NCBI GenBank assembly: GCA_951406725.2
Contig: OX597826.1
Coordinates: 23,064,001-23,128,000, forward strand
From: Octopus vulgaris
Taxonomy: Eukaryota
Length of the DNA: 64,000 nt
Direction: 5' to 3'
Shown: positions 1 to 64,000 of the stretch, in pieces
How the letters are laid out: every line of letters begins with the position of its first letter
Position numbering within the stretch: position 1 is the first letter of the stretch
Notes under the pieces: generated by a model
What the model saw: only the letters and a program-made list of their open reading frames with translations
The model's database searches: none
What the model was told of the DNA's origin: nothing
Made by a program: the position numbers and the translations under genes

Positions 1-335
1 CTGTTGTGATTATAAAATTTAAATTATGTAATTCTTGATTGTAATATATTATTGATTATATATTATACATTATTGATTCTTATGGAATAATTATTGAATT
101 TTGTTTTCTTATTATTATTCTGTCTTCATATAAATTATTATTAACTAACAGTGTCTTTATTATCGAACAATATTGTGTAGATCTGAAATGGCTTCAATTT
201 TTTTATGATGACTACATGATGACACTTCACATTATTGAAATATTGGGAATAGGAACTAGATCATCTGATGATGTTAACACTTGACAGAGTGGCTTCCTCT
301 CCATGTAGCGAGGAAGATTTTAATTGATATGTTTC

Positions 336-537
336 TCCTTTTAGCATTTAAACCGGCCATATCTGGTCCAAATATTCTACCTCTTTTATGTTCAAACCGG
401 TCAGGCCTGACCTCTTGCACCATCCTAGAAAGTCAATCTAAAAATAAGCAATCAGATCAATGAAATCTCAAGGCTACAGGTAATGCATGATTAATTCAAA
501 GCAATGTGAATAAACAATCTGAATGTTAAGGAGTTAA
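336..537. mobile_element. Possible old piggyBac-like MITE
   Basis: Imperfect inverted ends CTCCTTTTAGCATTTAAAC ... CTGAATGTTAAGGAG followed by TTAA; left TTAA not preserved. Confidence 0.3.
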
Positions 538-1532
538 GATGAAACAAGAATTGAACACTGGTTTTTAACAGTGATGTCAGAGATCTTTTAAATTGAAATA
601 CATTACTTTTAATATTGAAACAAACTACTGTAACAATGTGGAACAAAATAATTGCATTCTTACTTGAACCAAAATCCATCATTCTCAGTATCATAAATAA
701 AGGTGCCAGTCGCACCTCAGTGCTTACATGTTTGTCTTGTCTAATAAATGGAAGATTACTGAACATAAGACACTTGGGTCACTCAGCCAAGTTTCATCTG
801 AGCAATATATGTGAAAGTTCTGGAAATTTGTGACCTTTTTGTATTTCAAATAATGTGCAAGTCTGAGAATAATATACATTGTTGGATACAGACATATATA
901 AACTTATATATTTTAGATTTTCTCAAAAAGTCTAACAATTGCTGACTAATATAACTAGCTTCTCTATTACTGCCTGTGTCTCTCCTCTCTTTGTTATTCT
1001 ATCTACAGATAGGTTTGTGTGTGTAGTTCTTATATATACACATTCATACATTACCTCTTTTACTTGTTTCAGTTATTGAACTGTGGCCATGATGGGGCAA
1101 AACCTTGAAAGGTTTAGTGAAACTAATTGCGCCCACTACATATTTTTAAGTTTGTTATTTATCAGTGTTGTTTGCTAAACCGTGAAGTTGCAAGGACATA
1201 AACAAAACAACACCAATTGTTAATTTGGGATAGGGACAAACACAAAGACATTGTCTATGATGCTACTGGATCAACTAAAATATGTTACCCCCTACTATAT
1301 TATTGAATAGTTTTTCTCCTGTTTGTTATACCAACTACACCATCACACACACAAATACATTTTTTGTAAGGTGGTTGGTGTTAAATCCAGACACAGAAAC
1401 TTATGTTGCAAAGAGAAAGTATGAACAAAATGTAGTCCTGCAACTCAGTTGGGAGTGGAGGTGGAGGTACTGGCTCAGTTCTGCCCAACAAATGCCAGCA
1501 TAGAAAAGTGATGATAATGCGGATCATGAATA

Positions 1533-1738
1533 TCATCATCGTCATCATCATCGTTTAATGTCCGTTTTCCATGCTAGCATGGGTTGGACCGTTCAACCGA
1601 GATCTGGGAAGCCAGAAGGCTGCACCAGGCTCCAGTCTGATCTGGCAGTGTTTCTACAGCTGGATACCCTTCCTAATGCCAACCACTCCGTGAGTGTAGT
1701 GGGTAATTTTTACGTGCAACTGGCACAGGTGCCAGGCA
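1533..1738 (-). mobile_element. 5'-truncated RTE-type 3' tail / RTE-related SINE with (GAT)n tail
   Basis: (CAT)n-CGTTTAATGTCCGTTTTCCATGCTAGCATGGGTTGGAC...GGATACCCTTCCTAATGCCAACC. Related copies at ~28275-28590, 43305-43530, 44103-44260, 44280-44610, 47540-47715, 57981-58165. Confidence 0.7.
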
Positions 1739-3750
1739 AGCATACAGTAAACGTGGCCAGTTTAGCATACAGTAAACGTGGCCATTTACAATTTAGTATG
1801 CTATCTGTTGCCAATTCTAGACCATAGCTCTAACCCTAACATAAACCATAACAAGCCATAGTCTACATAGTTACAAGCAGATAGACACTCTACTGACCTT
1901 CTCACCTTTATCTCATAATTTTGTTGATCCAAACACCTGATTAATAATTAAAGAAAGTAGTTATTTTACTAAGACTGTTCAAATTGATTATGTGTATTTC
2001 ATTGGGAACATGACTATAAAAGAATTTAGCATCAAATTTGATTTCAACTTACATTTTCCACAGCTATTCTAACAACAGTGTAATAATACTTCTGTAACCT
2101 CTCAGAGGAAACATGACTCCTCCTTCACTCCTCTCCACCATTCATTTATGGTTTGAGAATAATTCTATAATTGTTGTAAACTGGAATGGAACTTACTCTC
2201 TTTCTGCTCACATCCATTCTCCATTTAATGCTACTTGGTTTGCATCTTTTAGAGAGATAGATTAGATATAATAAACTCAAAGAGCAACTAGAAAGTGAAA
2301 GTAGTATCTAACTTAGGATGTCTCATAGATAGTGGTGGCAATGGTGTTGGAGGTGGTAGATGTGGTTATCATGGCAGTGGTGGTGGTGGTGTAGTGGTGA
2401 CAGTGGATGTGTATGAGGGCAGCAATTATAGTGTTGGTGTTTTTGTAGAGGTGGTGGTGGTGGTGGCGGCGGCAGTGGATGATGATGATAATGATGATGA
2501 TAGTAGTAGTAGCATTGATTATGTTAGGATGTCTCATGGATGGTAGTGTTGAAAATATTGCAGAGTGTAGTGGTGGTGAAATTGGTGATTTTGAATATGA
2601 TCCTGGTATTGGTCTTGGGGTTGTGGTTGCAGAAGATGGTTGTGGTGGTGGCATTGGAGGTTGTAGTAATGGTTGTAGTGGTGGTTGTGAAGATGATTCT
2701 GATATTGATAGTCTTTGCATTGAGGTGGTGGCAGAGTCAGAGTAAATAATAAGAGCCCCGTTAACACAAGATTCTTAAATTTCGGAGATCATAAGATAGA
2801 GAGCAAGAAGTTAAAAGTTCCAATACTGGCCCAATTCCTACACCCCATATTCTTCAACTATTTTATAAGAAAGGGGTTAATAGCAGGATAGGGATTCAGC
2901 TTAAAAATAAATTGTATAACAAAAAATACATAAATAAATTACTGCTCCAACGATGTAATTTTAGTATGTGTGTATGTATGTATGTGTGTGTGTATGTATG
3001 GATCAAAACAGTTTGATTCAAATTCTGCGGTACTTATATATTCATACATACATATACATGTAGATGTATATAACATATATATATTGTATGTAAACATCTT
3101 TTATATATATATAATGTATGCATCTATAATACACACACATTATAAATATATACACATATATGCATATGCATTAGAATATGTGTGTATAGGTGTGTGTATA
3201 TATATATATGCATATGTTTGTATACATGTGTGTGTGAGTGTGTGTGGGTGTAAAAATAAATATATGCATTTATCAATATATGCATATATCAATATATGTG
3301 TTTGTGTGTATGTGTCAAAGTTTCAAATCCTATAAAGCAATGCAAACAATAGAAAATAATTTAAACGTGGCCATTTACAAACGAATAAGTTTCAAATTCT
3401 ATAAAGCAATGCAAACAATAGAAAATAATTTAAACACTAATTTTATATATACTCAGCCTTTCAAAAAGAATTTAGCTGTTTAGGATCTACTCAAATTTTA
3501 TACGATGCCAAGCGAATTTAGCTGTTTACGATAAGCCGATGTTTACGTTACAAAACGAATAAGCAGAATGATATCAGCTCAAAACAAAGAATACCATTGG
3601 TTAAAATTCGAATAATTAAACTACGTTAAACTTGGAAATTACAATTTCGTTTTCAATTTGGTTTACAATAATGTTTTCTTTTGACGCATTCTACCAGTTT
3701 CAAATTGTTTAGTTAACTAGAAAATTCTGTCCATCTTTTAGAAAAGATCC

Positions 3751-4688
3751 GAGAAGAAGTACAATAAAAATAACAGTTCAAAAAAGTTCTTTTTAAAATA
3801 AACGATAGCTCGAAGAAGAAGAGAGTTCAAATTCAGACAAAGGAATTAATTTCTCGGCCGAAAAAGGTACTCCTGGCCAAATGTCCAATTGGTAAAATAC
3901 CTTGCAAAACCAGTCCTCGGTAATCCTTGGTACTCCGTGGTAAATTCAGTGAAAAACACAAAGACAATTTCAGAAGCAAACAAATTAATTTTTGCGGAGG
4001 GACTACGCCTCCTCAAAAACACAATTCTCACTGTAAAGTGAATCTTTACGCTCGACCACAGGCAGGAAAATGTCTGGAACAGAGTGGAGTCTTTTACTCA
4101 CCAAAAAATATTGGTAAAATTACAGATTAACACCCGCACGATTTTCACTGAAAAAAAAACAAAAAAAAACTGATTTTTTTACGTGGAATCAAGTACTGTG
4201 ACCTCGTAATATGCTGTAAATCCCATATTTGGGTTCGGAAGGGGGGGGGGGCTGACCCCCACCCACCCTTCCGAACCCAAATATGGGATTTACAGCATAT
4301 TACGAGGTCACAGTACTTGATTCCACGCAAAAAATCAAGCCCCCACCCTTCCGAACCCAAATATGGGATTTACAGCATATTACGAGGTCAGAGTACTTGA
4401 TTCCACGCAAAAATCAGAGTTCTTTTTTGTGTGAAAATTCCGGGGTGGGTGGGTTAATCCCCCCCCCCTCCGGACCAATTCCGAACCAAAATATGGGATT
4501 TCCAGCATATTAGGAGGTCAGGGTACTTGATTCCACGCAAAAAATCCGAGTTTTTTTTTTTCTTCGTGAAAATCGTGCGGGTGTTAATCTGTAATTTTAC
4601 CCAAAATTCAATATTTCACGACGAAAGACGTGACATCAAGCAGCAAGAACTCTCCGCCAAAAAAACACGTCCGACTTTGACGAAGGTT
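3751..4688 (-). mobile_element. 5' UTR of the ORF1-only non-LTR element, interrupted by a MITE and truncated at 3751
   Basis: Reverse complement aligns to 12237-12742 apart from the MITE at 4113-4601. Confidence 0.85.
4113..4601. mobile_element. MITE/foldback element with ~36 bp TIRs and internal ~80 bp subrepeats
   Basis: GGTAAAATTACAGATTAACACCCGCACGATTTTCAC at 4113 and its reverse complement ending at 4601. Internal unit CCGAACCCAAATATGGGATTTACAGCATATTACGAGGTCACAGTACTTGATTCCACG present once inverted and three times direct. Confidence 0.85.
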
Positions 4689-4700
4689 AGCAAGCTACTT

Positions 4701-5044
4701 TATTTTATCTAATTTGCCACAGGGCCATTACACAGATGTAGCTTTGCGGGCTGGACATAGACATTAATGGTATAAATGATGGTGATGGAACGAGGATGAT
4801 GATGGGAGAAGACGAAAGCGCCCGCCGACTTCCGTTTCTCTAAAACAATGTTCTTTTTTCCACAAATCATAATGAGGCAATAAACCTCTTACAATGTTCT
4901 TTTAAAATATACAGAAAGTTCAGGTTTCAATATAATACAATGTTCCTTCAAATATACAAAAAGTTCAGGTCACCCGGCCGACCAGCGCTCTTGTTTCAGC
5001 GAAGCACTCACTCAAAATAAACACGTCCGACTTCGACGAAGGTT
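4701..5044 (-). mobile_element. ~345 bp internally deleted mini-copy of the ORF1-only element (5' end joined to 3' tail)
   Basis: Minus strand reads AACCTTCGTCGAAGTCGGACGTGTTTATTTTGAG joined to the last ORF1 codons and the 3' UTR that matches 11920-12224, ending AAATAA before AAGTAGCTTGCT. Confidence 0.8.
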
Positions 5045-5078
5045 AACAAGCTACCTACTACACAGCCACTCCTGCGCC
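5045..5078 (-). mobile_element. 5' head (A-box part) of a tRNA-derived CORE-like SINE, cut at the insertion site
   Basis: Minus strand GGCGCAGGAGTGGCTGTGTAGTAGGTAGCTTGT matches SINE heads at 40636 (GGCGTAGGAGTGGCTGCGTGGTAAGTAGCTTACT) and ~57870-57898 (-). Confidence 0.75.
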
Positions 5079-5635
5079 TAATATATAATTATAAACCTAT
5101 GAGAAAGGAAGAAAATCCTTTTATTTCATTGATTTACAGTTGTTTCATCGAAAATCATCTCGTGAGCATTACCACATTATCATGCAACAATATATGCAAC
5201 CACTGATACATGAGGTGTCACAGAAACAAAATCGAAAATCGATTTTTCAGAATCATACATAAGAATTATTTGCTGCGGACACTTAAGTGAATGATAATTC
5301 ACACCTATACATGTTACACACCAAAGAAAAAAAAAAAAAAAACAGAACAAACCAGGTTGAGTTGACCGGTCAAGAAGAATGATGAATTGTTAAAAAAAAA
5401 GTAAGAAAATAAAACATAAAACAAAAGTTTTTGCTTTTAGACAATATAATGAAATATAGTCTCGTCAACAGTATCTGTATTAAAGATACTTTGTAGTCCT
5501 TTTTGTCTGCCACTTTATAGCAGTCAGCCGTAAAATTGGCATTAACGGAGTTGGATGGTTTTAACCACAGTATCTAGCAGTTACACGAGATTATATCGAC
5601 TCCAGTGCGTAACTGGTACTTATTTAATCGCACAA

Positions 5636-5866
5636 GGCGGCGAGCTGGCAGAAACGTTACCACGCCGGGCGAAATGCGTAGCCGTTGTTCGTCTGCCGTT
5701 ACATTCTGAATTTAAATTTCGCCGAGGTCGACTTTGCCTTTCATCCTTTCGGGGTCGATAAATTAAGTACCAGTTACGCACTGGGGTCGATGTAATGGAC
5801 TTAATCCGTTTGTCTGTCCTTGTTTGTCCCCTCTATGTTTAGCCCCTTGTGGGTAGTAAAGAAATA
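5636..5866 (+). mobile_element. Full-length tRNA-derived SINE with Nin/Deu-like central domain
   Basis: GGCGGCGAGCTGGCAGAAACGTT head; GCCGAGGTCGACTTTGCCTTTCATCCTTTCGGGGTCGATAAATTAAGTACCAG core; 19 bp TSD GGTACTTATTTAATCGCAC at 5615-5633 and 5867-5885. Confidence 0.85.
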
Positions 5867-6207
5867 GGTACTTATTTAATCGCACGCGCAGAGGCAACAA
5901 AGAAAATAGATTTCCATTGTTATTCTAGGAAGAGAGTCTGGGAGAACAAAAAAACTGACAACAAACATCAAGATTGCTGTCTACAAGGCGTGCGTCCTTA
6001 GCACGCTACCTTGCAGCAGCGCGACATGGGGCCTCTACTTCAGATAAGTGCAGTATCTTCCACGTCTTCCACCTTCGTAGCTTGAGAATCATTTTGGATA
6101 TCAAGTGGACCGACCGAGTTACTAACATTGAAGCCTTCAACCGCGCCAAGATGCCCAGCATATTCACCCTGCTCCAACAGTGCCGTCCGCGCTGGCTCGG
6201 GCACATA

Positions 6208-6819
6208 TGTAACGAACTTAATGAGATGCGTGAATATCCTCGTGCACTTTTGGGGTGCACAAAGCAATCACTCACTAGCCGTTACTTAATAATCCAAATC
6301 TCTACTAGTCAGAAACAAACAGGACGCAGACGTAAAATATACATATAACTACTTTATTCTCTTTCTTGGTAAACAATAACAATAAGTGTGTTATCTGATG
6401 TCCTTGATTCTGGGCGCGCAAGGCTGAAAGTTAATAGATTGTAATATTTACAATCTTCAGCCCAAAACAGAAAGGGGTCAAGATGGCGTCGAACAATGGA
6501 GACGATGTTGGTCTGCAACAATTTTGGTTAAAAATCTTCGGCCAAAGGACTGCTAGAATCTAATCCTGACGGAGAGAATATATGCGTGACCGTCGCCGTC
6601 AATCGCTGGGTTCCCAAGTCACCGCTTGCTGGACGCTAGCGGTCAAACGTTCTACGACCCCCTTGCCTCGGTAACTGCTACGTAGGCAATAGGGTCGTGC
6701 TACGGGTGGTTCGCGCATGCGCGAGAGGGCCCTTCCTTTCTGTGCCTTGGTGAAGGCAACAACACGCGCGAAATACAAATGGTCGGTGCGCGAGCGCGCA
6801 CCGTTATAATATCACTACA
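6208..6819 (-). repeat. 3' LTR
   Basis: TGTAACGAAC...ATCACTACA; near-identical to 8333-8944 (one visible mismatch, CCTCGGTAAC vs CCTCGCTAAC). Confidence 0.95.
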
Positions 6820-6830
6820 GGCTCCCCTCC
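6820..6830 (-). promoter_or_regulatory. Polypurine tract
   Basis: Minus strand GGAGGGGAGCC abutting the 3' LTR. Confidence 0.8.
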
Positions 6831-8312
6831 AGTGCGTACGCACGAAAGGAAACTTATTGTAGTGACTGCAAAACTCAAGGTGGACACCAGATAACCAAAT
6901 AGCACACAATAATATAATGGCAAAATTTATAACATACACAAGAAATTTACTAAAGGAAAAAGAGAAAAAATACTCAATGAGCAAAAATCAAGAGTGCATG
7001 CATGAAAGTGTATACGTCACAAAGTATAGAGCCTTCCGCTGAAGGGAGCGAAAGAAAAGGCAGAACTCACTGTTAATGAACCTAAACGAAATTAAAATCC
7101 AACTTCTCTAAAGGTGGTTGATCCTGCAAAATAGCAGTTAAATCAATTGCTGCAGGAGAGGAAATGGAATTGGCAGAAGCTCGCTAGTAACACAAAAGGC
7201 AAAGGTGCAAACATGCTGGTGTGATGCGCGACACAGATAGTTTTCTGTTAATTACGTGACCAACAGTGGTCTAACAGGGAAAAATAATTACGCCTATAAA
7301 TCGGCGCAGCGCATTTGAACATCCGACGTCTTATGAGTCGGGAAAAACTAAGCTACTGCAAACGTGTTGCAAAAAACCAGGCAATACACGTGCGAAGCAA
7401 AAGGCGCATGAAATGCAATAGTGCTTGCCAGACCAAAAAACAGCAAGAATATGCCAGTGGTTAAGCGATTATATGCTTCGTTCGTATAGGAACAAAAGTA
7501 TGACATGCTGGCGCGTTATAATGGACAAACAACCCTCTCTATGTATACGTGACCAACCTAGGGTCTATAGAAATGAGGGGTGTCCACAAAAGGCAAATTC
7601 AGCATGGAAAAAAAAAAAGCGAGAAAAGCATGTGTGACGTATGTATGTGAGAGAGAGCATTTATGTGTGTGTACGTGTGTGCGACAGAAATACATACAAG
7701 GTGAATGCGAGCAAAATACAAAAAATACAGCGCATAGAAAAAATGTCTCTCGGGCTATTCCAGACAAGAATTAATTTACCAGTCTGTAATAGCCTGATGT
7801 ACAATAGCAGTTCGTTCTGTAACAGAATGTTGAAATCACAAAATGCAGATGCCGGTTGAACACATATCGTGTAACGGTTGTGGCTTCAATGCTGTGACAG
7901 GTTAACTGGAACAGAAGAAATCTCGTAGAAAGTGCTGTAAAATCCTTGGTGTGCTAATGCACAAACGGCAAGTGGACTAAACTTCCGCGAGTTGCTATGT
8001 ACATCTTGGTGGAGGTCGACGGTGTTGAAAGGCGACGTTGGTGGTGGAAGGCGACTGTAGTGGACTTGGGACTACATCGTTCTTAGTGATGATAGCGACG
8101 ACGTGAAGTAGACAGACGACGATGGTGATGAGGAAGGCAGAGAAAAAGCATCGATGAATTGATGGCGTTCGTCATCATGGCTCCTTCTACAACTGTTTGT
8201 GGTGGCCGGAAACAAATCGTCGAAAGATGAATGCGTAGTGTTAAATCGTGTTCCGACTTCGCAGAAAAACTGGATTTTTTTGTTGATAAGTGATCTCTGG
8301 TTTTAGACCAGA

Positions 8313-8330
8313 ATCACGTCGGGGTCACCA
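8313..8330 (-). promoter_or_regulatory. Primer-binding site, tRNA-Trp
   Basis: Minus strand TGGTGACCCCGACGTGAT 2 nt from the LTR, the canonical 18 nt tRNA-Trp PBS (as in Rous sarcoma virus). Confidence 0.92.
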
Positions 8331-8332
8331 CT

Positions 8333-8944
8333 TGTAACGAACTTAATGAGATGCGTGAATATCCTCGTGCACTTTTGGGGTGCACAAAGCAATCACTCAC
8401 TAGCCGTTACTTAATAATCCAAATCTCTACTAGTCAGAAACAAACAGGACGCAGACGTAAAATATACATATAACTACTTTATTCTCTTTCTTGGTAAACA
8501 ATAACAATAAGTGTGTTATCTGATGTCCTTGATTCTGGGCGCGCAAGGCTGAAAGTTAATAGATTGTAATATTTACAATCTTCAGCCCAAAACAGAAAGG
8601 GGTCAAGATGGCGTCGAACAATGGAGACGATGTTGGTCTGCAACAATTTTGGTTAAAAATCTTCGGCCAAAGGACTGCTAGAATCTAATCCTGACGGAGA
8701 GAATATATGCGTGACCGTCGCCGTCAATCGCTGGGTTCCCAAGTCACCGCTTGCTGGACGCTAGCGGTCAAACGTTCTACGACCCCCTTGCCTCGCTAAC
8801 TGCTACGTAGGCAATAGGGTCGTGCTACGGGTGGTTCGCGCATGCGCGAGAGGGCCCTTCCTTTCTGTGCCTTGGTGAAGGCAACAACACGCGCGAAATA
8901 CAAATGGTCGGTGCGCGAGCGCGCACCGTTATAATATCACTACA
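8333..8944 (-). repeat. 5' LTR
   Basis: Direct repeat of 6208-6819. Confidence 0.95.
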
Positions 8945-9961
8945 CATATATTTTATGCTGGATGGAAGGATCCCAAAAGGCCTCCTGCATCGGGAACTGG
9001 CCACCGACACCAGAGCATGAGGACGACCTCATTTTCGCTTCAAGGAAGTCGGCAATAGAGATATGAAGTCAATAGATCTGGATGTCCTAAGATGGGAGGA
9101 GGTCACAAATGATCGCCAACGCTGGAGGCGAATACTACACAAGAGGATGGAGCGAGAGGAAGAGAAACTGAAACTTTCCCCCGCGCTCGAAGAAAGGAAA
9201 ACTCGGTAGCACCGGTAGAGAATATCTTCAAATGCATTCGCTGCATGCAAGACTGTCACTCGCGTGTGGGTCTGTGCAGCCACAACCGACACTGCACTGC
9301 CATCAGCAGCTGACACAAAATTCTTCAGACGCAGAACCATGGTATTTCGAGACCCATGGATGCCTATCACAAATTCGTGGCATGTCCTACTTACTAACAA
9401 CGAACAAATTAATTAAAATTTAATTAAGTAAGCCTCAGCAGACATGGACATAAATGATATAATTTGTGCTTATAGAAATGAAAAATAAAAGGAAAAAAAG
9501 GAAAAAAATTCTCTTCCTTCCTAGATTCATTCCAACTGAGTCAGTCAAATTTTCAAACATTTAGGACGTTCTGTTATAAATAAATGGTTTTAGATACACC
9601 GCTGTTACACCAGCGAATACTTTCGTGAGGATACCAAAATATAAAGTATCACATTCCTTTTTGGAACATTCCTTCCAAACAGATGGTATACGTGCTCCAA
9701 ATATATTTTAAGTTTTAAGTTAACTTCTTGAGTCATATAGATTCATAAGAACCGGTTTTCCGGTTTCTATGGCACATATAATATTCCCCCATCTGGACGG
9801 GACGCCGGTCCGTCGCAGGGCGACTCATTTCTGCCAGCTGAGTGGACGTGAGCAACGTGAAATGAAATGTCTTGCTGAAGAACACAACGCATCGCCCGAT
9901 TCAGGAATCGAAACCACAATTTTACGATAAGGAATTCAACACCTCAAGCCACGCGCCTCCT

Positions 9962-10335
9962 GCACGCCGGTCGATATGCTTAGCGTTATTTCGTCTGCCG
10001 ATACGTTCTGAGTTCAAATTCCGCCGAGGTCGATTTTGCCTTTCATCCTTTCGGGGTCGATAAATTAAGTACCAGTTACGCACTGGGGTCGATGTTATCG
10101 GCTTAATCCGTTTGTCTGTCCTTGTTTGTCCTCTCTGTGTTTAGCCCCTTGTGGGTAGTAAAGAAATAGGTATTTCGTTCGTCTTCACGTTCTGGGTTCA
10201 AATTCTGCCGAGGTCGACTTTGCCTTTCATCCTTTCGAAGGTCGATAAATTAAGTACCAATAAAGTACTGGGGTCGATGTGATCGTCTTTCCTCTCCCTC
10301 AATATTTCAGGCCTTGTGCCTATAGTAGAAAGGAT
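9962..10335 (+). mobile_element. Two adjacent/nested Nin-like SINE copies
   Basis: Two GCCGAGGTCGA...CATCCTTTCG...GTCGATAAATTAAGTACCA cores. Confidence 0.75.
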
Positions 10336-10345
10336 TATTACAGAG

Positions 10346-10591
10346 CAATGGTTTTCAGCCCTTTTTTCCCCATGGACCTCTTTGATTCCTATTTTGTTCT
10401 ACATGATCGCCATAGCCATTCAATTTTTTTTTAAAATCCGGTTATATTTTTATAATTAGATATTGTTAGAAGTTGTATAAAAAAGCATTTTGTGCATTGT
10501 TGAAGTATAACCAATTTTTGCACATAATTTTTAACAACTAAAACTTTTATGGATCCCCAAAGGCCATATGGACCTCGGTTGAGAACCACTA
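10346..10591. mobile_element. hAT (Charlie-like) MITE
   Basis: Ends CAATGGTTTTCAGCC / GGTTGAGAACCACTA resemble the CAGTGGTTCTCAACC TIR; 8 bp flanks TTACAGAG / TTACAGTT. Confidence 0.7.
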
Positions 10592-10642
10592 TTACAGTTT
10601 AGAAAACTTCGCAAAATGTGTTTCTAACGGTATCATCAACAA

Positions 10643-11100
10643 CTATAAATTTTCTAATAAATATTTACCTCTGTACTTCTTAAAAGTTTTTCCGAACCCA
10701 AGGTGATATCTTATAATAAGTTCAGAACGTTTATTCAGATTTTCTTTAAATAATAAGATATGCAACACCTTTTCTAAACAAAGATTATATAACTTGCAAT
10801 TTCTGTCATAAGGATATGCAATCATTACGGAAATGCTGTATTGAATCTCCCTTTCTGTCAAATGTTAACTAAAGAAGTATCATGTCTTGTGTTTATAGCA
10901 CGAATTGACGCGTCGTGGTTATGCCATTGGTTTTTTAAAAATAATATCAGCTGTTGTGTCGACATAACCATATTCGCTTCCTTCAGTCAGGACAGAGAAT
11001 TTATATCTGTTTTTACGGAGGCACTCGTTACCCAAAGACATCACTTCTATTCCTGGAATTACATCTTCTAACATTTTTAATAGTTTTTTTTACTATATCA
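10643..11100 (-). pseudogene. Decayed Penelope-like GIY-YIG endonuclease region
   Basis: Minus-strand fragments RCNSRN..NECL..GYVDTT..WHNHDAS..TSL and C-terminal NLCLEK..HILL..LNKRSELI, typical of PLE C-terminal EN. Confidence 0.65.
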
Positions 11101-11792
11101 ACTATGATGTCTGTCTGCTCCCTCAGCCCTACCCCTAACAGATATTGCCTTCTGTTCTCTCAGCCTTAGATATGCAAGGATTTGATAAACTAGTCTATAA
11201 ATTAAAACTGACCCCATATAAACAAAAAAAATCAGTGACAGGCAGAGTCTGTAACAATGAATATCTTCTTGATACCTTAGTAACTTCTATGCTGGAGTGG
11301 AGACAGCATGTTTTTTGTCTATCTCCTTAACTTCTTGGAGATTTTAGGTATAATTATACTAATGTGTCCATCTGTTCTAATTTAATTAAATTCTATGTCT
11401 TTGTGCAGCTGAGGATTGCTCTGCATTTTAAATTGATGTAATGATTGCATTGTTCAATTAAGTGGAGTTGCATGAAACGATCGTACTGCATTACCTCTGG
11501 ATATCCTTGTTGCATATTTTGATTATATATATATATATTTCTTAGATTGGTTTAATTTGTAATGTAATATAAGGAGTTTTCATTTTAATTTATATTATTA
11601 TTTTAAAAATAAGTTTTTTTATTTTGTTTCAAGGTTTAGACTTTAAATTTCTAAATTTTTAGAGGTTTAATCTGAGTTTCTCAGATATGTTGAGATGGAA
11701 GGAATTTTTCCTGCAATTATTTTTCACTCGTTTTGATTTATTTATTTATTTATATGTAAGGGTAACTACTCTTTTACTCTTTTACTTGTTTC

Positions 11793-12224
11793 GGAGGACC
11801 CTGAGTGGCCTTCGCAGGTGGCTGCGGAGGTCATGGGATAGCGATCTGTGCAGGATCGTGAATTCCTTCCCGGAGGACTCCTATAGATTTGTACCTGTGT
11901 GGTCTTGCCTGGAACCGGCTGAGTGCTTCAATGAAGCAAGAGAGCTGGTCGGCCGGGTGACCTGAACATTTTGTATATTTTGAAGGAACATTGTATTATA
12001 TTGAAACCTGAACTTTCTGTATATTTTAAAAGAACGTCGTAAGAGGTTTATTGCCTCATTATGATTTGTTGAAAAAAGAACATTGTTTTAGAGAAGCGGA
12101 AGTCGGCGGGCGCTTTCGTCTTCTCCCATCATCATCTTCGTTCCATCACCATCATTCATACCATTAATATCCAGCCCGCAAAGCTACATCTGTGTAATGG
12201 CCCTGTGGCAAATTAGATAAAATA
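11793..12224 (+). mobile_element. 3' fragment of the ORF1-only element (ORF1 end plus 3' UTR)
   Basis: Encodes ...DSDLCRIVNSFPEDSYRFVPVWSCLEPAECFNEARELVGRVT* (stop 11965), homologous to 14820-14985; 3' UTR ends AAATAA then AAGTAGCTTGCT (12225-12236). Confidence 0.85.
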
Positions 12225-12822
12225 AAGTAGCTTGCTAACCTTCGTCGAAGTCGGACGTGTTTTTTTTGGCGGAGAGTTCTTGCTGCTTGATGTCATGTCT
12301 TTCGTCGTGAAATATTGTATTTTGAGGCTCGACTACAGGTAGGCGTTTGTTGTATTTTTTGAGGGCTTAGTGGAGTGTGTTGCTCTGTATTTAATATTTT
12401 TTGGTGAGTAATAGACTCCACTCTGCTCCAGACATTTTTCTGCCTGTGGCCGCCTATAAAGACTCACTTTTGCAGTGAGAATTGTGTTTTTGAGGAGGCG
12501 TAGTCCTCCGCAAAAATTAATTTGTTTTGAAATTGTCTTTGTGTTTTCCACTGGATTTACCACGGAGTACCAAGGGTTACCAAGGACTGTTTTTGCAAGG
12601 TATTTTACCAATTGGACAAATGGCCAGGAGTACCTTTTCGGCCGAAAAATTAATTCCTTTGTCTGAATTTGAACTCTCTTCGAGCTATCGTTTATTTTAA
12701 AAAGAACTTTTTTGAACTGTTATTTTTATTGTATTTCTTCTCTTCTGTTGTGTTTTCCTTCTCCTTTTTGTGTCTTATTTTCTTTTCTTACATTTTGAAC
12801 TTTAATTGAACTTTGTGTTGAA

Positions 12823-13962
12823 ATGGCAAAGGAATTTCTCGTGTGGGACTTGAAACCTCCCAAAAAATATTTACAAGAGCTGGAAAGAAAGACCGTGGTG
12901 TTGAGGACTTATTTGAAGTCGCTCGACACCATAGCCGTCTTCCCGAAGGCCACAATTTTAAATGAGCTGGCAGACTACATGCCAGCCATTAAATTTATCT
13001 CACGGGCAGTGAAATACGCAACGGTCTGGTTGCTATTTGACTCCCCAAAGAAGCTTGCGACTTCGCAAGCCAGCCCCTTGAGGGCAAAGAAATATTGTTT
13101 CTTCCAAATTATATGGGGAAAAAATTATTGAAAGCTTGGATCTGCGGCCTACCACCCGGAGTTGAGCCCGAATGGATAGAGGACTCTATCCGCCGGGGTC
13201 TGGATGGTAGCAGTGCCAAGCTGCTGAATGTTAAAGTGTTGCCTGCGGCAGATTGGGAGGGGTCGAAAGCAGTTTTGACCCTATGGATCCAATCAGCCGA
13301 AAGTCTGGTTTTTCCAGATTTCTTGAGGACGGCTGGGTCCAGGTATCCGGTGATGCTTGAGGGACGCCCCCCCCACAAGTGTCACCTGTGCCTGGAGATG
13401 GCCACATTAAGAAGAATTGCCCCAGGGACCAAAGTAGAATCCTGGAGTAGTTAATGGTGGAATCTCTCCCTGCCCCCCCCCCCCAATGGAGGGAGAGAAG
13501 CAGAAGAGTGACGAGGAGGTTGTTACATCCTCAAAACGTAAAAGAAAGGTGGACAACAATGGTGACCCACCGAAAGACCCGGGAGCTGCGGGAGAAAAGA
13601 GGACCCGTTGTGTGCACTACAGGAACCTCAAACTCCCGCGGCCCATGGAAAAAAGAAAAAAAGAAAAAAGAGAAACGGGACGCCGCAGGCGGATTGTGAC
13701 ACGCAGACGGCGTCTCCCGAGCCTCCTCAGGCGGATGTGCCCCCGGAGGTCAGAGATGTGGTCCTCTTCCACAAAGGAGGGACCATTGAGAATGAAATAA
13801 GGAAAATGAAAAGGAGGGGCCAATGGGAGGGACTTCGGTCCTGCACGGAGGACCCTGAGTGGCCTTCGCAGGTGGCTTCGGAGGTCTTACGGGAAAGTGA
13901 TCTGTGCAGGATCGTGAATTCCTTCCCGGAAGACTCCTATAGATTTGTACCTGTGTGGTCTT
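12823..13962 (+). pseudogene. ORF1/gag-like protein copy A (RRM-like region plus CCHC knuckle), frameshifted
   Basis: ATG at 12823; stitched frames give MAKEFLVWDL...VWLLFDSP...KAWICGLPPGVEPEWI...LVFPDFLRTAGSRYPVMLEGRPP.CHLCLE.GHIKKNC followed by a K/E-rich tail. Confidence 0.75.
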
Positions 13963-14985
13963 CCCGAGTGCCACAATTTTGAATGAGCTGGCAGATTACA
14001 TGCCAGCCATTAAATTTTTTTCACGGGGAGTGAAGTATGCAGCGGTCTGGTTGCTATTTGACTCCCCCCAAGAAGCTTGCGATTTTGCAAGTCAGCCACT
14101 CGAGGAAATCATGTTTCTTCCAAGCTACTGTGGAAAGAAATTATTGAGAGCTTGGATCTGCGGTTTGCCACCCGGAGTTGAGCCCGAGTGGATAGAGGAC
14201 TTTATCCGCCGGGGTCTGGGTGGTAGCAGTACCAAGCGGCTGATTGGGAGAGGTCAAAAGCTGTTTTGACCCTATGGACCCAATCAGCCGAAAGTCTGGT
14301 CTTTCCAGATTTTTTTAGGATGGCCGGGTCTAGGTATCCGGTGATGCTCGAGGGACGCCCCCCCCCCAAGTGTCACCTGTGTCTGGAGACCGGCCACATT
14401 AAGAAAAACTGCCCCAAGGACCAAAATAGGATCCTGGAGCAGTTAATAGTGGAATCTCTCCCTGCTCCCTCAATGGAGAGAGAGAAGGAGGAGGATGACG
14501 AGGAGGTTTCTACATCCTCGAAAAAAACGAAAACGAAAGGTGTACAACAATGGTTGACCACCGAAGGACCCGAGGGCTGCAAGAGAGAAGGAGGACCTGT
14601 TGCGTGCGTCACAGGAAACTCACCCTCTCGCGGCCCAAGGGAAAAAGAAAAATGGGACATCGCCGGCGGGTTGTGACACGCTGCCGGCGTGTCCCAATCC
14701 TCCTCCGTCGGGTGTGCCGTTGGAGGATGAATTTGTGGTCCTCTTTCACAAAGGAGGAACCATAGAAGAAGAAGTAAAGAAAATGGAAAGGAGGGGGCCG
14801 ATGGGAGGGACTTCTGTCCTGAGTGGCCTTCACAGGTGGCTGCGGAGGTCCTATGGGATAGTGATCTGTGCAGGATCATAAATTCCTTCCCGGAGGACTC
14901 CTATAAATTTATACCTGTGTGGTCCGGCCTGGAACCGGGTGCATGCTTCAATGAAGCAAGGATACTGGTCGGCCGGATAACCTGA
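13958..14985 (+). pseudogene. ORF1/gag-like protein copy B, 5'-truncated and diverged from copy A
   Basis: VFPSATILNELADYMPAIKF...CHLCLETGHIKKNC (CX2CX4HX4C)...FNEARILVGRIT*. Confidence 0.75.
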
Positions 14986-15268
14986 ACGAGTCTAAAAAAT
15001 GTGAAGCATGTGACTTTTTGTGTGTTTTAAAAAAGAAAAAAGAATTCTGAACACTGTGTTGTTTAAGCAAGAGGTTTATTGCCTCATTGTGTTTTTGGGG
15101 GAAAAGGAAAAAAGAACATTGTTTTAGAGAAGCGAAAGTCGGCGGGCGCTTTTCGTGTTCTCCCATCATCATCATTTTTGCCTCACCATCATTCATACCG
15201 TTAATGTCCATGTCCAGCCCGCAAAGCTGCCATCTGTGTAACGCCCTTGTGACAAATTATATGAAATA

Positions 15269-15657
15269 AAGTAGCTTGCTTACCAAGCACATGGTTCCGG
15301 GTTCAGTCCCATTGCGTGTGCGTGGCACCTTGGGTAAGTGTCTTCTACTATAGCCTCGCGCCGACCAAAGCCTAGTGAGAGGATTTGGTAGATAGAAACT
15401 GGAAAGAAGCCCGTCGTATATATGTATATGTATATATATGTGTGTTATTGTGTGTCTGTGTTTGTACCCCCAACATCGCTTGACAACCGATGCTGGTGTG
15501 TTTACGTCCCTGTAACTTAGCGGTTCGGCAAAAGAGACCGATAGAATAAGTACTAGTCTTACAAAGAATAAGTCCTGGGGTCGATTTGCTCGACTAAAGG
15601 CGGTGCTCCAGCATGGCCACAGTCAAATGACTGAAACAAGTAAAAGAGTGAAGAGAG
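15269..15657 (+). mobile_element. tRNA-derived CORE-like SINE body (from the insertion site onward)
   Basis: AAGTAGCTTGCTTACCAAGCACATGGTTCCGGGTTCAGTCCC...CACCTTGGGTAAGTGTCTTCTACTATAGCC...GAAACAAGTAAAAGAG; same family as 19925-20315. Confidence 0.88.
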
Positions 15658-15981
15658 TATCTATATAATGGAGTTTCAATGTTTAACACCCCCACAACCC
15701 AATATGGAAGGACGAGCAACCACCATCTGTGCTCATACTGCAATTTTTAGAGTGGCACTGAAGTTATGTCTCCAAGGCTCAAGCCCGGATTGGAGCTGAG
15801 TCAACCTCTTTGAACTAATATTCACTCTTTTGTCACCATTGCCCATCACTTTAAATTACACTCGTTATTGCTGTGATAACATTAATACCATAACAATTAT
15901 AATTTTAAAGAAAGGAAAGCAATTCTTTTCATGTGTAGCAAAGAGAACAAATCAAAACAGTCGCACATTTCAAATATTATA

Positions 15982-16507
15982 TTGGGTTGTCCGGAAAGTT
16001 CGTGTCGATTTATAGTAGCTTACCTTTCGATTTATTTTAGAACGTAGTTGAGTCCATACTCGTGAAATAGGATTTGACTACACATCCATTTAGAGCACAG
16101 TTTAAGCTATCTTTTCGTGGAAGAAGGTTTATGTTCCTATAACCTGTGTTATTTTCGGCACTTGATGCTTTGGGAACCAGACAAAAATTGCTGCAGCTCG
16201 GCTGGGATGTGTTAACCCACCCTCCATATTCACCAGATATTGCTCCTTTGGATTTCAGGTCTCTGCAGAATAGTCTTAATGGTAAAAATTTCAATTCCTT
16301 GGATGACGTAAAAAGATACCTGGATGAATTCTTTGCCATGAAACCACCTCAATTCTGGGAAGAGGGTATTTTCAAGTTAAAGGGAAAGATGTAGACGCAT
16401 TGTCCAACAAAATGATTCATATTTGGCTGATTTAAAATGTAAAGGCAGGTATTTATTGACCTTTTTCTTTCCTTTAAAAATCGGCACGAACTTTCCGGAT
16501 AACTCAA
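15982..16507 (+). mobile_element. Internally deleted mariner
   Basis: TIRs TTGGGTTGTCCGGAAAGTTCGTGTCGATTT / AAATCGGCACGAACTTTCCGGATAACTCAA, TA flanks; GWDVLTHPPYSPDIAPLD motif. Confidence 0.9.
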
Positions 16508-16650
16508 TATATTATATATTTTTTTACGATATATTACGCGCAGAACAGTTGGAATTCTTTGATTTGTCGTTTTTCTTTTCCGTCCTAATTCTTAACCCGC
16601 TTCCTTCCCCCTCCCCCCTCCTCAGTAGACCTAATCAATGATTAACCTGT

Positions 16651-16748
<98 letters not shown>
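16651..16748. repeat. (GATA)n microsatellite (one of many TA/CA/GATA/TACA tracts)
   Basis: Directly visible. Confidence 0.95.
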
Positions 16749-16749
<1 letters not shown>

Positions 16750-17101
16750 ACAGGCAGGCAGACAGGCTGGCAGACAGACAGACATATGTCATATACAAAG
16801 AGTATTATTATTGTTCTTTGTCTTTGTAGCTTAATTAGCAATCTAATAGTCATTTGTGATAATAATAATAACAAGAGTTCATTTGTAAAAACAACTAGCT
16901 CTATTGTTAGGCAGATTCTTTCACCTGTTTTATATTAATAACAAGCTTTATAACGCACACACACACACACACGCAAACACGCACACGTGTGCGCGCGCAC
17001 ACAAGATAATTTTACGAAAACGGAAGAGCTGTAATTAATCATTTGTATGTGTGTGCTTGCGTGTGTGAGTGTTTGTGTGTATTTGTATGGCTATGTATGC
17101 G

Positions 17102-17203
<102 letters not shown>

Positions 17204-17422
17204 TATGTATATACTTATTGGCGCAAACACGCTGTCATAAACATATTTAGCATTAGATATTGGATTTTGTACGCATTTTGTATATGGTGGTCATTGAGTG
17301 CGTTTTCATGTGTGTCCGAGCGTGTGTGTGTGCATGCATGTTATGTATTTTTAAACACACACACACACACACACACATACAAGAATCGTCACACATACAT
17401 GTATATAAGAATCACTTGATGT

Positions 17423-18180
17423 ATATACGAAGTGTAGTAAAAAAGTATCCGATCTTGATTTTCTTTTTCTTGTTTCTTTTTTTGCACAAAATAATAATGG
17501 GTCAGCAAAATCCGTATGGGTGTTATGTGGCTGCGTCCTTCCTGAGCATGGGCAGTAGGTTGCGCCATTCGCCCGCAGTGACGCGTTGGGTACAGACATG
17601 AAGAGTGTGCTGTGCGGCTTCTCTTCTTGAGTCAAGATGACCGAGAGCATTGCACGAAGATACTCTACCAAATACTTGGTGATAAGCAAGCCCAGACTAT
17701 CGAGAAGATTCAAAAGGCCTTTGGAGATAATGCAATGGGGAAAATAGAAATAAAGGAGTGGTACAACTGGTCCAAAGATGACCGCATCTCAGTGAATAGT
17801 GAGCCATATTGTGGCCAGACATCGTCGCCTTAGTGCGGCGAAAACGACCCAGCCTGTGGGCAGCAAAAGAACTGGCAACTCCGCCATGACAACACACCCG
17901 CTCATTCCGCCCACGTTGTCCAAGCATTCCTCGTCGAGCAAAACACCACATGTTCGTCAGGTTTCCTCTCCCAGACTTGGTTCCGTGTGAGATTTGGCTA
18001 TCCCTAAAGCAAAAAAAAAAACACTCAAGGGAGAAGATTTGAGTCAATAGAGGACATTAAGCAAAATTCAACGGCACAGCTCTACAGCTTCCCGAAAATT
18101 GATTTCCAGAAATATTTCCAGCAGTGGCAGGAACGCTGGCAAAAGTGTGTAGACTCCCAAGGCGAATATTTTGGAGATAT
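17423..18180 (+). pseudogene. Decayed, deleted mariner transposase
   Basis: HTH region GDKQAQTIEKIQKAFGDNAM..IKEWYN; HDNTPAHSA-like and SPDL-like remnants. Confidence 0.7.
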
Positions 18181-18199
18181 TTAAACTAATTAAATTTCA

Positions 18200-19313
18200 T
18201 TTTGCAGGATAATCTGCAAACATAGAAGAGTCTAAGGAGCATTTGAGGTACATACTGCTTTATCACTTTAAAAGGGGGAACTCTGCAGCTGAAGCAATTC
18301 GAAATATTCACTCAGCTTATGGAGAAGAGTGTCTGAATGAAAGAACTTGCAGAAGGTGGTTTGGAAAAATCAGAAGTGGAAATTTCAACCTTGAGGATGA
18401 GGCTCGAACAGGACGTCCAATTGAGTTTGATGGCAAGCTCCTTTTGGCAGAACTTGAAAAAGATCATGCAGTTTCAGATGAAGAATTTAAGAAGCAAACT
18501 TCATTCAAGCCATGCAATTGTTTACCTTCATCTTCAACAGCTTGGATAGGTCCCAAAACTCAGAAAATGGATGCCTCGTGATTTGTCTGAAACCAACCGC
18601 AAATACCAAATGGACATCTGCTCTTCTCTTCATTCTCGTGAACTCTTCTCGGACAGACTCATTCTGGGCAGACTGGTGACCGGTGATGAAAAATAGGTAT
18701 TTTATCAAAATGTTTAGCGTCGTAGACGTTGGCTTAGTGAAGGGGAAAATGCCCAACCACAACCGAAAAGGGAACTCCATGCGAAGAAGGTTCTTCTCTC
18801 TGATTCATGGGATTGCAAAGGGGTCGTCCACTTTGAGTTGCTACCAACTAATGCAACAATCAATGCTCAAATCTATTGTTAGCAATTAGAGCGTTTGAAC
18901 ACTGCTTTGAAGAAAATAAAGACTTGCTTTAGTGAATCGAGAGAAAGTGGTGTTTCTTCAGGACAATGCAAGACCACACACTGCAAAGATCATGTCACAT
19001 ATGATCGAGAAACTTGACTGGAAAAAATTTACTCATCCATCTTATTCCCCAGACCTTGCTCCTTCAGATTACCATCTGTTCCGTAGTTTATAGAATCATT
19101 TGGAGGGATTAACTCTCGGAACAATTGAGGAAGTTGCAATTGATCTTTCAGAATTCTTCACTTCGAAACCAAAAGAGTTTTTCACTAATGGAATTAAAAA
19201 TCTTACGAGTAGATGGAAAGATGTGATCAAATCTTATTATCTAAGAGATAATAAGATTTGATCACTTGTTTTTCCTTATTTAAAATCCGAACATTACTCA
19301 TGAGATGACCTGA
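18200..19313 (+). pseudogene. Near full-length decayed mariner transposase
   Basis: YILLYHFKRGNSAAEAIRNI..ERTCRRWF..LEDEARTGRP; WMPRDL, LVTGDE, QDNARPH, HPSYSPDLAPSDY motifs across frames. Confidence 0.88.
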
Positions 19314-19474
19314 TATATACATGTGTGTGTGTGGGGGGGGTTCAAATTTACAGAAGACAAAAGACGAAGGCAAATAAGGGAACAAAAAGCAGGTGTATTA
19401 GTTTGACGCTCAGGAAGAATGGAAAGTCTTTGACATTTCTAGCCTGTGCTCTTCAGCAGAAGTATATACATATG

Positions 19475-19559
<85 letters not shown>

Positions 19560-19924
19560 TAAACAACCTCGCAACACCGGACGCTACTACAAGTTTAATG
19601 GCTATAGAAGTACTTAATGTTCTGTAGTTAAAATTATTTAGATTAATCGGCCAAAAGATATAAATACTGCATTAAAATACTTTTTATATGATACATACAT
19701 ATATATATATATGTATGTATCATATATATATATGATATATATAAATATATATATGAGATATATATATATTATATAAATGTATCTATATATGAAATATATA
19801 TTTATATATATCATACATATAAATATGATATATATATATATGATATATATATATATATATATATATACATGATACGAGAATGAAGAGAAGAGCAGATGTC
19901 CATTTGGTATCATGTATATACATG

Positions 19925-20315
19925 TGTGGTAAGTAGCTTGCTTACCAACCACATGGTTCCGGGTTCAGTCCCACTGCGTGGCACCTTGGGCTATTGTGTC
20001 TTCTACTATAGCCTCGGGCCGACCAAAGCCTTGTGAGTGGATTTGGTAGACGGAAACTGAAAGCAGCCTGTCGTACATATGTATATATATATATGTATGT
20101 GTGTGTTTGTGTGTCTGTTTTTGTCCCCCTAGCATTGCTTGACAACCGATGCGGGTGTGTTTATGTCCCCGTCACTTAGCGGTTCGGTAAAATAGACCGA
20201 TAGAATAAGTACTGGGCTTACAAAGAATAAGTCCCGGGGTCGAGTTGCTCGACTAAAGGCGGTGCTCCAGCATGGCCGCAGTCAAATGACTGAAACAAGT
20301 AAAAGAGTAAAGAGT
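19925..20315 (+). mobile_element. CORE-like tRNA-derived SINE with uninterrupted target site
   Basis: GTGGTAAGTAGCTTGCTTACCAACCACATGGTTCCGGGTTCAGTCCC; serves as the empty-site reference. Confidence 0.88.
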
Positions 20316-20316
20316 A

Positions 20317-20376
<60 letters not shown>

Positions 20377-20503
20377 TAATTAAGGGCTAAAGAGGGTTAT
20401 TCTAAAGCCAATACACCGATTTATCCACTTATAATCCGCTTGCTACAGGAGAATTGAAACTGAAAACGGGCAACTAACCTTTAGAAAATTTAAATTTCGT
20501 TAT

Positions 20504-20565
20504 CTCTATATTGAATCAATTTCGGAATTAATCTTATAAAAAGATATATTCTTTCTTCAGTAGAG
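20504..20565 (-). ncRNA. Type I hammerhead ribozyme (inverted copy)
   Basis: Reverse complement of 20944-21005. Confidence 0.65.
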
Positions 20566-20943
20566 CTTTCGATGGGATATAAATAAAATACTCACGTATG
20601 ATCATGGAAAAAGCACAAGCTAAAAACATAACTACACTTGAGTACATCATTTATATCTAAAAATAAAAATTCTTTAAATATACTGCCCACGCTTCCTGAT
20701 GGATTCCTTTTCAGTAGAGAAAGGGACTTCATCCTATATTGTTAGTAGTAAACTCGCTGCTTGCTACGGGAGGACCGGTAACCATTACAATTTGTAGCGG
20801 CGAAAGGTCAAGACGTTGTTTCTGAGGCTGACCAAAGAATTTTTATTTTTAGATATAAATGATGTACTCAAGTGTAGTTATGTTTTTAGCTTGTGCTTTT
20901 TCCATGATCATACGTGAGTATTTTATTTATATCCCATCGAAAG

Positions 20944-21005
20944 CTCTACTGAAGAAAGAATATATCTTTTTATAAGATTAATTCCGAAATTGATTCAATA
21001 TAGAG
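20944..21005 (+). ncRNA. Type I hammerhead ribozyme
   Basis: Stem I CTCTA/TAGAG, core CTGAAGA, stem II GAAT..ATCTT/AAGAT..ATTC, GAAA, stem III ATTG-ATT-CAAT, cleavage triplet AUA. Confidence 0.7.
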
Positions 21006-21240
21006 ATAACGAAATTTAAATTTTCTAAAGGTTAGTTGCCCGTTTTCAGCTTCAATTCTCCTGTAGCAAGCGGATTATAAGTGGATAAATCAGTGTATTG
21101 GCTTTAGAATAACCCTCTTTAGCCCTTAATTATATGATGTTTATACTTCAACCGTAACGGTTTTTTTAAATACACTGCCCACGCTTCCTGATGGATTCCT
21201 TTTCTGTAGAGAAAGGGACTTCATCCTATATTGTTAGTAG

Positions 21241-21308
<68 letters not shown>

Positions 21309-21309
<1 letters not shown>

Positions 21310-22155
21310 TAGCAGAATTGCCCGGCGTTGCTCGGGGCTGAATTGCTTGAAAGTACTGTTAATGATTGCACTGAATTATGATGATTATTCAGGCAAATAT
21401 TGATATAAGTTTACGGTGGGAGATAAGGACTTAACGATAAAACGTGTGCCATTGCATTGTTTTGGGGGAACCAAATTTCTGATGAGCATTATAGGGGCAC
21501 CAACTTTAAGTTTGAGAAAGTGTGGTGGTAGTCCGGGGTGCTCAAAGGAATTGAGTACCTCTATTGGATAGTTGATGACGTCCTCTGGGTCAGGAGTTGT
21601 ATCGATAGACTGATATACATAGACTTCCCCAGGAATGAGTTTTAGCATTTCATCATTAATATGGTGAACAGTTTTATTCCTCGGGGCCAGTATAGCCTTT
21701 TTGCCAATCCAATCCATATTCTGATAATTAGCTTGTAGATCTGGGAACACTGCATCTCTGAGATCAGAAGGCGTCTTAACAATGGTACAAATGGAATCGA
21801 TGGCAATATTACCATTTTCATCCCCTGGTATTTTGCCTTCGCCAAGTGCAAGGAGGGTGTGAGGAAATGCTGCTGATGTGATATTACGTCGCATATGAGC
21901 ACGCATATTGGTGTGAAGTTTGAGAGTTACTTCCCTTTATTAAAAAAATATGCATTAAAATGGAAAAAAATGATGGTAAATTATTTGTAAAATCATAGAC
22001 TCATCGTAGACGCGCGCTAATAACCCAGAAGGGCTCGATATGAATCACGACTATAAGATACCCGGTTTTGGTTAAACTGCATTGCAAAATGTGGGAGTAG
22101 TTAGGAATCTAAATCGGAGTAGACAGACACACAACCTTTCTTTTATATATAAATA
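21309..22155 (-). mobile_element. Helitron derivative carrying a PIF1 helicase fragment
   Basis: 3' hairpin CCCGAGCAACGCCGGG plus CTAG|T on the minus strand; ORF 21385-21906 has AILAPRN, HINDEML, PPHFLKLKVGAPIMLIRNL..CNGTR (RepHel helicase). Confidence 0.9.
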
Positions 22156-22998
22156 TTTTCGTCCTAAAAAACTTTGTATGGATTGAATGGTTACCTCTAT
22201 GGAAATATATACACGCACATTATACATACATCTGTGTATAGATGAATATATAAATACATTTAAATATCTATATACACTTTTGGGCGATCGTTCTTTTTCT
22301 TAGAGATAACTTTAGATCTTATATTCGTCCTAAAAAACTTTGTATGGAGTGAATGGTTACCTCTATGGAAAAATATACACACACATTATACATACATCTG
22401 TGTATAGATGAATATATAAATACATTTAAATATCTATATACACTTTTGGGCGATCTTTCTTTTTCTTAGAGATAACATTAGATCTTATATTCGTCCTAAA
22501 AAACTTTGTATGGAGTGAAAGGTTACCTCTATGGAAATATATACACACACATTATACATACATCTGTGTATAGATTAATATATAAATACATTTAAATATC
22601 TATATACAGTTTTGGGCGATCTTTCTTTTTCTTAGAGATAACTTTAGATCTTATATTCGTCCTAAAAAACTTTGTATGGAGTGAATGGTTACCTCTATGG
22701 AAATATATACACACACGTTATACATACATGTGTGCATAGATGAATATATAAATACATTTAAATATCTATATACACTTTTGGGCGATCTTTCTGCTACTTG
22801 TATATACTTTAGATCTTATATTCGTCCTAAAAAACTTTGTATGGAGTGAAAGGTTACCGCTATGGAAATATATACACACACATTATACATACATCTGTGT
22901 ATAGATGAATATATAAATACATTTAAATATCTATATACACTTTTGGGCGATCTTTCTGCTACTTGGATATAGGTCTTATATTCGTCGTAAAAAACTTT
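22153..22998. repeat. Minisatellite, ~166 bp unit x5
   Basis: ATATTCGTCCTAAAAAACTTTG recurs at 22321, 22487, 22653 and 22818, with variants at 22153 and 22978. Confidence 0.92.
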
Positions 22999-23678
22999 CC
23001 TGTCACACACTCACGCACACACACACACACACACACACGCATCCTCACACACACACACACGCATCCTCACACACACACACACGCACACACACACTCACAC
23101 ACACACGTTAGCTTACAATTTTATTTATATATTTGCGTGTCTATGTGTGTAAAGTGGAAGTGGGAATGTAAAGTGAAATAGTCACTCACTACAGAAAGTG
23201 AATTAATTTCACTTTATTCGTTGCACACTGTGTGTGTGCGTGTGCATGTGGTGTAAACCACATTAAGAAAAGCATTTGACATACACACCAGAATGTGAGT
23301 TTTCTGTAAATTTTGCTTAATTGGAGTTTAAATTTTAAAAACTGGACCTGGCATGACCCGATGCATTCTACTCTTAAAAATGCTAGGTAAATTGTAATTG
23401 AAGAAATCCTATATTGTAGATTTCTATAACTGACAAAGGGAGGCAGATAAAATCTGGCTTTTATAATAAGAGATATATATATGATATATATATTTATATA
23501 TATATGATATATATATATATCATATATATATAAATATGATACATAAATATATGATATATATACATGATATATATATATATATATATATATGATATATATA
23601 TATATATGTATATATATGTGATATATATGTATATATATTTATATATATCATATATATATGTATATATGTATATATATG

Positions 23679-23720
<42 letters not shown>

Positions 23721-23952
23721 GCGAACGAAGTGTACCAAAATATATTTATTTTCTCTAGTGTGTACCGCAAGCAAAAGAGAAAAAAAACTGCAGAAAAAAG
23801 TTCGCGAACGACTGGTTTTATAACCAGAGGATTTTTCGATGGTTCCAAGTAACCGATGCTTTTATGTATAGAGCGATTCTTCTAGTTAGAAATGAATGAA
23901 GAAATTAGTGGCATTTTTCTGCTGCTGCTGCTGCTGCCGCTGCTTCCATTTA

Positions 23953-24334
23953 TCTCTCTATATATAACGGCAGTTTGTCTGTCTGTATGTCTGTGTGTCT
24001 GTCAGGTTGTACCCTCACCCTGACCACGGCTTTCAACCGATTCTGATGAAACTTGACACACACATAGCCCAATGTCATAATTCAAAACTAACGCAGCGAA
24101 AATTTTGAAAAGTTCCCCCAGTTCTGAAAAATATCGATAAATTCGACATGGGATCGAGAATCAGAAGCACAAACCACAGACTATCTAGGGGACGCAACTC
24201 GACCTTTTTAACTCTCAAAAAAATTTACCATCATTTTTTCCCCATTTTTTTGCTATTTTTTGGCTATAACTCTCTAAAAATGCTTTATAGTTATTTCCCT
24301 TACAAACCCGAGCAACGCCGGGCGATACTGCTAG
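23953..24334 (+). mobile_element. Non-autonomous Helitron
   Basis: A|TC start, CCCGAGCAACGCCGGG hairpin, CTAG|T end; homologous to 53341-53727. Confidence 0.88.
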
Positions 24335-24408
24335 TTAATTATAAAACAATACAACTGAAGTATGTTTAGTTAACCGGAACACGAGTTCCTTATACAAAGC
24401 TTCTACAG

Positions 24409-24463
<55 letters not shown>

Positions 24464-24497
24464 GTACGTATATATTTGTTGTGCAAGATTTTTTATA

Positions 24498-25820
24498 CTA
24501 GGAGCTAGTATAAGAGTTACCCTAAAAGGTCACACGTTTAAGTTTAACAATAAAATATATGCCCAGGACGAGGGGGAAGCCATTGGCGTTAGTATCGCTG
24601 GTGATGTAGCCAACCTTTTCATGGTATGGTGGGACAGAAGACTTAAAGAACGCCTAACACAGAACTCCATACTCATAAACATGTACTCTCGCTATGTTGA
24701 TGATATCAATATAGTGGTAAAGGCACCCCCACAAGAGAGTACTGTTGATATAGTAATAGAAACTAATACTATGGAGAGCATCCAGCAAATAGCTAACTCC
24801 ATCCACCAGAGTATTAAGGTCACAATAGACTACCCCACTAAACACCCCAACCATAGACTACCACTACTAGACACTGAACTCTGGCTAGAAATTGTGAATA
24901 ATAAAACCCAAATCCTTCATTCGTACTATGCCAAACCTATGGCCTCAAAATACTTGATCCACCGGAACTCAGCCATTGCGGACAATGCCAAATTCAATAT
25001 TTTGATGGCAGACCTCATCAGAAATGTGTCACGCATGTGCGAGCCTACAGAGTTAAAGAGACACATACAATATTTCATTCACCGCATGCAGTTCTCAGGT
25101 TACAGCCATAAAGAAAGGATCAGAGTATACAAAGGAGCCATGAAGAAATTTGATAATATATTATGTAATGATAGGAATGGGATTTGCCCACTCTATAGGA
25201 ACAAGTCATGGAACACTATAGAAAGGACAAAAAAGAAAATAGGGAAGGCCAACTCTTGGTATGATAGCCATAAATACCAGAGTGTCATGTTCGTTGACAC
25301 CACCCCTGGAGGTGAACTGGCGTACTGCTTTAGAAGGACTCTAGGCAAACTTAAGCTAAGGATTAAGGTTGTTGAAAAGCCAGGCAACCATATCAAATCT
25401 ATAATTGGTAGAACCTATCCTTTTAGTAGAACCCCCTGTATGGATAAGTACTGTACTGTATGTAGATTTAGCCCACAAACAAACTGTAAAGCCAGAAATG
25501 TAGTCTATAGTATAAGATGTATAGAGGGACGATGCAGTAACAAGACAACGACATACGTAGGGGAAACGGCAAGAAGCATAGGAGAGCGGGTAAATGAACA
25601 TTGGTGACAACTCAAGGAAGGTAAAAGCTCATCGATTCTGTACCAACACGCCGAACAGGAACACGGGGGATCAATCAACAACATAGACATTAAAGTATTG
25701 TCCATACATAGAACAGATGCAACAATCAGACAAATTACAGAAGCTACACACATAATAGAAAATAAACCTAGCCTGAATAGGAAACTAGAATGGAACACTA
25801 GCACACACCACAACATATGA
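24498..25820 (+). pseudogene. 5'-truncated Penelope-like element: RT plus C-terminal GIY-YIG endonuclease
   Basis: IYAQDEGEAIGVSIAGDVANLFM..YSRYVDDI..LPLLD..; PCMDKYCTVC..NC..VVYSIRC..TYVGETARS; one in-frame TGA (25605-25607), then continues to KPSLNRKLEW. Confidence 0.9.
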
Positions 25821-26200
25821 CGGTAGAGGATCCCGAAAACATAATAAATACACAGATAAATAAACTAATAGAAATAAATAACTATATAAGTTTTTTATTT
25901 ATTTATTATTATTACTAGTATTGTTGTTATATATACATACATACAAGCATATGCAATGATAATAATAAGTGGATGTAAACATGAACAAAATAAGAATAAA
26001 CAAAAACAACAACAAAAACAAATTACATGAACGTATATAAACAGAAGAGACAAATATTACAGGCAACCCCCCACACACACCACTAAATAAACATAGACGC
26101 ACATAGAGATATAAGCATGCGCAAATGAAGACATACAATAGAAATACAAAATGGCTGACGGTTAGTAAGGAGAGACACAAATAAGAAAGAAGAAAACAAA

Positions 26201-26245
26201 GGACCACTGATGCGGTCACAGGAGTGTGACGAAAGAACTCTGGCC
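26201..26245 (+). ncRNA. Variant minimal hammerhead in the Penelope 3' pLTR
   Basis: GGACCA CTGATGCG GTCACA-GGAG-TGTGAC GAAA GAAC TC TGGCC; A9 position is C, stem III minimal. Confidence 0.45.
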
Positions 26246-26332
26246 GAAATAAGATTAAGTTTAATGTAAAAAATAAATAACACTGAAGCAAAATAACATC
26301 AAATATATAGTGACCATTCCGAAATATAACAG

Positions 26333-26349
<17 letters not shown>

Positions 26350-26363
<14 letters not shown>

Positions 26364-27416
26364 TCTGAAATGCGAAAAGTTTGTTTGTTTGTCTGGTTTT
26401 GGCATTGAGAACGGGTTAAAGGTCACTAGATCCCGTCGGATTGACTCCAAAATTTACAGGTACATATAATATGAGGTGAGGATGCGAGTGGGCTAGGTTA
26501 GAAATCCCCATCATAAAAGGTGTCTTTGCTAGGGCCAATAACGTACTTTGACAAGTCTACTCTCATTCTTTTATGTATCTGTCTTCCTCCATCACTCACT
26601 CTCTTTCCTCCCTTCCTTTCACATTTTATCTATAACGTCGTTTCACAGCGTCTACATCCCTTCACTTTGTCTTTATAACGTCGTTTCACAGCGTCCTATA
26701 TCTCCCCCCACCCCGCCTTCTACAGGGCTTTCACACTCTCTCTCTCTCTCTCTACATCTGTCTGCATTCATAGAGAGAATTATCATCACCACCACCACCA
26801 CAACACAATCATGAGACAAATATTATGAATCAGATATTTATTGGGTTAATTTATACATGTGCGTGTGTGTGTGTGTTCTATATATAAATATGTATATATA
26901 ATATATATATACATATATATATATCTGTATTTATGTATGTTAAACTTTTTAATACTTTTTGATAGTTATATATATATTTTTTTAAATTATAAATATAAAT
27001 TGATAATTTTAATTTTAAATTTAAATAATTTAAATTTTAAAATTTTTATATTTTATATATTTTGTATATTATATTTTTATTTTTATGTTTTGGTTTATGT
27101 TTTTCACTGTTTGATTTGCCTAATACTGGTTTTATCTCTAATTTAATTTATATATATATAATTTGTATACATTTGTATATATAATGCATACACACACACA
27201 CACATAAATATATATAATGCGGATATATATATATATGTAGGTCCCGGGTTGAGTCGCGGTTAACCACCGTAAATAAGGTACTCAATACATAGCAGAGTAA
27301 AGTAATTTATTTTATAGAAGGAGCTTCTACAGAACTAGAACTGTTTCATTCAGATGAAATCTTCAGGATGAAGATTTCATCTGAATGAAACAGTTCTAGT
27401 CCTGTAGAAGCTCCTT

Positions 27417-27462
<46 letters not shown>

Positions 27463-28773
27463 GTGTGCATTATGTGGTCGGTTGTGCTGAAAATATGCAC
27501 ACCTATGTTAAAAGTGCTGGAGAGTTTGCATGGCAACTACTTTTTTCCTCAAATGAAACGCGTGACCTCTAGGACAAAATCCCTCATCTTATAAAATGTG
27601 GCCCTGGTAGACCCGAATGAAATCGGGTTATATTAACCAAAATGTGAAAAGAGGTCTAAATGGGGCTTGAAGGGGATTAAAATTTACAGGAGTGGGTGTT
27701 TAGGAATTATCTGTTACATAAAGCTAAAAAATTTGCGCCAGCCTTTAAATCGTCAATGTGTTGCCGTCCATGATGAAGAAGTTTTGAATGATTGCTATAG
27801 TGAGTCTACTGTCGTGAGAAAGAATCACTTCAAAGCTTGGTGTTTAGGAATTTTCTTTCACATCAAGTTAAAAATTTTACGCCAGCCGTTAAACTGCCAC
27901 TACGTTGCCGTCCGTCGTTAAGAAATGCCAGCCATGGTGACTCTACTATCCTCAGATTCTATCCCTTCAAACTTTGGTTTCCAATATTTTTAAAATTTTT
28001 ATTCAGCTCGCAAGTTCGTCTGTCCCTTTTAAATGTTAGTGTTTTGCTTTCTGCCTTGAAGCAGACCTTTCCTTTGTCACTGCCTGATATTTATGATTGA
28101 TCTTTCAAAATATTTCTTTCTCAACTTACTCAAGATCTATTGTTGTTTATAAATGGGAGAGAGATAGATAGAGAAAGATAGAGAGTAAGAGAAAGCGAGG
28201 GAGAGTCCGAGAGAAAGGAAGTGTAAGAGAGTGGAAAAGTGAGAGAGAAAGGAGAGAGAAACAAAGAGGGAGAATCATCATCATCATCATCATGGTTTAA
28301 CGTCCGTTTTCCGTGCTAGCACCGGTTGGACGGTTTGACCGGGGTCTGGGAAGCTAGGAGGCTGCACCAGGCTCCAGTCTGATCTGGCAATGTTTCTACA
28401 GCTGGATGCCCTTCCTAACGCCAACCTCTCTGTGAGTGTAGTGGGTGCTTTTTTCGTGCCAGCGGCACAGGTGCCAGGGGTGCGGGGCTGGCAGCGGCCA
28501 CGATTGGTTGGTGCTTTTTACGTGCCACCGGTACAGAAGCCAGTCAAGGCTGCGCTGCCATCGGCCACGTGCAGATGGTGCTTTTTACGTTCCGAAAGGA
28601 AAAGAGAAAGCGAGGGAGAGTCCGAGAGAAAGGAAGAGTAAGAGAGTGGGAAAGTGAGAGAGTAAGGAGAGAGAAACAAAGAGAGAGAATGTGGTGATAA
28701 ACAACAGAAAAGAAGCAACAGAAAGTAACAACCACACTCTTACCTGCTCTACGCGCGGGTCACCTTAAGCTAG
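26350..28773 (+). mobile_element. Non-autonomous Helitron (family 2) with nested insertions
   Basis: 5' part 26352-26730 matches 28776-29163; ends CACCTTAAGCTAG at 28773. Confidence 0.7.
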
Positions 28774-29303
28774 TCTATATTATAATTCTGAAATGCGAAA
28801 AGTTTGTTTCTTTGTTTGTTTGTCTGGTTTTGGCATTGAGAACGGATTAAAGGCCACTAGATCCCGTCGGATTGACTCCAAAATTTACACGGACATGTAA
28901 AATGAGGTGAGGATGCGAGTGGGCTAGTTTAGAAATCCCCATCTTAAAAGGTGTCGTTGCTAGGACCAAAAACGCACTTTGGCAAGTCTACTCTCATTCT
29001 TTTATGTATCTGTCTTCCTCCATCACTTACTCTCTTTCCTCCCTTCCTTTCACTTTCTATATATAACGTCGTTTCACAGCGTCTACATCCCTTCACTTTG
29101 TCTTTATAACGTCGTTTTACAGCGTCCTATATCTCCCCCCTCCCCGCCTTCGACAGCGCTTTCAGGAAGAGTAAGACAGTGGGAAAGTGAGAAAGGAGAG
29201 AGAAACAAAAAGGGAGAATGTGGTGATAAAAAACAGAAAGGAAGCAACAGAAAGTAAGAACCACACGCTTACCCGCACACCTTACCGCGGGCACCTTAAG
29301 CTA

Positions 29304-29304
<1 letters not shown>
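28774..29304 (+). mobile_element. Non-autonomous Helitron (family 2), second tandem copy
   Basis: TC start directly after the preceding CTAG; CCCGC..GCGGG hairpin; CTAG|T end. Confidence 0.8.
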
Positions 29305-29350
<46 letters not shown>

Positions 29351-30139
29351 TATATGGAAACACATAAAAAATAAAATTAATGTTCGTATTTGGTTGGTCA
29401 GTCAATAAGATTAAAATCTTCAAACAAGAATCGATATCAAAGATATAAGTTCATATGTAGAAAAACTCATTCTTTCTCTCTCCTTCTCTCCCTATCCCTC
29501 TCTTTCTGTCTGTCTTTCACTTTCTCACTCTCTCCACTCTCTTTACTTCTCTCTATTACCCACTCATTTTCGTTCTCTCTCTTTCTCCCTCTTCCTCTCT
29601 TACTCTTTTTCTTCTTTCTCTTTCTATCACTTTCTTTCTCTCTTTTTTCTCGTTCTCTCTCTTTCTCTCTGTTACTTTCTTTCTTTTTTCTCGTTCTCTC
29701 TCTTTCCCTCTGTTACTTTCTCTCTCTCTATCTATCTATCTTCCCCTCTCTCCCACCTCTGTCTCTTTCTTTCTCTCTCAGTCTCTCCCTCGCTCTTTTC
29801 CCCAAGACAATGTAGCATAGTCAACATACAACTCGCTTTCTCACCCTCTCTCTCCCTCTTTCTTTCTCTCTATCTCTCTCTCTCTTATATTTTGAATACT
29901 GTTTTTCTTTTCGTTTTCCATTATTTTGTTTGTTGGTGTTTTACATTACATTTCTTTGGTTTGTCGCTTTTCTTTTCCGTCCTAATTCTTACCCCGCTCT
30001 CTTCCCCCTCCCCCTCCTCAATAAACCTAATCAATGATTATTAACCTGTTACCACACATTAAAATCAATCATACTTAAAAGACACATATTCACACACACA
30101 CACACACACACCCACACACACACGTACACGCCATAGCCA

Positions 30140-30835
30140 CTCACAATAAAAGGGAACACTGGTAGCATGTACCATTGAAGACCTCAAGCACAACACACCC
30201 GATATAATGATTTGGGATAGAGAAGAAAAACTGTGTACAGTTATGGAAATTAGCTGCCCAGCAGATGTTAACATAAAGCTGAAGATTAGTGAAAAAGAGA
30301 ACACCTATGCTGAACTATTGAGAAATCTGCAGTTACTCTATGCAGATTACAAGTTCAGGTTTATACCTGTAATTATTGGGACCTTGGGATATGTAACACA
30401 CTGCCTAAATACCAATCTTGAGAAATTAGGCTTCTTAAAACCAAAAAGGAGAAAGCTAGTTCGAAGACTACAGGTCCAATCCTTCACTGGAACTGTAAAA
30501 ATCTGTAAAACTTTCCAGAAGTTTAACATTGAAATGTATATGATATATAACTATATGCATGAGAATACATACATAAAACATACAAATCTATATATGCATG
30601 TATGTATGTATGTATGTATGTATGTATGTACATGCATACATACATACGTACATACATATATACACATACATACATACATACATGCATGCATACATACATA
30701 CATACATGCATACATACATACGTACATACGTACACTATTGTTGATATTGAAATTTCAATGAAGAAGCCTTGGCTCTGGGCTAGAAGCGGTTCTTTCTCTA
30801 TTGGCAAGAAATCTTGAAATAAACTGAATAATGAT
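30140..30835 (+). mobile_element. 3' end of an RLE-type non-LTR retrotransposon (R4/Dong-like)
   Basis: HNTPDIMIWDREEK..VMEISCP..EKENTY..IPVIIGTLG: PD-(D/E)xK-type endonuclease; flanked by (CA)n and (TACA)n. Confidence 0.75.
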
Positions 30836-31397
30836 ATACATACATACATACATACATACAAACCGAGACTCTGCTACACTCTCTATAAATTTCCTACTGG
30901 GAATGACCATATTTATGAGAATCTTACATTGCTTATAAACTCTATATTTGGAAGGATTCATATTAAACTCTGTCGGACTTTTGGATTTTACTCAAAGGAT
31001 ATTGGAATATTGTATATATACCATTATGCCTATAAAACGGATTTACAAATTCAATACCCACACATATCTTACATCTATTTGCTTTTCTCCACCTCAGTCT
31101 CTATTTGTATCACAACTATGACTAAATTTTTCCTCTCACACCGTCTCCAATGAAGGGATATTATTAATTAATATGCTAGAAACAGCTGTAAGACCTTCTA
31201 TATATAAATGCTCTAATCTATACAGCCTTGGTTTTTTTATCTTATTACGCATAAAATTCTTATATACACACGCTAACATAGAACCAACGTTGAACCCTTT
31301 ATTCGCAATATTACCGAATCTGGAACTTAACTATGGTCTGTCTATAGCACTTATTCAGCATTACCTGACACCTTTGGGTCTCAATGACACCATTATC

Positions 31398-31444
<47 letters not shown>

Positions 31445-31850
31445 ACAGGCTTCTTTCAGTTTCTGTTTACCAAATCCACTCACAAGGTTTTGGTCGGCCC
31501 GAGGCTATAGTAGAAGACACTTGCGCAAGGTGCCACGGAATCTTCTTATCATACAGCCACGCCTGCGCCGGTGTACATATATACTGCTTATATATATATA
31601 TATATACATACATAAAATATATAGGGTAGCGAGTTTTTTTATAATTTCACTACTAGTAGCCTAGCACGTATAAAAAAAGTCAATAGACAACATATTTTCA
31701 ATATAAAATAGTGTATATTTAAACAGAAGAGAAACTACCTTTAAGTAGAAGATTAGTTCGGCACTTTTTCATTTGTTGCGCGGTGAATTTGAAAAATTAT
31801 AATATATAATGATGAAACACGTGTTATTTGCCTCTAAATTATATGTTAGT

Positions 31851-31919
31851 GTTACTGATGAGAATTTCGCCTAGCAAATTATTTTATTTGCTAAATAAAA
31901 TTCGAAATCTAGGTATGAC
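31851..31919 (+). ncRNA. Type I hammerhead ribozyme
   Basis: Stem I GTTA/TGAC, CTGATGA, stem II GAATTT..TAGCAAAT/ATTTGCTA..AAATTC, GAAA, stem III ATCT-AGGT, triplet GUA; lies between ~40 bp inverted repeats 31709-31750 / 32028-32067. Confidence 0.75.
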
Positions 31920-32066
31920 CGTAAAAAAATAGTAAGGTAAAAGTTTTTTTATTTTTCATTCTCTCCGAAATTACTCTTAAATGTGGTTTTGTTAGTTTTT
32001 GGCTGCTTCTTCTAGCGTGTAAAACTACCTGCTAAAGGTAGTTTCTCTTGTGTTTAAATTTACACT

Positions 32067-32472
32067 AAATGTGGACGTTCTAACTGTGGAACATGCCCCC
32101 ACCTTCTGGAGGGTTCAGAATTCCAATTCAAACAAGGAGAAATATTTAAGATCAAATCAAATTTCACCTGCGCCTCAGCAAATGTAATCTATGTCATGAC
32201 ATGCATAGGATGTGGTAAACTCTATATTGGACAAACAGGAATTTCGCTCCGTCAAAGAATCACCATTCACATAGAGCAAATCCGCCACCCAGGTGAGTGA
32301 ACACATAGAAAGGTGTGCCAGGAATCTTAATCCCAATTTCCAAATATTTTCCTTTTACCAATGTTCACAGAACACCACAATGCAACAAAGGTTGAATAAA
32401 GAGGCATTTTTCATCAACAAATTTCTCCCCCAACTAAATATGAACACACAACTCAATACAGAACACCACTAA
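32067..32472 (+). pseudogene. Penelope (Neptune-like) GIY-YIG endonuclease fragment
   Basis: CGRSNCGTCPHL..FTCASANVIYVMTCIGCGKLYIGQTG..LRQRITIH; after a frameshift ..IFSFYQ..EAFFINKFLPQLN. Confidence 0.85.
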
Positions 32473-33431
32473 CTCTTCAATTGAAACCACTAACCCCTAT
32501 ACACTTCCTACACCACTCACATCTCTAAATCCTCCCTTACAAATAATCTTTTTTCTCAGGAACTATTAGACCTGACACCGTGCATTAGCCGGTGTTTTTC
32601 AAACGATGAATAGCTTTGCGTAAATCATGGTCCATTTTGTTCTCTTACTTTATTATCATCTTATAGTCATCTCATAATAATGACTTTTATGACTCGTATC
32701 ACTACCTCAATCAATCTAAATGTATATATTTGTCATTACCTGTCATAAATAGCCTTTTTTTATTTGCTATGTGCATTTTCGTTGATTTTCATATTTTACC
32801 CTTACATTTCCACGTGTATTTTATATTTTCTTTTTGTAACATATTTCTACTATATATATATATATATATATATTACTGTTTACTAGACCTGCGAAAAACA
32901 ACACCGTGATATCTTCAGATCAAACCTTTCTGTCTTAAAGAAGGAGAGAACGCATAAGACATTGTTGTTCCTAATATACAAAAGAGGAAAAGGTTAGGAT
33001 TTGAACACCTTTGATCATACATCTGGTCAATGAAGACTAATCTGAAATCAAATAACAATAACATAACTGTTTCTGTTCATTAAAAAAAAAAAATGTCTGG
33101 TACTTACTGTATCAGTATCTTTTTGCCGAAACATTAAGTTACGGGGAAGTAAACACACCAGCACCAGTTGCCAAACGGTGGTGGTACACACACTATATAT
33201 ATATAGATAGATAGATAGGTAGGTAGGTAGGTAGGTAGGTAGGTTGGTAGGTAGGTAGATAGATAGATATGTAAAGGGAGAGCATTTCCTTTCTGTCGTG
33301 ATCTTGAAGCAAAGATCGTCACATGTTACAAAACGATATTTGTCCCTCTGTTTTCTCTGTATGTTGGTCCCTTCCACTCATCCACCAGGAACTTTATCAG
33401 ACTTGCTTTGTTGGGAGGGCTGCTGAGCAAC

Positions 33432-35045
33432 TTACCTGTGCCCAGGTGCTATGCTTCTGAACTGGGTTCCTGTTTCAGATCCCCTGTTAATTCTTTCTGC
33501 ATTTTTTATGGATGATTCCTTGTAAAAATAAAAAACAACATCAATACGATGACTCTGGGCTCCTTCATGGAGAACGTGCGTCATCAATGACTCTGAGATC
33601 TGGGAGAAGGCCTTGTCACTTCCTTTCAGTTTCTGGACCAAGCTCATCCCATTAATAACTGTTGCTGACGGACTTGGAAGAATTTCTGCTGCAGCAACAT
33701 TCTTCTCCAACTCTCTAGATAGGGATGCTTTGTTGGTCTTACGGAGAGTCCCGTCGCCATCGGCAAGTGCAACTGGTAGAGGACCCAAAAGCTGAGTCAG
33801 TACATCGGCCATATGTAGTTTTCTGATTTCTGCTACAAGGATCATGTGATCAAACAAGTCTTGGTCACCTTTCAAAACCACATCCTTGGCATGCCCTTGA
33901 GTGCATGGTTTCTCTCTGATGTCCGAGAAAGTTTTCAGTCTCATTTTAGTCATCCTGTCATGGAATTTTTTAGATGGCACATCAGCTTCTTGTCTAAAGA
34001 TCTGGTATGATTCTTCTCCAAGTTTGTTAGCATCCAGGAGATTTTTTTCTATATCTTGTAGTGCTGCAGTGATACTCAAGTGGCACTCAAACTTACAAGA
34101 TCCTCATTTTCAGGTTTGAATAAGTTTAGCCAACTTGCATCCATGAGCTGGAAAAAAAGATTGGATATCCGCGTAATCTTTCTTGATCGTTGACTGATTG
34201 AGGTCAGCGTTGTTCAAGGAATGTATTTTGCTCTATTTGTCATAACTCTCAGCTGCCGCAAGTATGAGCTGCGATACTCTGAGATTAAATAGAACCTAGC
34301 CACTGCTCCAGCTTCCAGACTGAATCCTTTCGAGCCGCCAGGAGTTTGGGTGTCCTTGTTAACTGTCTCTTCGATTGTTTGGTCCACTGGTATACGTCCA
34401 AATGGATTTTGTTCTCCAACCTGGACTGCGAAACCACCATTCATGAAGTGTGCATGAACTTCAGGATGTTCAATGTGGAGTTGAGACATCATTGCATAGT
34501 AATAGGTCAGGAATCGAACATAGTTCACCTTGTCATAGGCAAAACACCATGGGATCATCTTTCCGATGGACACAAGATAGAGGATCCAGTTACCTTCTGG
34601 AAGCTCGTATTAGGCCAAGCATGATCTGCACTACGTCTATGTATGACATCCAGAAAGCCGACAGACTGTACACGCATCTAAAGAATTCAAGATAGGTTTG
34701 AAACAACTCCAAGATCCTTGTGCAGGACTCATTTCCAAGAACCTCTTGGAGGGACATCTTGGCTTACACTGCTTTGAAAGTTGCCTAAGACCTTCAATGT
34801 TTCTGCTAGGTGAGGCAAGCCTCATTAATGCTTCATGCACAAGTTTGTGCACCTTGACTGCACGGTTGTACTTGTGACCTTCCATGATCCCAGTCACTGA
34901 TCCATCTGCTGTGACACCCGATTCAACACATATATCCCTAAGCCCTGCATCTTGAAACCGCTTGCCGATGATAGAAAGGAGGTTGCTAATTGTGTGGAAA
35001 ACTTCCATCCTGATGATTATGTTTCTATATTTGTCTTTTCTCCAT
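33432..35045 (-). pseudogene. Academ-like (transposase plus XPG/PIN-like nuclease) DNA transposon remnant
   Basis: FHTISNLLSIIGKRFQDAGLRDICVESGV..KYNRAVKVHK; FAYDKVNY..DQTIEETVNKD..GG; VINGMSLVQ..RIDVVF..SIKNAER. Family assignment is from recalled motifs, not a search. Confidence 0.6.
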
Positions 35046-35072
35046 ACTATTTCAGTTGCCTTTGACTGACTC

Positions 35073-35798
35073 CAGTGTTTTTAGCCAAACTAGGATTGAC
35101 AGTCAACAGCGACAAATCAAAAATTATGCGCATTAATGAAGAAAACAGCAAACATATTAAACTAGAAACCGGTGAACTAGAGGATGTAGCCGAGTTTACG
35201 TATTTAGGTAGTAAGATAACGTTTTCAGGCGGCACCGACGAAGATATTAAGAGGAGAATAAGTAAGGCAAGGACTGCTTTTCACCTGTTAAAGAAAGTAT
35301 GGAGCGCAAGTGTAATTTCAATAAAGAACAAAATAAGAATTTTTAACACTAACGTAAAAGCGGTGTTATTGTATGGGGCTGAGACATGGCGAACAACAGT
35401 TTAGTCAAATAAGCAAATACAATCATTCATCAACAGATGCTTGCGTAGTATACTTAAAATTAGATGGCCCGAACAGACAAGCAATATGGAGCTATGGCAA
35501 AGAACAAATGAAGTTTCAATTAAGGAGCAAATATTTAAGAAAAAGTGGAAGTGGATTGGTAGCAAAATTAGAAAAGACACACCAAATGTAGCGAAAAGTG
35601 CTTTACAGTGGAAACCGGATAGATATAGAAGGAGAGGTAGGCCTAAGAACTTGTAGCAGAGATCAATACAAAAGGAACTAGAGAAAGGGGGACATTCATG
35701 GCAGAGTATAAGTACAGAAGCCAAAAATTATGCGACATGGAATTCAGCTACAAGTGGCCTATACTCCGCATTGGAGGGTTAAAGGCATAAAGAAGAAG
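35073..35798 (+). pseudogene. 5'-truncated RTE LINE
   Basis: GLTVNSDKSKIM..FTYLGS..RISKARTAF..LLYGAETW..CLRSILKIRWP..RRRGRPK; short GAA tail. Confidence 0.85.
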
Positions 35799-38072
35799 TG
35801 TTTTTAGTAGCATGTTTTATTAGCGTGTTTATTTCATTTATTAATTTTTTCCCTCTTACCCTACTCATGGCTGTTGGCCTTGTCTCCGGTCCTTCCTCCC
35901 CTAGATTTTATTGATGTTGTTGTTGAATTTTTTTTTTTTGCCCCACATACTTTTCAGATGTCTGCAGAGCATTCACTACACTTACGTGTCATCTTATATT
36001 TTTTAATCCCCTGGTTTTGTATTCTGCCAGGTAAAAAAAAAAATTATACAAACACAGGAAAGACATGAAAATAACTGAGCTAAAAAAAAAAAGTCGACAG
36101 AAAGAGAAGGGGAGGAGAGAAAAGGGGAGGAGAGAATGGGGGAGGAAAGAGAGACAAGAGAAATGCTGGCAAGAGGAAAAACAAGACGAAGTATGCAGTT
36201 TACTTAAAGTTGGTCAATATCCAAGAGAAGAGATCTGATCTGTTTTGGCGGCAGTTATTATCAATTATCTAATAACATTAGCTTGTTTTCTTCAATATGT
36301 AAATCTAAGGAGCATTCACAACAAAGGCAGATATCAAAAACGAATCGTTTATCGAGAATTTAATATCAATTTCCAGATCAAACTTAACTGATCCACTTCG
36401 TCTCTCTCTTCTTTTATTCTTTTACTTGTTTCAGTCATTTGACTGTAGCCATGCTGGAGCACCACCTTTACTCGAACAAATCGACCCCAGGACTTATTCT
36501 TTGTAAGCCTAGTACTTATTCTACTGATCTCTTTTGCTGAACCGCTAAGTAACGAGGATGTAAACACACCAACATCAGTTGTCAAGCAAGGGTGGTGGTG
36601 GTGGTGGTAGGACAAACAGAGACACAAATAACAAACACACGTATATATATATATGTATGTATACATATATACGTCGGGCTTCTTTCAGTTTCTTTCTACT
36701 AAATCCACTCACAAGACTTTGGTCGGCCTGTGGCTATAGGAGACACTTGCCCAAGGTGCCACACAGTGGGACTGAACCCAGAACCAAAAGGGAGTTTGTG
36801 TGTGGTCATTCGACTTGCTAAAAACAACAGCAAAAAGCTCCTTCAAATCACATTCAACCAGTACATTGAATAATGCTTTATTCTACCTAGAAAAAGGTGA
36901 GATGTTCAGAGCTGGAATGCCTTTCAACATAGGTTTGCTTAATCAGGGTTCATCTGAGATTAAACAATAACAATAACAATAATATCAACATCATCAATAG
37001 TGACAAAGATAGTTGTGAGGATTTTTTGTTTGTTTTATTGTTTGTATAGAAAATTACAAGAAAATAGTTTGTGCTCTTTTTTCTGTTTTTTTTTTTTATT
37101 ATCAACAAGCACCAGCAACATCGGTTTTCAATTAGGCAGATAATTTTCTAACAGCAGCAAACGGACCTTATCTTAGGTCTGAGAAAAAAAATGGGGCTAA
37201 TAATTATAATAATAATAATAATTCGTTCTACTACAAGCACAAGACCTGAAATTTTGGGGAAAGTAGATAGTCAATTACATCAACCCCTGTACTCGACTGG
37301 TACTTATTTCAACGACCCTGAAAGGATGAAAGGCGAAGTTGACAACAGTAGCATTTGAAACCAGAACGTAAAAACAGATGAAATGGTTACTAGGCATTTT
37401 GCCCCCAATGCTAACAATTTTGCCAGCTAGACACCTTAATAATAATAATAATAATAATAATGGCACAAGACTAGCAATTTTAGTGGGATTACATCTACTC
37501 CAGTACATCCCTGGAAAGATGAAAGGCAAAGTTGATCTCAGCAGGATTTGAACTCGGAACCTAAAGAATCAGAAGAAATGCTGCCAAGCATTTTGCCCAA
37601 CAAATCTGCCAGCATACCGCTTTTATTTATACACACACACACACATATATATATATATATGTTGCTAATATAGGCACAATACTAGCAGTTTTGAGGAGAG
37701 GTCTTAGTTGACACCATTCATGCCGGTACATGACTGGTACTTTATTTCAACCCCAAACGATGAAAGACAAAGTTGGCCTTGGTGGAAATTTGAACACAGA
37801 GTGTAAAGAGCTGTAAGAAAGCATGTTTTCTGATGCTTTAAAGATTCCACCAGATAAATATAAAATTTAAGTAAACATTTTTTTTTTTAAAAAAACTGAA
37901 TCAGTCTATAAAAAAAAAAAGGAGGGAGGAAGACATTTTTTTTTTTTCTGTTTCTATTTTCATTTCAAAACATAAAGTTCCCGGTTGGAGTTCTTTGAGA
38001 TTTTTTTTTTTGCTCCTGGAAAAAAAAAAAAGAGAAATTTTACTGACTTATCAAACAAATACACAGCATTAA

Positions 38073-39127
38073 CCCTTTCGTTACCAAACTGCCCAAAGCC
38101 GCCTGAAAAAAATTTTGGTTAATGTGACCAAACCGCCCGTATTTACCTATTCATATTTAAATGAGAATATCAGAGCAAATCTCTTTAGTACATTCGTGAA
38201 AACAAGAGATTATATTTCGTAAACAGTTCATCTACAGTTTTGTACAATGATCGAAGTGTAATTTTAATTCCGTGAATTTTGGGTGATTTTTTTCCAAAAT
38301 TTGTTCCTATTGTGTTTTCAAAATTTGTAATTCTGACAAAAAATGGATACGAATTTCATTATATCAAGCAGCGAGTCAGAATTCGAAGGATTTTCTACTG
38401 AAGACCTTGATAAATCTAACTCTATGACTGAAAAAAAAAAGCATGTGGTATTTGATAATGAATCTGATGTTTCATTTTCCGAAAGTGAAAACGGTGAATC
38501 CGAGAGCTCCGACAGCGATAAAGAAAATGAATTGGCACCTGAATGGAGTGAAAATTTAAAAACTGTTTCTTTCAGTGATTTTTCTGAAGAAACTGGACCA
38601 AGCCACAGACTTTCCCAGGAGAGTAAAGCCTTAGACTATTTCTTTTTACTTTTTCGAATGAGCCTACGGCGGAAACGAACCGTTACGCTGAATGTAAACA
38701 AAGCGAAAGAAAGGATAGTTTGTGGTTTCCCACAACCTTAAATGAAATTAAGACTATTTTGCCATAAATATTATTATGGGTATCAGAAAGTTACCCAGAA
38801 TAACAAATTCTATCGTAAAATTTTGTTGTATACCCAACTGAATATTAGCTAATAACCCATTTTCTATAGCGATGTTTGAACAAAATTTTAATAATTTTAT
38901 ATTTTGTTGAATTTACCTGTATCTACCTGCAATTAGAGTCACTTTGTGACAAAAATTATAGTATAGAATTGGTTGAGAACATTTCATTAAATTATCTTCC
39001 AAAAATCACATTAATATATTGATAAATAAAAAAGTTATAGTTGTTTAATGAAACCAAACTAAATTTATGATTATGGTAGAAATTAATTGAAACACATATT
39101 TTGGTCAGAAATATAGTAACGAAAGGG
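38073..39127 (+). mobile_element. Internally deleted piggyBac
   Basis: TTAA|CCCTTTCGTTAC ... GTAACGAAAGGG|TTAA; ORF 38343-38741 acidic N-terminus with W..F...GP..LDYFFL, followed by ETNRYA and MGIRKLP remnants. Confidence 0.9.
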
Positions 39128-39264
39128 TTAAAGGTGTACAAAGAGATGGCAAGAAATTTGCTTCCCAACTACATGCTTCCAGTTTTAGTCCCACTGCATG
39201 GCACCTTGTGAGTGGATTTGGTAGACAGAAATTAAAAGAAGCTCATTGTTGTGTGTGTGTATAC

Positions 39265-39305
<41 letters not shown>

Positions 39306-39378
39306 TTAATTAGAGATAAAACCACTATTAGGCAAATCAAACAGTGAAAATCATAAGCCAATACATAGAAAAAAATTA

Positions 39379-40541
39379 CTGTATTTGACGGCATATTAGA
39401 CGCACTGGCATATTAGACGCACCCTCATTTCAGCAAAAAAAGTTTTAAGTGTATTTAAGCATATATTGTTGAAAGCAGTCTAGCAGCACATTACAAAAGC
39501 AGAAAACATTGCTGTATAAAAGCAAGCATACAAATTACAATAGTAATCATCTTTTTAACCAGAAAACTCTTCATCATCTTCTACACCAGAAAAGTCTTCA
39601 TCATCTTGCATTTATAACAAATCTATGAAAATCTAATAGTTTTTCTTCATAATCAGCAGGCATTTTTTGTGCAATGGATGTTTTTGTACGCATTGATAAA
39701 CCCTTCCGTTTCATAAACCTGTAACACCAACCTTCTGTATCCCTCGTTGTTCTGCTACTCTCATGGCCTCATGAATTATCATTTTGGTAGATACACTTCT
39801 CCCTGAGTTTCTCTCATCAAGCACCCACATTTTTATATCATCCTCAAGTTCTGGCCAATGTGGGGCTGGGCAACAAAGGTTATGTTTACCTTTCTGTGCT
39901 CTCATCAGCTGCTCTTCTTGCTGTCGCCAGACACGTATCATTATTTCTGTAGGTGGTGGCCCAAAAACCCTTGCTGCTGCTCTATTTCCATGCTCCTTGG
40001 CATAATCTACCACTCGTAGTTTGTAGATTTTGTAGCTTGATCTTTTTGCTGCCATAGCCGTGAGGGTGCTTGTACTGTTGTAGTGTGTTTTGTTATGATC
40101 ATAAACTTTGTTGTACCAAGATATCCAACCTACCTCCGTATATATACGAACTCGCAACGATCATGTGCATTCCGTAGTTTTACTCCTCACCGTCAGATGG
40201 CATCGAGTTAGGGTTCCGATCAGCTGATATTAGTAAACGTGTGTCATGGATTGCAGCCTAACAATTTACGGTAGATTGCTTTGATTTTTACGATAATTCG
40301 TATTTTAAAGTAATAATACTGGTAATAATAATAATACTAGCAATAAAATAATGATGCATGAGTACGGAAAATATCATTAAGGCGTTAGCGTAGGTAGAAA
40401 TACTTATCGTAAGCTAGGTTAGTGAGCGTCTGGGAGAAGATTAACCTATGGGAGGGTCTTGACTTCGCATATTAGACACAGGGCGATTTTTTGAGCCAAA
40501 TTTTTTGGAAAAAAGCGCGTCCTATATGCCGTCAAATACGG
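39379..40541 (-). mobile_element. Internally deleted pogo-family transposon
   Basis: TA|CTGTATTTGACGGCATATTAGACGC ... GCGTCCTATATGCCGTCAAATACGG|TA; ORF with Brinker-like DBD (YKLRVVDYAKEHGNRAAARVF) and CENP-B HTH (WPELED..WV..R..GRSVS); no DDE domain. Confidence 0.88.
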
Positions 40542-40635
40542 TAATTAAAAAAATATAAAATATAAATATAAAAAATATAAAATTCCAAATTAAAATATTT
40601 AAATTAAAGTTAAATTAAGTTTATATATATATATA

Positions 40636-41050
40636 GGCGTAGGAGTGGCTGCGTGGTAAGTAGCTTACTTATGAACCACATGATTCCGGGTTCAGTTCCA
40701 CAGCGTGACACCTCGGGCAAGTGTCTTCTACTATATATTTCTTTACTACCCACAAGGGGCTAAACATAGAGGGGACAAACAAGGACAGACAAAGGAATTA
40801 AGTCAATTACATCGACCCCAGTGTGAAACTGGTACTTTATTTATCGACCCCAAGAGGATGAAAGGCAAAGTCGACCTCGGCGGAATTTGAACTCAGAACG
40901 TAACGACAGACGAAATACCGCTAAGCATTTCACCCGACGCGCTAACGTTTCTGCCAGCTCGCCGCCCCGAGTGTCTTCTACTATAGCCTTGGGCCGACCA
41001 AAGCTTTGTGAGTGGATTTGGTAGATGGAAACTGAAAGAAGCCCATCGTA

Positions 41051-41109
<59 letters not shown>

Positions 41110-41320
41110 GTTTGTGTGTCTGTGTTTGTCCCCCCAACATTGCTTGACAACTGATGCTGGTGTGTTTACATCTCCGTAACTTAGTGGTTCGGCTAAAGAG
41201 ACCGATAGAATAAGTACTAGGCTTACAAAGAATAAGCCCTGGGGTCAATTTGTTTGACTAAAGGCAGTGCTCCAGCATGGCCACAGTCAAATGACTGAAA
41301 CAAGTAAAAGAGTAAAGAGT
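40636..41320 (+). mobile_element. CORE-like SINE with a Nin-like SINE nested in reverse (40736-40967)
   Basis: 16 bp TSD AGTGTCTTCTACTATA at 40720-40735 and 40970-40985. Confidence 0.85.
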
Positions 41321-41869
41321 ATATATATACATGTGTGTGTGTCTTTGTCCCTCACCATCATGACATGACAATTGATGGTGTCAGGTGGTAGCAGGGCCTG
41401 AAATTTTGGGGGCAGTGGTTAGATACATTGACCCAGTGCATATCTGGTACTTATTTCATCAACACTAAGTCAACCTGAGCAAAATTTGAACTCAGAACTG
41501 AAAGCAAAATGAGCAAAATGTCACTAAGCAGTTTGTCTGATGAGCTAATGATTCTGCCAGCTCTCAAACTTAATAACAATAACACAATAACAACAAGAGC
41601 ACTCAGAGAGCGCATGCCTCTGCCAAGGCAACACCAACGTTCTCTCAACAATTAGCCAGAGATGATTTTTAAAATGAGAATATCTGAAATAAACTTGCCT
41701 GCTTTCACAAACAAGAATACTAAATCCATCCAGTGGTTCTTGAGATATCTTGTCCACGGACAAAAAGAACAAACAAACACAATTGAAAACAATACCGCCG
41801 CCTTAGCAAAGACAGAGGTAATAATAATAATGATTTCAAATTTTGGCACAAGGCCAGCAATATCAGGGG

Positions 41870-42685
41870 AGGGGGTGAGCCATTTACATCAACCCCAGTA
41901 CTCAGCTGGTACTAATTTTATCAATCCCAAAAGGATGAAAGGCAAAGCGAACCTCAGCAGAATTTGAACTCAGAACGTAAAGACAGATGAAATACCACTA
42001 AGCATTTTGCCTGGTGCAGTAACAATTCTGCCAGTTCTTTTCTATTCAAGGCACAAGGCCTGAAAGTTTTGGGGAGGGGGGCAATCAATTAGATCAAGCC
42101 CAGTATGCAACTGGTAGTTAATTTATTGAACCCAAAAGGATGAAAGGTAAAGTCAATCTCGACAGAATTTGAAGTCAGAGCACAGCGGCAGATGAAATAC
42201 TGCGAAGCATTTTGCCCAGAGTGCCAATGGTTTTGCCAGCTCACTGCCTTTTTAATAATAATAATCCTTTATACTACAGGCGCTAGGGCTGATATTTTCG
42301 GGGGGGGGACTAGTCAATTATATCAACCCCAGTGTTTCACTGGTACTTAATTTATCAACCCTGAAAGGATGAAAGGTAAAGTCAACCTTAGCAGAATTTG
42401 AACTCAGAATGTAAAGACAGATGAAATGCCACTAAGCATTTTGCCTGGCACAGTAACAATTCTGCCAGTTCTTTTCTACTCTAGGCATAAGGTCCAAAAT
42501 TTGGAGGGGAGGGGGCCAGTCGATTAGATCAACCCCAATACACAACTGGTACTTAATTTATCAACCCTGAAAGGTTGAAAAGCAAAGTCAACTTCAGCGG
42601 AATTTGAACTCAGAACATAAAGGCAGACGAAATACCATGAAGCATTTCGCCGGCGTGCTAACGATTCTGCCAGTTTACCACCTTT
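41870..42685 (-). mobile_element. Cluster of four head-to-tail Nin-like SINE copies
   Basis: Repeated (AA)AGG(A/T)TGAAA..AAAG...GAATTTGAA(C/G)TCAGA blocks at ~41930, 42135, 42365, 42570. Confidence 0.7.
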
Positions 42686-44945
42686 ATAACAATAATAATA
42701 ATGCCATCATTATCAACACCAGTAGAGTTTCAACACCCACAGGGCATCAATATTTACTTACCTTAACAATCAATATCTGGAATATTAGGAAATTAAATTT
42801 TATTTGTTTAGTTTTCCCCCTCATTTATGAACAGTTAAGACTTTTCTTTTAGTTTTGCCATCAATGCAGCATTTTCTTTCTTCATCTGTTGATAGTCGTT
42901 TGTAATCTTCTCCATGTTAGTTTTAACAGATTTTTGGCACTCATTCTCAATCTGCAAAATAAACAAAAACGATTGAAACAAAAATGAACATTGCATTTTC
43001 TGATTGAATAATGTTGTGCATTTGAATATGTTTTATTTGATGCTCTACCGATTCTGGCAAAGTAATGGCAGTCACATCTCATATAAATACTGAACCTGTA
43101 AACTAGGAGTGGCAGACATGTGGACCTGAAACAGACTTGGAATGGAAAGGGCACATATGTCATTGATGAGACCACAAATGGCAAAGAAAGGACGTTGAGA
43201 TGCAGACCTTATTGGTTGGCTGAACAATTAATCAAACAAGCAATTAATTGGTTAAATGGTTAAACAACTGACTAATAAAAATAAAGAAGTGAAACAGAAC
43301 AAGTGCATCATCATCACCATCATGCAATATCTGTTTTCCATGCTAGCATGGGTTCAATGGTTTCACCAGAAGCTGGCAAGCCAAAGAGCTGCACCAGACT
43401 CCAGTCTGACTTAGCATGGCTTCTATGGCTGGATGCCCTTCCTTTACAGAGTGTGCTGGGTACTTTTATGTGGCACCACATGAATGCTCTTATGTGGAAC
43501 CAGCACAAGTGCTTTTTACATGGCACCAACACACGACTCTTGCAGGTCAGTCTTCTTCCCCAGTGTAAGTGGCCTTAGCACTTCTGCAACAGAACACAGA
43601 TCTTCTTGAGTACAGCAAGGCACCAAGAATCTCGGTCTTTTGTTATCTCATCTGAAAGCTTCAGCTACCAGAGATCCATGTGTTTATTATTTGCTTAGTG
43701 ACCCACCCACCCACCCACCCAATACTACCCTGAGATACAGCAAAATATGTTTCAATACACAACTTCACATCAAGAACCTTGCAGACCAAATACTAAAGCT
43801 GAAATATTTAAAAATTACTTTTTTAGTAATGGCCCAAACCTATTTCTTTCCACGCCTCCCTCCCAAAATTTATTTTTAAAAATAATTAACATTGAAATGA
43901 AATTACAATTACAAAATACCATAAAGACATAAAAAACAAAATATCTTTGTTTTCTTCTCATCTATTACTCGTGACATGGCTGGAAAATAGACAGGAAGAT
44001 TGTAGCTTGGATGTAATTGAATATAGGTCTGTTTACTCAGTTATGGCTTACTCAGGGTTAAACAACTGTTACAATTTCATATATATACAATTTCATATAT
44101 ATCATCATCATTGTTTAAGGTCTGTTTTCCATGCTGGCATGGGTTGGATGGTTTGACTAAGGTCTGGAGAGTCAGTGGCTGCACCAGACTCCAATCTGAT
44201 CTGGCAATATTTCTACAGCTGGATGCCCTTCCTAATGCCAACCACTCCAAGAGTGTAGTGGAGAGAGAGCGAGAGAAGCCTTGCTGGTGCTGGTGCCATG
44301 AAAAGCACTCAATCTAATCTATAAAGTGGTTGGTGTTAGGAAGGGCATCCAGCCATAAAAATTATGCCAAAACAGTGGAATCTGGTGCAATCCTCTGGCA
44401 TGCCACCTCCTATCAAGCTGTCCAGCCCATGCCAGCATGGAAAATGGACTTATGATGATGATACATACATATGCACACACTCATACATACATATGTAAAA
44501 ACCATGCCACAACAGACAGTGGTGCTTGGTGCAGTCCTCTGGCTTGCCAGCTCCTGTCAAGCTGTCCAACTTATGCCAGCATGGAAAACAAGAGTATGAT
44601 GGTGATGATGAAGCTGATGGTGATATACATTGAGCTTTTGTATTTGGTTTGTAAGATTCTTGATGGGAACTTGTGTGTTGAAACATATTTTGTTGCTTCA
44701 CCCACCACACGACCTCTTTTGCCATAGCCACTAAAGGTGGGTCACGGGGTGACCCCATGATGGATTTGGCCGAAAGTCGGATTCCTCCTACATGTGACAA
44801 CAGCTATTCGACATAACGCCAATAATAAATAATATCATCATAATCATTATCATCAACAGCACACACACACATATATATATATTCACGCATACATTTATAC
44901 ACATATATGTGTATGCAGGTGTATCTGTGTGTATGTGTGTATGTT

Positions 44946-44998
<53 letters not shown>

Positions 44999-44999
<1 letters not shown>

Positions 45000-45308
45000 G
45001 AGGCGCAATGGCCCAGTCGTTAGGGCAGCGAACTCGCAGTCGTAGGATCGCAATTTCGATTCCCAGACCGGGCGTTGTGAGTGTTTATTGAGCGAAAACA
45101 CCTAAAGCTCCACGAGGCTCCTGCAGGGGGTGGTGGCAATCCCTGCTGTACTCTTTCGCCACAACTTTCTCTCACTCTTTCTTCTGTTGGCCTGCTTGCT
45201 TAGCCAGCAGGGTGGTGTCATTTGAAGGTTAGAACAATGCGAAACGCATTGTGACCAGCGATGTGTAGCAACATCTGATAACCTGGTCAGTCACAGTGAT
45301 CACGGTGA
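44999..45308 (+). mobile_element. Third tRNA-derived SINE family
   Basis: GGAGGCGCAATGGCCCAGTCGTTAGGGCAGCG...TTCGATTCCC (A/B-box like), inserted in (TA)n. Confidence 0.7.
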
Positions 45309-47757
45309 TATATATATATATATATAGTCTGTCTTTTGCTGCCAACTAGGATAGTAGTTCACTAACCTCCTTCCGCTATCTTTGAACCATTATTAACACA
45401 AAGCAGCAATCAACAGCTCTGCACTTCAAAGACTAATTACATCACTTAGATAATGAAACTCACCTGTTGTTTTGTTTTCCTAACAACAATACATCAGGTA
45501 TGTCTAGAGTTGTTATTCTTTCCCACCACCCCTACAAACACCACCACCACCACCACCCTCATCTCTACGTGTGTCTGTGTGTACTGTATGCACAAATGTG
45601 TGTTTGTGTGTGTATTGTATGTACATGTGTGTGTGTGCGCATCTGGCATAACACACTGAATCCCTTTCCACCACCACTGCCATCACCATCTCCAACATTA
45701 CCACCCCCACCAACAAAACCCACCATCATCACCAATGCCACCACCACGATCACCACAGCTGCTGCCACTGCCGCCACCATCACCAGTAAACATCGCCACC
45801 ACCACCACCCCAGTGTCTCTTCATACTTGCCTTTTCTCTTCTTACATAGCCATAAATCTTAAGTTGGTCTAAAGCATTCCAGGTTCTCAATATGCAGCTT
45901 CTTGTTATTGTTGTTGTATTTTAGCATTTTTATTTGTGTTTGTTTTCTTTGCATCTGTGTGTGTGTGTGTTTTCATAGTTGGTAAATCAGTGAGTTGTTG
46001 GTGGTTGCTCTATTTTCCAATTCCTTTTCGCTTGTTTTTTTTTTATTTCATTTTTTAAAATTTTATATACTACATTTTATAAACGATAGCGTCGATGGCA
46101 TTGTGGGTTGCAGAGGTTCCGAAACAGGGCAATTACTGGCTTGCTTCCTCCAGCACACATCTATAGTTTAATATTATGCTCCGTTATAAGGCGTTGTTGC
46201 AACATTCACCAAAGGAAGCTGCCTAACATGTTTCTCATTATCAACACAATACAACGACCGACTGATTAATGATTTCAAACACAAAATCTTGAAAGAAGGC
46301 TTGGCACCTGTGAACTTGTTGCAAGACTCGCAATAAGTTAAGAGCTGTTGCAGTCAACCTCTGAAGTAAGCTAACTGATAATACTAAACTAATGAGGGAA
46401 GGAAACAGGCCTCAAGTATGTGACTATTTGAGATGCTAGATATAGCAGCTGGATCTCTCTCAAATTTCCCTCAAACTGTTCCTGGTCATTACAGAAAATA
46501 AATAAATAAAATAAACAAATAAATAGATAAAATAAATAAATAAATAATGCAGCCCTTGATGTATTGTTTTAGATACTGTATTCCCTTGGCCTTTGCACAT
46601 GGAAACAGTCAAAATCATCATCATCATCCAGTGTTTTAAATCTGGGTTTTGTTCTCGTTAACGGGGGTGGCTGGATCTACCTCAATGCCATAGCAACCGA
46701 GGTAGACAGGTGCAGCCCATCTTTGGGCTGGCTGCTTGTGCCCATTCTCCTTTGCTTTTTTGGAGCTGGATTTTCTACAGGGAGCATGCCCTTGCTTACC
46801 CACAACCTCAGTTTCTAGACGTGAGTGGTCTCAAGACCAAAGCCCCTACCACAATTTTTAAGAAATGTAGTGGGGAAACTAGCTCAGGAAGACAGGGACG
46901 CTACTCCCTGAGACCCCTTTCAGAGCCTCCCTACTAAGATGTATGCAGGACAAGAATGTCACTGCTGGCCAAGTATGTCAAAGCAAAGACACATGGAAAC
47001 AAATACACACTTGGTCACACACGCACACAAGCCAGGAACTTTTCAGCCCCCGCCCCTTGTGTGTGTGTAGACACACACACACACACACATATGTATATAT
47101 GAAAGTGGGTTGTATAAGAGCTGGATGCAGAGAATTGTGCAGCTATCAGAGAAAGCTCCTCCAGCGGACTTGGCTATCAGTCCACATAGCAATCAGTGTA
47201 ATATAGAATGACCATGTAACTCAATAGCTAGAAAATGCAGTTGATGAAATTATTCCACAAAGAATAGATAAAACCAAAAATCAGGTAGTATGAGAGGTGA
47301 ATAAATATTTCTCTAACCACTTAACTTCCATACAGTAGTCACAAGGTTTGGGCCTCATAGAGGCAAAGTGGCTAAAGTGTTGGACCTCACAAAAGGAATG
47401 GCCAAGACCTTTGGCATTATGTCATGCTTGAGAAGAAGACCCATCAAGCTGAGCAAAATTGCAGTTGTGGCAGATACCAGTGTCATGCAAATTGGCAGAT
47501 AAATGCACCCCAGTATCATGTAAATGGCACCTGTGCCAATGGCACGTAAAAGTACCCACTACACTCTTGGAGTGGTTGGCATTACAGAGGGGAACCAGCT
47601 GTAGAAAACCATGCCAAATCAGACTGAAGCCTGGTGCAGCCCACCAGCATGCCAGCCAGGCCAAACCGTCCAACCCATGCCAGCATGGACAACAGATGTT
47701 ATATGATGATGATGATACACAAATATATACACACAAATGAATGCAAGTATATGTGTG

Positions 47758-47823
<66 letters not shown>

Positions 47824-48079
47824 AACACACACACACACACACACACGAATGAATGTATCTTTTACTTGTTTCAGTCATTGCACTGAGGCCATGCTGGAGC
47901 TCCACCTTGAAAGGTTTAGTTGAACAAACTAACCCCAGTACATATTTTTAAGTATGGTACTTGTTCTGAACCACTAAGTTATAGGAACGTAAACAAACCA
48001 GCACCAGCTATCAAACAGTGAGGGAACAAACACAGTCACATATGAATGCATGCATGTGTGCGTGCGTACACACACATGC

Positions 48080-48135
<56 letters not shown>

Positions 48136-48599
48136 ATACAGATAAATGTAAAAGAAAGAGTGTGGAATCATTAAGAGTTGGATTGGGTAAGGGTTGTTTG
48201 TAGGAGGGGGTGGTCATGTGTACATGAGTACCTTTATATATATGAGTTTGTATGTATGTGTGTGTATAGGACAGTGTATATGACTGAATCATTGCATGGT
48301 TGATTACATGTATGAATGAATGTAATATAGTGTGTGTGTATTTATGAGTAAAGGAATCTGTAGGAATAAATGTCTATATGTATTTATAATTAAAAGAATA
48401 TACACGTTTTAACCACACTTCTGTGATCACACACACATGATAGTTTATATCTGTGACAGAATGTGGGATAGGTTATGTGTAGATATGTCTATATGATAAA
48501 ATCTGTGTAATTGTATAAAGGTGACAGCATATAGGTTTGAAATGTACACACACACATTATCAACTGATAGGACCAACCCAAGCAACAAGAAAAAGGGAT

Positions 48600-48833
48600 G
48601 ATAGAACAATGACGATGATGATATGCATGGGGGTGCTGAAAAGTGCAAGGGTATCATGAAAGGCCTAGTTGGAGGTCCAGCCTTCCAAGTTCTTTTACAG
48701 GGCATAGAGAAACTGAAGGACCACTGCAATAAGTGTGTGAATCTGAGACGGGAATCTGTGGAATAAAATCATAATTAACACTGATCCTCCTGTATTTTCT
48801 TTTACTCAAAGCCAGGAACTTTTCAGCACCCAC
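48600..48833 (+). mobile_element. Mariner 3' end remnant
   Basis: GIEKL..HCNKCVNLRRESVE* type C-terminus; TIR-like CCAGGAACTTTTCAGCACCC (also at ~47030). Confidence 0.55.
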
Positions 48834-51137
48834 TCATGAATATATATGCACACACACACACACATATGGAAACACACATGTGTATGTGTACTTGAAGTCA
48901 TGCATGTGTGTATGTATTGTGTGTTCAAAGCCATCATGTTCAAAGCCATCACTATATTATGTGAACATGCAGTATTTATGATATCAATAGCCACGTAACC
49001 GTGACAGTCACCAGCTGGGTGAGTGTGTGTGTTGTATGTGTGTGTGAGACAGACACAGACAGACTGACAGGGTGGTGGTGCTGGGGGTGGATTATGTGAA
49101 ATCATATAAGACATGTGAGTGTGTGTCAGAGGGTATGTACATAGGAGACAGCGAATCAGAATGGGTGAGCATATGTGTGTGAGTGTGTGTGTGTGTATCC
49201 ATTGGTGTTTATGAGAGAGGCAGTATGTGTGGTGTTTGTGCATGTGTCTGTGTTTGTGGGTGTGTGCATGTGACCGTGTTTGTGTGTGTGTGTATGTCTG
49301 CACGTGCGTTTAAGTGCATGTGATGCAAACAAGAAATAGAACAAGAAAGATAAAGAACAAAAGGGAGAGCAAGGGAGATGATGTTGATGATGATGATGAT
49401 GATGATGAAGGAGATGATGATGAAAGAGGTGATGGTGGAAGGAGAACTATGAGAATAAAAGAAGGAAGATTAAGAGATATGTCCTGGTTTAAATACAAAC
49501 ACTGTTCTGTATATTTTATTAACTGATGGTCTGATAAACACCAAGCTCTTCCCACCTCTGCACACACATCAATACACACACACACACACATATGCACACA
49601 CACACACACACACATGTATGCACAATGTTATCTATTTGACAGAAACGAATAATTAATTAGACTTCTGATATTTATTTCAGCAAAGACATGATTAATGTAT
49701 TTTTTTTTTAAAACCCAAAAGAACAAGGAACTATAAAACACATCAGCATCATTATCATCAACAACATTACTACCACCATTATCATCATCACTTTTATCTA
49801 CTGCTTACCATTGTAGCACCATGTTAACTTGATTGCCACCACCACCACCACCATCATCAGCACCACCATCCCCATAAACACCAAGGAAGCCATCAACATC
49901 AAATAGAACCAACAGGCCTTCTATAGAAAAAGTAGTCAAATTTCCCTCAAAGCATACCCTACCACCACCAAGAAATGACAGGAAATGCTCAGCCACAAAC
50001 AGACTGGTGAGAGCCTTATCTGAAGTGGGAGCACAGGCAGATAAATAAGAGCCTAACAGATAAGGAAGTGCCTGGCAGATTAGCAAGGACCTGATAGGTT
50101 AGCGAGGGCATGGCAGATTAGCAAAGGAGTGACCTTGAAGCAGTCTCGTTATAGGGCTTGTAACCATCCTGGATAGAGATCTCCTATTATTTGCTGCACC
50201 GTGGATGACAGGAGAAACTAAGACTATCAGTATCCAGGATAATATAGCCCTGAACAAGGCAAGATGGTCATGGCTGGAATGATCAGAAATCTGTCAAATC
50301 AGAGCAGTCCTGAGACTAAGCAACAATGACATTACTACCAACACCATTATTATCATCAAATCAACACCATAGCCGCAATGATTACCTAGATATCATTACC
50401 AAACGATTGAACACACACAGGTATATAAGTAGAACAGGAACTTCTATGGATGAGTGCCTTTTACTAGACATAAACAGACTCCAAGTTGAACTGGTTCCCA
50501 GACAATGCCTTTGTGATTGTATAAAATAAGTTGTAAAACAATCTTCCTTAACAGGAAAATACTGCATTCTAATTCTGTCTATTTACCTATCATTAATCTT
50601 ATTCACACAAGGAAGTCACTGGAAAACCATGAGAAAATTGCTCAAGCTTGAAAGAAATTATTATCTACACCACAGTCATTAGTGTTAATTTCACTGTATT
50701 CAATCTCCATTGTGTTCTACAACTGTCTGTCCATTGATGCAACATATCCAACCACTAGAAAATTAGGTGCCTCTTCTATTTTCCTTCTGTCACATTTGTT
50801 TGCTTGATCAATTCTTTGCCTAACTATCTGCTCAGATATCTCAAAAATTACTCAAGTTAGGAAGCAAAGAAAATATATATAAAAAAATTCTTTTTTTTTT
50901 CCTTATTAAGTGAGTTGTTCAGGTGATATTAACAATAGTCCAGCTCAATTCAATGTGTCATATATACTATAATGAGTCATATATACTATCTAATTCCTGG
51001 TCTATACCATCTATGCAAATACTAACAAAATTCTCTTAGTAGTCAAATTAAAGAGTTAACAACAGTGTTACTACTTTTGCTTTTAAAATAAAATACAAAA
51101 GTAATCATACTGTAACTTATGAGCTAATACATGTGTA

Positions 51138-51198
<61 letters not shown>

Positions 51199-51201
<3 letters not shown>

Positions 51202-51752
51202 TAAATAAATGGAGTTGAACGCAGATGTTATTCAAATTCTTTTACTTTCAACATATGTTTCAAAGACAACAAGACATTATAACAATTTTATAGAGTGATC
51301 TTACAAATGTAAGCACTGGCAGAAACATACCTTTAGCTCATATAAGTGATTTTTACCAGTCTTTATAGTTCGAAAATTTAGTTCAACTTGCACTTTACTT
51401 CAATAGAGAAATCTACTTCCAAGCCTTTGAACATTTTTTAACCAATATATCCCTCTTTATTCGTTCTCTACTAATTATTTCTTTACCCCTTCTCTTCCTA
51501 GGGTCTGCCTTTGACGTCGAATCTACTAATGGTTTTTTTAAAATACTTAATAGCGTTCTGTTTATTATTTATGCAGTCATCAAAATTGTTATAATGTCTT
51601 GTTGTTGAGATAGGTTCTCTTTCTTTCCTGATGAGAAGATTGCATTTATTACACAGTTTATTCCTTTGGAACAAAACCAATGTTGTCTTTGAAACATATG
51701 TCGAAAGTAAAAGAATTTGAATAACATCTGCGTTCAACTCTATTTATTTACT
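51199..51752 (+). mobile_element. Short Penelope-type insertion with inverted 5' pLTR piece
   Basis: 51199-51290 is an inverted (internally deleted) copy of 51582-51752; hammerhead in the direct copy. Confidence 0.7.
51623..51707 (+). ncRNA. Type I hammerhead ribozyme with canonical core
   Basis: CTTTC CTGATGA GAAGATTGCATT...AATGTTGTCTTT GAAAC ATAT GTC GAAAG; predicted cleavage after C51702. Confidence 0.85.
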
Positions 51753-51970
51753 TATACTATACAAATTACTGCACAATAACCCGGAGTTTCTACATTCTTG
51801 TTACTTGTGTGAATTTTGCTACCCAGGTAACTGTCTATTGAATTTGCCATGTTAACAGTAAACAAAGGATAAGTCATTCATCCATTTATATATATATATG
51901 TTTTAAAAAAATGAGACAATAAAGCCAAGGCAGTGTGAAATTTCTAGGACATTTTATAAAAAGAAAGGTA

Positions 51971-52018
51971 GTCTTACAACTGTTTCAGGGATATAAAAGA
52001 TATCCCATCATCAGAGAT
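51971..52018 (-). ncRNA. Minimal type I hammerhead ribozyme
   Basis: Minus strand ATCT CTGATGA TGGGATAT-CTTTT-ATATCCCT GAAAC AGTT GTA AGAC. Confidence 0.7.
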
Positions 52019-52059
52019 GATATGAGAAAGTTCTCTTTCGTATCATCTCTGATTCTTAT

Positions 52060-52915
52060 TGCAAGTTTTGAAGAGTATAGTTCAATTTTAACAGTTATTT
52101 TTTCAAAGTTATAATGGAAGTGACAAAGGATCATATTCGGCATATTTTTATGAGTTCAATAAAGGCAACAACGCAATGGAAAGTGCAAGAAATATTAATG
52201 CAGTATATGGGGATCAGACAATAAGTATAAGCCAGTGTTGACAGGGATTCCAGAAATTCCAAGTTGAAAACTACAGCCAAGAAGACAAGCCTCATCATGG
52301 AAGATCTGTAGAGCTCGACAAGAATGTCCTGCAAACCCTGGTGGAACAAAATCCCATTGTAACTGTTGAGGAACTAGCAGACAAGCTTGGATTTGGTCAT
52401 TCAAACATTCATTGATACCTGCGTGCCATCGGAAAAGTCAGCAAATTGGGTCAATGGGATCCTCACAAACTTTCCGAGTTTAATCACACACAGAGTAAAT
52501 GTGTGCTTTTCTTTGCTGTCACATCTCACAAACCAACCTTTTTTGGACCGAATAGTGACTGGCAACAAGAAATGTGTATTCTAAAAAAATGCCAAGCACC
52601 AAAGACAGTGGGTAGGGAAACACTAGCACCCCAGGCTAAAGAAGGTCTTCACCCACATAAGGTGTTGTTATCTGTTTGATAAGATATGAAAGGTTTTGTC
52701 CACTTTGAACTTTTAAACCCAAACTAATCGGTAACAAAGGAGATCTATTGTGATCAGCTTGAGTGGCTTAAGTCAGCACGAGAAGAAAAATGACTCTCTT
52801 TGGTTTCAAGAGGAAAAGGTTCTTCTATCAGGATAATGTTCAGCCACATACAGCAGGGATGACATCCCAAAGGCTGGAGCAGTTTGAATTGGAAACGATG
52901 CCCCACCCACCATAT
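52060..52915 (+). pseudogene. Decayed mariner transposase
   Basis: HIRHIFYEFNKGN.., QWDPHKLSE, FLDRIVTG, QDNVQPHTA..MPHPPY. Confidence 0.8.
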
Positions 52916-53340
52916 TGTCAGATCAGATTGAAGCCTGGTGCAGCCTCCTGGCTTGCCAGTTCTCAGTCAAACCATCCAACCCATGCCAGAATGGAAAACG
53001 GACATTAAACGATGATGATGATGAATGTAAAGGGAAGAAATTAGATACTTCAAAGGAATTCTTTCTAACCCTGCATCCAGTTTGCAAATTCAACATTTGG
53101 TTACTTACTTTAAAAACAGTTTTTTAAAATTTTTCTTATTTTCTATTTGTGTTATTTGTTTTTCATTTGTTTCAGTCATTAGATTGTGGCCATGCTGGGG
53201 CATTACCTTGAAGAATTTTAATTGAATGAGGGTACTTATTGTTGGTCACTTTTGCCAAAATCGTAAGTTATGGGAACGTAAACACACCAATACCAGTTGT
53301 TAGGTGGTGGCGGAGGACAAGCACAGGCATATATATTATA

Positions 53341-53726
53341 CTAGCAGTATCGCCCGGCGTTGCTCAGGTTTGTAAGGGAAATAACTATAAAGCATCTTTA
53401 GAGAGTTATAGCCAAAAAATAGCAAAAAAATGGAAAAAAAACGATGGTAAATTTTTTTTGAGAGTAAAAAAAGGTTGAGTTGCGTCCCCTAGACAGTCTG
53501 TGGTTTTTTTTTTTTTTATTCTCGACCCCATGTCGAATTTATCGATTTTTTTCAGAACTGGGGGAACTTTTCAAAATTTTCGCTGCGTTAGTTTTGAATT
53601 ATGACATTGGGCTATGCGTGTGTCAAGTTTCATCAGAATCGGTTGAAAGCCGTGGTCAGGGTGAGGGTACGAGAAAACAGACACACAGAAACACGCACAG
53701 ACAAACTGCCGTTTATATATAGAGAG

Positions 53727-53727
<1 letters not shown>
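53341..53727 (-). mobile_element. Non-autonomous Helitron (same family as 23953-24334)
   Basis: Reverse-complement match with TC...CTAG ends. Confidence 0.85.
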
Positions 53728-53757
<30 letters not shown>

Positions 53758-53986
53758 TATATATACGCTTTACTCTATTACTTGTTTCAGTCATTTGACT
53801 TTGGCCATGCTGGAGCACCACCTTTAGTCAAGCAAATCGACCCCAGGACTTATTCTTTGTAAGCCTAGTACTTATTCTATCGGTCACTTTTTGCCAAACC
53901 GCGAAGTTACAGGAACGTAAACACACCAGCATCGGTTGTCGAGCAATAGTGGGGGGGAGGACAAACACAGACACACAAACAAACAA

Positions 53987-54030
<44 letters not shown>

Positions 54031-57000
54031 GATGGCTGTCTACTTGTGACCGAGGAAGACCATTGCCATCCTTCAGGAACATTGTGCGCTCTAGGACTAA
54101 CTTATATTTTGCATTTGCGGCTCCATTGGTGGCTAATGAGCCCTGCTCTTGACAAGCATACACGACTGCAAACATTGCAGACCAAGCTTTCCCCATTCAC
54201 TATACGAGCCGTGCGCTTTCGCGTAGCTCGCTTAAGTTCTTCATGCTGGATATGTGCTCTCTCAAAAGTGTCGATCCCCTCCTTAACCTGCCTCCTCCAT
54301 CTGTGGCGATGACAGGCATTGTTCTCCCAGTTAGTATCCTGCATATCACAGGCCTTTAATGAGGACCTGACACAGTCCTTAAATCGCAGCCTTGGTTTCT
54401 GCCGGAGTCTCCTTCCATTCACAAGTTCTCCATAGAGCATCTGCTTAGGAATCCTTCTATCCTCCATTCTAATAAGGTGTCCAGTCCAACGCAACCGGTG
54501 CTTGTGTACCATCGCCTCAATACTCAAGATATCAGCTGTCCTCAGGATCTGTGTGTCTGGAATTTTTGAGGTTCAGCCAACATTGAGAATGTGTCTGAGA
54601 CATCTCTGATGAAAACGTTCAAGGACCCTTACCTGACATTTGTACAGAGTCCATGTCTCACATGAGTAGAGAAGCGATGTCAGTACACAAGCACGGTACA
54701 CAGCAACTTTTGTTCTCCTTGCAATGCCATGTTGGGACCAGACACGAGACTGAAGAGACCGGAAAGAATTAGTTGCTCTCTGCAACCTGAAAGATATTTC
54801 CTCATCCAGGGAGCAAGAACGGCTGAGTGTGCTGCCCAGGTAGACCAACTTGTCTACTACCTTCAGAATTGTTCCTTCAACCAAGATAGCTGGTTCTATA
54901 TATGGATTTCCTGGTGCAGGCTGGAACATTACAACAGTCTAGTCCAGGCTAATGCTGAGTCCAAATGCCCTGCAAGAAGCAGAAATGCAATTCATGAGTA
55001 TTTGCATGTCATCCACTGTATGAGTGACTAAGTCCCAGTCATCTGCATAAAGGAGGTCACGAATAATAGACTGGGAAACCTTTGAAATCGGTGAAGATTA
55101 AAGAGGCGGCCAGAAGATCGATACCTGACATATATTCCCAGAGAGCTAACCTTAGCAAAAGCATGAGTAAAAGTAGCAGCAAAGTACAAAGAAAAGAGAG
55201 TTGGGGCAAGGATGTCACTCTGCTTAACACCATTCTCTACAGGAATGGGTCCCGCCATGGCACCACCAACATTGACCCAAGCCTCCATCCCATCATGAAA
55301 TGATTTAATTATAGATACAAAGTGATCCGGACATCCAAGTTTGCCAAGTATTTTCCATAGAAAGGCCCTATTTACAGTATCAAAGGCCTTAGTTAAATCA
55401 ATGAATACCTGGACAAGATCCATATTCTGCTCATAGCACTTCTCCTGCATCTGTCTTGCTGTGAAAATCATATCCATTGTCCTTCTACCAGATCGGAAGC
55501 CACATTGAGATTCAGATAGGAAATCATTTACAAGACACCCATTCAGACGAGTAAGAAGAATATTTGCCAGAACCTTGCCAGCAGCTGATAGTAGAGCAAT
55601 ACCTCTGTAGTTACCACACATTGTTCTGGCTCCTTTTCCCTTATATAGAGGAAAAATAATTGCATCCTTCCAGTCCTTAGGGATTGCACTAACCCTCCAG
55701 ACTGCACTAATAAGTTCATGAAGGGACTGTGTGATGCAATTACCACCAAATCGCAAGACCTCAGCACAAATTCCATCCTTTCCAGGTGCCCTACCAAGAT
55801 TCAATTTACTTATTGATGTCATTACTTCATGTATTGATGGCGAGGAGTCTAAGGAGTCAATGATAGGTCTTTGTTTCATAGTATCAATCACTGTTTCATC
55901 CACAACTGACTCATGGTTTAGGAGTTCAGAGAAGAGTTCGATCCAGCGACCTGTGATTTCTGTTGATTTAGTAAACAGAGTGGAAGACTCCTTGGAAAGC
56001 AAAGGAGCTGATGTGGAGCTCTCAGGTCCATAAGCTCACTTCATAAGATGGTAAAGCTTCTTGCTGTCATTTGCATCAGCAGCAGCCTGAACATCACGAG
56101 CAAGATCCTCCCACCAAGTGTTTTGCATCTTCCTGAGAGATTGCTGCAGTAGTGATTTTACACTGTTATAGTGGGCAAGTGCTAGACTTCGCTGCACAGT
56201 AGACAGTTCTCTGTGCAGCAACACACTGTGGGCATGGCACTTTACCACTAATAGCCGTTGAATTTCAGCATCATTCTCATCAAACCAGTCTCTGTATCTC
56301 TCAGTAACATACCCCAGTGTTTCGGCTGCACATTGAACAACCTGGTCTCGAAAATCTTCCCATCCTGCAGCATTTTCAATGCTGGACAAGCGAGTCTGAA
56401 GCTCTTTCCTAACCACATCATATACCTTGTGAACATTTAGACGGCAAGGAATGCTGACTGGCCCTCTTCTCTCTTTCGCCCTAATCACCATTTGGAACTT
56501 TGCTCGCACCAGACTGTGGTCTGTCCAGCATTCTGATCCATGCAAGGACTTGACATTACAAATGTCATAAATGTCGCGCTTGCGGATGATGACGTAATCC
56601 AGCAAGTGCCAACCTTTGGACCTTGGATGCATCCATGTTGTGTGATCACCTTTGTGCACAAAATGAGTACTTGCAATGTAAAGTCCATGTTCTTCGCAAA
56701 GCTCCAGTAGCATGAGACCATTGCTATTCATTTTCCCTACTCCAAAACGTCCTAGAGAGCTCCATGTTTGCCAGTCTGTTCCAACTCTGGCATTAAAATC
56801 CCCCAGTAGAATGACTTTATCAGAATTGGGGATTTTTCTAAGTATGGCTCTCAGCTGGGTATAAAAGATTGTTTTATCTTCATCACAGCTAGTCAAAGTA
56901 GGTGCATAGGCACTTATTAGAGTAGCAAACTGCTTACCCTTCAAGTGCAACCGTAGGGTCATTATACGTTCATTTATAGGAACAGGGAGCTCTTCCAACT

Positions 57001-57720
57001 TCTTAAGGATATCAGATCGGACTGCAAAACCAGCACCAGCCTCTTTGCCTTCTGCCTTCCTTACCAAAATAAGGTGTATCCACCTCCTACTTCCTCAAGC
57101 TGACCATCACCTTCTTTAAGAGTCTCTGAGAGTGCAGCTATTTCAATTTTATAACCGTTCAGCTCACAAGCAACAAGTGCAGTGCGTCTTTCAGGCCTGC
57201 AATCACTCTTGTTGTCCAACAGAGTGCGCACATTCCAACATGAAATGTTTACATTCCGTCCAGATTTTATAGATAAAAAACTCTTCGTCAGTCGCGCTAA
57301 ACTGACCAGATATGGAAAGACAGGCAATTTTTGGTTCACCTTTTCTAGAACCTCCCCGGTCTCCAGGTGAGCAGTGCCCTCTCCAAATGGAGCTGCTCCG
57401 ACACCCATGCAGCACATTCCAACATGAAATGTTTACATTCTGTCCAGATTTTATAGATAAAAGACTCTTTGTTTTTCGAGCGCAGGGTGGACATTCGTCA
57501 GTCGCGCTAAACTGACCAGATATGGAAAGACAGGCAATTTTTGGTTCACCTTTTCTAGAACCTCCCCGGTCTCCAGGTGAGCAGTGCCCTCTCCAAATGG
57601 AGCTGCTCCGACACCCATGCAGCAACCGAATCCTACCGCTGTCTTGGGCGACGAGGAGACAACTTTATATCTAGCATGGGCCGCCTAAGTGCAGGTCACT
57701 GACTACATGCTTCCAACCCG
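54031..57720 (-). mobile_element. Near full-length RTE LINE (APE endonuclease, RT, C-terminal C2H2-like finger), disrupted
   Basis: WNVRTL..IAALSET, SAYAPT, LLGDFNARVG, WMHPRSKGWHLLDY, TDHSLV; APGKDG, NYRGIALL, QCGFR, FIDLTKAFD, GVKQ; CNVCSRVCLSRAGLISH. Inserted into the (TA)n tract of a SINE (53766-54030 / 57721-57900). Confidence 0.93.
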
Positions 57721-59487
57721 TATATATACATATATATGACAGGCTTCTTTCAGTTTCCGTCTACCAAATCCACTCACAAGGCTTTGGTCGGCCCGAGGCT
57801 ATAGTAGAAGACACCTGCCCAAGGTACCACGCAGTGGACTGAACCTGGAACCATGTGGTTGGTAAGCTAGCTACTTACCACACAGCCACTCTTGTGCCTA
57901 TATGATATATGTATATAACATATGCAGAATGCATGTTTGTTTATATATATGTACACACACATATATATGCACATACATATATCATCATTGTTTAACGTCT
58001 GCTTTCCGTGTTGGCATGGTTTGGATGGTTTGACTGAGGTCTGGCGAACCAGATGGCTGCAACAGACTCCAATTTTGATCTGGCAGAGTTCCTACAGCTG
58101 GATGCCCTTCCTAACACCAACCACTCCAAGAGTGTAGTGGGTGCTTTTTACATGCCACCAGCACAGAAGCTAGTCAGGCAAGCCTGGTATTGATTATGTT
58201 CGGATAGATATGTATATAACATATGCAGAATGCACAAGTTTGTTTATATATATATGTACACGCATACACACACACATATATATACATACACAATAAGCTT
58301 CTTTCAGCGTACATCAACCAAATCCACTCACAAAGTTTTGGTTGGCCCGAGGCTATAGCAGAATACACTTGCCCAAAGTGCCAAGCAGTAGGACTGAACC
58401 CAAGACCACTTGGTTGGGAAGCAGACTTCTTTTCGTGCAGCTATTGTTTTAATTATTAAATTGGTAGTAACCTTTTAGATCCACACACCAACATGATATT
58501 GCTTTGAATGTTACTAATGATGTTGTTGTAGATGTTGTTGTTGATAAGGCAGGATAATAGGTTGTTGACTGAGATGAGTTGATCAATAATACAAAGTAAT
58601 GGATTTGATGATTTATTCAATTGGTTTTCCATATATGGAGATCATGTTTTCAATGGAGTGGTGGATTGCAGACAGCAATAGCGTGGCGGAATGCAGAATT
58701 AGTTGAGAGCTACTTAGGCAAAAATATAATACATCATCACTTTACTTGTACTCCTTTATGTCCTGTGTTCAAATTCCACCAAAAGTAACATTGCTTTCTG
58801 GCTTTCTAAAGACGATGAAAGTAAGTTAGGCCATTCAAGTAGGAGGGCAGACATAGTTGGTTATATCACTGAAGGTGGTACCTCAGTATGGTCACTGTTA
58901 AATGATTAAAACTAGTAAAAGAATAAAGTATAGGGCTTCAGCACGTGATTTCTCAAAGGATATCTGGCTGCCATATTGATTAAGAAGAGCAACTACAGAC
59001 AATATATCCTCTCAAGTTAACTTGCATTTGTATGCAAATGTGTGTGTGTGTGTGTGTGTGTCTGATGAGAAGTTTGCTTCCCAACCACAGTTTCAGGTTC
59101 TGCTCCACAGCATGGCACCTTGGGCAAGAGTCTTTTACTATAAATCTGAACCAGTCAAAGCGTTGTGAATGGATATGGTAAACAAAAACAGAAAGAAGTC
59201 CATGTATATGTATGTATACATGTATGTGTGTGTGTGTGTGCGCGTGCGCACACGCATTTACGAATTTGTTTTGCAAGATTCCTGACATGAAATCGTGTAT
59301 TGAAACAGATATTGTCATATTTTAGGATGATCATTTTTTTTTTATCATAGAAAGACAGAATGAGCTGCATGGAATGAACAGAGCAGGAGGATACACATGA
59401 ATGGAAGAGTCACTGAAGAGGTTACAGATGAAAGATTTCCAGACAATGGACATGAGATAAAATAAGAACAATAATAAACGAGTGAAG

Positions 59488-60438
59488 AATTTCTCTCTCA
59501 TATTTTCCTTCAAATTGACTTCTCTGATACTTTCAAACCTACTTTCTTGCTATCACGATTTTTCAGTACCCTCTATTCATATTTTCTTTCAGTTTTCAAC
59601 ATACCATTCATGTAATGTTTTTCGTTTAGCCTTGTCTCGTCTCCCTATTTGCTCCCATTTCATAGCCACTCATCGTCTCCCCTAAAAATTGACTTCTCTG
59701 ATACTTTCAAACCTACTTTCTTGCTATCACGATTAACAGAATCCTCTTGCTAGTTTGGGGTCCAGTTAAGACTTCCTTGACGAACTCAGATTTTAGATTT
59801 TACCTCTCTCTCTCCAAGCCTATCTTAAGTATCAAATAATAAATATTATCGACACTTTCGTCTTGTTCCACTATGCCAGTCAAAACCCATCGCACAGCTT
59901 CCACACATGTGTTCCTTGACCATTTCTCCCCCCCCCCCTCCTCCCCAAACTAACCCTGTCCCTCTCCCTATGTCTTCTATATGCCCCTGTCTTCGATAAC
60001 CACCATCGCCATATATAAACCAGCGACCGCAAATCGCTAAGCCCACTCGCTTTCGACTCCACTACGAATGCACAGCTCATGAACGGCTAAAAGTTAAGAT
60101 TTCTTCTTTCAACCTCGCTCCTACTACCCTCTGCACGTATAATCACTATTCCTTCAGTTCCTTCAATTTCTCTCTCATATTTTCCTTCAAATTGACTTCT
60201 CTGATACTTTCAAACCTACTTTCTTGCTATCACGATTTTTCAGTACCCTCTATTCATATTTTCTTTCAGTTTTCAACATACCATTCATGTAATGTTTTTC
60301 GTTTAGCCTTGTCTCGTCTCCCTATTTGCTCCCGTTTCATAGCCACTCATCGTCTCCCCTAAAAATTGACTTCTCTGATACTTTCAAACCTACATTCTTG
60401 CTATCACGATTAACAGAATCCTCTTGCTAGTTTGGGGT
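59488..60438 (+). repeat. 274 bp direct repeat pair (59488-59761, 60165-60438) upstream of the RTE ORF
   Basis: Near-identical copies, each with an internal ~48 bp duplication AAATTGACTTCTCTGATACTTTCAAACCTAC..TCACGATT. Confidence 0.9.
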
Positions 60439-60633
60439 TGACCCGCCCACCCACCCCCTCTACACATGCCGGAAGTTCCTATTCTTTTCATCCCTGGGTT
60501 GCTTCCCTTGAAGACTGCAAATGCTCTTTCACCATCCCTACCCCTAGTTTCGACCTAGGTAAGGTAATGATCATACAGTGCAAAATATGAATGGGTAGTA
60601 TTACGCAGGTTGAATTGAAGGCTACTGTATTAC

Positions 60634-63600
60634 TTGCTCATGAATTCTGCCAAATGCGAGCTTTCTTTTCAGGTACATGAAGCTACTGTCCACCGACGCA
60701 GGGTCTCTAGGGCCCATACCTCCCACACCCTCAGGGTTGGCACCCTCAATGTTGGCACACTGAAAGGTAGGTCTGGCGAGATAGTTGAGATGCTTGAACG
60801 GAGACGTGTGGATATATGTTGTATGCAAGAAGTAAGGTGGAGAGGAGGTTCTGCTAGGTTCCTCACAGGCAAGGAACACAGGTACAAGATTTTCTGGGCA
60901 GGGAACACTGACGGGGTTGGAGGCGTGGGTATACTTATCGCTGAGAAATGGGTAGATAAAGTAATTGAGGTAATCAGAGTATGCGACAGAATACTTAAGA
61001 TTAGATTAGCGCTTCATCATAGTTTAGCAACCATTATATCAGCCTATGCTCCTCAGTCGGGGCTACATGATGGACAGAAAGACCGATTCTATGACACTCT
61101 ACTGCAGACTACCTCGTTGACGAACGACAGAGACCTTCTCTTTGTGGCTGGTGACTTCAATGGTCACGTTGGACGACATGCTGGGGGCTTCCACGGCGTA
61201 CATGGAGGCTATGGCTCTGGTTCCCGCAACGAGGAGGGAACCAGGCTGCTGGAGTTCTGCGATGCAAATAATCTTATGATTTGCAACACTAACTTCAGGA
61301 AACCTACCAGCCACCTAGTCACCTACCGATCAGACTAACATACCAGCCAAATTGACTACATCCTTGCCAGGCAAAGGGAGAGATGGCTACTTATAAATGC
61401 CAAAACCTTCCCAGGCGAAGAATGCACCCCACAACATAGACTGGTAGTTAGTGACTTTAGGATCAGGAGTAGGAGGACAACCAGAAGACGACCAACATGG
61501 AGAAGAAGGATCTGGAAGCTTAAGGATCCTGTGAATGGACAGAGATTTAGAGACATGTTACTTGAAGCCTTTGACGAAGTAGAAGGGGATAGTGTATCAC
61601 ATGGGGTAGAGGACAACTGGACGTTTCTAAGGGACAACCTGCTGAGAGCCACTGACCAGATCTGTGGCTGGTGCAAAGTCCCCTCTCGTCCCAAGGTAAC
61701 GTGGTGGTGGAACAGTGTCGTAGACAGGACTATTAGAGAAAAGAGACAGACTTGGAAGCACTGGAAGAATGGTGGTAGCAGGGAATTGTATCAGACTGCT
61801 AAAAGAGAAGCTAGGAGACAGGTCTATCTAGCCAGAGGGGAAGCAGATAAGAAAAAATTTGCCAATGTTCTGCGCCATGAGGACCAAAGACTGGAGGTGT
61901 TTCGCGTTGCAAGACAATGTGTGAGAGAGAATTGTGATGTGGTGGGAGAGAAGTGTGTTCGCATGGAAGATGGTTCACTTGCGCTAAACGAGGATGCAAA
62001 GAGAGAGGCTTGGAGATGCCACTATGAAAGGTTGCCGAATAAAGAAAATGAATGGGATAAAGAGAGTCTGCCGAACGTTGACCCAACAGAGGGACCAGCT
62101 ATCAGGGTTGATAGTTCCTTAGTAGCTAAGGCAATTAGAAGCATGAAGACAGGGAAAGCCCCAGGCCCATCAGGTATCACTGCAGAGATGCTCAAAATAT
62201 CTGGTAGTGTCGGCTATAGCCTAGTCACCTGTATAGTTAATCAGGTGATACATGAAGGAGTCATACCCAATGACTGGTGTAGCAGCATAATAGTCAACTG
62301 CTACAAAGGTAAAGGTGATGCCCTAGATACAAATAATTACAGAGGTATCAAGCTGTTGGATCAGGTGATGAAGGTTACAGAGAGGGTCATAAGCCAACTA
62401 ATTAGAGAGAGAGTTAGTTTAGATGAGATGCAGTTTGGTTTCGTGCCAGGGAAAAGTACCACTGATGCTATATTCCTGGTAAGGCAGCTGCAGGAGAAAT
62501 ACCTAGCCAAAGATAAGGCCCTGTACCTGGCTTTTGTTGACATGGAGAAAGCCTTCGACAGGGTCCCCCGATCCCTCATATGGTGGTCAATGAGGAAACT
62601 AGGAATAGAAGAATGGTTAGTGAGAGCTGTGCAAGCCATGTACAGGGACGCTGCTAGTAAGGTGAGGGTTGGAAATGAGTACAGTGAAGAATTCCGGGTA
62701 GAGGTAGGGGTCCACCAAGGCTCAGTCCTCAGCCCCCTCCTATTTATCATAGTCCTCCAGGCAATAACGGAGGAATTCAAGACAGGATGCCCCTGGGAAC
62801 TCCTCTATGCTGATGACCTTGCTCTAATTGCTGAGTCATTATCAGAACTGGAGAAGAAGTTTCAGGTGTGGAAGCATGGTTTAGAATCGAAAGGCCTTAG
62901 AGTCAACCTAGCTAAAACCAAAGTCGTAATAAGTAGGAAGGTAGACAAATCACAAACGCCTTCAGGTAGATGGCCCTGCTCGATCTGTAGAAAAGGTGTA
63001 GGTAGAAACTCTATAAGATGCACCAAGTGTAAGCTATGGACACATAAGAGGTGCAGCAATGTCATAGGAAGGCTAACTAGGAAGATGGTTTTTGTATGTG
63101 GCAGATGCTCGGGAGCATTAACCTCTGAAAATCTGCAGAAAACAACTTCCGTCACTTTCCAGGGGAAAAAACTAGAAGTGGTTGATAGCTTCCGTTATCT
63201 TGGTGACCAAGTCAGTAGTGGGGGTGGGTGTGCTGAAAGTGTAACGGCTAGAGTAAGAATAGCCTGGGCAAAGTTTAGGGAGCTCTTACCTCTGTTGGTG
63301 ACTAAAGGCCTCTCCTTCAGAGTAAAAGGCAGACTGTATGATGCATGTGTACGAACAGCCATGCTACATGGCAGTGAAACATGGGCTGTGACTGCTGAGG
63401 ACATGCGTAAGCTCGCGAGAAATGAAGCTAGTATGCTCCGTTGGATGTGTAATGTCAGTGTTCATAGTCGACAGAGTGTAAGTACCTTGAGAGAAAAGTT
63501 GGACCTAAGAGGAATCAGATGTTGTGTGCAAGAGAGACGATTGCGCTGGTATGGTCATGTGGTGAGAATGGATGAAGATAGGTGTGTGAAAAAGTGCCAC

Positions 63601-63762
63601 ACCCTGGCAGTTGAGGGGACCTGTGGAAGAGGTAGACCCAGGAAAACCTGGGTCGAGGTGGTGAAGCACGACCTTCGAACTCTAGGTCTCACCAAGGAAA
63701 TGACCAGAGACCGAGACCTATGGAAGTATGCTGTGCGTGAGAAGACCCGGCAAGACCAGTGA
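60634..63762 (+). pseudogene. RTE LINE ORF (APE endonuclease, RT, PHD-type finger), one in-frame stop
   Basis: TLNVGTL..CMQEVRW, SAYAPQ, AGDFNGHVG, QIDYIL; KAPGPSG, NYRGIKLL, QFGF, FVDMEKAFD, GVHQGSVLSP, LYADD; TAA at 61336-61338 is the only interruption seen. Confidence 0.93.
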
Positions 63763-63814
63763 GAACAATCAAAATCAAATCATATATCAGAAAGCAGGGG
63801 TTAAGTGACCCATC

Positions 63815-64000
63815 TGTTCGTGTCCGCTGTCAGCCTCGTCTGGCACCCGTGCCGGTGATACGTAAAAGCACCATTCGCTCATGGCCGTTTGCCAGCTCTG
63901 CCTGGCCCCGTGTCGGTGGCACGTAAAAGCACCATCCGTTCGTGTTCGTTGCCAGCCTCGCCTGGCCCCATGCCGGTGACACGTAAAAACACCGTCCGTT
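63815..64000 (+). repeat. ~60 bp tandem repeats in the RTE 3' UTR
   Basis: GCCAGC..GCCTGGCCCC.TGCCGGTG.CACGTAAAAGCACC repeated about three times; related sequence lies in reverse next to the truncated tails elsewhere (e.g. 28450-28590). Confidence 0.8.

Follow-up and report, generated by a model that had tools for sequence, protein, structure and literature searches.

How did copies of a retroelement that encodes ORF1 but no reverse transcriptase (RT) come to lie head to tail at one exact position within a short interspersed element (SINE)? The question is raised by a 64,000-nucleotide stretch of Octopus vulgaris contig OX597826.1 (the window), in which an earlier note had recognized an ORF1-only element that targets a SINE head and relies on an autonomous partner elsewhere. 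Our analysis supports that interpretation. The units in the window are old copies, with frameshifts, of a retrotransposon lineage that has ORF1 only, and we hold with considerable confidence that this lineage is fixed at one site in the SINE head and that L1/Tx1-type APE-RT LINEs inserting at the same site likely move it in trans.

Copies in the window

All ORF1 copies in the window are frameshifted, and the whole unit of 5′ UTR, ORF1 and 3′ UTR that had been described is not found there, every copy being a fragment, cut or internally deleted (Table 1). Unit 1 (11793–12224) is ∼95% identical to dispersed copies, while unit 3 (13961–15268) is without a 5′ UTR and without about the first 38 codons. 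As had been claimed, RT and endonuclease are missing, with no ORF2 similarity in 11793–15300 or 3751–5078, and ORF1 carries a CCHC knuckle (PF00098, E = 0.0016, slightly below the curated cut-off). The 12-mer AAGTAGCTTGCT is indeed present at 12225, 15269 and 19931 on the forward strand and at 4689–4700 on the reverse strand, the variant AGGTAGCTTGTT directly follows the SINE head at 5045–5078 on the reverse strand, and the last unit enters a SINE body at 15269. Within the 3′ UTR motif GCAAAGCTAC of unit 1, AAGCTAC is the reverse complement of GTAGCTT in the target.

Other parts of the earlier description stand only in part. The 12-mer was said to mark every intact junction, which holds at the sites listed above but not at 13960, where two copies ∼80% alike are joined and a 12-kb inverted duplication ends (window 1756–13961 is 99.1% identical to DNA upstream of the window); none of the sequencing-run contigs listed spans this joint. 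A SINE head does precede a first unit at 5045–5078, but that head opens a different array, on the opposite strand, and none is left of 11793. Similarly, the AATAAA said to end the 3′ UTR is present but has 2 nt in common with the target and is followed by no poly(A) tail, and the proposed empty site at 19931 has the 12-mer but lies in a SINE copy with a 5′-cut head.

Table 1. Positions of retroelement and SINE features in the window
Feature	Position	Strand	Basis or remark
Unit 1, 5′-truncated ORF1-only copy	11793..12224	+	ORF1 end, TGA 11963–11965, then 3′ UTR
Unit 1 3′ UTR motif GCAAAGCTAC	12178..12187	+	Sequence; co-varies with target variant; fold
Unit 1 3′ terminus	12200..12224	+	GCC..GGC stem, then AAAT..AAATA; common to autonomous families
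Head-to-tail junction (SINE target 12-mer)	12225..12236	+	Short duplication plus element-carried leader
Unit 2 5′ UTR	12237..12822	+	12237–12277 matches family B (L109) 5′ end at 40/41 nt
Unit 2 ORF1, frameshifted	12823..13960	+	CCHC knuckle ∼13380–13420; ends short of last codons
ORF1-to-ORF1 fusion without 12-mer	13953..13961	+	Right breakpoint of 12-kb inverted duplication
Unit 3 ORF1, 5′-cut, frameshifted	13961..14985	+	∼80% to unit 2
Unit 3 3′ UTR	14986..15268	+	Sequence
3′ target junction of unit 3	15269..15280	+	12-mer AAGTAGCTTGCT
Host SINE body	15281..15669	+	88% over 405 bp to 19931–20326
Unfilled SINE copy, 5′-cut head	19924..20326	+	Sequence comparison
SINE head opening the second array, variant target	5045..5078	-	Variant AGGTAGCTTGTT
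Internally deleted unit, 344 bp	4701..5044	-	32 bp of 5′ end fused to 3′ end (L006)
Head-to-tail junction 12-mer	4689..4700	-	AAGTAGCTTGCT
5′ UTR of next unit	3751..4688	-	Unrelated insert with inverted repeats at 4134–4601, then cut

Targeting of the SINE head across the genome

The host SINE is abundant and dispersed, the exact site occurring more than 42,000 times, and its head is targeted far above chance. Exact patterns for three 3′-end types gave 85, 642 and 212 matches, whereas the reversed controls gave 0, 3 and 0. In counts made by eye on the match listings, 64 of the 75 ends listed for the window type lie clearly at the site, the other 11 being unclear or off, and a further 10 of the 85 ends fall outside the 75-end pattern, 5 of these at head-to-tail junctions; for the second type the count is 93 of 100 (the first 100 listed of 642 matches), and all 100 listed ends of the youngest type lie at the site. 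The concern that most genomic copies might end in unrelated sequence is therefore not borne out. No real tRNA gene was recognized by eye among the flanks of the listed 3′ ends of the three types. Filled exact sites number 343 versus 42,662, and because only ∼0.8% are occupied the effect of insertions on the host SINE is probably small. The sequencing runs listed include no RNA run, and comparison of a young copy with sequencing-run contigs returned generic empty-site joints only, none of them locus-specific.

The SINE may be tRNA-derived, with the site between motifs that resemble consensus A and B boxes. Acceptor- and T-like stems appear in one of two folds of the head (z = 0.03 and 0.64), and neither ARAGORN nor Rfam recognized a tRNA in it. 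An LTR or DIRS structure with the 12-mer as an internal part, the alternative that the earlier note had named, failed: solo units lie between SINE head and body with the 12-mer on both sides, terminal repeats of their own are absent, and the only repeat at their ends is target sequence.

Autonomous LINEs at the same site

The predicted autonomous partner was found, as young 5.4-kb APE-RT LINEs that are inserted at the SINE site and share a 3′ terminus with the ORF1-only units. These helpers have Exo_endo_phos, RVT_1 and zf-RVT domains, and L1 ORF2p is the best match of their ORF2 among solved structures (E = 1e-66). Among 144 RT matches, 48 are 96–100% identical, and 13 of these lie in stop-free frames of 1133–1150 aa. 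All 12 fetched loci with an RT at least 81% alike (L103–L113, L122) touch the SINE site, versus none of the eight fetched at 73–76%, and the seven SINE-site RTs included in a tree form one clade (SH-aLRT 97).

The helper layout is of Tx1 type, with a CCHC ORF1, an ORF2 containing APE, RT and a C-terminal zinc domain, and an L1-like RT, and insertion is sequence-specific with target duplication. Sister RT families here terminate in (TC)n or next to a U2 gene, an indirect indication that the helper RT may group with Tx1 families rather than with L1 proper; apart from three unnamed or hypothetical proteins, the RT tree consists of copies from this genome, and no named Tx1 reference is among the 120 listed homologs. 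Two helper families share ends with the ORF1-only unit, family A 17 of its last 18 nt and family B 40 of its first 41 nt, and beyond these ends no nucleotide similarity to either was found. The 3′ sequence shared with a helper thus spans only ∼18 nt. In the window itself, 44450–44803 was considered as a helper remnant and rejected, being a short stretch with no Pfam match.

An old ORF1-only lineage

ORF1-only units are 1.5–2.3 kb long. In all 30 loci picked by ORF1, this frame is followed by the 3′ end and the target without ORF2, which argues against simple deletion, and among knuckle matches over all fetched loci, a biased sample, 110 of 114 are ORF1-only, one is followed by ORF2 and three by neither. 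Between subfamilies, dN/dS of ORF1 is 0.08–0.37 in all 45 pairs, with dS near saturation for the deeper pairs and reaching 2 or more, and these substitution patterns indicate that ORF1 of the lineage is under purifying selection. The ORF1-only clade is separate from the autonomous ORF1s with support of 100/100; given an old separate clade and purifying selection, the lineage is therefore not a recent deletion. Two ORF1-only lineages are seen in the tree, stop-free ORF1 frames of ∼420 aa are many, and solo copies 0.3–1.2% apart are spread over many contigs.

ORF1 of the ORF1-only units is homologous to that of the helpers, at only 29% identity (over 196 aa, E = 3e-24). The predicted fold of an intact relative comprises two RRMs and a CCHC knuckle, and an Octopus sinensis protein is the sole named homolog. 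L1 ORF1p is not among the 40 PDB sequence matches of ORF1; these matches, the Octopus sinensis homolog and the predicted RRM/CCHC fold rule out HAL1 proper, which is derived from mammalian L1.

Proposed insertion mechanism and probable origin of the arrays

Junction sequences show that the 12-mer is a short target duplication plus a leader carried by the element. Local variants are duplicated on both sides at L081 and L074 and at all three junctions of L189, and CTTACC occurs at the 5′ junction of eight loci independently of the 3′ side. Copies with 5′ truncations begin directly behind the SINE head (L009, L010, L021, L023) and therefore represent independent insertions. Mixed arrays with family A or B occur at seven loci (L097, L072, L058, L110, L185, L190, L202), and the shared site, the shared ends and these arrays together suggest that helper ORF2p mobilizes the ORF1-only units in trans.

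We propose that a nick by the helper endonuclease would open the bottom strand at the left-hand edge of AAGTAG. Bound to the shared 3′ stem-loop, the helper RT would prime on the AAG end of the RNA, without copying of poly(A). With its target-like leader, the end of the cDNA would then anneal to the top-strand overhang, and the 5′ junction would therefore be part target and part element. Every insertion would rebuild a site, and later units would likely land at the head-side junction and build arrays, as in Drosophila R1; runs of near-identical units may be enlarged further by unequal exchange. The retained ORF1 protein, with its two predicted RRMs and CCHC knuckle, likely packages its own RNA and carries it to the helper, a role also proposed for HeT-A, HAL1 and Ag-Sponge. 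A more speculative extension, which we regard as doubtful, is that the RNA takes part in the choice of target, its 3′ UTR motif (AAGCTAC or AAGCTTC, according to the SINE variant) forming base pairs during priming with the top strand that has been displaced, and that some ORF1-only subfamilies are specialized on sites already occupied by a helper or sister element. Such subfamilies, if real, would be a parasite of a parasite of a SINE.

Stacking differs between subfamilies: another unit follows in 44 of 58 cases for one 3′-end type (11 continue into SINE body, 2 into other sequence and 1 was not examined), and in 1 of the 100 listed for the youngest type. With only ∼0.8% of sites filled, plain re-insertion leaves this asymmetry unexplained. 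The same elements and helper could instead form an array in one event, with the RT, on reaching the 5′ end of one RNA, jumping to the 3′ end of another through the target-like sequence that both carry. Template jumping would account for one subfamily lying nearly always upstream of another unit, and it fits the runs of 6–7 units 0.1–0.7% apart as well as a chimera of an ORF1-only unit and a 5′-cut helper ORF2 (L088/L098). However, the variant repeated at L189, inner junction included, is a rare local one that a junction made from RNA should not copy, and R1 arrays are attributed, in the sections consulted, to re-insertion at the 5′ duplication (PMC2718515); we therefore give jumping a minority share of the probability. 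Dimers derived from one master locus are not favoured, the a and b partners showing no co-variation across three dimers.

Two other readings are far less likely. Were the units simple recent deletions of an autonomous LINE, passively copied and with an ORF1 of no role, the match of their first 41 nt to family B and of their last 18 nt to family A would be expected; the absence of other nucleotide similarity, the low ORF1 identity and the many stop-free frames speak against this, and the separate clade and a dN/dS far below 1 at such high dS refute it unless an unseen autonomous family has such an ORF1, which makes it very improbable. Amplification of a single SINE with its insert, by hitch-hiking or segmental duplication, so that the site would be shared by descent, is in our estimate still harder to credit. 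Duplicates do occur among the matches (a set of five identical junctions on C14, a set of three on C31 and the inverted duplication of the window), but many subfamilies, the helpers and the second ORF1-only lineage all use the site, and the SINE variants behind one element change from locus to locus. The 5′-truncated copies of many lengths behind the head refute this reading by the same test that was applied to SINEU-3 (PMC4494074, in the part consulted). Insertion at the SINE site, probably with helper machinery, is thus the reading that we retain.

Comparison with known systems

We place the system among Tx1-type target-specific LINEs, its novelty lying in the SINE target and the ORF1-only riders. 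In the parts of PMC4494074 consulted, Tx1 inserts in Tx1D, Tx1-Mar in Mariner-N4_AMi, Tx1-9_AMi in Harbinger, Tx1-8_Crp and Tx1-4_AMi in LTR elements, Keno in U2 and Kibi/Koshi in microsatellites. As there, insertion here is site-specific within another repeat, tandem copies have the duplication between them, and non-autonomous passengers share the target, as SINEU-3 does; in contrast, the target here is a SINE head, no SINE being named as a target in those parts, and the passengers encode ORF1. A dispersed SINE with this many exact sites thereby joins the safe harbours of target-specific LINEs, and a single repeat thus receives a whole range of other mobile elements at one landing site.

ORF1-only non-autonomous LINEs described in the available portions of PMC5786205 and PMC5753468 are HAL1 (L1), HeT-A (Jockey) and Ag-Sponge (CR1), which are of independent origins and likewise kept ORF1 and both ends while losing ORF2. 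None of these is listed as coming from the Tx1 group or as fixed to one site in a dispersed repeat, and the ORF1 here has a predicted double-RRM/CCHC architecture; an old ORF1-only lineage of the L1/Tx1 group would thus join three known cases. Like Drosophila R1, as far as the sections consulted describe it (PMC2718515, 10.1101/158386), the octopus elements form head-to-tail copies parted by the target duplication, here probably by insertion at the 5′ duplication, and R1 transcripts contain a stretch of the target through which they anneal at the 5′ junction, as proposed here for the leader; R1 differs in residing in 28S rDNA, with arrays where many sites are filled, whereas here few are filled and stacking is subfamily-specific. 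Dada elements insert at one set point close to the A box in promoters of tRNA type (PMC8869645), as the octopus elements may, but they are DNA transposons in real tRNA genes, and the word SINE does not occur in the text of that paper.

An octopus genome study records 80 L1-Tx1 families without target notes (PMC13282606). Neither a SINE-targeting Tx1 family nor an ORF1-only Tx1 derivative was found in the literature searched, in part as excerpts; subscription papers, Repbase Reports and the Zenodo library of PMC13282606 lie outside this scope and may describe one. The coexistence of stop-free helpers and several selected ORF1-only subfamilies makes the benefit of ORF1, any role of the RNA motif in targeting and the cause of stacking directly testable, and a young APE-RT LINE with so strict a target is a candidate for site-specific insertion studies. 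Absent from family A and from the CCAGACAG type, a loose RGWYV motif stands at position 28–29, a possible initiator/DPE spacing, in several leader types.

Target specificity

The anatomy of the ORF1-only elements that target a SINE is well supported, and their mechanism we infer. Across the 2.8 Gb scanned, the exact 21-nt pattern of the window-type 3′ end had 85 matches (reversed control 0) and a wider 3′-end pattern 642 (control 3). The earlier note had proposed a single exact insertion site in the SINE head, and the flanks bear this out: judged by eye, the site clearly follows in 64 of 75 window-type flanks shown, 11 being partial or off target. Among the first 100 listed of the 642 wider matches, 93 lie at the SINE site, and for the youngest 3′-end type all of the first 100 listed (of 212) do so, 96 continuing into the SINE body. 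Two target variants, AAGTAG and AAGAAG, are in use, and 42,662 exact sites are empty versus 343 filled (∼0.8%). Upstream of 60 sampled filled sites we found 31 ORF1-only elements, 10 ORF2 and 19 without a protein hit, several of the last being short 5′-truncated copies behind a SINE head. One 3′ end (G000:C1:32371253) is joined to AAGTGTCTT, a similar word lying further down the same SINE; this junction may be a deletion or a secondary site.

Copies in the window

The 12-mer and SINE body lie where previously placed, and ORF2 similarity is absent from both window arrays, in agreement with the claimed lack of RT/EN. The head-to-tail array is present but less tidy than described, with incomplete units; the 13960 joint lacks the 12-mer that was said to mark every intact junction, and the SINE head once assigned to the first unit begins a separate array instead. 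Compared with the most similar dispersed copies in the fetched loci, units 1 and 2 are about 90–95% and unit 3 at most 86% identical, so the window copies are old.

Features of the window
Feature	Position	Strand	Remark
Unit 1	11793-12224	+	3′ fragment; no SINE head on its left
Unit 2	12237-13960	+	5′UTR and frameshifted ORF1 cut before its end
Unit 3	13961-15268	+	different copy, ~80% alike to unit 2, without its 5′ part
SINE head	5045-5078	-	start of separate array
Insert with inverted repeats	4134-4601		interrupts 5′UTR of minus-strand unit
Direct duplication, 612 bp	6208-6819 and 8333-8944		99.8% identical
Other LINE	60619-63762	+	near-complete endonuclease-RT frame
Other LINE	54102-57094	-	near-complete endonuclease-RT frame; one of these two frames 807 aa open

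Positions 1756-13961 form one copy of a 12-kb inverted duplication, the second lying upstream of the window (G000:C13, ∼23046550-23058680; 99.1% identity). The ORF1 fusion at 13960 coincides with its right end, and unit 2 in the upstream duplicate has a normal end followed by two other units. The duplication, with its 13960 breakpoint, may be a real rearrangement or an assembly artefact.

The ORF1-only lineage

That ORF1 has no RT behind it holds in all 30 loci chosen by ORF1, where the 3′ end and target are reached with no endonuclease domain between. Among all fetched loci, a sample biased toward target sites in which some copies are perhaps counted twice, 110 of 114 ORF1s reach the 3′ end without ORF2 (one chimera, three unclear). 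One chimera (L088/L098, 9129-9223) joins an ORF1-only unit that keeps part of the 3′UTR to a 5′-cut helper beginning just before ORF2. Units complete between two target copies are 1.5–2.3 kb long, and many ORF1-only units hold stop-free frames of ∼420 aa.

Of 3509 database candidates, only one proved homologous to the ORF1 protein: an uncharacterised protein from Octopus sinensis, with 62% identity. An AlphaFold model of the N-terminal 210 aa of ORF1 (pLDDT 84) matches proteins with tandem RRMs in Foldseek (E about 1e-4, though at low TM-scores); a CCHC knuckle follows in 12 of 15 alignment members, and Atlas leads were CCHC proteins (0.93) and a ZCCHC3-type RNA-binding cluster (0.91). All 45 pairs of 10 ORF1-only representatives gave dN/dS of 0.08–0.37, at dS from 0.16 up to near saturation. 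In a 24-row ORF1 tree with a midpoint root only, the autonomous ORF1s are separated by a long branch from a clade (100/100) that unites 17 ORF1-only rows. The ORF1-only unit of locus L083 groups with the autonomous ORF1s under the same rooting, which argues for a second, independent ORF1-only origin. This unit (7587-9110) is 1.5 kb long with a 420-aa frame and sits in the same arrays.

The probable autonomous helper

An autonomous Tx1-like partner had been predicted elsewhere in the genome, and locus L097 carries a candidate. This element, 5.44 kb long and flanked by a target copy on each side, is the terminal member of an array with seven ORF1-only units. Its ORF2 contains Exo_endo_phos, RVT_1 and zf-RVT domains, with L1 ORF2p as the nearest solved structure. 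RT matches 96–100% identical to it number 48 of 144, 13 of them in stop-free frames of 1133–1150 aa. The SINE site is touched by 12/12 of the fetched RT loci with RT at least 81% alike and by 0/8 of those with RT 73–76% alike (20 loci); of these eight, three terminate in (TC)n and one immediately ahead of a complete U2 gene. In the RT tree, the RTs from the SINE site group together as one clade. At its 5′ end the window's unit matches helper family B (L109) at 40 of 41 nt, and at its 3′ end it matches family A at 17 of 18 nt; no other DNA-level similarity to either was found. All types end in a GCC..GGC stem followed by AAATA, and none has poly(A). Domain content and these target habits make the helper a putative member of the Tx1 clade; the 120 homologues listed included no named Tx1 reference.

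Junctions and array formation

In 38 complete arrays the flanking identical stretch is 6 to 18 nt. Variants of the local target recur on either side of the insert in L081 and L074, and in L189 at all three junctions, which demonstrates true target duplication. At other 5′ junctions the leader is specific to the element, irrespective of the local sequence: CTTACC was seen in 8 loci and GCA in two, and several unit types are preceded by an additional T. By analogy with R1 and R2, for which the same annealing route has been proposed (PMC2718515), the transcript would start inside the target and the cDNA end would anneal to the top strand. The 3′UTR motif varies with the target: AAGAAG sites (n=30) have GCTTC in 12, GCTAC in 2 and neither in 16, whereas 18 AAGTAG sites have GCTAC, none has GCTTC alone, 2 have both and 10 have neither (Fisher P 4e-7, overstated since copies are related). 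The switch occurs in ORF1-only and ORF2 elements, and 3 of 5 predicted folds allow the motif to pair with read-through target.

For R1, arrays are explained in the literature by re-insertion at the head-side duplication (PMC2718515), double insertion has been described as a general route to tandems (10.1101/158386), and L189 fits such re-insertion. However, for one 3′-end type another unit comes next in 44 of 58 cases, the next unit being of a different type in 26 of 39 loci, whereas the youngest type is so followed in only 1 of 100. This asymmetry is unexplained by re-insertion alone; arrays may also arise by template jumping or through a true preference for occupied sites.

Relation to known systems and sister LINEs

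Previous work describes Tx1 families that insert into other transposons and have passengers in tandem (PMC4494074), as well as ORF1-only LINEs of L1, Jockey and CR1 (PMC5786205, PMC5753468). The present elements are similar to target-specific Tx1 LINEs in inserting into other repeats and in their tandem passengers, but here the target is a SINE and the passengers are ORF1-only. In the portions of the published literature covered, no Tx1 family was described as targeting a SINE, and no Tx1 derivative as having ORF1 only; the part of PMC13282606 consulted only counts L1-Tx1 families.

Among sister LINEs, one locus (L121) has a complete U2 snRNA gene (6245-6438; Rfam RF00004, model 1-192) directly 3′ of the LINE end, the insertion not being inside the gene. 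The family at L114-L116 has an intact 1138-aa ORF2 and a (TC)n end resembling the habit of Kibi, as described in PMC4494074. L120 (1066-9723) holds two related LINE copies in tandem, both of which terminate in the same short sequence, which suggests another site-specific family.

Follow-up and report, generated by a model that had tools for sequence, protein, structure and literature searches.

An ORF1-only, SINE-targeting retroelement of octopods with a DPE-like motif that points into its target duplication

Two arrays of a short retroelement lie in the window, the stretch of 64,000 nucleotides of Octopus vulgaris DNA analysed here. The element is an ORF1-only, non-autonomous non-LTR retroelement of octopods which probably belongs to the Tx1 group. 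Its target is an abundant tRNA-type SINE, in which the insertion point is flanked by the A box and the B box and is marked by a 12-bp target duplication. On the plus strand the array is composed as follows (positions are those of the window):

11792..12224, plus strand: copy A, the end of ORF1 (stop at 11963-11965) and the 3' UTR; the 5' part is lost
12225..12236, plus strand: upstream 12-bp target duplication, separating copies A and B1
12237..12822, plus strand: 5' UTR of copy B1; the first element base is A12237, and the first four bases agree at 3/4 with the continuation of the target
12253..12260, plus strand: DPE-like motif, 8/8 to RGACGTGY (the T included), at +17 of the element and +28 from A12226
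12260..12267, plus strand: run of eight T directly after the motif, which would terminate Pol III transcription from the SINE A box
12823..13960, plus strand: ORF1 of copy B1, ATG at 12823, frameshifted; two RRM-like domains and a CCHC knuckle
13958..15268, plus strand: copy B2, 5'-truncated and of a second subfamily; ORF1 stop at 14983-14985, 3' UTR to 15268
15265..15270, plus strand: AATAAA across the element end and the downstream duplication, with no poly(A) tail
15269..15280, plus strand: downstream 12-bp target duplication, the same 12-mer as at 12225-12236
15281..15655, plus strand: body of the interrupted SINE, including B box and tail; identity to the empty SINE (19931-20320) is 89%

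The non-LTR nature of the element and its insertion by TPRT are indicated by the 12-mer that flanks the B1-B2 unit, by a 3' end that is fixed in 3/3 cases, by the 5' truncation of B2 and by the lack of terminal repeats. In copies A and B2 the ORF1 stop runs straight into a UTR of 260-280 nt, and B2 is devoid of EN and RT. This composition of 5' UTR, ORF1 and 3' UTR with neither endonuclease nor RT is that of HAL1 (half-L1; PMC5753468), which in contrast derives from mammalian L1 and encodes a type II Transposase_22 ORF1, whereas the octopus element encodes an ORF1 of type I, goes to one fixed target and lacks a poly(A) tail. Copies B1 and B2 are joined at a 5-bp microhomology and are identical at 826/944 aligned bases of ORF1; along the arrays, subfamily and age are confounded. 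The stretch 11790-12950 is matched by 687, 672 and 758 contigs from three large runs (three organisms) and by 98 from a fourth, counts which identify a multicopy family, contig depth not being copy number and not being used to rank parts of the element. At its upstream end, copy A is fused directly to an inverted SINE tail (about 11767-11792), which a deletion between two opposite SINEs could explain. The 3' UTR also contains a GC-rich hairpin (12091-12126) whose sequence is well kept in A, B2 and the minus-strand copy m1 described below; it is a candidate recognition site for the RT, with a z of -2.07 in A and of -0.69 and -0.37 in the other copies.

The reading frame at 13041-13451 shares 73% identity with P0001, a protein of Octopus sinensis. 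A search of all 50% representatives with P0001 retrieved 47 proteins at E up to 0.001; of the 20 looked up, 13 carry octopod names (O. sinensis, O. vulgaris, O. bimaculoides, Argonauta). A zf-CCHC match is present in 16/24 aligned family proteins at E up to 0.1 and in copy B2 at an E of 0.0016, which is below the curated cut-off. An AlphaFold model of ORF1 (mean pLDDT 78.6) predicts two RRM-like domains. The best solved matches in Foldseek are tandem-RRM proteins at a low global TM of 0.2, and Atlas leads for ORF1 stand at 0.90-0.92. ORF1 is thereby assigned to type I (RRMs plus CCHC knuckle), which in animals other than mammals is consistent with Tx1, a type I ORF1 not being unique to that group (PMC5203782). 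Eighty L1-Tx1 families, 13 of them recently active, are reported from O. vulgaris (PMC13282606). In a tblastn search of the element with the endonuclease and RT of an RTE from the window the best E was 0.036, for a short match on the opposite strand that is not credible; as no ORF2 partner was found, we infer the enzyme and the clade. A profile search yielded 2 proteins and a single-protein word search 1, and no named Tx1 ORF1 was reached; a scan with a distant relative (P0051) gave 201 pattern matches and no relative. The remaining proteins of the family (P0002-P0047) form a diverse group of octopod RRM-plus-CCHC ORF1 proteins (22-36% identity), several of them on contigs of 1.7-1.9 kb, and may mark many ORF1-only families, perhaps with other targets. 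In one of them (P0015) the N-terminus is fused to an integrase, probably an annotation artefact.

A second array is located on the minus strand, and empty SINEs elsewhere in the window serve as references for the target:

5057..5078, minus strand: SINE head with A box (5068-5058), the sole 5' junction in the window with SINE upstream
5045..5056, minus strand: target 12-mer carrying two substitutions, with G at the predicted +1
4701..5044, minus strand: copy m1, an internally deleted derivative of about 345 bp, motif at 5028-5021
4689..4700, minus strand: target 12-mer between m1 and m2
3751..4688, minus strand: copy m2, 5' UTR only, motif at 4672-4665, 3'-truncated
19923..20320, plus strand: empty SINE, the target reference; others at 40634-40735 (plus) and 57900-57721 (minus)

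In m1 a 5' end of about 32 nt, which stops directly behind the motif, is joined to the end of ORF1 and the 3' UTR; the deletion joint is also found in at least one contig of a sequencing run (X20) which may be the window's own source. The copies are close siblings, the three 5' ends being alike at 84/87 positions (96.6%) and the 3' tails of A and m1 at 272/279. Copies A and m1 both have G at 12099 and 12200, where most of the summed contig depth has another letter. Copy m2 is split at about 4601-4113 by an element whose terminal inverted repeats are long but imperfect (82% over about 160 bp), and about 50-65 bp of its 5' UTR are missing at this site.

Insertion is sequence-specific, since within the window a SINE head is found at one 5' junction and a SINE body at one 3' junction, and the 12-mer of 12225-12236 recurs in the empty SINE at 19931. 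The junctions are uniform: the element starts at the identical base after the 12-mer in 3/3 cases, and the 3' junctions share an identical last base and have no A tail (3/3). Among the loose contig ends listed (24/541), three contigs from run X1 diverge at 12240 and pass into SINE-body sequence, and as these contigs run from the element end through the 12-mer into the SINE body, same-site 3' junctions exist outside the window. The SINE is classed as tRNA type by its boxes. ARAGORN reported 0 tRNAs in the window; three tRNA-derived octopus SINEs were described in 1994, as given in the reference list of PMC4758252. Pattern scans for the junctions or for SINE heads found 0 loci in metagenome, viral and genome contigs. 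Four bacterial hits from a 20-mer scan were all dropped, as they match over only 20-26 nt and 2.2 are expected by chance.

The bottom-strand nick implied by the 12-bp duplication falls at a TT/A step, which resembles the preference of the L1 endonuclease (PMC2912911). At the 5' junction the upstream bases of the rebuilt nick site agree with the empty site at 8/10 positions, compared with 0/10 at the tandem and 3' junctions, and this junction retains the upstream half and nearly all of the downstream half of the target. The 12-mer at 5056-5045 has two differences from the middle 12-mer of its array, which fits a target-derived TSD, decay or an RNA-borne copy equally well. An AATAAA straddles the 3' junction at 12221-12226 and at 15265-15270, with the same arrangement at the 4701/4700 junction; its last two A's can be assigned to either the element or the target. 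Cleavage usually takes place 10-30 nt downstream of a poly(A) signal. With the signal lying across the junction, the transcript would be cleaved at or beyond the end of the downstream 12-mer.

The SINE is itself a potential source of transcription, as the element is inserted directly downstream of an intact A box, and it could be co-transcribed by Pol III from the SINE promoter. The B box is, however, displaced by at least 345 bp, and none is found in the first 200 nt of the element, whose RNA must moreover be translated. Runs of T act as Pol III terminators. This role is also stated in PMC4494074, and the element has a T8 run at 12260 and 14 further runs of five or more T. The displaced B box together with the T8 run would exclude Pol III read-through, and co-transcription by Pol III is accordingly rated as highly improbable, the lowest of all the explanations considered.

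The DPE-like motif offers an alternative source of transcription. GGACGTG starts at 12253; counted as +28, it places +1 on A12226, which is base 2 of the 12-mer (12225-12236). Both this position and the shared spacing that the earlier note had described are borne out, as the distance between the start of the 12-mer and the motif is 28 nt in 3/3 copies (12253 on the plus strand, 5028 and 4672 on the minus strand); these are siblings, and the second subfamily (B2) has no 5' end, so conservation of the motif is compared among siblings only. RGACGTGY has four matches in the window on both strands, of which three are element starts and the fourth is within an RTE ORF (60802). A match within 40 positions has a chance probability of 0.0009-0.0015 under Markov models and 0.00275 when the first 60 nt are shuffled, while the loose consensus RGWYV is uninformative (67%). 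According to PMC2377424, RGACGTGY is the sole promoter sequence that is conserved among Drosophila non-LTR elements. Its presence near the 5' end is a feature that the octopus element shares with fly LINEs (jockey, I, F, G, Doc), Penelope, TRAS1/SART1 and the Pr77 promoter of L1Tc (PMC2377424, PMC4748587, PMC5580651). Judged from sequence, the agreement of the motif with the DPE of fly LINEs is genuine and not due to chance.

The position of a start depends on the spacing that is applied. With 8/8 matches the motif lies in the +28 to +32 interval of a fly-type DPE, the +1 being assigned from the motif itself. In flies the spacing is a strict +28 (PMC5580651), and in L1Tc the CGTG is found at +25 (PMC4748587). 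As the motif lies 16 nt past A12237, a start with fly or L1Tc spacing would fall within the duplication, at about 12226-12232. A strict +28 Inr-DPE arrangement had been attributed to many invertebrate LINEs; this is a Drosophila result, whose application to molluscs would be an extrapolation, and annelid DPE promoters are described as having no particular features, with starts that follow a pyrimidine-purine rule (bioRxiv 10.1101/2020.05.07.078311). On the sequence evidence a start inside the target duplication is plausible, and the region is a candidate promoter.

Among the differences listed from the matching contigs (40/169 substitutions, 12/90 indels), the only change within 12225-12259 is C to A at 12256. 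Of those listed, A at this position makes up 0 of the summed depths of 340.8, 109.5 and 179.8 in runs X18-X20, and the single X1 contig that covers 12256 has A (8.5 of 8.5 depth), which breaks the DPE, together with 13 other differences. Another X1 contig, covering 12225-12401 with 5 letters unaligned, was rejected as a mark of the start site, as a branch in the assembly graph would also be expected to give a contig end there; run X1, only presumed to be RNA, does not serve as evidence of expression.

The earlier note had also proposed that the 5' end of the element mimics its target at 15 of 16 positions. The count is correct at the two tandem junctions when these are compared with the empty SINE, but 12 of the 15 matches are the duplication itself. 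Beyond the duplication there is a 3/4 match (AACC versus TACC) with a chance probability of 0.049 and no further extension, and at the SINE-headed junction (5056, minus strand) the match is 13/16 with G rather than A at +1. These numbers are compatible with a plain target site duplication in which the spacing is incidental, the RNA starting at the first base of the element, at dispersed sites or by host read-through, and the 3/4 match being due to chance or a fossil of captured target. Outside flies the DPE is spaced differently (PMC4748587), transcription of full-length human L1 frequently begins in the upstream flank (PMC2912911), and SINEU-3 forms tandem arrays with a TSD between units (PMC4494074), all of which is in keeping with such an explanation. 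Against it, an exact 8-mer LINE DPE near the 5' end is unlikely by chance, m1 retains about 32 nt of the 5' end that finish just after the motif, and a start at A12237 would leave the motif at +17, nearer than the fly and L1Tc spacings. An ordinary duplication with incidental spacing is possible but doubtful.

A stricter proposal is that the SINE target supplies a needed initiator (TAAGT), so that only correctly targeted copies are transcribed. The empty target does match the fly initiator TCAKTY at 4/6 positions, with the A at the exact DPE spacing, but 7% of positions in the window do equally well, and this TAAGTA is present only in the empty SINE sites scored (3/3). TAAGT is found at 0/3 real junctions, which read AAAGTA, AAAGTA and TAGGTA (-2 to +4) and each reach 3/6, a score attained by 18% of window positions. 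The CA core of a fly-type initiator at -1/+1 is lacking: every context has A at -1, where the fly and mammalian initiator carries C (TCAGTY/BBCABW; PMC5580651), and an A at -1 is likewise at odds with the annelid pyrimidine-purine rule. The first bases of the element itself provide no usable initiator at DPE spacing, with the motif at +17 from A12237. The SINE has a perfect 6/6 TCAGTY about 35 nt further on, which is not the target. A SINE-headed 5' junction would be the best-scoring context for such a licence.

The proposal that targeting completes the promoter is not supported by the content of the RNA either, which would carry +1 onward. If +1 is A12226, the RNA holds eleven bases of the 12-mer, and a full-length cDNA would bring the initiator core anywhere; a mistargeted full-length copy would keep most of its initiator, since +1 to +11 are RNA-borne. 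The flank would contribute two bases only (-2/-1), as in any LINE with an internal promoter. A strict licence by the target is considered unlikely.

The 5' end could alternatively be generated by an HDV-like ribozyme to which, as in R2, the target contributes the first helix. Pairing is possible between 12284-12290 and the opening 7 nt of the 12-mer (z -2.5, for boundaries picked post hoc), and in L1Tc a DPE is accompanied by an HDV ribozyme (PMC4748587). Yet a permissive custom descriptor gave 0 hits in 2 copies while matching 12/60 random windows, and 5-10% of random 67-nt windows fold equally well. Rfam found no ribozyme in 12150-12850 at E up to 10, where its 4 hits are at chance level, and 0 hits at gathering score in the window. 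The long, G-U-rich 5' hairpin at 12225-12291, in which a change in m2 keeps the pair, was rejected as its z of about -2.5 is within the range of 5-10% of random windows. A ribozyme-made 5' end is very improbable, only slightly less so than transcription by Pol III.

The model that we favour, to which we assign an even chance, combines a targeted ORF1-only element with a DPE-driven Pol II start in the upstream TSD and with copies of the target carried at both ends of the RNA. A Tx1-group ORF2 partner would act in trans, and GGACGTGT would work as the DPE of a Pol II internal promoter of the fly LINE type. Transcription would start inside the upstream duplication, at or near A12226, so that about 6-11 nt of target sequence would form the beginning of the RNA, and an RNA end past the downstream 12-mer would provide the second target copy. 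The RNA-borne target copies could then pair with the nicked bottom strand, where reverse transcription would start, and the end of the cDNA could anneal to the top-strand overhang. These pairings would, by analogy to R2 and R1, give rise to the identical 5' junctions and to 3' junctions with no poly(A) tail. Full-length R2 insertion depends on the presence of target RNA at the 5' end, and in R1Bm target RNA aids first-strand synthesis (PMC6895275). The octopus element would resemble R2 and R1 in that RNA-borne target sequence is proposed to guide both formation of the 5' junction and first-strand priming, but whereas R2 obtains its target RNA from a ribozyme-cut Pol I co-transcript (PMC6895275), the octopus element would do so through a Pol II start and a poly(A) signal placed over the TSD copies. 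In the favoured model the target overlaps the promoter and would add only -2/-1 from outside the RNA. Inr-DPE LINEs start at their own first bases (CATT in Hebe; PMC2861651), whereas the start of the octopus element is predicted to lie in the TSD, where the initiator match is poor.

A more far-reaching version of this model is that the target completes the transcription unit at both ends, with the Pol II start in the upstream TSD and the AATAAA in the downstream TSD. The 12 bp would then act as a miniature terminal repeat which couples targeting, expression and the next insertion, and only copies at the SINE site would make RNA with target sequence at both ends. This extension is tentative and, on balance, doubtful.

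Regeneration of the target by each insertion had been offered as the cause of the tandem arrays. The best copy of the nick site (8/10) is indeed found at the 5' junction, and as the rebuilt junction is the best target for a second round, arrays should grow at their 5' side. On the other hand, TSD-separated arrays without 5' mimicry are already described for SINEU-3 (PMC4494074).

Several target-specific LINEs of the Tx1 group have been described, including Tx1L in Tx1D, Keno in U2 genes, and Tx1-Mar together with SINEU-3 in Mariner-N4_AMi (PMC4494074). The octopus element resembles these in its use of one site in a multicopy repeat, with a TSD of 12 bp (16 bp in SINEU-3), in the TSD-separated tandem copies, in the type I ORF1 with RRMs plus CCHC and in the existence of non-autonomous riders (PMC4494074). 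It differs from the Tx1 LINEs in that it targets the head of a tRNA-type SINE between the A and B boxes and is devoid of ORF2. Unlike SINEU, for which PMC4494074 reports that no promoter motif was found, it has a DPE-like motif that points into the TSD. A literature search, mostly of titles and the beginnings of abstracts and leaving aside most subscription papers and Repbase Reports, found no description of this element, of an octopus LINE that targets a SINE or of a DPE with its start in a TSD. The O. vulgaris consensus library on Zenodo, which lies outside this comparison, may already list the family. From its sequence the octopod element is best described as a new member of the class of target-specific, non-autonomous LINEs, with a promoter that is predicted; the earlier claims of mimicry and of a target-supplied initiator were overstated.

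Little is known of the precision of 5' junctions in site-specific LINEs other than R2, or of transcription in the Tx1 group. If the favoured model is true, a Pol II element would gain target-homologous RNA ends with neither ribozyme nor co-transcription, a DPE would be functional in a mollusc, and the arrangement would provide a design hint for precise retrotransposon-based insertion. Should the promoter idea fail, a new but ordinary octopod SINE-targeting ORF1-only element remains.

The window as a whole is repeat-rich animal DNA. A non-coding LTR-type element lies in reverse orientation at 6208-8944, inside an RTE-like LINE fragment, and looks very young, with 612-bp direct repeats that are 99.8% identical, a 4-bp TSD and primer-binding and polypurine-like sites. 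A 312-bp inverted repeat of 99% identity at 20364-21242 represents a young foldback element or MITE, and 22154-22998 is a tandem array of about 166-bp units that are 90-95% alike. Two RTE-like LINEs with endonuclease and RT are found at 60619-63762 and 55028-57094; the former has a single stop between its two ORFs, and just upstream of it lies a 274-bp direct repeat (59488-59761 and 60165-60438; 99%). By-eye likeness further points to a Penelope RT/GIY-YIG at 24345-25607, the end of an RLE-type LINE at 30150-30761, a Helitron helicase at 21385-21936 and mariner transposases at 16000-19300.
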